Shown here: positions 1-64,000 of the stretch, one piece after another
Layout: the number at the start of each line of letters is the position of its first letter
Position numbering within the stretch: the first letter of the stretch is position 1
NCBI GenBank assembly: GCA_002269645.1
Contig: NIVC01000944.1
Location: 186,001-250,000 of the forward strand
Source: Macrostomum lignano
Taxonomy: Eukaryota
Reading direction: 5' to 3'
DNA length: 64,000 nucleotides
Position numbers and translations under genes: made by a program
Notes under the pieces: model-generated
Told to the model about the DNA's origin: nothing
What the model saw: only the letters and a program-made list of their open reading frames with translations
Database searches by the model: none

Positions 1-215
1 TGCTCTGCAGATCCGATTCTCCCGCCTTGTAACCTTGGGGAGATTCTGTCAAGGATGGAGTCTTTTGTCACGCATGCTTGCAATCCGTGCAATTTCGACT
101 GACTTCTGCCGTCCATTAAGCTTTGCTGTGTATTTGAGTCAATAGATTTTAACCAAAAACCATCAACTGCGAAAACACTAAAATCGTCACATGTCATTCT
201 AACTTTAACTTTAAG

Positions 216-27622
<27,407 letters not shown>

Positions 27623-30562
27623 GTGAGTAATTGAAACTCTGGCATGCCGTAATTATTGATATTCCTCTGTAGGCTTGTGTACATTTTTGCGAAAAGGAAA
27701 AATGTATTTAAAATAAAATGTACATGTACTTGTCAATCAGTTTCAACATTCATGCATCATGGCTGCATGGACCATCAGAAATCATGCTATGGTAGGTAAG
27801 TTACCAGGTAAGGGGCATGGTATCAATTGAACTACGCTCGTACTTGCCGGTGCTTCATGATCAGTGTATTTTTGCTGTCAATTTAAAATTGCGCAGGTTA
27901 AAACGTGTCTGGTGCTATTTTAACAAATGCTCAATGGCTGTACGTATCTCTATGCATTCTTTGTCTCCATGATAACAGTTTTTGTTTACGCCTTTAATTT
28001 ACGATTGATATTTCACTAGAATTCAATCGGAATCACAATTAAGTTTTAATTTATGTTACCCGGTAATATCTGTCATATTACATGCGTCTGTCACACGACG
28101 ACTTGGTCCTTTATTTTGAAGTGTGGTAAAAACAGGCTTTGAAATGAATTGATGAATTCGAGTTTTTTATTGTTCCTTGAAGTTTTTATCCTCTTTACAC
28201 TTCTGGTCTATACAAGTATGCTTCTACCGCGTTTTATCCATATTTCGTTCGTACAGGTTTTGAGAAATCTAGACTTGGAAATGCTAGCCGTGTTCAATTG
28301 CTCTGAATCTTTTAATTTTCCTGCGTGAGGCTTCTTTTGGGGAGTGTCACGCTGCATGTTCCTACATAATGTTTTTCCAGTTGTTGTATTTGTCCCTAGC
28401 CCGATTTTTTCATGGTAAAGTCCAAGTAAAAAATAAAAATATACATCTTTTGTTTTAGTTAACACAACTGTTACACATGCATGTACATGTGTACATGTAT
28501 TGCACTTTTGATAGCCTCCAATTTCTAAATTCCTTTTTTAATCATAATTTGACTAAAGTTTGTGAATAAACCTAGGGCAGAACGCGAATTTTCCATTGTC
28601 AACCCTGAAGCTTAGAAGGTTAGATATAACTTAGTGCAAGCAACCTAAAAGTTAAATATTCCTATCTCGAAATCATCCTTTGCGGTGAAAATCCTCGCAT
28701 CTAATAGACAAATTAGAGAGAAATTAGACTAGCTGAGGCGAACAACCGTGCTGAATCTCAAAGCGCAGGTTCCCTGCCAAGCAGCCGGTTGACGACAACA
28801 AACACGAAGTACTATACGTTCCTCTTTGGGTGAAATCTGCACTGCATCGTAGCATGCTAGCTGTGTATATTTCTATACTGATACGCGAATATCCTAAGCA
28901 AATGCCTAATTTTAAAGAGTTAGAAATAGTCATGTAGAAGCACTTTTGAAGCTGACCTTGCTTCTTAATGAACGTATGTGGGAACAACATGTACAGTACA
29001 CATCTAATTAATAAATATGACGTTTGTGCGCCAATGAAATTCTATCTTGTTTTCTTTATGAAAGTTAAAAACACGATAAATTGTTTGCATGTACATTCTT
29101 TGCATGTCCAACCTGTCCGTCCCGTCACATTTTACTGCATTTGTTTATATGAACAACAGGTTAAAAACAATTTAAATCAAATAACTTTGCTCATCGCAGG
29201 TCGCGCGGCGCGCGAATTTGCGGATCTCGGAGCCATAGCTGCAGAGTTGTCTTGCTGGTGTTGCAGTGGCCTAGTAAAAAATCAATATCTGTGAACCGTT
29301 CTTCACCCGCTGAATCAATATGAGGACTACAAGATGTAAGTATCATTCCAGTTCCAGTTATATTAATAATATATCAGAATAAATGGAGGTGTAAAGTTAA
29401 AAGTTATTAAGAAAAAGTTAACCTGCCTAGATTCTATTGACTTTTCTCCAAAATACTTATTTAGTGGGATTCCTTGTGAATTCTTGGAATTAAGAGTCGA
29501 ACAAACTATATTCTAAGGCTTTCAATTTTGCCTTCACAAACTTGTTTCTAGGTTATTAAAATTTTGGGTAAAGTTAAAAATGTAGAAAGTAAGCAATTTT
29601 ACCTTATCCTCTGCAATAATTGTTTTTTATGACAATGAAACACCTATATCTAGCTAGCTTTTTGCTATATAGCTTTGGTCTGTGTGGGATTTGAATCTTT
29701 TCTCTCTGTAGGCCTAGAATCCTAATGTCCAATAAGCCTCGATTTTTAGCCAAGCTTTTTGAGTCAAGTATGAGCCAGACTCCAGATGGTATACATGTAC
29801 GCCAGAATTTTCTGGCATACAGAAGGACCTAGATTACACATTGGCATACAACTTGGCATACAAAGGGGCCTGGCATGCCCTCTTGGTGTACAGCTTAACA
29901 TATAGAGATTGCTGAGACCAGCAGGTAGGACCAAAGGTTCTGAGTCCCAACAATCAATCTACAGGGTGCGGACGGTAAATTGGCAGCAGTTTTAACCATA
30001 AACAACTTTGCTCCTATATAACCCACAGGCACCAAACTTTACACAGTTATTCTTTATGCAATCAAAATTTACAGCTATATGAGTTAGATCTTATTACACT
30101 AGCGATGTCAAAGGAATACGATACAAGAGCTACTATCATATCAGGACTGCGCGCCGGAAGGTCAGCTAGAGAGATTGTGCAATTCCACAACATCCACAAT
30201 ATTTTTGTATGCAATAAAAAGTTTGTTGGCCCTCGAAGCGTACATTGAAATGCATAAACTACAGAAGCAATTTTTGTTCCAGCGTACAGCAGTACATGAT
30301 CCTGACTTTGGAGTATGAGGGGTATTTCAAAAGTAACAAGAATGTTGTTATAACTTTTGAGTGGATGAACATATGAACCTCAAAACCTGAAATTTTTACA
30401 CAACATTTTTACTAGTAATGGATCCAAATATTTGGATTTGGAATCCAAATCCAAAAAAGTCTCACTTTTTAGAAATATGATTATGAATGTTTTGGATTTG
30501 GAAATTTTATTTTCTAAATATTTCCAAATGTGCTTCTGAAAATGAAAAAAAATCTAGAAACC

Positions 30563-30862
30563 CATACATGCGCAACAGTTGGCTGAGTTGGCCGATTCGG
30601 CCAACCAATTTGGTGGCCAACCAAGGAAGTCACAAAAATGCCCACCCAAAAAAATAACAAAGTGGTAGTACTAAGTAGCTGACAAGGCATTTTGGCTTAA
30701 TAAGACAGTCATAGTTACTCCTGCCGTTTACCCAAAGTTGCGTTAATTTTGCTCTAGGGCTTTTTTTACATCTAAGTCGCATTTTTGGCCAAAAACTACG
30801 TCGCATTTTTGTTAAAAACTAAGTCACATGGCTGACCGAATTTCGGAGGTTGTGCATGTATG
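30563..30862. mobile_element. 300-bp MITE (CAT...ATG termini, 8-bp TSD; P- or hAT-like)
   Basis: TIR CATACATGCGCAAC / GTTGTGCATGTATG (13/14); flanks TAGAAACC and AAGAAACC (7/8). Confidence 0.7.
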
Positions 30863-31372
30863 AAGAAACCTAAATGGATCCAGGACTATTTATTTGCCAT
30901 ACTATTTGTCTGCCCTAGGCAAATGGCTAATAGACTATTTGTCTGCCAGTGCTAAATAGTAGATGTGATAACCAACATAGTTTCTGGACACTTCGGTGAC
31001 AAGATGCTTTGGGCCTTGGCTATAGATGTTTCAGCAACAAATCATATCGGCAACAGACATTGTGGTAACTTATAGCATAGTAGAGTTCCTAACTTTGTTA
31101 TAGTCATTTTAATATATCACTACATGATCCAGCCTAGGTAGTAGTGTTGCCTTTAAATTCAAAAATATAATTGTTTGAAAAATATAGGTGGAAAATTTTT
31201 TATAATTTTCTTGCTTATTAGCGCAGCATCTCTTGAATTTTTTTAAAAACTTTTTAATTTGCACTGTTTGTCTATCTGCAAGTTGTCTGCCTCGCCTCCT
31301 ACCTAAATGCCATAGTCTGGAAGAGGGGTAGTACGCTGGATTAATCTGGCGTACACTCACAACTTTTGGCAT

Positions 31373-33324
31373 CCCGCCTAGCTGTCGTAATCCGGTTTTC
31401 ATCTGGAGCGACGTCCGGAATTTCATCCGGTACGTAATACAAATGTCCCATTTAAAAACCGGATGAGAGCCGGATGAAAAGTTTACAAACCGGATGAAAA
31501 CATGCATATTTGACCTTTTATCTGGGTATTCAACCAACATTAGTCTGGAAATTCATCCGGGAAGCTATCCGGAAAGCCGCGGAGAACAGGGCGGAGCAAA
31601 TTCCGGAGCGAATCCGGACAAAATGTATGCACGCCTCCACCGGATGAGAAACTGGACAAAATTCTAGATGAATGCCAGATCAAATGTATGCATATGTCTA
31701 CCGGATGGTAAAGCAGATGACATGTTAAAGAACTAAGTAAGGTTGACAACAAGACAAATCTTTTGAAAACGTAAGAAAATAAATTGCTGGAAACACTTCA
31801 AAGAAAGCAAGGTATATTGCACTTGCACAGAGGGTGGCCAACCTCTAATTCACTGTGCTGGATAGAGTAGTGGAAGCTGAATATATTGAAACCGAAGATA
31901 ATTGTTAAAGTTGCGTGTTGCTAAAAATGCAAATACATAAGACATGCTTGAGTCAAAAATAGAATGGCAAAACCTCACATTGGGTGGACAAATCAGGAGA
32001 AATGGAGAATAAGACGACACACTGTCTTTTGGGCGGCTACAAATTAGTACCAGGCAGAAAAACTAGAAATTTCACAGAAGAAAAACTTCCAGCTACACGA
32101 AGAAACAGGCGCAGAAAAAAAAACTCACTTATAAAATTGGGACAACAGAAAAAATAGCGACATATACATTTTTCCATACTGGGAGTGAAACAGAAAGTGT
32201 CAACAGAAAACCAGAAACGCAGACCCGAGGGCGATATTACCTATCTGCAGAACAGTGATTACTGTACACGTTAGTAACGTTAAATAATGTTACTGTTCTA
32301 AAACACCCACCATGATGTACAGATTGCAGGCAATGGGTACATCGTGCACTTTACATACTGCAGAATTTTTGAGGAATTTTTGTCCTCATGATATGCTACT
32401 GTCTAATCGAGCACGTGCTCTTAAGACCCCTAGGCGCTACATATTTGATTCGTGACCAATAGACCAAAACACAGCAGCTACTTAAATGAAGAAAAAGTGA
32501 AAAACATTCACTATAGCAATTTTGCCAATGCTTACTTATTGTCCAAATAGCAATTCTCGTTTTAATTCATTCCAGCTAATTAAAGCAGCACATTTTCATC
32601 TTAAATCGACATCATCATCAATCATACGTTGTAGGGATGGATTGAAACAGTATTACCCTATTTGTCTGGGCTAGTGGCCTTCCTTGCTACTGCCAGTTGC
32701 TTTCCACCCAGGTAGAAAATATAAAAACACAAGAAAAAGCTAAATTAGGCTGTTTATTTAAGTTTAACAGAGAAAAGGGATGACTTCTTAAAGAAAAACA
32801 CAATAACACAGCTATTTTAAAAAAGCACAGAAAAACACAAATAACACAGCAGTGGTCACACTGGTCACTCATTACATATTTCTTTACCTAATAACAACTC
32901 AATGCGGTCTTGCGAATTACATACTCATAAAAAATCCAAGTCCCCTTTCCAAACTCGGTATTTCATCCGGACTTCTTCCATTTCGTGCATCGGTCTTTAT
33001 CTGGCTTTTGGCGGGTCAATGGACGGATGTAAAACCGGACGAAATTCGGACCAAAGTATGCTTTCTTCCGGTTTTCATCCAGTTTTCAATCCAGCTGATT
33101 GTTCAAGTTTAATCGACAAGTCAACCGGATCAAAAACCGGATGAAAAGAGTCACAAAGAGAACTCTTTCATCCGGCTTTACTCCGGATTTCGGCCCGGTT
33201 TTTGGTCCGGAAACAAAAACCAGATCAAAACCGGATCAACATCTTTTTGGTCCGGAAACACCCCCCTAAAACGGGTTAAACCGGACGAGGCCGGATGAAA
33301 ACCAGATTACGACAGCCAGGCAGG
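31373..33324. mobile_element. ~1.95-kb non-autonomous CMC/EnSpm-like element with CC termini, 2-bp AT TSD and CCGG-rich subterminal repeats
   Basis: TIR CCCGCCTAGCTGTCGTAATCCGGTTTTCATC vs GATGAAAACCAGATTACGACAGCCAGGCAGG; many (TC)ATCCGG / CCGGAT(GA) motifs near both ends; AT on both flanks. Confidence 0.75.
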
Positions 33325-35660
33325 ATACACTTGGTGTACAATTTTTTACTTTTTGAAATCTGGCATATAAAAATGCTTATTCAAAAAGTGGCGTACATGT
33401 TCTTGCAGTTGCGGAATCAAATCAAGTAGTCTAAGAAAAAAGTGCATATGTAGTTAATAGAATCACACAAAAGAGTTTGTGAAAAGTACAAAAAACATAA
33501 AAACAAGTTCATTTTAAGTGTAAATTTCAAGGCTTCCAGGTTTTGAGAGCTCATAATAGAAAATTTAAACAAATCTTTGTGTGTATTAAGTTTCCCCTAT
33601 AAATAATATCAAGAAAAAAGCAAAAGTATCAATTATATTATTAGCTCAAAGGGTTACTTTTGCAATTTAAGAGAATAACATACATTGTTGCAACATAAAA
33701 AAGGTCATTTATTGTCGCAACACCGGGGTAGATTTGAGAGTGGGTGTGCACTTAAACTTTGGCATACACTGGCATACCAAAAAAATTGAGAGAGATTTTA
33801 GTCCGGTGTACATTTAGGGTATTCCGAACCATGGCCTAAATGGGCTACTTCTCATAAAAGCCCACTCTTTTTGCTTTCTATGGGCAAAGTTGCTTAGGAA
33901 TAATCTTGCAATTTGAGTTGCACAATACTACTAATTGAAGTTACAATTTCTGATTGATGTGGCCATAGATTATTTTGTGAAAATGGCTCAATTTTTTCCA
34001 ACTAAGACTAGGCATATGGAACATCCAAAAAAAGTTATCAAGATTCTAAGAGGCCAAGAGTGAATCAACAAACTGGTACATCACTACAAGAAGTTTATCT
34101 AGATAAATGGCAGCTTTGTAGAGCTTGCTAAAATAACTGGAAGAAATAGACAATGGTACAGATTTTTGACTTGATGAACATGTTTAAACTTGGTTATTTT
34201 GCCATAGACTAAAGTGTAATTTTAACTTTTGAAGTATAGACTTTCCTTTACAGTTATATAAGTTGTATGTAACTATATAAAACTTAAAATAAAGCTATTA
34301 GTTGTCCATATATATGTAATTTTTTGGTAAAAATTTCAGGTTCATACATTCATCCAGTCAAAAGTTTTGACAAAATTTTTGTTACTTTTGAAACACCCTT
34401 TGTAGTAAAAAATTTTGGGTATAGTCAAAATCATCATATTCTAGATTGTTTTATGATGATGATGACTTAGCCAATCTGTAAGACTTTAACATTTAAATAT
34501 AATGAATTTTTCAACTTTCATGGAAATGAAACCCAATTAAACAAAGTAACATAGGACCCTAGAATACAATGAAACATATTCTTATAATAGCTAAGGATTA
34601 AGGAATAATCTTGACTAAAGTTGAAAAAAATATATCTGCTTGTAATTATAGTTATCAAACCATTACAACATAATATTTCTCTTATTTCTAGGTAAACCTT
34701 TAGTATTCAGTTAGACTAATAATTTTAATATAAGAGTTATTCCAAAGCATTATATCTTTTAAGCAGCTAGTATAAATGTAATTTAAAGTTAAAAATCATT
34801 TTTTTGGCAAACTTTGCCAAAAGTTTTGGCAAACTTAGTTGCTACTATGAGAGCTGAGATCCTTGTGCAGTCAATAAAACATACATGTAATTATGGCAAT
34901 TTAGTGAATGCAGCATTGTCCAATGTTAAGACAATGACAATTTATATAATTTAGTTGTTTTTTTGTTAACCCACATATGATAATCTCAAATATGACAATT
35001 TCAGCTGGAGCCCAAATTTTGAGTACTTTAGTCAAGCTTAAATAGTTTTTATTTGGCTATTCTTAGACTATATTGGTATAATAAATTATATGTTACATAA
35101 CAGCTATATAATCTGTAAGTTAAGCCTGTCATAGTCAAGGGGCATAACATGCATCATAACTGGCCAATCAGTTTTTACCAACATTAAAACCGATTTTAAA
35201 ATGAATTAGGGTTACTTTGGTAACAGTCAGTTTGGTGACAACCATTTCAGTAATAAGTTACTTTGGTGCCACATATGTGAACATGCATGGAGCATTCTGT
35301 ATTCACTTCATTGTCCATAATTATTCATACATTTTTATTTGTTTATAAAGGTAATTTATAAGCATGTATGCACTCAGATGAATCTAACTGACCAAACACT
35401 AGCTTGAATATCAGGGAAGAAACAGGCGTATCCAAAAACTCAGGATCTGAAAATTTAGAGTATCAGCACACTATACTCATTAGTAATATTTTGCATGTCA
35501 TTTGCAGTTGTCAACTTGCAAATCAGAAATTTGTTAATCCAGACAGATTCATAATCAGCTTTAAGATTTGCAATTAATTGAGCTTCCTATCACTAGCTTC
35601 CTTTGTGCATATAAATTTACTACTTTCAGTAGTTTTGAATCCCCACCCAATGCATTGCAG

Positions 35661-38600
35661 TCAAAGTGCGCAACGAGAATGCCAGCCAGCTGGTGCCGCA
35701 GCAGAAGCAGCACGGGGCCATCGCTGGCCGGCCCGCTGCTGCCAAGCGCAATCCTCTGGCTGAAATCCGACCGCGCCCCCTGCAGCAACAGAAAAGCAAA
35801 GAAGAGCCGGGGCGCGATGCCTGCGAGCTGCAGGGCATGGAGATTGACGAGGAGCAGCCGCAGCAACTGAGCATGGCCATTGAGCAGCCTGAGACCGATT
35901 TTCACGCACCCCTGCTGGCCCAGCTGCCCAAGGTTTTTGTCTTTACCGATGCTCTCCTTAGTAGATGCATTCCAGAGTGACTAGATGCATTCCAGAGTGA
36001 CTAGATGCATTCCAGAGTGACTAGATGCATTGCAGAATGACAAGACGCAATGCAGAATGACTAGATGTAATGCAGAGTGACTAGATGCATTCCAGAGTGA
36101 CTGGATGTATTTGAGAGTGACTAGATGCATTTCAGAGCGACTAGATGCATTTCAGAGTGACTAAATGAATTCCAGAGTGACTAAATGCATTTCAGAGTGA
36201 CTAGATGTATTACAGATTGACTAGATGCATTACAGAGTGACTAGATGCATTACAGATTGACTAGATGCATTCCAGGGTGACTAGATGCACTCCAGAGTGA
36301 CTAGATGCATTACAGATTGACTAGATGCATTACAGATTGACTAGATGCATTACAGATTGACTAGATGCATTACAGATTTACTAGATGCATTTCAGAGTGA
36401 CTAAATGCATTCCAGAGTGACTAAATGCATTCCAAAGAGACCTAGATGCATTCCAGAGTGACTAGATGCATTTCAGAGTGACTAAATGCATTTCAGAGTG
36501 ACTAGATGCACTCCAGAGTGACTAGATGCATTTCAGAGTGACTAAATGAATTCCAGAGTGACTAGATGCATTTCAGAGTGACTAGATGCACTCTAGAGTG
36601 ACTAGATGCATTTCAGAGTGACTAGATGCACTCCAGAGTGACTAGATGCATTGCAGTGACCAGATATTGCAGAGCCGTAGTGACCAGAGCACACAGATTC
36701 CGCAGCTCATTCTTGGTACCCAACTCCCCGCCGCTCAGATCGTGGACGTGGACACGGCGGACGAGAGCCGCCTGGACGCTCAGATGGTGTCGTGCTATGT
36801 CAAGGAGATTTTCTCTTACCTGCAGTCGCTGGAGGGCACGCAGCGAGTGAGGCGGGACTATCTGTGCCAGCCCGTGAAGCTGGAGATCACGCCCAGGATG
36901 CACCGGATTCTGTTCGACTGGCTTGTGCAGGCAAGTGGATTTTTAAACTTGACGATGCGAACCCGGAAATCAGACGTTTTAACAAATTTTATCCTTGTTT
37001 CAAGCAAAATAATAAATAAGGAGATCCGATCTTGATCGAAATCGGTTGTCCAGTTGCCAAGGATCCCCGAATCTGCCTACAGCGCAGCTCCAAACCAACC
37101 GCATAACCAGGTGCACCACCGGTTCGGCCTGCTGCCGGAGACCCTGTACCTGGCGCTGCACATCATCGACTACTACATGACCCAGGAGGGCCAGTCAGTC
37201 GGCAAGGACAACTACCAGCTGCTGGGCGTCTCCGCCCTGTTCCTGGCCGCCAAGGTAGAGGAGATCTATCCGCCCTACATCCAGGATCTGGTTAATCTGA
37301 CTGAGAACACCTGCCAGGGTGAGGCTGCGACCGCCGAGCCGGGGGAGAGGGTTGTCTGAGTTCAATGAGCTCAGTGCCTTTGGTGTCACAGCTGTCAGTG
37401 GGGGCTCATTGTGAAGGATCATGAGGGCCACAGCTGTCAGTGAGGGCTCATTGTGTAGGATCATGAGGGCCACAGCTGTCAGTGAGGGCTCATTGTGTAG
37501 GATCATGAGGGCCACAGCTGTCAGTGGGGGCTCATTGTGAAGGATCATGAGGGCAATTTCTCCCATTGTTTGCCACACTGCCGAACTCCCGCAGACTCGC
37601 AAATCCGCAAGATGGAGCGCCGGCTGCTGGCCGGCTTGGACTTCTTCTTCGGCTACCCGCAGCCGATTCTGTTCCTGCGCCGCTACAGCCGCGTCTCCGG
37701 CGCCACCGCCGAGGTGCACGACTGCGCCAAGTTCATCGCCGAGCTGGCCCGCTGCACCTACGACTCCGCCCACCTGCCTCCGTCGCTGCTGGCCGCTGCC
37801 GCCTTCTGCCTGGCCGTTGAGCTGCTAGCCGGCTACGGCCGCATCTGCGCCCAGCCGCAGTCCTGGCTGCCCGAGCTGGAGGTGTTCAGCGGCTACCTGA
37901 AGGCCGACCTGCTGCCAGCACTGCGGCTCCTGGCCAAGGCTGTGCTGGGGGCCTACTCGGATAAGAACAGGTGAGTGCTGGCTGTAGGGCCTTTAGGATT
38001 GTTAAGGACATCTATGTTCATTGTGTCAGGGCTTCATGCATGGTGTCAGGGCTTTAGACATTGTGTCACGGATCCATGCATGGTGTCAGGGCTTCAGGAA
38101 TTGTGTCAAGGATTGATGCATTGTCAGGGCTTCAAGAATTGTGTCAAGGATTGATGCATTGTCAGGGCTTCAGGAATTGTGTCAGGGATTGATGCACTGT
38201 GTCAGGGCTTCAAGCATGGTGTCACGGCTTCAGGCATTATGTCAGGGCTTCAGACATGGTGTCAGGGCTTCAGGAATTGTGTCAGGGCTTCAGGCATTGT
38301 GTCAGGGCTTCAGGCATTGTGTCAGGGCTTCAGGCATTGTGTCAGAGCCTTAGGCATTGTGTCAGGGCTTCAGACATGGTGTCAGGGCTTCAGGCATTGT
38401 GTCAGAGCCTTAGGCATTGTGTCAGGGCTTCAGGCATGGTGTCAGAGCTTCAGGCGTGGTGTCAGGGCTTCAGGCATTGTGTCAGCCTGTCAGGGCTTCA
38501 GGCATGGTATCAGGGCTTCAGGCATTATGTCAGGGCTTCAGGCATTATGTCAGGGCTTCAGACATGGTGTCAGGGCTTCAGGCATGGTATCAGGGCTTCA

Positions 38601-39127
38601 GGCATTATGTCAGGGCTTCAGACATGGTGTCAGGGCTTCAGGCATTGTGTCAGGGCTTCAGGCATGGTGTCAGGGCTTCAGGCATTGTGTCAGGGCTTCA
38701 GGCATGGTGTCAGAGCTTCAGGCGTGGTGTCAGGGCTTCAGGCATTGTGTCAGCCTGTCAGGGCCTCAGGCATGGTGTCAGGGCTTCAGGCATTGTGTTA
38801 GGGCTTCATGAATTGTATCAGGGCTTTAAGAATTGTCTCAGGGCATCATGCATTGTGTCAGGGCATCATGCATTGTGTCAGGGCATCATGCATTGTGTCA
38901 GGGCTTCATGCATTGTGTCAGGGCTTCATGCATTGTGTCAGGGCTCAATATACAGATCTTGGCCAAGCCCTCAAAGCCAGCAATCAAGCGGCAGTCGCCA
39001 CCCTCCTCGGCCCCGCAGGTTCACAGCGGTGCGCAAGAAATACGAGAGCCGCTCCTTTCAGTCGGTGAGCCTGTACCCGGAGTTCGACCCGGCCAGCCCG
39101 GTGCTGCAGTCCTACTCCAGCTGCTGA
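35661..39127 (+). CDS. CycB: B-type (mitotic) cyclin; first coding exon not located
   Basis: Exons 35661-35932, 36697(or 36673)-36930, 37111-37318, 37595-37970, 39019-39127. D-box-like RNPLAEI; cyclin box RILFDWLVQ|VHHRFGLLPETLYL...QLLGVSALFLAAKVEEIYPP; QIRKMER...FGYPQPILFLRRYS; C-terminal AVRKKY...F.SVS. The subtype (B1/B2/B3-like) is not resolved. Confidence 0.9.
35962..36660 (+). repeat. 20-bp minisatellite (GACTAGATGCATTCCAGAGT) x~35 in a cyclin B intron
   Basis: Directly visible. Confidence 0.97.
37387..37553 (+). repeat. 42-bp tandem repeat x~4 in a cyclin B intron
   Basis: CACAGCTGTCAGTGAGGGCTCATTGTGTAGGATCATGAGGGC repeated. Confidence 0.93.
38019..38945 (+). repeat. 20-bp minisatellite (TGTGTCAGGGCTTCAGGCAT) x~46 in the last cyclin B intron
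   Basis: Directly visible; source of the spurious ORFs at 38141-39127. Confidence 0.97.
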
Positions 39128-39989
39128 ACTTTAATTTTTTATCAAATTCTAAAATAACTGTTGTACTCGCTTATCAAACAGCTTTTATTCAATTTATTTA
39201 TTCATTTCTCAGCGTCTCAATTACCGGAAATGCAGTGCAGTTTTATACTTTATTACTCTATACTCTATTTAAAAGTCTTATATTCTTAGCATTGATAATT
39301 ATTATGATTACAGGTGCTCCACCGGCAGTGCAGGTGTTACTCAGTGCATATTTCAGCAGGCAGTCAGTGTTGTGCCGCTCACTTAGCCCAAGCATGCTAT
39401 ATTACTGTCAGTAGGCACACTTATACATGGCATTATTTTTATGCATTTTTACAATCTCCGTCTATTATTAGTTAATTTTTAATTTACGCTTGTACTAATT
39501 ATTATTGCTCAGCCCGGACCGCTTTCCCTGGGGTAGCAGTTTCTTGTCTGCTGCAATTTTTTATTTTTCTCTGTAATTTCTCACTGCTCAACAATCCCCG
39601 TGTGCTCTCTGCTGATTTTTTATCTCTCTAGCGACTTTCGAAATGGCTGTCTTAACTTTCAGTAAAAATGTAATACTGTGCTCAAATAACCAAATAAATA
39701 TGCAAATTATTATTCGCTTAATTTTCGTCCGACTTGGCGTGGCAACAAAATTTTAGCCAAATCTTAAGAAGTGCCGGCGTTCGCTAGTTGGTTTTTGGGG
39801 CTGTGGGCGCTGGCGGCATAACGCTGGCACAGACGCACTCAGTGGCCGCTGCATGACGTGAATTCTTTCCAACTGACGCAGATAATTCAAATATCCTAAA
39901 GCAGGGAGCGGCAAACATTTTCACCTCAAGTTTGCCAAGGGAGACAGTAAAAAGTAAGTATTCGGATAAAATTTCTGTAAAAATCCTAA

Positions 39990-40646
39990 AGTCACTACCG
40001 AATACCGAAAGAGTAGTTTCCCGTTGAACTTTTCACCCGGAATTTTCTGATCTGGGCCCGATTTTTAGTTTATTTCCTGGTGAAGGCCCGGAACAGCCCC
40101 AGCTTTTTCCGGAAAGATGATCCGGGAAAAGAAAAGCTGTTCCGGTTGGAATTTCCGGAATTTTTCACCCGGAACACTACTGAATTCTGGGTGTAGACCC
40201 GAATTTCAGTAGGATTCCGGGTGAGATTTCGGGACTTCAGTCGGAATTCCTCAGTGATCCGGAGAATTCACCCGGATCAGCTCCCCTTGACCCGAATTTC
40301 AGCAATGTGAAAACTCCACTTCGGGGGTAAGACCCCCCCCCCCAAAGGCAGAGAGCTTGTATTTAATATAGCTGGCCAACAATAAAGGTTGTCTGACAAA
40401 GCGTAAGCCAATCACACGCGCGCGTGCAGGTGTACACCTGCACTGTACATTACACTGAGCGGAGCAACTGAGCAGACCCACGCTACCACAGTTCCAGGCG
40501 GAGCTGATCCGGGAAAATTTCGGGACTGCAGCCAGAATTCCTCAGTAATCCGGACAATTCTCCCGGATCAGGTCCCCTTGACCCAAATTTCAGCAAAGTT
40601 CCAGGCGGAGCTGATCCGGGAAAATTTCGGGACTTCAGTCGGAATC
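39990..40646. repeat. CCCGG/CCGGA-rich repeat region with a ~105-bp unit present about three times; probable DNA-transposon terminus
   Basis: GGGACTTCAGTCGGAATTCCTCAGTGATCCGG...CCCCTTGACCCGAATTTCAGCAA at 40231, variant at 40521, partial at about 40630. Confidence 0.6.
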
Positions 40647-40649
40647 AAT

Positions 40650-41030
40650 CAGGCATCCATTACAAGTACCATGGGGATTTTGAGAGGAAGCATCCAATGG
40701 AAAACCGCTGAATACAGACCCCAGCAAATGGTTATCCCATCAGGCAATCCCTGGCATCCGTTTGGTCAGCGGTGCTAATTCCTTGGAAAGCGAGGGGTAA
40801 TAAAATCTCGCTTTGATGAGGCAACTGATCTACTGTAGCGTCCGTAATGTGAGGCTGTGCCCATCCTCCGTACAGGTGACAATTGAAAAATTGTTGCGCC
40901 CTGATTATGTGCGAGAGGTTTGACTTCCACTGGCATGTAGTCTGTCACAGCTGCTTAGTGTGTCAACGGGCTGAATGATTCTATCATCACATTTGACGCT
41001 TAGAAGCATAAATCAGCCAACCATTTTGTT
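40650..41030 (-). pseudogene. Possible heavily degraded pogo/Tigger (DDE_1) transposase relic
   Basis: Minus-strand fragments in different frames: NGWLIYASKR, FSIVTCTEDGHSL, LPDGITICW, IPMVLVMDA. These recall pogo motifs in the expected order, with stops and frameshifts. Confidence 0.35.
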
Positions 41031-42613
41031 TGGCACAGCTGGGTGTAGACTGAGACTGTGGCATGGTTCCAAATAGCTCTAACTGGCCCAGTATTCAAAG
41101 CAGCTTCACTATTAAGATAGACACTAATCTGAATTATTTCGGTACGTTCCAGTGGTTTGTCTAAGGTGTTTGCAGTTGCACCAGCCGTCAGCAGATCATG
41201 TTGTCATGGCTGCTAACAAGAGTACCGAATCCCGGTATTCCGCCACTCTCAGGAAGGGGCCTTTTTTCGAAAGGCCCAAGCGATTGAAGCGACTGCTTTG
41301 GCGCGTGTTGCCGTCGCAGCAACCGCAGCCGTCACGATGCCCGTCATGCACTAAAATGATGGATCAGATTCGGGCCCAAAACTGTGTAAGTTTTTTATGC
41401 ATATACTAGAAGACGTTAGCAGCCTCGTATATACGAGCGTATATAAGTGTTGTCGATTCTTAAGTTTGAATCTGCTTCGCCACTCTCCTCATTTTTATGT
41501 ACTTAATAGGCCAACAATTGGGCGGAGTTCGTTAAAATCTTCGGAGGTTCAAGCCGAAAATCGTCAGCTGAAAGCTGAAGTTCTTCGGTTGGAAGCTATC
41601 TCCGCTACGAGCTCGTCGGAATCTGGCTCGGAATTCGGAGCCAGGCAGTGCTCTTTCAATCTCGGCCAGCCACAGAGCGGCAAAAGAAGGCGGACCAGGT
41701 GAAGGCGCGACGAATCGCCAGTGCTGCCGAAAATGAGGGGCAGACTTCCGGAAACTGGAACTCCCGCAAAAGACACCGTTAGCAGGATGCAGCTCATCTT
41801 GATGAGTATGCGCATGACCCGGTGCCCGGTATCCGGAGAAGTCCGGGTCGGGCGCATATCTCCAGACGGCGAGCTACTCGAGGAGTGAAATGCGGGCGAT
41901 GTCCAAGATCGAGTGCATAACACCACCACCGCTTTTATTTGCAATTAATTTCTAGCTTTTTGTTAAGGGCACTTTCGCTTGATTTGATTTCATTAGAAAC
42001 GCTCTTCGAGACATTGGCTGTCTACATTTATGAGCCCTGATGGGTCCTGGAAAAGGAGAAAAAAGTCGTTTCTTAATTGTTGCGGAGATCTTTACAATTC
42101 TTAAGCAAGTGAATAGACAAGTCAGCTGACTTGAGTTAACTAGCTAATTAGCTGTATAGCGAGTGACCCACCTGACAGATGCAATCAGAGGTAGGCGATG
42201 GGGATCCCTGAAGAGTAGCCAATGTTGCGATAAGGTGCCCTTGGCACTTGGCATTCTAATTTAAAAACGACCTCCGTTCGCACACTTTGCCTGGATCCAG
42301 TGTACAGGTTCAGCGCCCAGTCCCTACAGCGGTCCGAGCCTCTGTCTTGCCCGCTTTTGTTTCTGCAGCCGCAGCTTCAGGAGACTGGGCGCAGCGATAG
42401 CAGCTCAATGATAATGCAATAAACAGTGACAGTGAAGGACAATAGCATGGATGCGGCGGTAGTGGCAATAGGAGTTGGCTGTCTCAACTTGCTTATATAG
42501 TGCAACACCGCGGCAGCAGAGAATGGCTACTTAACATACATATCTTCTCAGCTGCAGCGGCAGGCCCTCCATTCCGAAACTCTTACCAGCTGTGTCTACT
42601 TGCTCTGTACAGC

Positions 42614-44373
42614 ATGGGTTCGGTGGCTGCGCCCTTTTTGCTCTCCAGCACCGTGTGGCTGCTGGCATCGGCCGTCGCGCTTTGGCCCCTCGCCAGCGCC
42701 ACCTGCAGCATCAGCAGCGGCCCAGCCAACAGCGTCAAATGCCTCAGCATCCCCAGGTACGGCGGCATGCAGTACGCCACCTGCCTGACAAATACCTATA
42801 TTCAGGTCAAGTCCGGCGGCACGCACAGGTAATGCCATGCAAATAGCACAAATTTTATTGAGATTGTGTTCATAAACAGTAAAAAATAGATGGCCGCTAC
42901 GACACTCGCCAATCGTGATAATTTCGCCGGTTTTTTCGTTGCAAAAAAGGAGAGATAGAAAACTTCTCAGCCTGTAGCACGAAACTCCCAATATCTGAAT
43001 TTCTGGACGTCCGAATGAAGCCAGTATGAGTGCAGTTCCGGGGTCTCGCTAAGCACATTGCTACAAAAACCGGGCCTTCAGCGAAGTTTTCATGATTGAT
43101 TTACAAGTGAAAAAGTAGCGTCTGTCTTGTTCTTGGCAGAAGTCAATAATTGTGTTCTGTTCGATTCTTCCCCTATCACGGAATTATTGCCTGCTTGGTT
43201 GAGTTTTCAGGTGCGAGTATACTTACGCTACCTACTGCTACTACCAGTGCATGCTGGAGCTGCATAACTCCAACTCGGGGGCCGTGACACCCGACTGCTC
43301 CTGCGAGGCCTCCGCTGCTCCGACTACAACCCCGGTCTCCGCCGGCACCACCCTGCCGCCGAGCTGCTACAGCCCGACCGGCGAGGACTGCAACTGGTAC
43401 ACCGACTGCCTCGAGCGCAAGGTGCCGTGCGGCCCGCGGAACGGCTACGCGATCGCTTTCGGCAAGAAGTACTGCCAGTTCTACACTGATAACTACTCAT
43501 GGTTCAGCAGTGGGACACGGAAATGGGTCGATGCAGTTCGCAAGTGTCTGCAGGTGGCTCTGGTGCCTCTGTTGCGCCCATTTAAAAATCCTGATTGCCA
43601 AGAGTTGAAGGAAACTGCCATCGCTTCCCACACGGGCTGCTACCTGAGGCCGGCTGTTGGTCAACCATCGATGTGCGACGTAGTAGATAACAACTGCATC
43701 GACATCTTCAAGATTATGTACACAATCAAAGGCGCATTTTGTGGAATCCGACTGGACTGTGTTTACCGGAACGTTGAAATCGTCTGTGGACGTTCTTCAG
43801 GAATGCGCATCGTGGGGAAGAGCCAAGGGCTGCGTTCAAGATGTCATCGAAGGGTCCTGGAATGCTCTTAAATCGGTCGTCTTCGACATCACGCAGAGCG
43901 TGTTCTCCCTGGGCAGGAGGCGCAGGTCTGTGGAGTCAGAGCCCGGGCAGGCCGCCCTGCAGTTCACCGCCGCCCTCGCGACCCGGCTGTCCTGGAAGGA
44001 GCGGGGCATCGAGTGGCTTCCTCTGAGCGTGAAAGGCGGCAGCTCTGGAAGCATCAAGTTCCAGCTCCTGCTTAGAGACCAGCGAGTGTTCAACCTGGAC
44101 AGGAACTATTCGCAGCCAGTGGACCTGCAGCAGGAGGTGCGGGAGCTGCAGAGCAAAGTTCAAAGCGGCGACCTGCTGATCGAACTGAGCGACGGGCGGA
44201 AGTTCTACGCCAGGCAGCTGTCGGACTGCGGCAACGTGAACTGCACCGAAGTCAAGTCCTCAGCCGTCGCTCCGGCTGAGACGCGGGGAGCTCCGGCCGT
44301 GCAGCCTCTGCCGCGGGTGCTGACGGGGATTCTGGCTGTGCTGGCCTGCGCCACCTGGGCCTGGGAAGACTGA
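42614..44373 (+). CDS. Secreted, probably GPI-anchored Cys-rich protein with a stanniocalcin-like (Stc1-type) domain; apparent +1 frameshift at 43737-43740
   Basis: Exons 42614-42828 and 43211-44373 (phase 2). Signal peptide; Cys-rich N domain (KCLSIP...YATC...RC...YCYYQCM...CSC); C.WY.DCLE..VPCG..GYA..FGKKYC...W.DAVRKCLQ.AL...C......SH.GCY; furin-like RRRRS; hydrophobic C-terminus VLTGILAVLACATWAWED*. Confidence 0.75.
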
Positions 44374-44427
44374 CATGAATCTAATTTTCTAATTTTATAT
44401 AGATAAACATTTGTCTGACTGAAAACT

Positions 44428-44480
44428 ATCGTTGTAGAATCGTTGTAGAATCGTTGTAGAATCGTTGTAGAATCGTTGTA
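44428..44480 (+). repeat. 11-bp tandem repeat (ATCGTTGTAGA) x~5 in the 3' region
   Basis: Directly visible. Confidence 0.9.
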
Positions 44481-44741
44481 AGCTTTTGTGCTAAAATTTT
44501 CAAAAGCTTAGCACAAGGACCACTCAAGGATTACTTAAGTCCTATGCGTTATCTTAGTCGTCCTTGGGACAACTGAAGTCACTTCGTTAAGTAGTCCTTG
44601 GCTTAACACTTTTAACAGCTTGTCAATCTATTTCTGTATGAGCAGTGCATCTGAAAGACTCTCGGTCTGCCGGCTTCACTGTCATGGGCAGAATATTGGG
44701 GCATGCTGCAGCCCAATGCCTCCATGCCGGGTCATGCCGGG

Positions 44742-46779
44742 TCACAGCAGGTCTTCGATAGACCGGCCGGGCCGCACGCTGCCCATGACGAGCCGCACAA
44801 ACTCGCGGAAGTCGATCTGACCGTCGCCGTCGACGTCCGTCTCTTTTATCATGTCGCGGGCCTCCGCCATGGTTACGGGCTCGCCCAGGGCCGTCATGAA
44901 CGCCACCAGCTCCTCGGGGTCGATGGTCCCGGAGCCGTCGGTGTCAAACAAGGCGAACGCGCTCCGAAGGTCGGTGCGGGAGTCATCGGCGGTCAGGCCG
45001 CGGCAGAGCACGGAGACGAACTCGGTGAAGTCGATCTGCCCGTCTCCGTCGTCGTCCACGAAGTCCAGCATGGCCTGAGGGCGAAGGCGGGACGGCGAAG
45101 ACTTGCGATCGTCGTGATGTCAGTGTGTGGTGTGTCTGATGTCAGTGTGTGGTGTGTCTGATGTCAGTGTGTGGTGTGTCTGATGTCAGTGTGTGGTGTG
45201 TCTGATGTCAGTGTGTGGTGTGTCTGATGTCAGTGTGTGGTGTGTCTGATGTCAGTGTGTGGTGTGTCTGATGTCAGTGTGTGGTGTATCTGATGTCAGT
45301 GTGTGGTGTGTCTGATGTCAGTGTGTGTTGTGTCTGATGTCAGTGTGTGGTGTGTCTGATGTCAGTGTGTGGTGTGTCTGATGTCAGTGTGTGGTGTGTC
45401 TGATGTCAGTGTGTGTTGTGTCTGATGTCAGTGTGTGGTGTGTCTGATGTCAGTGTGTGGTGTGTCTGATGTCAGTGTGTGGTGTGTCTGATGTCAGTGT
45501 GTGGTGTGTCTGATGTCAGTGTGTGGTGTGTCTGATGTCAGTGTATGGTGTGTCTGATGTCAGTGTATGGTGTGTCTGATGTCAGTGTGTGGTGTATCTG
45601 ATGTCAGTGTGTGGTGTGTCTGATGTCAGTGTGTGTTGTGTCTGATGTCAGTGTGTGGTGTGTCTGATGTCAGTGTGTGGTGTGTCTGATGTCAGTGTGT
45701 GGTGTGTCTGATGTCAGTGTGTGGTGTGTCTGATGTCAGTGTCTGGTGTGTCTGATGTCAGTGTGTGGTGTGTCTGATGTCAGTGTGTGGTGTGTCTGAT
45801 GTCAGTGTGTGGTGTGTCTGATGTCAGTGTGTGGTGTGTCTGATGTCAGTGTGTGGTGTGTCTGATGTCAGTGTGTGTTGTGTCTGATGTCAGTGTGTGG
45901 TGTGTCTGATGTCAGTGTGTGGTGTGTCTGATGTCAGTGTGTGTTGTGTCTGATGTCAGTGTGTGGTGTGTCTGATGTCAGTGTGTGGTGTGTCTGATGT
46001 CAGTGTGTGTTGTGTCTGATGTCAGTGTGTGGTGTGTCTGATGTCAGTGTGTGGTGTGTCTGATGTCAGTGTGTGTTGTGTCTGATGTCAGTGTGTGGTG
46101 TGTCTGATGTCAGTGTGTGGTGTGTCTGATGTCAGTGTGTGGTGTGTCTGATGTCAGTGTGTGTTGTGTCTGATGTCAGTGTGTGGTGTGTCTGATGTCA
46201 GTGTGTGGTGTGTCTGATGTCAGTGTGTGGTGTGTCTGATGTCAGTGTGTGGTGTGTCTGATGTCAGTGTCTGGTGTGTCTGATGTCAGTGTGTGGTGTG
46301 TCTGATGTCAGTGTGTGTTGTGTCTGATGTCACTCTTGATGTGTCTGACCTTCATGTCCCAGTAATTCTGGGTAGTTACGCTAAGTTAGCTAAGTAACCA
46401 AGGCAATGCCTGAACGCTTAACCTGGCTCGAAAGATTTACACAAGGATCACTATAGAAGTTACCTTTGTACAAGGGTACGAGTATTTACATTGCCTAGCT
46501 GTCCAGAAGTCTGTCCAGCTGTAGCTTTCATGTTTCATGGTTTGTACGATTTATCTTAGCCAACAAAGCCTGCAGTCTCACCTGAACCTGCTCGTCCTTC
46601 GCTTTGTAGCCCAAGGTGCGCATGATGTAGGCCAGCTCCGAGTGCGAGATGAAGCCGTCGCCGTCTTTGTCGAAGTAGGCGAACGCGTCGCGGAACTCGG
46701 CAATCTGGGCGCTGTCCAAGTTGCTCACAACGCCCGTATCCCTCCGCTGCTGCGGCTGCTCAGGCTGCTGGGCAGACAT
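44742..46779 (-). CDS. Calmodulin-like four-EF-hand protein (~176 aa)
   Basis: Exons 46582-46779 and 44742-45074, phase-0 GT-AG intron. EF loops DKDGDGFISHSE, DDDGDGQIDFTE, DTDGSGTIDPEE, DVDGDGQIDFRE; QIAEFRDAFAYFD opening. Confidence 0.92.
45113..46333 (+). repeat. 20-bp minisatellite (GTGTGGTGTGTCTGATGTCA) x~61 filling the calmodulin-like intron
   Basis: Directly visible; very homogeneous. Confidence 0.98.
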
Positions 46780-47357
46780 GCTTCTCAGCTTTAGCCTGCT
46801 CAGGAATTTGCTAACACTTGCAGGCTCAAGCAGCTCTTTTTGCTACTCTTTAATTCCACTGCAAGAGGTGGGGCGAAATGAAATCTCTGAGTGTCACGGG
46901 CAGGCTGCACATTTGCCTGCACTGTACGTTACAGACCTATTAACTGTGAGCTTGAGAGCAGAATTTCTACTTGTAACTTTTTTATCTGCTTGTCAAGCAG
47001 AGCGCCCCCCCCCCTTAGTGCACACAGTTCATTGTTGCAGATCTTCATGCTGTGCAAGACCGACCGCGCGCTTTGCAGGGAAATGCCTTGCCAACTTGCC
47101 TGAAGCTGGGTGATAAGTTTTATACTCTCTTTAAATAAGTCAAAGCAGACACGATAAAAGTGTACTCGGATGCGTAATAAAGTTTTGATGACGCTTCGTA
47201 GCTCCTTAGCGTATATTTGTGAACTCTTGCTTATACTTGTAATAAACAGCAGAAAATCACATTTATACTATATAATCATTAGATTTGTTTGTTACCTACA
47301 TGTACTAAGTGCACAGTACAGTGCATATTGTTCTTAGAGCAGTGCCGATTCACACGC

Positions 47358-48126
47358 TCAGGTCGCAGCTTTGCGCAGCGCTTCAAAAGTCGTGGCGAGA
47401 TCCCGGACCAACTTCTGCGTCTCCTTGATCTGGCCGGCCTGCGCCTCCAGACCGTTCAGAATGTTCACCAGAGCTTCGTTCGCCTGCGATACGATTGGTG
47501 CGAGCATATGCTCAAGGTTTGGCCTCCGCTTCAGCAGTCCCTTCAGCTTGTTCAGCCCCTTCTTCAAGTGACGGAAGACGTTCAGCTTGCGGAATATCCT
47601 CCGGATCCTCGGCAGACGGAGTCTAAAGCGCCGCAGGCGGATCCTCGGCAGGCGGATCCTCGGAAGGCGGATCCTCGGAAGGCGGATCCTCCGAAGGCGG
47701 ATTCTCGGCAGGCGGATCCTCGGCAGGCGGATCCTCGGCAGGCGGATCCTCGGTAGGCGGAAGCGGAAACGCCTCCATTTCTGCTGCAGTTGGACTTCTT
47801 CTTCGGGACTCAGATCGTACTGTTGTGGGCGAAGCATTGCAACGATAAGGTTAAAACACGCCGGATGCGACGGTACGGGGAGCTGTTTGATTTCTCACCA
47901 CATCGGGGTCGTCCAGCAGCTCCAGCGCCTCCAGGTTGTCCGCCTCAGCCTCGTCAGCGGGCTCCAACAGGTTCTCCTCTACTGGAGACTCCGCTTCGGC
48001 TGCCAGCTTCTCCTCGGGTTCCGCGGCCACCGCCTCACCCAGGTGGGCGGCTGCGGCTCCTAGGAGCAGCAGCAGCAGCGGCAGCAGGTGCAACCGGTAG
48101 CCGGTGAGCATTTTCCCGGTAGCCAT
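47358..48126 (-). CDS. Secreted precursor A (229 aa): signal peptide, acidic propiece, QQKW, (LPRIR)n Arg/Pro-rich region, amphipathic basic segment, coiled-coil-like tail
   Basis: Exons 47899-48126 and 47358-47819; 79-bp phase-0 intron GTGAG...CAACAG. Spliced junction reads LELLDDPDV|[26 protein letters not shown]. Confidence 0.85.
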
Positions 48127-48182
48127 GCCTGTAGCAGAGCTGGGGTGCGAGAGACGCGGGCCTGAGAGCTGCGCGGGCACCG

Positions 48183-48218
48183 CTTTTATGCAGCCGCCCG
48201 AAACCCGGATTCCCCGCG
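48183..48218 (-). promoter_or_regulatory. TATA-like box plus upstream GGGGAATCC (kB-like) motif of precursor A
   Basis: Sense CGCGGGGAATCCG-N15-CATAAAAG, 57 bp above the ATG; a similar arrangement occurs at precursor B. Confidence 0.45.
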
Positions 48219-48446
48219 TGAATCCGTCTTTTGCTTCTGACAAAAGGAAAACAGGGGGGGGGGGCAGCAATTCCCGGAGCTCTGAGTCCCGCCTCCGTGC
48301 CGGCCGAATTCCGGATGTGAGAGGCTGCAGACTGCAGGCCTCAAGTTGACGCAGAGCTTTTCTTTTCGCGTGAGCAGTACAGGAACAATGAAGATGGACG
48401 TAAATTTTCGCGAAGATCCGCGGATCATCCAGACTGGCTCAGACTA

Positions 48447-48538
48447 GCGTGATGTCTGCGTGATGTCTGCGTGATGTCTGCGTGATGTCTGCGTGATGTC
48501 TGCGTGATGTCTGCGTGATGACTGCGTGATGTCTGCGT
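48447..48538 (+). repeat. 11-bp tandem repeat (GTGATGTCTGC) x~8
   Basis: Directly visible. Confidence 0.95.
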
Positions 48539-49049
48539 GGAAGCAGGCATGCTTGATGTTTTTTAACCCTAGCGAGTTCTAACGATTCAAAACACGCAAG
48601 TAGCGATCGGAATGAGAAATCATGCATTGATTCGTCTCTCCCTGTCCCATTTCAGAGTTTTGTTTTACAAATACTGCTCACCACCTTGTCAAAGTTTCCA
48701 TTTTAAAATTATGCAATCGCATCTTTGCATTTTTCATGTTTTACAAAATTTAATCAATTAACAAAGAAAAAGCAAAATATATTGATTTTTCATAACGGAA
48801 AGAGTAAATACGAGATACGCTCGTAGCTGTTCAAATTTATTAATATTTAGCGCTTGTTTCACTCGAAGAGTTGCAATAATCACTACAGGATGTTTAGTCA
48901 CGCATGTAATTACTGGAAACCGTAAAGTCTATAATTATATATGGAGCTGTAAGTTTCTCATTCATTAACCTCTCTGAGACATAAATCATAGCTATTTATT
49001 GTCCGCAGTTCTCAATTGAGCTCAGCAACCCGGGCCAGTCGGGATTGCC

Positions 49050-49514
49050 TCAGCCGACGCGGCGGCTCAGGGACTCCTGGTCGCGCGCCAGCCGCAGCAC
49101 CGCCTGCTGGATCTGCGCCAGACCCTTGGACTGCGCCTGCATCTCGTTGCTCATCTGCTGCATGACATCGCTGAGGCGGTTGATGGCGCTCGTTGGCCTC
49201 ATGCGGGCGGCCTCCGCCAAGCGGGCGCGCATGCCGCTGAAGTCGGTGCGCAGGCTGCTGAAGCGGGGCGTCCACTTCTGCTGCTGGCTGAGGCTCGACT
49301 GGAATGCGCAGGGTCAGGAGGGTCAAGAGGTCAGTCAGGGCGAGTAGCCACTCAAGTCAATTTTCGGGTGCGAGTCTCAAGTTAATACTTAGTTAAGACT
49401 TACGTCATCAATCTCAGCAGCTCCATCCGAAGAGTCGGGCTCACTTTGAGCAGCGGCTGCTCCTAGAAGCAGCAGCACGGCGAGGGCCGCGGTGGGAAGC
49501 AGTTGGGTGCGCAT
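49050..49514 (-). CDS. Secreted precursor B (119 aa), paralogue of precursor A without the LPRIR repeat
   Basis: Exons 49404-49514 ([37 protein letters not shown]) and 49050-49298 (SSLSQQQKWTPRFSSLR...ESLSRRVG*); 105-bp phase-0 intron GTAAGT...TTCCAG. Confidence 0.85.
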
Positions 49515-49610
49515 TGCGTTGCGTTCGTCTCTGTGGGGCTTCTTGAGCTCGGGCTGGGTCTGAGGTCTCGGGTCGAGAGATGAAGGCCTCGCGGCCACTC
49601 GGCCTGGCGG

Positions 49611-49645
49611 CTTTTTATTGCGCCGGCAATCCGGGATTCGCCGCG
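49611..49645 (-). promoter_or_regulatory. TATA-like box plus CGCGGCGAATCCCG motif of precursor B
   Basis: Sense CGCGGCGAATCCCG-N11-CAATAAAAAG, about 97 bp above the ATG. Confidence 0.4.
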
Positions 49646-50094
49646 CAGCTCCGGGATCCGAGGCACTCGTTGCAGAGGCGAGTGGCGTCCCCGAGTCCAG
49701 GATTTTCGCGGCTCAAAGTTAGAAATAAAATCAGTGCTACCTGCTCTCCACGAATCCAGGAGTTGCACTGGGGTTGTGCGGAGTGCTGGCAGGACAATAG
49801 GCTTGAGCAGAGGGCGGCAGAGTGAGCACACTAGTAAATATTTTCAAGCGGAGAGTTCTCTGGCCTTAATGATAATGATGGCCAGGCTTTTTTGAGCATT
49901 TCTATTTGCAGGTCTGCATTTCTCCTAAAGCAAAGAGCAAGATTTTCTTGAAAATATGACTGTGAATTTAGAAGCCAATGCTGTACTTTCGAGAGGCAAT
50001 CATTTTTACATATAAGGAAAATTAAAGAAAACTTGAAATTTGGGAATTGGTCAGAGAACCAGACTGAACGGAAAAATGTTGCTTAAAAAGCGAG

Positions 50095-51399
50095 AGTGAA
50101 TGTGAATCCGAGTGTTAGTGTGAATGTGAACCTGAGTGTTAGTGTGAATGTGAATCTGAGTGTTAGTGTGAATGTGAATCCGAGTGTTAGTGTGAATGTG
50201 AATCTGAGTGTTAGTGTGAATGTGAATCCGAGTGTTACTGTGAATGTGAATCCGAGTGTCAGAGTGAATGTGAATCCGAGTGTTAGTGTGAATGTGAATC
50301 CGAGTGTTAGTGTGAATGTGAATCCGAGTGTTAGTGTGAATGTGAATCCGAGTGCGAGAGTGAATGTGAATCCGAGTGTTAGTGTGAATGTGAATCCGAG
50401 TGCGAGAGTGAATGTGAATCCGAGTGTTAGTGTGAATGTGAATCTGAGTGTTAGTGTGAATGTGAATCTGAGTGTTAGTGTGAATGTGAATCTGAGTGCA
50501 AGTGTGAATGCGAATCTGAGTGTTAGTGTGAATGTGAATCTGAGTGTTAGTGTGAATGTGAATCTGACTGTTAGTGTGAATTTGAATCTGAGTGTTAGTG
50601 TGAATGTGAATCTGAGTGCAAGTGTGAATGTGAATCTGAGTGTTAGTGTGAATGTGAATCTGAGTGTTAGTGTGAATGTGAATCCGAGTGTTAGTGTGAA
50701 TGTGAATCCGAGTGTCAGAGTGAATGTGAATCCGAGTGTTAGTGTGAATGTGAATCCGAGTGTTAGTGTGAATGTGAATCCGAGTGTTAGTGTGAATGTG
50801 AATCCGAGTGCGAGAGTGAATGTGAATCCGAGTGTTAGTGTGAATGTGAATCCGAGTGCGAGAGTGAATGTGAATCCGAGTGTTAGTGTGAATGTGAATC
50901 TGAGTGTTAGTGTGAATGTGAATCTGAGTGTTAGTGTGAATGTGAATCTGAGTGCAAGTGTGAATGTGAATCTGAGTGTTAGTGTTAATGTGAATCTGAG
51001 TGTTAGTGTGAATGTGAATCCGAGTGTTAGTGTGAATGTGAATCTGAGTGCTAGTGTGAATGTGAATCTGAGTGTTAATGTGAATGTGAATCTGAGTGTT
51101 AGTGTGAATGTGAATCTGAGTGTCAGAGTGAATGTGAATCTGACTGTTAGTGTGAATGTGAATCTGAGTGCTAGTGTGAATGTGAATCTGAGTGTTAGTG
51201 TGAATGTGAATCTGAGTGTTAGTGTGAATGTGAATCCGAGTGTTAGTGTGAATGTGAATCTGAGTGTTAGTGTGAATGTGAATCTGAGTGTTAGTGTGAA
51301 TGTGAATCTGAGTGTCAGAGTGAATGTGAATCTGAGTGTTAGTGTGAATGTGAACCTGAGTGTTAGTGTGAATGTGAATCTGAGTGTTAGTGTGAATGT
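50095..51399 (+). repeat. 24-bp satellite (GTGAATGTGAATCTGAGTGTTAGT) x~54, intergenic
   Basis: Directly visible; source of the spurious 439-aa VNVNLSVS ORF. Confidence 0.98.
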
Positions 51400-51766
51400 T
51401 TATCTGCTTCAGTAGCTGCCTCGATAACAGCTAGCGTAAAAAGCTACAGAAATTTTTTGCGATATGCACTACTTATCCAGTCTGGCCAGTAGTGACCATA
51501 GACTTTAAATGTACACGTAAATTAAATTTTGTCAATGCACTTTTAAAAATGATGCAGGAATGTTGACAAACAGCTTTAGTATAACCTTGAACTCTTGAAC
51601 TTTGGTGGCTCAGTGTCGTATTTTATTGAGACAAGGCAATAAATCACAGTATTTAACATGCAGCATAGCAATTTTGTATTTAAAAATCATATACTGATCA
51701 CATGGCATTGAAACAGCAAAGTCTCGGCCTGCTTCCAATGTACACAGCGCGGCCTCAGGTGCGGCC

Positions 51767-54700
51767 TCAGGTGAAGAAGTACTGCATCTCCTCCTCCTCC
51801 CTGTTCAGCCGCTCGTTCTCCCCGTCGTCCTTCTTGCGCACCGCGGGCGGGTTGCTGCGCGCCATGACCCGGCGGCCCTCGTACTTCTTGGGAGGCTCCT
51901 TCGCGCGCTCCAGGGCGCGGCGCACGCGCTCCTCCTGGCGCAGGCGCTCCTGCTCCTTCTTGTCCTCGCGGGCCTTCAGCCGGCGCTCCTTGTCTTTGGA
52001 CTGCGGCGGGCGGCAGGGTGGGGGTCAACAGAACGGCAATGATAAAATTTGAATTCGCGCGAAAAGTTAAAATACGCTTTGTAGTTACTGCAGCGAAAAG
52101 CAGGCACAGAGTTCCGAGTTTGCGGCTTAAATTGGCACCACCATTTTTTACTAGAGGCAGGGACTGTGTGCACCTGGCGTACTTGAAGCGACATAGGCAC
52201 ACAACCGGCGAGAGGCATTGCTGCCCATTCCGCCGACTCCCCTGAGCAGGCACACAAGCGCGCGGATACGTACGCAGGCACACACTCACACAGGAGTGTA
52301 CAGCGGCCCTAATGTTATTTATCGTTAGGCATGTACACTTCACCGTGCCTGTGTCGTCTAGCAGTTCAAAACCATGAAAGCCAAGAGTGTACATGCCTGA
52401 CGATTAGAAAGTCAGGGCCACTGTACACGCTGTGTGAGCTGTGTGTATGAGTTGGTGCCTGCATACAGTATTGGCGCACTTGTGTGTGCTCAGGTGTCAG
52501 TGGAATGAGCAGGATTGGGTAGCCGCAGCTCTCCTGCGGTTATTATTATTTTCCATGGCTAGCGGTCTCGTCATCTCACCTTTTGAGCAGCTTCCACCAG
52601 CTCAGGCGGCAGCAGCTCCAGGGTCTGGAACAGGTACTCAATGCGGTTCTCGATGTCCGTGAGCATCTGCAGGGTGCTGGAGTGACAGGTAGGTGAAATG
52701 TCTGTGAGGCACAATGCGATAGAGATTTTGTTCGACACCAAGACTAATACACTAAAACTAAACTAGCAGAACAAAGACTTAAAATAGACAGTGAAAAATC
52801 CGTGCAATTTATTTGATCGTGCAAGTCAGCGGCACGATGCGGCAGCTCCAGTCTACGTACAGAGTGTGAAAGTTCGGTTCTAATGCAGCTCTGAGGCTGA
52901 GACCTGTTCGAAGTCTGGCTACTGCGGTGCTTTGAGCAGGCAGTCGGTGAGTGATTGACTGGGTGCACAACTTAGTGACCTTTAACGGCCCCTGTGCGTT
53001 GCTTGTGGAAGCTTTGGACAGGCAGATGGCATAGGACTCAGCATTCACGACCCATTTCTACATGACTCACTTCCATTCACGATCCATTTCTACATGACTC
53101 ACTTCCATTCACGACCCATTTCTACATGACTCACTTCATTCACGACCCATTTCTACATGACTCACTTCCATTCACGACCCATTTCTACATCACTCACTTC
53201 ATTCACGACCCATTTCTACATGACTCACTTCATTCACGACCCATTTCTACATGACTCACTTCCATTCACGACCCATTTCTACATGACTCACTTCATTCAC
53301 GACCCATTTCTACATGACTCACTTCATTCACGACCCATTTCTACATGACTCACTTCCATTCACGACCCATTTCTACATCACTCACTTCCATTCACGACCC
53401 ATTTCAACATGACTCACTTCATTCTTGACCCATTTCTACATGACTCACTTCATTCTTGACCCATTTCTACATGACTCACTTCCATTCACGACCCATTTCT
53501 ACATGACTCACTTCCATTCACGACCCATTTCTACATGACTCACTTCCATTTACGACCCATTTCCACATCACTCACTTCCATTCACGACCCATTTCTACAT
53601 GACTCACTTCATTCTTGACCCAGCTTCACCATCTGCACATCAGCATCATGTGTTGCAATCTCAGTTAAGCATGAGGAAGCCACCTGAGCCACACAACATT
53701 CACAGCCCATTCCATCACGTGACCGACTGCAGCCCAGACTGCTGCTGTCCAAGCAGTCCCCATGCAGAGTCTGAGAGCGCAGCCGCCGCACTCACTCCAG
53801 CGGATTGATCATCCGCTTGCCGTCCTGGCGCGTTGGCGCGCTTCCGCCGCCGACCTCGTCGCTAATTAAATTTGAATTCCCAGGGATTTTGTTAATATTG
53901 GCTTGTTTCAATTTCTCCCAAGCAAATTTTACGGGTTGTTTTGTTTCACGGGTTGATGAGCAGTAAAATAAAAAGGTGGTAATTTGAAATATTGAAAAGC
54001 AAACATAAAAGCGGACCAAGTCCTGTTTTACTTAAGCAATGCTCATTTGGCAACTTGTGCTCACCTGATGCTGGCCTCATTATCGCCGAAGCAGGCCCTG
54101 TACACCTCCTCCACCTTGCCGTTCAGGCTCTGCAGCATCTCCTCCTGTTCCTCTGCGTCCAGCTTCCCGAATGAGAACAGCCTGTGGGTTGATGGGGAAC
54201 TCACTGATGAGGCCAGGGGCAGCTGAGGTCACTGACAGCTGGGAGAAGGGTCAGCTGAGGTCACTGACAGCTGGGAGACAGGGGCAGCTGAGGTCACTGA
54301 CAGCTGGGAGACAGGGGCAGCTGAGGTCACTGACAGCTGGGAGACAGGGGCAGCTGAGGTCACTGACAGCTGGGAGACAGGGGCAGCTGAGGTCACTGAC
54401 AGCTGGGAGACAGGGGCAGCTGAGGTCACTGACAGCTGGGAGACAGGGGCAGCTGAGGTCACTGACAGCTGGGAGACAGGGTCAGCTGAGGTCACTGACA
54501 GATGGGAGACAGGGTCAGCTGAGGTCACTGACAGCTGGGAGACAGGGGCAGCTGAGGTCACTGACAGATGGGAGACAGGGTCAGCTGAGGTCACTGACAG
54601 CTGGGAGACAGGGGCAGCTGAGGTCACTGACAGCTGGGAGACAGGGTCAGCTGAGGTCACTGACAGCTGGGAGACAGGGGCAGCTGAGGTCACTGACAGC

Positions 54701-55198
54701 TGGGAGACAGGGTCAGCTGAGGTCACTGACAGCTGGGAGACAGGGTCAGCTGAGGTCACTGACAGCTGGGAGACAGGGTCAGCTGAGGTCATAGTCGGAG
54801 CCACTCACTTGCACTTGATCTCCAGCTCCCGAGCCTTGGACTCCTCGCGCTCGATGGACTTGTTGAGCTTGTCGATTTGCTCGTTGAGCGTCTTGGTCTC
54901 CCTGTCCATCCGGCGGCTGAGGATCTGGTTGGACTGGCGCAGCTCCTCCAGGGTCTCCTCGGACTCCTGGCAGTTCTGGATGAGGTTCAGGTTGGACTCC
55001 TCCAGCTCGGTGAAGATCTGCAGCAGCTCCTGCGGCTTGCTGAAGTAAAGCTCCAGGTCCTGCGGGCGCGGTTGGGTAACTGATTGACTGACTGACTGAC
55101 TGACTGACTGACTGACTGACTGACTGACTGACTGACTGACTGACTGACTGACTGACTGACTGACTGACTGACTGACTGACTGACTGACTGACTGACTG

Positions 55199-55235
<37 letters not shown>

Positions 55236-55345
55236 TTAACTAATTAACTAACTAACTGACTAACCAACTAACTAACTAACTAACTAAATAACTAACTAAC
55301 TGACTAACCAACTAACTAACTAACAAACTAACTAACTAAATAACC

Positions 55346-55416
<71 letters not shown>

Positions 55417-58400
55417 AAACAAACAAACTAACTAACTAAATAACTAACTAACTGACTAACCAACTAACTAACTAACTCACCTCCTCATCATCGCTCTCCA
55501 CCTCGGCCAAGAACCGCTCCAGGGCAGCCCGGCTGTTCTCATCCTCATCCAGGGCCCTGGACAGTAGATGAGCAATAGAAATCGAGCGTTTAAATTCGTG
55601 CGAACAGAAACATACAAGTTTAAACAAACGAAAATTTATACGGAAGCGACAGTGGCGGAGAGTTTACTGAATTTCTGGCTCAGTTCATCAACTACTACTG
55701 GCAGCAATAACACGAGAGCTGATAGGTGTTACTAAATAAACATACTTTGACTCCAAAGACTCGCTAAAAAATAAAAATCATCCGAAGCTCGGAAACTTTA
55801 AAAACCGAACAGCTTTTAACAAAAAGATAAACACAGTCACAGTAGCGCCTGTTTGGCGCAATATACCTTTTTTTAAACTCTTAGTCAGCATTTAGTCAGC
55901 CTAAAAGCGATGGGCTGCAAAGCGCATTCACCTGCTGATGAGATTCGCTAGTTGGGTCGGGGAATCAGTAGAGTCAGAGGCCAAGCCAAGGGAGAGTCTG
56001 GGTAGTCAGCTGGAATTTGAAGAGAGTCAAGAGGGTCAGGTCAGGAAGGTCTTGGGAGATTGGGAGATTGGGAGATTGGGGGAGCTTCAGAGAGAGAGTC
56101 AGGGAGAGTCAGGAGGGTCAGAGAGAGTCAGGAGGGTCAGGGAGAGTCAGGAGAGTCAGGGAGAGTCAGGAGGGTCAGGGAGAGTCTGGAGGGTCAGGGA
56201 GAGTCAGGAGGGTCAGGGAGAGTCAGGAGGGTCAGGGAGAGTCAGGAGTGTCAGGGAGAGTCAGGAGGGTCAGGGAGAGTCAGGAGGGTCAGGGAGAGTC
56301 AGGGAGGGCAGGAAGGAGAGTCGGGAGGGCAGGAGGGAGAGTCAGGAGGGTCAGGAGGGTCAGGGAGAACCAGGAAGGGCACGAGAGAGAGTCAGGGAGA
56401 ATCAGGAGGGTCTGAGAGAATCAGGAGTCTGGGGAGTCAGAAGGGTCAACGGAGAGTCGTGAGGGTCAGGGAGAGTCAGGAGGGTCAGTGAGAGTCAGGA
56501 GGGTCAGGGAGAGTCAGGAGGGTCAGGGAGAGTCAGGAGGGTCTGGGAGAGTCAGGAGGGTCAGGGAGAGTCAGGAGGGTCAGGGAGAGTCAGGAGGGTC
56601 AGAGAGAGTCAGGAGGGTCAGGGAGAGTCAGGAGGGTCAGGGAGAGTCTGGAGGGTCAGGGAGAGTCAGGAGGGTCAGAGAGAGTCAGGAGGGTCAGGGA
56701 GAGTTAGGAGTGTCAGGGAGAGTCAGGAGGGTTAGAGAGAGTCAGGAGGGTCAGGGAGAGTCAGGGAGGGCAGGAGGGAGAGTCAGGAGGGTCAGGAGGG
56801 TCAGGGAGAACCAGGAAGGGCAGGAGAGAGAGTCAGGGAGAATCAGGAGGGTCTGAGAGAATCAGGAATCTGGGGAGTCAGAAGGGTCAGGGAGAGTCAG
56901 GAGGGTCAGGGAGAGTCAGGAGGGTCAGGGAGAGTCAGGAGGGTCAGGGAGAGTCAGGAGGGTCAGGGAGAGTCAGGAGGGTCAGGGAGAGTCAGGAGGG
57001 TCAGAGAGAGTCAGGAGGGTTAGAGAGAGTCAGGAGGGTCAGGGAGAGTCAGGAGGGTCAGGGAGAGTCAGGAGGGTCAGGGAGAGTCAGGAGGGTTAGA
57101 GAGAGTCAGGAGGGTCAGAGAGAGTCAGGAGGGTCAGGGAGAGTCAGGAGGGTTAGAGAGAGTCAGGAGGGTCAGAGAGAGTCAGGAGGGTTAGAGAGAG
57201 TCAGGAGGGTCAGGGAGAGTCAGGAGGGTCAGGGAGAGTCAGGAGGGTTAGAGAGAGTCAGGAGGGTCAGGGAGAGTCAGGAGGGTCAGAGGGGTTAAGG
57301 GAGTCAGAGGAAACCACAGGAGTCTTTGAGTCAGGGGGATCAGGTGGTCAGCAGTCACCCAGCATCCGGTATCTGCAACCCCGGGTTCCCCAGCACCACA
57401 GGCAAGACAAATCGAGCGCTCAGCCAGCAGGAAGCTGCGCACCGCCTCAGAGAACAACAAAGAGAACTGAACGACATTTCAAAGCAGCGGAGGGGCAGCC
57501 GCGCAAGCAGAAAAAACTGACAGGCGCTTTCTTTCGGCCGCCCTGCGCCGCAGCCTTCCGACTGCGCTGAGGGCGCCAAGGGTGGCCAGGAGGCCCGCGC
57601 CGCCCCCCGCTGCGGGAGACGGCGGCGAGCGGCTGATGAAGGGCGCCGACGACCGTCCGCTCCTGAGGATTCGGGCAGGGAGTTCAGTGCAGCCGCCGCG
57701 GCTTCTGGCTGCCCAGAGCGGCGGACTCCGGGCTTCTCTGCTGAGTTCTTCATGGCACTGCGTCTGTGACTGCTGCCTGGGCCTGCCTCCAGCCTCTCTG
57801 CCTCTTTGGCTCCCTGCCTCCCTGCCTCCCTGCCTCTCTGCCTCCCTGCCTCCCTGCCTCCCTGCCTCCCTGCCTCGCTACCTCCCTGCCTCTCTGCCTC
57901 TCTGCCTCGCTACCTCCCTGCCTCTTTGCCTCTCTGCCTCTTTGGCTCCCTGCCTCTGCCTCCCTGCCTCTGCCTCCCTGCCTCTCTGCCTCTCTGCCTC
58001 CCTGCCTCTTTGCCTCCCTGCCTCTCTGCCTCCCTGCCTCTCTGCCTCTCTGCCTCGCTACCTCCCTGCCTCTTTGCCTCTCTGCCTCTTTGGCTCCCTG
58101 CCTCTGCCTCCCTGCCTCTGCCTCCCTGCCTCTCTGCCTCTCTGCCTCCCTGCCTCTTTGCCTCCCTGCCTCTTTGCCTCCCTGCCTCTCTGCCTCCCTG
58201 CCTCTCTGCCTCCCTGCCTCTCTGCCTCCCTGCCTCGCTACCTCCCTGCCTCTCTGCCTCTCTGCCTCGCTACCTCCCTGCCTCTCTGCCTCTCTGCCTC
58301 TTTGGCTCCCTGCCTCTGCCTCCCTGCCTCTGCCTCCCTGCCTCTCTGCCTCTCTGCCTCCCTGCCTCTTTGCCTCCCTGCCTCTCTGCCTCCCTGCCTC

Positions 58401-61400
58401 TCTGCCTCTCTGCCTCGCTACCTCCCTGCCTCTTTGCCTCTCTGCCTCTTTGGCTCCCTGCCTCTGCCTCCCTGCCTCTGCCTCCCTGCCTCCCTGCCTC
58501 TCTGCCTCCCTGCCTCTCTGCCTCTCTGCCTCGCTACCTCCCTGCCTCTTTGCCTCTCTGCCTCTTTGGCTCCCTGCCTCTGCCTCCCTGCCTCTGCCTC
58601 CCTGCCTCTCTGCCTCTCTGCCTCCCTGCCTCTTTGCCTCCCTGCCTCTCTGCCTCCCTGCCTCTCTGCCTCCCTGCCTCTCTGCCTCCCTGCCTCTCTG
58701 CCTCCCTGCCTTTCTGCCTCCCTGCCTCTCTGCCTCCCTGCCTCTCTGCCTCCCTGCCTCTCTGCCTCCAGCCTCTCTGCCTCTCTGCCTCCCTGCCTCT
58801 CTGCCTCCAGCCTCTCTGCCTCTCTGCCTCCAGCCCCTCTGCCTCCCTGCCTCTGCCTCCCTGCCTCTCTGCCTCTCTGCCTCCCTGCCTCTTTGCCTCC
58901 CTGCCTCTTTGCCTCCCTGCCTCTCTGCCTCCCTGCCTCTCTGCCTCCCTGCCTCTGCCTCCCTGCCTCTCTGTCTCTCTGCCTCCCTGCCTCTTTGCCT
59001 CCCTGCCTCTCTGCCTCCCTGCCTCTCTGCCTCTCTGCCTCCCTGCCTCCCTGCCTCTCTGCCTCCCTGCCTCTTTGCCTCCCTGCCTCTCTGCCTCCCT
59101 GCCTCTCTGCCTCCCTGCCTCTCTGCCTCCCTGCCTCTTTGCCTCTCTGCCTCTCTGCCTCCCTGCCTCTCTGCCTCCCTGCCTCTCTGCCTCCAGCCTC
59201 TCTGCCTCTCTGCCTCCAGCCCCTCTGCCTCCCTGCCTCTCTGCCTCCCTGCCTCTTTGCCTCCCTGCCTCTCTGCCTCCCTGCCTCTCTGCCTCCAGCC
59301 TCTCTGCCTCTCTGCCTCCAGCCCCTCTGCCTCCCTGCCTCTGCCTCCCTGCCTCTCTGCCTCTCTGCCTCCCTGCCTCTTTGCCTCCCTGCCTCTCTGC
59401 CTCCCTGCCTCTCTGCCTCCCTGCCTCTCTGCCTCCCTGCCTTTCTGCCTCCCTGCCTCTCTGCCTCCCTGCCTCTCTGCCTCCCTGCCTCTCTGCCTCC
59501 AGCCTCTCTGCCTCTCTGCCTCCAGCCCCTCTGCCTCCCTGCCTCTCTGCCTCCCTGCCTCTCTGCCTCCCTGCCTCTCTGCCTCCCTGCCTCCCTGCCT
59601 CTCTGCCTCCAGCCTCTCTGCCTCTCTGCCTCTCTGCCTCTCTGCCTCCCTGCCTCTCTGCCTCTCTGCCTCTCTGCCTCCCTGCCTCCCTGCCTCTTTG
59701 CCTCCCTGCCTCTTTGCCTCCCTGCCTCTCTGCCTCCCTGCCTCTCTGCCTCCCTGCCTCTCTGCCTCCCTGCCTTTCTGCCTCCCTGCCTCTCTGCCTC
59801 CCTGCCTCTCTGCCTCCCTGCCTCTCTGCCTCCAGCCTCTCTGCCTCTCTGCCTCCAGCCCCTCTGCCTCCCTGCCTCTCTGCCTCCCTGCCTCTTTGCC
59901 TCCCTGCCTCTCTGCCTCCCTGCCTCTCTGCCTCCAGCCTCTCTGCCTTTCTGCCTCCAGCCCCTCTGCCTCCCTGCCTCTGCCTCCCTGCCTCTCTGTC
60001 TCTCTGCCTCCCTGCCTCTTTGCCTCCCTGCCTCTCTGCCTCCCTGCCTCTCTGCCTCCCTGCCTCTCTGCCTCCCTGCCTTTCTGCCTCCCTGCCTCTC
60101 TGCCTCCCTGCCTCCCTGCCTCTACCTCTTTGCCTCCCTGCCTCTCTGCCTCCCTGCCTCTTTGCCTCCCTGCCTCTCTGCCTCCCTGCCTCTCTGCCTC
60201 CAGCCTCTCTGCCTCTCTGCCTCCAGCCCCTCTGCCTCCCTGCCTCTGCCTCCCTGCCTCTCTGCCTCTCTGCCTCCCTGCCTCTTTGCCTCCCTGCCTC
60301 TCTGCCTCCCTGCCTCTCTGCCTCCCTGCCTCTCTGCCTCCCTGCCTTTCTGCCTCCCTGCCTCTCTGCCTCCCTGCCTCTCTGCCTCCCTGCCTCTCTG
60401 CCTCCAGCCTCTCTGCCTCTCTGCCTCTACCTCTCTGCCTCCCTGCCTCTCTGCCTCCCTGCCTCTCTGCCTCCCTGCCTCCCTGCCTCTCTGCCTCCCT
60501 GCCTCTCTGCCTCCAGCCTCTCTGCCTCTCTGCCTCTCTGCCTCCCTGCCTCTCTGCCTCCCTGCCTCTCTGCCTCTCTGCCTCCCTGCCTCTTTGCCTC
60601 CCTGCCTCTCTGCCTCCCTGCCTCTCTGCCTCCCTGCCTCTCTGCCTCCCTGCCTTTCTGCCTCCCTGCCTCTCTGCCTCCCTGCCTCTCTGCCTCCCTG
60701 CCTCTCTGCCTCCAGCCTCTCTGCCTCTCTGCCTCTACCTCTCTGCCTCCCTGCCTCTCTGCCTCCCTGCCTCTCTGCCTCCCTGCCTCCCTGCCTCTCT
60801 GCCTCCCTGCCTCTCTGCCTCCAGCCTCTCTGCCTCTCTGCCTCCCTGCCTCTCTGCCTCCCTGCCTCTCTGCCTCCCTGCCTCTCTGCCTCCCTGCCTC
60901 CCTGCCTCTCTGCCTCCCTGCCTCTCTGCCTCCAGCCTCTCTGCCTCTCTGCCTCTGTGCCTCCCTGCCTCTCTGCCTCCAGCCTCTCTGCCTCTCTGCC
61001 TCTCTGCCTCCCTGCCTCTCTGCCTCCCTGCCTCCCTGCCTCTCTGCCTCTTTGGTTCCCTGCCTCCCTGCCTCTCTGCCTCCCTGCCTCTCTGCCTCCC
61101 TGCCTCTCTGCCTCCCTGCCTCCCTGCCTCCCTGCCTCCCTGCCTCCCTGCCTCAGCCTCCCTGCCTCGCTGCCCTCAGCCTCCCTGCCTCTGCCTCCCT
61201 GCCTCTCTGCCTCCCTGCCTCTCTGCCTCCCTGCCTCTCTGCCTCCCTGCCTCTGCCTCCCTGCCTCTACCTCCCTGCCTCTGCCTCCCTGCCTCTGCCT
61301 CCCTGCCTCTCTGCCTCCCTGCCTCCCTGCCTCTCTGCCTCCCTGCCTCTCTACCTCCCTGCCTCTCTGCCTCCAGCCTCTCTGCCTCCCTGCCTCTCTG

Positions 61401-64000
61401 CCTCCAGCCTCTCTGCCTCTCTGCCTCTCTGCCTCTCTGCCTCCCTGCCTCTCTGCCTCCCTGCCTCCCTGCCTCTCTGCCTCTTTGGTTCCCCGCCTCC
61501 CTGCCTCTCTGCCTCTCTGCCTCTCTGCCTCCCTGCCTCTCTGCCTCCAGCCTCTCTGCCTCCAGCCTCTCTGCCTCCAGCCTCTCTGCCTCCCTGCCTC
61601 TCTGCCTCCAGCCTCTCTGCCTCCAGCCTCTCTGCCTCCCTGCCTCCCTGCCTCTCTGCCTCCAGCCTCTCTGCCTCCCTGCCTCCCTGCCTCTCTGCCC
61701 TCAGCCTCCCTGCCTCTGCCTCCCTGCCTCTCTGCCTCCCTGCCTCTCTGCCTCTCTGCCTTCAGCCTCCCTGCCTCTCTGCCTCCCTGCCTCTCTGCCT
61801 CCCTGCCTCTACCTCCCTGCCTCTACCTCCCTGCCTCTGCCTCCCTGCCTCTGCCTCCCTGCCTCTCTGCCTCTCTGCCTCCCTGCCTCTCTGCCTCCCT
61901 GCCTCCCTGCCTTTCTGCCTCCCTGCCTCCCTGCCTCTCTGCCTCCCTGCCTCTGCCTCCCTGCCTCTGCCTCCCTGCATCTGCCTCCCTGCCTCTGCCT
62001 CTCTGCCTCTCTGCCTCCCTGCCTCCCTGCCTCTCTGCCTCCCTGCCTCCCTGCCTCTCTGCCTCCCTGCCTCCCTGCCTCTCTGCCTCCTCTGCCTCCC
62101 TGCCTCAGCCTCCCTGCCTCTCTGCCTCCCTGCCTCTGCCTCCCTGCCTCTCTGCCCTCTGCCTCCCTGCCTCTGCCTTCAGCCTCCCTGCCTCTCTGCC
62201 TCCCTGCCTCCCTGCCTCCCTGCCTCTCTGCCTCTGCCTCCCTGCCTCCCTGCCTCCCTGCCCCTGCCTCCCTGCCTCTCTGCCTCCCTGCCTCTGCCTC
62301 CCTGCCTCTCTGCCTCCCTGCCTCTGCCTTCAGCCTCCCTGCCTCTGCCTTCAGCCTCCCTGCCTCTGCCTTCAGCCTCCCTGCCTCTCTGCCTTCAGCC
62401 TCCCTGCCTCTCTGCCTCCCTGCCTCTGCTTCCCTGCCTCTCTGCCTCCCTGCCTCTGCCTTCAGCCTCCCTGCCTCTGCCTTCAGCCTCCCTGCCTCTG
62501 CCTTCAGCCTCCCTGCCTCTGCCTTCAGCCTCCCTGCCTCTGCCTTCAGCCTCCCTGCCTCTCTGCGTTCAGCCTCCCTGCCTCTCTGCCTTCAGCCTCC
62601 CTGCCTCTCTGCCTTCAGCCTCCCTGCCTCTCTGCGTTCAGCCTCCCTGCCTCTCTGCCTTCAGCCTCCCTGCCTCTCTGCGTTCAGCCTCCCTGCCTCT
62701 CTGCCTCCCTGCCTCTGCCTTCAGCCTCCCTGCCTCTGCCTTCAGCCTCCCTGCCTCTGCCTTCAGCCTCCCTGCCTCTGCCTTCAGCCTCCCTGCCTCT
62801 GCCTTCAGCCTCCCTGCCTCTCTGCCTCCAACACACTGTCTCCAACACACTGTCTCCTTCAAATATCAGTGTCTCCCTCTGTTACCTGAGCATCTTGATC
62901 TCACTGTCTCCCTCTAATCTCACTGTCTCCCTCTAATCTCACTGTCTCCCTCTAATCTCACTGTCTTCCTCTAATCTCACTGTCTCCCTCTAATCTCACT
63001 GTCTCCCTCTAATCTCACTGTCTCCCTCTAATCTCACTGTCTCCCTCTAATCTCACTGTCTCCCTCGTCGATTTTCTTCCGTCTCTCCCTTTTGTATACT
63101 ACTACTCACAATGAACGATGCAGCACATAATTTTTACTGTAAAATTTGATAAAATTTAAAAGTGCATCAGAAAAACCAGTTGCAATGTCCCCGCCGGTCC
63201 GCAGCCCAGCCCAGCTCACTTCAGCGAGGTGCCGGTCTTCTCCTTCTGCTGCGAGCTGCTGCCGGCCGCTCCCGCCGACTCCTTGATGGACACCCGGCCC
63301 GCCCTGCTGGCCTTGCTGGCCCGGCTCACGTCCGTCTTCTCCCGGTCCGCCGCCCCCGGAGCTGCCGAGGTTGCCGTGGCCGCCTTTGCCGCCGCCTTCG
63401 CCTCCTTGCGGGCGCGGCGCCGCTGGCGCTCCTCCTCGGGCATGAGCCGCTCCAGGAACTCCTTGTAGGCCAGGTACTCGCGCAGCTGCTCCTCGAACTT
63501 GGTGATCTCCGACTTCATCTGCGTGAGCTGGGCGTTCAGCCGTTTGATCTCGTTCACCTTCTGCAGCTTCGCCTTCGCCTCCTCATCAGCTCTGCGGGTT
63601 TGAAGTGGTTGGTCTGGGGGTGTTGCTCCGGATTGGGAAGGGTGTTGCTCCGGATTGGGAAGGGTGTTGCTCCGGATTGGGAAGGGTGTTGCTCCGGATT
63701 GGGAAGGGTGTTGCTCCGGATTGGGAAGGGTAGTGAAGGGTATTGCTATGGGTTCTAAGTGGGTATTGCTAGAAAAGTCTTTGTGTCTGAGGAAATTGCT
63801 TTGACTAATAGCTCGTATGCAGTATTAAGCAAATCCGAACGGAACTCCAATATTGGGGTGGCGAGTTTCACAGGCCGCTCACATGCGAATGGCCTCGGCA
63901 GAGTTCTTGTTGTTCTCCTTCAGGAACTCGTCGAACATGGACGCGTCCTCCTCCAGGTACTGCTCCGCCATCTCCAGCTTCTTCTCCTCGGCCGCTGCCA
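51767..64000 (-). CDS. CFAP100: Cilia- and flagella-associated protein 100 (CCDC37; DUF4200 family), 5' part outside the window
   Basis: Exons 63883->64000 ([31 protein letters not shown]), 63220-63591, 57359-57757 (internal structure uncertain), 55481-55556, 54809-55059 ([37 protein letters not shown]), 54065-54181, optional 53796-53861, 52580-52676 ([15 protein letters not shown]), 51767-52000 ([11 protein letters not shown]...[10 protein letters not shown]). All phases are compatible. Confidence 0.88.
53041..53621 (+). repeat. 31-32-bp minisatellite x~18 in a CFAP100 intron
   Basis: CATTCACGACCCATTTCTACATGACTCACTT(C) repeated. Confidence 0.96.
54216..54790 (+). repeat. 33-bp minisatellite x~17 in a CFAP100 intron
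   Basis: CAGCTGAGGTCACTGACAGCTGGGAGACAGGGG repeated. Confidence 0.97.
55079..55476 (+). repeat. Compound (CTGA)n-(CTAA)n microsatellite filling a CFAP100 intron
   Basis: Directly visible; abuts the donor at 55480. Confidence 0.97.
56089..57290 (+). repeat. 20-bp purine-rich minisatellite (GAGAGTCAGGAGGGTCAGGG) in a CFAP100 intron
   Basis: Directly visible; a variant block at about 56300-56450 recurs at about 56760-56890. Confidence 0.96.
57770..62828 (+). repeat. ~5.1-kb pyrimidine-rich (CCTG/CCTCTCTG/CCTCC) complex satellite in a CFAP100 intron
   Basis: Directly visible; source of three 1700-aa spurious ORFs. Confidence 0.98.
62899..63064 (+). repeat. 19-bp tandem repeat (CTCTAATCTCACTGTCTCC) x~8.5
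   Basis: Directly visible. Confidence 0.95.
63617..63728 (+). repeat. 22-bp tandem repeat (GGGTGTTGCTCCGGATTGGGAA) x5
   Basis: Directly visible; in the CFAP100 intron 63592-63882. Confidence 0.95.

Follow-up and report, generated by a model that had tools for sequence, protein, structure and literature searches.

A transcribed coding (LPRIR)n minisatellite in a small secreted protein of Macrostomum lignano and similar Trp-led repeats in other animals

The (LPRIR)n repeat in the Macrostomum lignano DNA analysed here (a window of 64,000 nucleotides; all positions refer to the whole window) belongs to a coding exon that is transcribed from the minus strand in the gene of a small secreted protein. 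Two exons (48126..47899 and 47819..47358), the second of which contains the repeat, are spliced into a product of 229 amino acids that is 100% identical to the GenBank "hypothetical protein BOX15_Mlig026096g1" (Macrostomum lignano), an annotation that comes from an RNA-seq-guided transcriptome (PMC5730564). The parts of the protein follow in the order signal peptide, acidic propiece, Trp-led (LPRIR)n polycation with a basic helix, KRR, and helical tail (Table 1). The best reading of this gene, to which we give about an even chance, is that it encodes a prepropeptide for a host-defence effector. The Arg-rich pentapeptide repeat apparently marks an undescribed family of secreted and probably antimicrobial animal peptides, as judged from sequence comparisons.

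Gene structure and the repeat array

The strand and frame proposed in a preliminary description of this DNA are borne out by the in-frame splice to the signal-peptide exon, the identity to the transcript-derived GenBank protein, and conservation in a paralogue. The coordinates given there for the repeat and helix (47505..47760) are about 17 nt too low, the 85-aa peptide being encoded at 47777..47523 (-). The signal peptide was called by inspection. GenBank partial proteins start 9–12 codons 5' of the ATG, which puts the transcript start about 25–35 nt downstream of the TATA-like box. A scan of the window against Rfam returned no match.

Table 1 Features of the repeat gene and its neighbour in the window.
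Feature	Position	Strand	Basis or remark
TATA-like box CATAAAAG	48183..48190	-	Read from the sequence; within a promoter block conserved with paralogue c1
Exon 1, coding part: signal peptide, then start of acidic propiece	47899..48126	-	ATG at 48126
Signal peptide, M1 to ~A27	48126..48046	-	Basic n-region, hydrophobic core, AAA before the likely cleavage site
Phase-0 intron, 79 nt, GTGAGA...CAACAG	47820..47898	-	Removal joins the exons in frame and yields the GenBank protein exactly
End of acidic propiece, 14 residues in exon 2	47778..47819	-	Whole propiece is H28-K90
Lead-in WRRFRFR, start of conserved module	47757..47777	-	Same position in P0003, P0032, P0042, P0043
Repeat array, 15-bp coding minisatellite	47598..47756	-	Nine units at 47756..47622, then degenerate LR-LPRIR-R
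Basic helix, 26 residues, closing on tribasic KRR	47523..47600	-	AlphaFold2 helices and comparison with c1
Near-neutral helical tail, 54 aa (PNLEHML...LRKAAT), and stop codon	47358..47522	-	AlphaFold2 helices; dN/dS against c1
Adjacent small two-exon gene	49050..49514 (exons 49514..49404, 49298..49050)	-	Probably a distant tandem paralogue; lacks the expanded repeat

TRF delimits a 15-bp array at 47633..47761 (8.6 copies, 93% matches), and the unit CCGAGGATCCGCCT occurs eight times in the window with at most two mismatches (0.28 expected), always within the array. The window is rich in minisatellites. Minus-strand translation agrees letter for letter with the peptide read earlier, WRRFRFR-(LPRIR)4-LRRIR-(LPRIR)3..., and a recount of its 85 residues gives the composition then reported (32 Arg and 6 Lys, i.e., 38 basic residues, no Asp or Glu, and a KRR end). 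The codons do vary around a constant protein unit, as was claimed, though few events underlie the claim: the nine core units comprise six distinct DNA units and three peptide units (LPRIR in 7/9), with synonymous changes among CTA/CTG/CTT and AGG/AGA, and two CCG>CGG changes (P>R) as the non-synonymous ones. The coding frame yields three peptide variants, the fewest of the six frames (four to six in the other five), and the old ninth unit, LRRFR, has retained both Arg residues despite multi-base changes (AGG>CGC, CGC>AGA). Array length changes by slippage or unequal exchange, and selection holds the frame and the hydrophobic/Arg pattern. The opposite-strand open reading frames (ADPRQ)n and (GRRIL)n were rejected: they mirror the repeat, give more peptide variants, and lack a gene context.

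Precursor layout and paralogues at the locus

The precursor is sharply divided by charge. The propiece (H28-K90; 63 aa, Cys-free, its last 14 residues encoded by exon 2) has a net charge of -20, the 85-aa polycation one of +38 (charge density 0.45 per residue), and the tail from LEHML on (52 residues) one of -1. Proline makes up 8/85 residues of the cationic part (9%), one per five-residue unit, with no PRP or PP motif, and there is no cysteine in the 229-aa product. K90 precedes W91, so that the window gene has a single Lys before the Trp, with the lead-in following QQK; in all propiece-bearing relatives (described below) the Trp is preceded by a basic residue or a basic pair at a distance of 0–4 residues. 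Precursors of cationic host-defence peptides typically have this plan, with a signal peptide and an anionic propiece ahead of the cationic peptide.

In two AlphaFold2 runs (pLDDT 64 to 73, pTM 0.15 to 0.22) the repeat was predicted as an extended coil and the remainder as helical, with helices at residues 146-153 and 156-174 in the basic-helix part (pLDDT about 64, a low confidence) and at 176-204 and 208-228 in the tail. The predicted basic helix appears modestly amphipathic: its peak hydrophobic moment is 0.57 compared to a shuffle mean of 0.40 (p = 0.087; p = 0.011 in the paralogue). The conserved 54-aa helical tail past KRR was absent from the preliminary description. Scanned in full against Pfam, the 229-aa precursor showed neither a cathelicidin domain nor any other. 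Pfam and PDB sequence searches with the whole protein, the cationic part, and the tail gave sub-threshold noise only (TetR, ApoB, RH1, and NEMO), and a Foldseek comparison of the AlphaFold2 model with the PDB gave nothing with E below 1. A literature search with the repeat strings and the gene ID returned no match, and look-ups of the gene ID and sequence in the supplement text of several M. lignano papers found nothing.

The repeat gene has an intact paralogue with 10 near-perfect units (c1) and a pseudogene in which about three units are kept (c2). Compared to c1, the promoter (130 nt upstream of the 5'UTR) shows 90% identity and the 5'UTR 100% identity, exon 1 has dN 0.006 and dS 0.05, and the intron differs at 6/79 positions. 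The helix segment shows dN 0.228 and dS 0.133, a ratio above 1 that is not significant at about 15 substitutions, and the tail from LEHML (52 residues) has a dN/dS of 0.31 (0.132/0.428), which indicates purifying selection. The tribasic site reads KRR, RRK, and KRR across the three copies. The locus shows gene duplication, decay, and gene conversion between copies.

A small gene adjacent to the repeat gene (Table 1) is its probable tandem paralogue. The two have a signal-peptide core in common, with a 26-nt pattern found in these two genes only (0 expected by chance), and the adjacent gene likewise has a phase-0 intron; its 'QQKW' is followed by one TPRF unit and a helical tail whose last residue is Gly. 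The two proteins resemble each other weakly (BLASTP E = 0.096, hhalign E = 0.059). Because this probable paralogue is without an array, the repeat may have expanded locally and recently.

The Trp-led module in other animals

We defined the module as a W-(G/R)-RFRFR lead-in with hydrophobic-[P/R]-R-hydrophobic-R units behind it. An exhaustive search gave 329 matches, every one of them via the repeat. The same module is present in the annelid Paralvinella palmiformis, the jellyfish Sanderia malayensis, and further eukaryotic sequences, where it begins at the predicted signal-peptidase site or, in other cases, immediately past the basic site that closes an acidic propiece. The lead-in varies among WRRFRFR, WGRFRFR, and WGRRFRFR (P0003, P0032, P0042, P0043), and a Trp lies at most 10 aa before the first unit in 15/32 short matches (binomial P = 8e-8); fifteen short secreted proteins have the Trp lead-in and the unit pattern in common. 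The family is defined by a minimum of four tandem pentapeptide units, hydrophobic-[P/R]-[R/K]-hydrophobic-[R/K]; the window gene has nine, its paralogue 10, and the relatives 4 to 14, with the variants LPRIR, VPRVR, IPRIT, and IPRYR. Over the lead-in and first two units, Macrostomum and Paralvinella are identical at 15/17 positions of low-complexity sequence; the intron positions differ.

The context of the module differs among relatives. The Sanderia protein P0075 has a signal peptide, an acidic propiece, a W-led module, and a basic helix in the same order as the window protein. In Paralvinella, the module forms an N-terminal extension of peptidoglycan-recognition proteins (PGRP): at two loci, module exons lie ahead of PGRP exons on the same strand, and the annotated model joins them at one locus (searches with the PGRP exons recover solved PGRP structures, E = 2e-12, and Pfam Amidase_2, E = 6e-5). 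This fusion suggests a link between the module and immunity, drawn from the annelid relatives and not from the window gene. Some relatives end in GKK, GKKK, or GKR, some consist of signal peptide, propiece, module, and GKK only, with no tail, and others (P0044, P0148, P0152-P0157) have a 4-Cys domain after a Pro/Arg-rich stretch and a GKR end; the GKK/GKR ends and 4-Cys domains give hints of processing. That the Trp-led array is an ancient portable innate-immune effector module of Cnidaria, Annelida, and Platyhelminthes, used alone (amidated), behind a propiece, or fused to a PGRP domain, a 4-Cys domain, or a helix, is a possibility that we put forward tentatively.

Several matches were set aside. 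The vertebrate AHNAK2 proteins (the three best matches of the exhaustive search, 6 to 7 thousand aa) and bacterial-type proteins with LPKxK or MPRVQ arrays and SPOR or peptidoglycan-binding domains show unrelated low-complexity similarity, and the P0042/downstream-gene EF-hand match (35% over 57 aa) is generic EF-hand similarity. Convergence is possible in low-complexity arrays, which counts against the host-defence reading: the highest scores went to AHNAK2 and to bacterial LPKxK-type proteins, both clearly unrelated.

Pentapeptide-repeat (Rfr) beta-helix proteins (PF00805) have the period of five in common with the window protein, as well as hydrophobic residues at i-2 and i if the unit is phased I-R-L-P-R. 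P0075 lies marginally above the Pfam threshold for this family (21.4 vs 20.2 bits); the window protein has no PF00805 match in Pfam even at E up to 10. The idea of a beta-helix fold was dropped as unsupported, both AlphaFold2 runs giving an extended coil and Foldseek no match, in models of a confidence so low that folding on a polyanion may still occur. The +2 surface per unit would also disfavour beta-helix folding unless a polyanion were bound.

Candidate function and its alternatives

If the gene encodes a host-defence effector, the protein would enter the regulated secretory pathway with the acidic propiece masking the polycation during storage. Convertase-type cleavage at putative sites near K90/W91 and at K173-R-R175 would free a polycationic peptide, or a repeat peptide and a helix peptide, together with a tail peptide. 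The extended, disordered Arg/Leu/Ile repeat may then bind polyanions on the surface of microbes (LPS, teichoic acids, peptidoglycan) and, together with the basic helix, damage or aggregate bacteria, the activities that would make it a host-defence effector. This model gives the conserved C-terminal tail no role. The preliminary description had proposed a bipartite host-defence peptide made of a Pro-Arg repeat and a cecropin-like helix, or else a cationic adhesive/granule protein. Coding status, a secretory precursor, relatives tied to antibacterial immunity, and the recurrence of the repeat/helix design in P0075 agree with the first of these, but the likeness of the helix to cecropin is not supported: its predicted amphipathicity is modest (p = 0.087), and the cationic segment had no homology and no Pfam match to the cecropin family.

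The cathelicidin-derived peptides Bac5, Bac7, and PR-39 are linear, Cys-free, cationic, and Arg-rich, with regularly spaced prolines and short tandem motifs, and are made as secreted precursors with a masking propiece; they kill without lysis, by way of transporter uptake and binding to the ribosome or DnaK. The window protein is likewise cationic and Arg-rich, with regular Pro spacing and a propiece, and this likeness is compositional only, as the preliminary description said, with no homology detected to these peptides or to cecropin. It is without the cathelin proregion of their precursors (Pfam), having a Cys-free acidic propiece instead, and its unit is a strict hydrophobic-P-R-hydrophobic-R pentapeptide where they use PRP or PPXR. 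Proline reaches 9% of its cationic part compared to roughly 30 to 50% in the three peptides, its charge density is much higher, and a basic helix and a helical tail are added. The higher charge density and lower proline content than in characterised Pro/Arg-rich antimicrobial peptides count against the host-defence reading.

Invertebrate peptides offer comparisons of layout. Arasin/penaeidin-type antimicrobial peptides of crustaceans have a Pro/Arg-rich N-domain directly after the signal peptide and a Cys-rich C-domain (PMC12466427), a plan matched by the relatives with a 4-Cys domain and a GKR end (P0044, P0148, P0152-P0157), whereas the window protein has no cysteine, a basic helix as its second module, and a regular pentapeptide array. 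The arminins and periculins of Hydra have a signal peptide, an anionic N-part, and a cationic C-part (PMC12466427). Compared by layout alone, an arminin-like order is present in the window protein (propiece -20, cationic part +38, K90 and KRR), and the GKK ends of some relatives resemble those of amidated peptides, as in the arminin/periculin comparison; however, the active part of arminin is a short helix, whereas the window protein has a repeat array and an extra neutral tail past KRR. Among PGRPs with N-terminal effector-like domains, Paralvinella carries the Trp-led module in that place, whereas the M. lignano gene has no PGRP domain (Pfam).

It is unlikely that the protein is instead a structural polycation of a gland secretion, in which the Arg-rich array condenses or cross-links polyanions (sulfated mucus, glycocalyx, adhesive partners), inside granules or once released, in the manner of the Lys/Arg-rich regions of the cohesive adhesion protein Mlig-ap1. 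A secreted protein that is rich in Lys/Arg and extremely basic is required for adhesion in M. lignano, and both polyanions and polycations modulate this adhesion (PMC6410801); Mlig-ap1, from the same animal, is like the window protein secreted, extremely basic, and repetitive, and interacts with polyanions (PMC6410801). The signal peptide, the protein's own polyanionic propiece, a repeat that, like coacervating proteins, has a predicted extended or disordered state, and array lengths that differ between copies all fit this explanation. However, the KR regions of Mlig-ap1 alone exceed 3,600 aa and stand beside lectin, vWD, and other domains (PMC6410801), whereas the window protein has 229 aa, no lectin, vWD, or other interaction domain, a propiece, and putative processing sites. 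A glue is an ill fit for its relatives, which are either PGRP fusions or small processed peptides that end in an amidation-type motif, and the family is present in a pelagic jellyfish. A role in reproductive secretion (prostate/seminal fluid, antrum, or eggshell gland), with the polycation acting on sperm, partner tissue, or egg coats, is improbable. The prostate and other tail glands of M. lignano express many lineage-restricted secreted proteins (PMC5977470), the excess of dN over dS in the helix between paralogues (0.228 vs 0.133) is as in fast-evolving reproductive proteins, and the locus has undergone duplication and decay. The ratio above 1 is nevertheless not significant (~15 substitutions), and such a pattern is also seen in antimicrobial peptides; neither the gene nor its sequence was found in the supplement text of the seminal-fluid screen, and the PGRP fusion of the relatives indicates immunity.

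A tolerated expansion, that is, a recent in-frame 15-bp minisatellite whose repeat has no function and whose cross-phylum likeness is low-complexity convergence, is quite unlikely, though the near-identity of the units in DNA points to homogenisation, copy number is unequal among copies and one of them has decayed, one unit alone is present in the adjacent probable paralogue, minisatellites abound in the window, and HMMER also recovers the unrelated AHNAK2 and bacterial repeat proteins. Against it, the frame is intact over 9 to 10 units in two copies, Arg has been retained in old units through double synonymous changes, the charge of the propiece roughly offsets that of the array, and the Trp-RFRFR lead-in and its position at the signal-peptide/propiece boundary recur across phyla (P = 8e-8). 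A signalling-peptide precursor, with the 54-aa tail after KRR or the many array pentapeptides as the active product and the remainder as spacer, is highly improbable. The tail shows the clearest purifying selection in the protein (dN/dS 0.31) and follows a tribasic site retained in three copies, and the adjacent probable paralogue has kept a tail-like helix with a Gly end (an amidation signal) in spite of being without the array. The window protein, however, lacks a Gly-basic amidation site as well as acidic spacers between its units, the units differ among relatives (LPRIR, VPRVR, IPRIT, IPRYR) in a way ill-suited to a receptor ligand, the tail has no relatives in Pfam or the PDB, and in relatives made of signal peptide, propiece, module, and GKK the module stands without it.

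Antimicrobial peptides of marine flatworms are largely unexplored (2025 review, PMC12466427). The window gene is a transcript-supported antimicrobial-peptide candidate in a species that is transgenic and RNAi-amenable, and an annelid and a jellyfish share its module, the annelid copy being joined to a peptidoglycan-recognition domain. If the protein turned out to be a structural polycation, it would bear on the chemistry of charge-driven secretion and adhesion in M. lignano. If the portable-immune-module reading is true, free-living flatworms would have in this gene their first recognised family of gene-encoded antimicrobial peptides, and the extended polycationic pentapeptide repeat would be a new structural class, one that might become ordered solely when bound to polyanionic surfaces of bacteria. 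An active peptide would define a new class of Arg-rich repeat peptide, and its copies with 9, 10, and ~3 units would make it simple to study how peptide length is tuned by coding minisatellites.

Coding frame and transcript support of the array

The 15-bp array spans positions 47633..47761 (8.6 copies, 93% matches in Tandem Repeats Finder), and its CCGAGGATCCGCCT unit, which is confined to the array within the window, occurs 8 times at ≤2 mismatches against 0.28 expected. The cationic peptide read from it in the preliminary description is present letter for letter in an enclosing minus-strand ORF, where it runs from 47777 to 47523; the coordinates first assigned to it (47505..47760) were about 17 nt too low. 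Its composition is as had been counted, with 32 Arg and 6 Lys and no Asp or Glu among 85 residues. An ATG at 48126 lies upstream of the array on the same strand, its opening residues followed by an acidic stretch, and removal of a phase-0 intron gives a 229-aa product that matches a GenBank protein from end to end at 100% identity. Because the matching GenBank annotation of the M. lignano assembly was built from an RNA-seq-guided transcriptome (PMC5730564), strand, splice and frame have transcript support, and the strand and frame proposed earlier are upheld by this spliced product. Partial GenBank proteins begin 9 to 12 codons 5' of the ATG, and the transcript therefore starts ~25 to 35 nt downstream of the TATA-like CATAAAAG. 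The gene model itself is already known as a GenBank hypothetical protein, and no mention of the gene was found in the supplements of M. lignano papers.

In the coding frame, six DNA variants among the nine core units yield three peptide variants (seven units are LPRIR), and the remaining five frames over the array form mirror ORFs with 4 to 6 peptide variants each. The earlier statement that codons vary while the protein unit is kept is correct, albeit on few events, because synonymous changes (CTA/CTT/CTG, AGG/AGA) account for five of the seven single-base variants and the old ninth unit, LRRFR, preserves both Arg despite multi-base codon changes. The other two single-base variants replace Pro by Arg.

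Features of the window gene, its neighbour and the annelid loci
Feature	Position	Strand	Basis or remark
TATA-like box CATAAAAG	48190..48183	-	sequence reading
Phase-0 intron, 79 nt	47898 (GTGAGA donor) to 47820 (CAACAG acceptor end)	-	sequence reading
ORF enclosing array	47358..47837	-	translation
Signal peptide	M1 to about A27	-	predicted from sequence
Acidic propiece	H28-K90	-	net charge -20
Lead-in WRRFRFR	after propiece, before units	-	translation
Repeat: nine pentapeptide units, then LR-LPRIR-R	after WRRFRFR	-	translation
Basic segment	after repeat	-	translation
54-aa tail PNLEHML...LRKAAT	C-terminus	-	net charge -1 counted from LEHML
Small two-exon gene	49514..49050	-	~0.9 kb upstream of window gene
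L007, Paralvinella palmiformis	6001..7631		GCA_025642065.1; module exons directly upstream of PGRP (Amidase_2) exons
L005, Paralvinella palmiformis	4001..8659		GCA_025642065.1; module exons upstream of PGRP exons

Precursor design and relatives of the module

The window gene encodes a secretory prepropeptide. About half of the polycation's charge (net +38 over the entire cationic stretch) is balanced by the acidic propiece, and the polycation extends from a conserved Trp to a tribasic site that is likewise conserved. AlphaFold2 (shallow alignment, mean pLDDT only 56) rendered the repeat as coil, neither helix nor strand (pLDDT about 71), and predicted helices at residues 146-153, 156-174, 176-204 and 208-228; a further run with only the module and 13 relatives as input again gave coil (pTM 0.15). 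Foldseek returned no structural neighbours of the model in the PDB, and no part of the product matched a Pfam family, cecropin included, or a solved structure. The amphipathic, cecropin-like helix of the preliminary description corresponds to a predicted helix of only modest amphipathicity (peak hydrophobic moment 0.57 compared with a shuffle mean of 0.40, p = 0.087), and its likeness to cecropin found no Pfam match. The corresponding helix of the paralogue c1 gave p = 0.011 against shuffles, and the repeat shows a strong hydrophobic moment only at the trivial five-residue period.

A word-indexed search matched only two M. lignano proteins and the metatranscriptome protein P0003, and in an exhaustive HMMER search of 1.84 billion representatives each of the 329 hits (E up to 0.001) came through the repeat region. 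The top three (vertebrate AHNAK2) and several bacterial-type hits combining LPKxK or MPRVQ arrays with SPOR or peptidoglycan-binding domains were set aside as cross-matches due to low complexity. Short relatives form a coherent set, alike in more than composition and all with an N-terminal signal peptide. In their module, Trp and an RFRFR-like lead-in precede 4 to 14 hydrophobic-[P/R]-R-hydrophobic-R units; Trp stands ≤10 residues before the first unit in 15 of 32 short hits (binomial P = 8e-8). The module lies either right at the predicted signal cleavage site (...ES|WGRFRFR, ...EG|WGRFRFR, ...EA|WGPRIR) or behind an Asp/Glu-rich propiece ending in a basic site (KKDPLW, KHDPLW, KRDALF, KKAPGW), the latter being the layout of the window gene with its QQKW junction. 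Taxonomic breadth covers three named species plus metagenomic or metatranscriptomic sequences: besides M. lignano, the annelid Paralvinella palmiformis (P0032, P0071, P0145) and the cnidarian Sanderia malayensis (P0075). P0075 mirrors the design of the window gene in full: a signal peptide and an acidic propiece precede the W-led module, and a basic helix (GRLIRRFVRSRLVRRIKKVGRKV) leads on to one more C-terminal domain. Other relatives end in the module alone with an amidation-type terminus such as GKK or GKKK (P0024, P0026, P0068, P0087), a 4-Cys mini-domain followed by GKR (P0044, P0069, P0148, P0152-P0157), a larger Cys-rich domain (P0003, P0019, P0041) or an EF-hand pair (P0042). Three loci, L003, L004 (ENA ERZ25878362) and L006 (GCA_949826985.1), hold a eukaryotic subfamily with several paralogues and retrotransposon genes nearby, in the order signal peptide, W(G/A)PRIR units, 4-Cys segment (CG..LV.RV..VC motif), GKR and short acidic tail.

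The module is portable, and other animals carry it in immune or peptide-processing contexts. At both Paralvinella loci a signal exon and a module exon are followed by PGRP exons on the same strand. The annotated model P0071 at L007 joins the module to the first PGRP exon by splicing, and this exon with the next matches solved PGRP structures (E = 2e-12) and Pfam Amidase_2 (E = 6e-5); at L005 the PGRP exons follow the P0032 model after 1.4 kb. The GenBank models appear to represent one gene split in two, or truncated, and the P0032 C-terminus looks like intron read-through.

Paralogous copies and genomic surroundings

The paralogous locus L002 (NIVC01000939.1), in the same genome, is collinear with window positions 41924..57344, minisatellites included, and carries two copies of the gene. 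One, c1, encodes an intact protein (P0002) whose array counts 10 near-perfect LPRIR units and whose tribasic site reads RRK instead of KRR. The other, c2 (L002 11626..12337, compared with window 47345..48170), lies 0.8 kb downstream of c1 as a 770-bp partial duplicate without promoter and is a pseudogene: it has lost 32 nt of exon 1, shifts frame between the repeat and the helix, and retains only ~3 units of the array. Between the window gene and c1, small substitution counts gave dN 0.006 and dS 0.05 in exon 1, 0.228 and 0.133 in the basic helix, and 0.132 and 0.428 in the tail; on these values propiece and tail appear to be constrained and the helix to be relaxed or diversifying. In promoter, exon 1 and intron the window copy is 90 to 100% like c1, whereas its helix and tail are 94 to 95% like c2 and 82 to 84% like c1, a mosaic that indicates, on similarity, gene conversion or unequal exchange among the three copies.

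The small upstream gene shares with the window gene the signal-peptide core LLLLGAAAA (a 26-nt pattern with 0 expected by chance). It also has a phase-0 intron, and after 'QQKW' come just one TPRF unit and a helical tail whose last residue is Gly; AATAAA follows at about 48990. Protein similarity is weak (E about 0.06 to 0.1), and it is probably a distant tandem paralogue without the expanded repeat; the array either expanded in the window gene or collapsed in this one.

Minisatellites of 8 to 33 bp period are extraordinarily dense at 44428..63731, including a 5-kb (CTGCCTCT)n array at 57783..62828 (GC skew -0.6). Most occupy the same positions in L002 at 87 to 95% identity and are therefore older than the duplication, and they are intronic to flanking genes; in L002 a DUF4200 gene is modelled in this minisatellite-rich region. 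The downstream neighbour (44790..44957, minus strand; L002 14892..17948) is an EF-hand gene, apparently with a 22-bp satellite (45115..46348) inside an intron. Its occurrence beside a gene whose relative P0042 bears an EF-hand pair is probably coincidence, because the two are just 35% similar over 57 aa. A C10 tract (47006..47015) and a G11 tract (48254..48264; plus-strand reading) flank the window gene ~1.25 kb apart; the upstream one has no counterpart in the paralogue and the paralogue alignment breaks down near the downstream one; a homopolymer artefact of sequencing or assembly, or the scar of a rearrangement, could account for them. Elsewhere on the plus strand, positions 1..13400 contain long ORF fragments with many N-glycosylation sequons. 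They carry a C-type lectin domain at 10095..11072 and a WSC domain at 12709..13353 and resemble exons from a large gene for a polycystin-like or lectin receptor; near-duplicate ORFs (266..754 and 2364..2849) suggest internal repeats. Two overlapping Cys-rich ORFs of 206 and 210 aa (43251..44373), with zero Pfam match, probably encode a secreted or membrane protein (C-terminal hydrophobic stretch).

Possible function of the polycation

The product would work like anionic-propiece precursors of cationic peptides, Pro/Arg-rich linear peptides and chimeric arasin and penaeidin types, and could be placed in none of these families: the Pfam scan found no cathelin domain, proline makes up only 9%, and cysteine is absent. 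The Pfam Pentapeptide family matched only the jellyfish relative P0075, marginally, and its fold was unsupported for the window repeat by both AlphaFold2 models. The earlier host-defence interpretation is supported in part, by the secretory precursor and by relatives joined to PGRP.

We give roughly even odds to a reading in which the polycation would be stored with the acidic propiece masking it, and convertase-type cleavage before W91 and at KRR would release an extended Arg/Leu/Ile peptide, either alone or together with the basic helix, that may bind polyanionic bacterial envelopes and permeabilise or aggregate cells. A structural polycation for granules, mucus or adhesion, for which the Lys/Arg-rich Mlig-ap1 offers a comparison (PMC6410801), is fairly unlikely. 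Tolerated in-frame minisatellite expansion, with convergent likeness to other phyla, draws some support from the single TPRF unit of the adjacent small gene and is quite improbable; a reproductive gland secretion (PMC5977470) is distinctly improbable, and a signalling-peptide precursor with the conserved tail as its active part highly so. The PGRP association in Paralvinella is the strongest evidence, albeit indirect, on the use of the module.

A 2025 review describes the antimicrobial peptides of marine flatworms as largely unexplored (PMC12466427). The repeat strings of the module were not found in a literature search, and the cross-phylum module is apparently undescribed. What is new here is the recognition of the precursor design, together with a cross-phylum module that includes an annelid PGRP fusion.

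Follow-up and report, generated by a model that had tools for sequence, protein, structure and literature searches.

Genes A and B, two minus-strand neighbours in Macrostomum lignano, are real, spliced and transcribed genes under purifying selection, and together they form an uncharacterised, lineage-restricted pair. Their products are predicted to be small secreted proteins, and the comparison of their sequences indicates that the two genes are probably tandem paralogues. We tentatively read A, at somewhat less than an even chance, as the precursor of a charge-masked cationic effector that would resemble antimicrobial peptide precursors, and we infer its processing, tissue and activity.

Structure of the gene pair

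The two genes lie in the window, i.e. the whole 64-kb stretch of M. lignano DNA that was analysed. The original prediction described tandem two-exon genes with signals, phase-0 introns and a QQKW motif, and all of these sequence features are present (Table 1). Specifically, the spliced product of A is 100% identical to P0002 (PAA74498.1) and that of B is identical to P0009 (PAA74499.1); both are independent GenBank models based on RNA-seq and TransDecoder, each titled "hypothetical protein", and the annotation method behind them is described in PMC5730564. Both introns hold up in this RNA-seq check, as their splice junctions are present in the RNA-based models. Additionally, annotated transcripts exist for the A and B copies in both subgenomes.

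Gene A encodes 229 residues starting from the ATG at 48126, with a further in-frame ATG at 48111, and gene B encodes 119 residues; the N-terminal hydrophobic cores of both products end in AAA and are signal-peptide-like. The acidic region of A (residues 28–90) contains 22 D/E and carries a net charge of -20, and it is followed by W91–R175 with +38, so that the acidic block offsets no more than roughly half of the positive charge. Within the latter, W91–R150 is an RIRLP-based segment with 28 Arg, underlain by a DNA tandem repeat of 15 bp × 8.6 copies (93% matching, 47633..47761). The 22 D/E agree with the number given in the original prediction, and its 27 Arg are corrected to 28. For B, we recounted 6 D/E in the acidic region and 6–7 Arg in the middle segment, in line with the 6 and 7 given before, and its charge blocks are modest (-5, then +6). 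Past the signal peptide A contains zero cysteines. In an AF2 model of A, which was built from single-sequence input and is of low confidence (pLDDT 57), the repeat is predicted to be disordered and residues 151–175 to be helical; the hydrophobic moment of the latter reaches 0.68 at 100 degrees.

Upstream of each gene lies a common block, which we treat as a putative promoter. GenBank models P0002 and P0003 begin about 25–30 nt downstream of the TATA-like box of A. The corresponding box of B sits inside longer annotated 5' UTR or read-through models (P0001 and P0012), and for this reason the promoter role is kept conditional.

Table 1. Features of genes A and B, with positions counted along the window
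Gene	Feature	Position	Strand	Remarks
A	Upstream block common with B: GAATCCGGG, TATA-like ATAAAAG (48189..48183), AGGCC..TCTCTCG; putative promoter	48140..48218	minus	DNA alignment
A	Gene model	48126..47899 + 47819..47358	minus	Two exons, 79-nt phase-0 GT..AG intron
A	Exon 1: signal peptide and most of acidic pro-region	47899..48126	minus	Matches P0002/PAA74498.1 100%
A	Predicted signal peptide	48126..48046	minus	Residues 1-27
A	Intron, 79 nt, GTGAGA..ACAG, phase 0	47898..47820	minus	Junction DDPDV/YDLSP seen in P0002
A	Exon 2: acidic end, QQKW, Arg-rich block, cationic helix, helical tail, stop	47358..47819	minus	
A	QQKW	47786..47775	minus	Residues 88-91; W 14 residues past splice junction
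A	Cationic block W91-R150, WRRFRF + (RLPRI)n	47598..47777	minus	Net +28
A	Cationic amphipathic helix I151-R175, ending in tribasic KRR	47523..47597	minus	+10
A	Tail P176-T229, near-neutral amphipathic helix	47361..47522	minus	AF2 helix 176-228, pLDDT 70-83
B	Upstream block common with A: GAATCCCGG, TATA-like AATAAAAAG (49619..49611), AGGCC..TCTCTCG; putative promoter	49567..49645	minus	DNA alignment
B	Gene model	49514..49404 + 49298..49050	minus	Two exons, 105-nt phase-0 GT..AG intron
B	Exon 1: signal peptide and start of acidic region	49404..49514	minus	Identical to P0009/PAA74499.1
B	Predicted signal peptide	49514..49449	minus	Residues 1-22; ATG at 49514
B	Intron, 105 nt, GTAAGT..CCAG, phase 0	49299..49403	minus	Junction EIDD/SSLSQ in RNA-based P0001 and P0009
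B	Exon 2: QQKW, basic middle W46-R71, helical tail, stop	49050..49298	minus	
B	QQKW	49283..49272	minus	Residues 43-46; W 8 residues past junction
B	Helical tail P72-G119	49196..49053	minus	
B	Putative polyadenylation-type signal AATAAA	48995..49000	minus	About 50 nt past B stop

Paralogy, selection and relatives of A and B

A and B have a common layout, in that both lie adjacent on the same strand and consist of two exons separated by a phase-0 intron within the acidic region. Measured against dinucleotide shuffles, the DNA similarity between the two genes has a z of 6.1 in exon 1 (0/500 shuffles reach the score), 4.2 in the upstream 200 nt and 2.6 in the QQKW-xRF segment. The similarity is collinear, and the Fisher combination of these three tests with that of the tails gives p ~1e-5. 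BLASTP of A against B returns no significant match. The tails, originally described as a conserved coiled coil, appear only marginally similar: their alignment has 22% identity and a BLAST-type E of ~3, and the Smith-Waterman score of 41 corresponds to z 3.9 and p 0.006 against plain shuffles, and to z 2.5 and p 0.024 against shuffles that preserve the hydrophobic/polar pattern. An a/d heptad bias is found in the tails of A (0.75, p 0.025) and B (0.79, p 0.001).

The homeologous locus, L001, retains the B-then-A order; the gene ids are Mlig026096 and Mlig030454 for A and A', and Mlig013400 and Mlig012871 for B and B'. Compared with its homeologue, B has a dN/dS of 0.21; for A the value is 0.39, with 0.29 inside the A repeat and 0.53, the highest value in the gene, in the A tail. 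The length differences between the repeat blocks of A and A' leave the reading frame intact, the charge blocks of A' are -19, then +35, and the tribasic site closing the cationic segment reads KRR in A and RRK in A', though the flanking residues diverge. The cluster also shows copy-number change, mosaicism and a pseudogene, A'', and the number of repeat units varies among A, A' and A''.

These data bear on whether the pair is functional. A and B may be young lineage-specific genes with little or no function, whose Arg block is a recently expanded in-frame 15-bp microsatellite, as the near-identical DNA of the A repeat units (93% matching), their varying number, the richness of the window in minisatellites and the orphan status of B would suggest. 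We consider this explanation very improbable, given the dN/dS values of 0.2–0.4 (0.29 in the repeat), the length variants that preserve the reading frame, the transcripts annotated for both subgenome copies, and the presence of the same peptide repeat with varied codons in other organisms. Alternatively, the pair may encode fast-evolving reproductive secretions of seminal-fluid or prostate-gland type, the cationic block of which would act on partner tissues or sperm. According to PMC7336406 and PMC5977470, such genes are common in Macrostomum, and the lineage restriction, the dynamics of the cluster (copy-number change, mosaicism, pseudogene) and the higher dN/dS of the A tail are consistent with this origin. 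However, dN/dS remains <1 throughout, and the gene ids are absent from 3 Mb of supplementary data to PMC7336406, a study that sorts transcripts by their relation to reproduction, an absence that argues only weakly against a reproductive role; overall we judge such a role to be improbable.

Searches for further family members, in which 5.8 billion proteins were screened by word index and B was also run through phmmer exhaustively, found only A, A', the pseudogene A'', B and B'. Specifically, phmmer of B against 1.84 billion representative proteins returned B itself only, and a tblastn search of the 64-kb window and L001 with both proteins revealed no extra paralogue except A''. When A, B, A', the isolated tails, P0004 and P0019 were compared with Pfam, the result was sub-threshold noise only (TetR, RH1, MCPsignal and ANIS5), and the PDB sequence search turned up nothing beyond weak matches of helical or low-complexity type (KKT4, apoA-I and apoB-100). 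The family had not been recognised in the original prediction, and no characterised family among Pfam, PDB and the phmmer results claims A or B. The family that it had proposed, a conserved cassette carrying hypervariable cargo, is not supported, as members were found only at this locus and its homeologous copy. A full-text search for the gene ids and peptide strings retrieved zero papers, the ids are absent from the supplements of five M. lignano papers, and the literature search found no flatworm host-defence peptide of A's type.

One family name has nevertheless been attached to B. A near-identical copy, A0A1I8H630, is named 'DUF148 domain-containing protein' in UniProt and UniRef, which would place B in the nematode SXP/RAL-2 family (DUF148, PF02520). 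This family is described as nematode-confined, with six helices, SXP1 and SXP2 motifs and a calmodulin-like fold (PMC3945735). PF02520 is the top Pfam match of B and P0011, but a weak one: B scores 16.0 bits and P0011 14.5 bits, where the gathering threshold requires 29.3, with E 0.013–0.039 and coverage of profile positions 33–92 of 109 only. Ani s 5 (2MAR) is likewise missing from the PDB sequence matches of B at E <= 10, and the exhaustive phmmer search of B returns no DUF148 protein. B is small, predicted to be secreted and all-helical like SXP/RAL-2 proteins, but differs in its sub-threshold score, partial coverage and phylum. The 'DUF148' label is unsupported, as it lies below the current Pfam threshold, and membership of B in the family is extremely unlikely. 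If A and B are ordinary lineage-specific secretory genes, the value of the present data is limited to annotation correction, namely the confirmed splice models and the unsupported label.

Processing and possible function of the products

A signal peptide, an anionic block and a cationic block are combined in one short precursor in A and A', and weakly so in B (-5/+6). If A is a masked effector precursor, its signal peptide would route it into the secretory pathway, and the acidic pro-region (net -20) would electrostatically shield the Arg-rich W91–R175 (RIRLP repeat and helix, +38) in transport or storage. Cleavage at candidate sites near K90/W91 and at K173-R-R175 would free a highly cationic peptide, which may act against polyanionic structures, with microbial membranes as the most plausible target, and a separate helical C-terminal peptide would also be set free. 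B, as the repeat-less paralogue, would give a helical peptide of about 74 residues with net +6. The conservation of the W boundary and of the tribasic sites suggests processing. B is without a strongly cationic cargo, and the common ancestral function of the pair may therefore lie elsewhere.

K/W would be an unusual monobasic cleavage site, an observation that counts against release of a masked peptide.

The arrangement of charges could also serve proteins that stay unprocessed. Here A and B would be structural or condensate-forming secretory proteins of a rhabdite, mucus, adhesive or eggshell granule matrix, with acidic-basic pairing between molecules (complex coacervation) and self-association of the tails. 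This explanation, which we regard as rather unlikely, draws on the block-polyampholyte layout with its near-exact neutralisation in P0004 and P0016 (relatives from other organisms, see below), on the heptad bias of the amphipathic tails, on the predicted disorder of the repeat, and on the relatives in which the repeat stays joined to additional domains and is not followed by a dibasic site. However, A and B are short (229 and 119 aa), B is without a basic block, and the conserved boundary W and tribasic sites suggest processing. The known adhesive proteins of M. lignano also differ from A and B, being, as a study of them reportedly found, very large.

As another possibility, A and B may be precursors of peptide-hormone or neuropeptide type, in which the active product would be the C-terminal helix, a layout that we take to resemble that of CRH/ELH/DH44-type precursors. 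B would then release about 47 residues after RMR, with its terminal Gly as the amide donor, and A 54 residues after KRR. The tails of both genes begin with Pro straight after the basic site (KRR/P and RMR/P), B ends in RRVG-stop, and the helical tail is the best-modelled part, all of which would fit such precursors. We consider them quite unlikely, in view of the C-termini of A (KAAT) and A' (AAVSA), both without Gly, and of the A tail having the top dN/dS of the gene (0.53); moreover, neither the full proteins nor the isolated tails match Pfam CRF (PF00473) or another hormone family at E <= 10, and the large conserved cationic repeat would be left unexplained.

RNAi is available in M. lignano. 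The proposal that A is a charge-masked effector precursor is directly testable in this species, for which transgenesis is established (PMC5730564).

The repeat in other organisms and comparison with known systems

Outside M. lignano, five unnamed contigs, which look like transcripts of marine eukaryotes, combine the W-RRFRFR-(PRIRx)n block with an acidic region of matching charge. Four of them are JGI metatranscriptome contigs (P0004, P0016, P0017 and P0018; Tara-like), and one is from Logan SRR26183960 (P0019); the contigs with this module include Ga0314705_10161333, Ga0103876_1001812, Ga0192886_10026465 and SRR26183960_73639. The match between A and P0004 (E 3.9e-7, 87% identity across the repeat) is A's only detectable cross-species similarity. 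The blocks follow the pattern W-RR[FW]R[FI]R-(PRIR[ILVF])n, carry +20 to +31, and lie in signal-bearing proteins. In these relatives the Arg-rich block invariably opens with W; in P0019 this residue directly follows the predicted signal-peptide cleavage site, and in the P0004 family the boundary reads K/R-(X-Pro)1-2-(L)W. The original proposal that the cationic segment starts with the W after QQK is supported by these blocks, which likewise begin with W. Among the repeat units of the relatives the codon differences are synonymous, and this indicates that selection acts at the peptide level.

The remainder of these proteins differs from A. The relatives resemble A in having a signal peptide, an acidic region and a W-started Arg block, but are without QQK or A's helical tail. 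The JGI relatives carry a Cys-rich helical C-terminal domain of about 130 aa; AF2 and Foldseek found no significant fold match for the P0016 family, and the fungal PLA2 4aup at E 3.3 serves as a lead only. The C-terminal part of P0019 comprises a Cys region, EF-hands and an acidic tail. A itself has no Cys-rich domain and no homology to the relatives beyond the repeat. As this similarity lies wholly within a low-complexity repeat, it does not prove common descent and may reflect convergence. In the Tara-type relatives no dibasic site follows the repeat, which, judged from these sequences, probably stays attached to the Cys-rich domain. A metagenome scan yielded just a few more short PRIR-repeat ORFs in unrelated contexts. 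The cassette model is reversed outside M. lignano, where the cationic repeat and acidic region recur and the C-terminal part varies. The suggested scaling of acidity with basicity rests on two genes here and gains some outside support from P0004 (-30/+31) and P0016 (-27/+31), in which the blocks nearly cancel.

Since P0019 carries the repeat and EF-hands in one protein, we considered whether A might be linked in function to the EF-hand gene beside it; this idea was rejected, as the neighbour is an ordinary calmodulin-like protein with generic EF-hand similarity only.

We propose, as a doubtful reading, that W-RRFRFR-(PRIRx)n and its matching acidic region constitute an undescribed, selected cationic effector module, which would be common to a flatworm and several marine eukaryotes by descent or repeated invention, and combined with varied C-termini (a helical tail, a Cys-rich, possibly phospholipase-like domain, or EF-hands). 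If so, the module would have in gene A its first example that is anchored in a genome and accessible to experiment. If the repeat and acidic block form one module, secreted cationic proteins would have a new building block, which might also offer a new peptide scaffold.

Several known systems share single properties with A. AHNAK/periaxin, with basic-hydrophobic-Pro pentapeptides, and apolipoprotein B-100, with amphipathic strands, have a period-5 polar/hydrophobic alternation with Pro, like the A repeat, whose best PDB sequence match is apoB-100 2704–2747 (E 0.18, not significant); however, these are huge intracellular or lipoprotein scaffolds of mixed charges, whereas the A repeat is all Arg. 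In alpha-defensins and eosinophil major basic protein, an anionic pro-segment balances the cationic mature part until cleavage. The principle is like that proposed for A, but the sequences and folds are unrelated, and the mature part of A would be without cysteines. The cathelicidins Bac5, Bac7 and PR-39 are Arg/Pro-repetitive cationic peptides made, as A would be, from a precursor with an N-terminal pro-region, and A 151–175 is similar in charge and hydrophobic moment to helical cathelicidins of the BMAP/CAP18 type. Proline-rich antimicrobial peptides are defined by high Pro with PRP/PP motifs. A, by comparison, has ~15% Pro, a strict R-h-R-h-P period and a simple acidic pro-region; within W91–R150 Pro occurs at most once every five residues, PRP and PP are absent, and Pfam finds no cathelin domain in A at E <= 10.

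A parallel is offered by the antimicrobial peptides of Hydra, which are taxon-restricted, tandemly duplicated and bipartite in their negative/positive charge layout (PMC10945409). There is no sequence similarity between arminins and A; the cationic part of arminins is C-terminal, whereas A adds a helical tail, and A carries as cargo a repeat of Arg pentapeptides punctuated by proline. The Hydra peptides have demonstrated activity, and A is known from sequence. Like A, the arminin/periculin-type precursors combine a signal peptide with negative and positive blocks, are confined to one genus, and have tandem paralogues and no homologues elsewhere (PMC10945409). The acidic stretch of A followed by its Arg-rich repeat is a layout typical of host-defence peptide precursors.

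Gene models, genomic setting and copies of the pair

Genes A and B are adjacent and co-oriented, and each is split by a short phase-0 intron. The GenBank proteins of assembly GCA_002269645.1 match both spliced products: that of A is 100% identical to PAA74498.1 (BOX15_Mlig026096g1), and that of B equals the coding portion of PAA74499.1 (BOX15_Mlig013400g1). Both entries carry the name "hypothetical protein, partial", in which "partial" stems from translation of the 5' UTR. Since the M. lignano annotation draws on RNA-seq assemblies, trans-splicing and poly(A) data, and TransDecoder (PMC5730564), these spliced models provide independent support for the two introns, for which the original prediction had proposed an RNA check. 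The existence of A and B is not new, since GenBank and UniProt already list both proteins, either without a name or under a wrong label. The predicted signal, acidic spacer with its phase-0 intron, QQKW and Arg-rich middle are borne out by the sequence, while the Arg counts needed slight adjustment (28 instead of 27 in W91-R150 of A; 6-7 instead of 7 in the middle of B).

Features in and around the gene pair (positions in the window)
Feature	Position	Strand	Remark
Gene A exon 1	48126..47899	minus	
Gene A intron	47898..47820	minus	79 nt, GT..AG, phase 0
Gene A exon 2	47819..47358	minus	spliced product 229 aa
(EDPPA)n ORF in A repeat	47623..47778	minus	51 aa, open
Gene B exon 1	49514..49404	minus	
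Gene B intron	49403..49299	minus	105 nt, GT..AG, phase 0
Gene B exon 2	49298..49050	minus	spliced product 119 aa
Tandem repeat in B-A spacer	48447..48539		11 bp, GCGTGATGTCT x 8.5, 97% matching
Calmodulin-like EF-hand gene	46779..44742	minus	directly downstream of A; intron with 22-bp x 56 minisatellite
DUF4200 coiled-coil gene	63557..63216	minus	upstream of B
Cyclin gene	36646..37974	plus	Cyclin_N and Cyclin_C exons
Exon-like ORF series	266..15490	plus	WSC (PF01822), C-type lectin (PF00059), repeated Cys-rich units; probably a single large gene for a multi-domain secreted protein or receptor
Mini-/microsatellite arrays	4826-5675, 35962-36656, 38019-38945, 45115-46348, 50096-51406, 53042-53622, 54214-54791, 56094-57289, 57783-62828

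Long minisatellite and microsatellite arrays are very dense in the window and give rise to long but spurious entries in the ORF list; one array, a 5-kb run of about 650 CTGCCTCT units, is extremely skewed in GC and AT. The minus-strand model of UniRef A0A1I8GUT5 ('J domain-containing protein', 452 aa; ~51700 to ~49711) is a read-through: it joins the last exon of the DUF4200 gene, across a 24-bp minisatellite, to an acceptor upstream of B (...tttgag followed by CCGCGAAAATC). The model may stem from polycistronic transcripts that trans-splicing then resolves, a process described in M. lignano (PMC5730564).

A second contig, NIVC01000939.1, repeats the gene order DUF4200 gene, B', A', EF-hand gene. 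B' differs from B at 2 residues (dS 0.036, dN/dS 0.21); A', with ten perfect RIRLP units, is 84% identical to A, and their dN/dS is 0.39 overall (head 0.13, repeat 0.29, tail 0.53). A third copy, A'' (11626..12338 of that contig), sits between A' and the EF-hand gene; it lacks a promoter, and both its acidic region and its repeat are frameshifted, which makes it a pseudogene. From promoter through intron, A of the window is 97-100% identical to A' (47358..48200 aligned with 9960..12400), whereas its last ~200 nt, starting near 47566 and running to the stop codon, match A'' at 93-100% and A' at only 71-90%. A is a mosaic of cluster copies, which points to unequal crossing-over or gene conversion between them. 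Three observations argue for functional coding genes: purifying selection, frame-keeping variation in repeat length, and the annotation of transcripts for both copies; that A is a young functionless gene with an expanded microsatellite seems very unlikely.

Relatedness of A and B, and the family label of B

At the protein level, the sequence evidence for relatedness of A and B is weak. BLASTP gives an E-value of 0.096 around QQKW, and Smith-Waterman scores exceed those of shuffles by z 3.5 (signal peptide), 2.2 (acidic region with QQKW) and 3.9 (tail). The tails share 22% identity (E ~3), and against shuffles preserving the hydrophobic/polar pattern their z drops to 2.5 (p 0.024); this similarity is marginal, and the proposed conserved tail module is not accepted as demonstrated. 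The DNA-level comparison makes a better case. Specifically, the signal-peptide exon gives z 6.1, a score reached by 0 shuffles, with the second ATG of A opposite the ATG of B and a common CTGCTGCT[C/T]CTAGGAGC. The 200 nt upstream (z 4.2) share GAATCC(C/G)GG, a TATA-like ATAAAAG and AGGCC..TCTCTCG, and the QQKW-xRF segment gives z 2.6; introns and downstream regions gave no DNA alignment. The matches are collinear, the intron lies within the acidic region in both genes, and Fisher's combination of the similarity tests is about 1e-5. On these sequence comparisons, we accept A and B as tandem paralogues.

Flatworm genomes commonly encode secreted proteins confined to one lineage. B is an orphan: in a word-indexed search of 5.8 billion proteins its only matches were M. 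lignano copies, and an exhaustive phmmer search of 1.84 billion representatives found B alone. The near-identical UniProt entry A0A1I8H630 is named "DUF148 domain-containing protein", but the PF02520 scores (16.0 and 14.5 bits, covering 60 of 109 profile positions) fall short of the 29.3 cut-off. The SXP/RAL-2 (DUF148) family is described as exclusive to nematodes and as having six helices and two SXP motifs (PMC3945735); phmmer matched B to no member of it, and B did not match Ani s 5 among PDB sequences. The name is thus not supported by the sequence, and membership of B in SXP/RAL-2 is extremely improbable. In the 90% cluster holding B, unrelated metagenomic peptides of 39-47 aa (MNEAASSVEPKVKTRF...) are grouped with it. 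This grouping is evidently an artefact of clustering, and the figure of '12 member sequences' is therefore higher than the true number of B copies.

The Arg-rich repeat and its charge-matched acidic block

The product of A comprises a signal peptide (residues 1-27, net +2), an acidic pro-region (28-90, -20), a predicted disordered (R-h-R-h-P)n block starting at W91 (91-150, +28), a cationic amphipathic helix with a hydrophobic moment of up to 0.68 (151-175, +10), and a near-neutral amphipathic helix with heptad bias (176-229, -1). It is the RIRLP frame that the flanking exons continue and that the annotated protein contains; a shifted frame of the same 15-bp repeat on the same strand reads as acidic, Pro-rich (EDPPA)n.

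Besides its paralogue A', a search with A matched a single foreign protein via the repeat, P0004 (E 3.9e-7); P0004 in turn found P0016-P0018 and P0019 (Logan SRR26183960). The first four come from 1.0-1.4 kb contigs of JGI collections, one with a poly(A) tail, so the contigs look like eukaryotic mRNAs. They share a signal peptide, a D/E/N-rich region, DP(L/VP)W-RR[WF]R[FI]R, (PRIR[ILVF])n and a Cys-rich helical domain. This domain contains an invariant C-x2-H-x2-C-x2-C motif and, as modelled, has a weak, non-significant Foldseek match to fungal phospholipase A2 (4aup). In P0019, W-GRFRFR-(LPRIR)n begins immediately behind the signal peptide, and the remainder comprises a Cys region, EF-hands and an acidic tail. 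Scanning metagenomes yielded just a handful of further short ORFs with PRIR repeats; among them, L008 likewise carries an acidic tail. The acidic and basic blocks carry net charges of -20 and +38 in A, -19 and +35 in A', -30 and +31 in P0004, -27 and +31 in P0016, -23 and +31 in P0017, -17 and +30 in P0018, and -35 and +20 in P0019. The foreign repeat units use varied synonymous codons, which indicates selection on the peptide itself; the similarity to A may reflect either common descent or a low-complexity motif that converged. The predicted cassette of fixed tail and variable cargo is reversed: cationic and acidic blocks recur across organisms, and the C-terminal domain varies.

Candidate cleavage points in A are K90/W91 and KRR175/P176, the latter site being kept as RRK in A' despite divergent flanks. 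The block-initial W is invariant across A and the foreign proteins, and in P0019 it comes after the predicted signal-peptide cleavage site, which together give comparative support to the W boundary. In the P0004 family, (L)W is preceded by a basic site and one or two X-Pro dipeptides, K/R-(X-Pro)1-2 (KKDPLW in P0004 and P0018; QRDPVPW in P0016; KHDPLW in P0017), from which we infer a basic cut that would be followed by dipeptidyl-peptidase trimming.

Proposed function and known systems

A would act as a charge-masked precursor of a cationic effector. We favour this reading tentatively, because B has no strongly cationic part and secretion, processing, tissue and activity are predicted only. 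It is rather unlikely that the products instead stay unprocessed, as polyampholytes forming granule or matrix condensates, and a role as reproductive secretion is improbable. B ends in Gly, as would suit a hormone-type precursor releasing its helical C-terminal peptide; Pfam matched neither A nor B to a CRH-type or other hormone family, and we consider this reading quite doubtful.

A full-text literature search for the gene ids and repeat peptide strings found neither, and we found no prior description of A and B as diverged tandem paralogues, of the Arg-rich pentapeptide module with its charge-matching acidic block, or of that module among transcripts from other marine eukaryotes. The module is a concrete lead, testable in a tractable animal. 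A and B have none of the defining features of cathelicidins or proline-rich antimicrobial peptides. The pro-pieces of defensins and major basic protein are, in principle, analogues of the pro-region of A. Only at the class level is there a fit, to the bipartite anionic/cationic architecture of secreted precursors; the Hydra antimicrobial peptides, which are taxon-restricted, tandemly duplicated and bipartite in charge layout, provide an analogue of A and B (PMC10945409).
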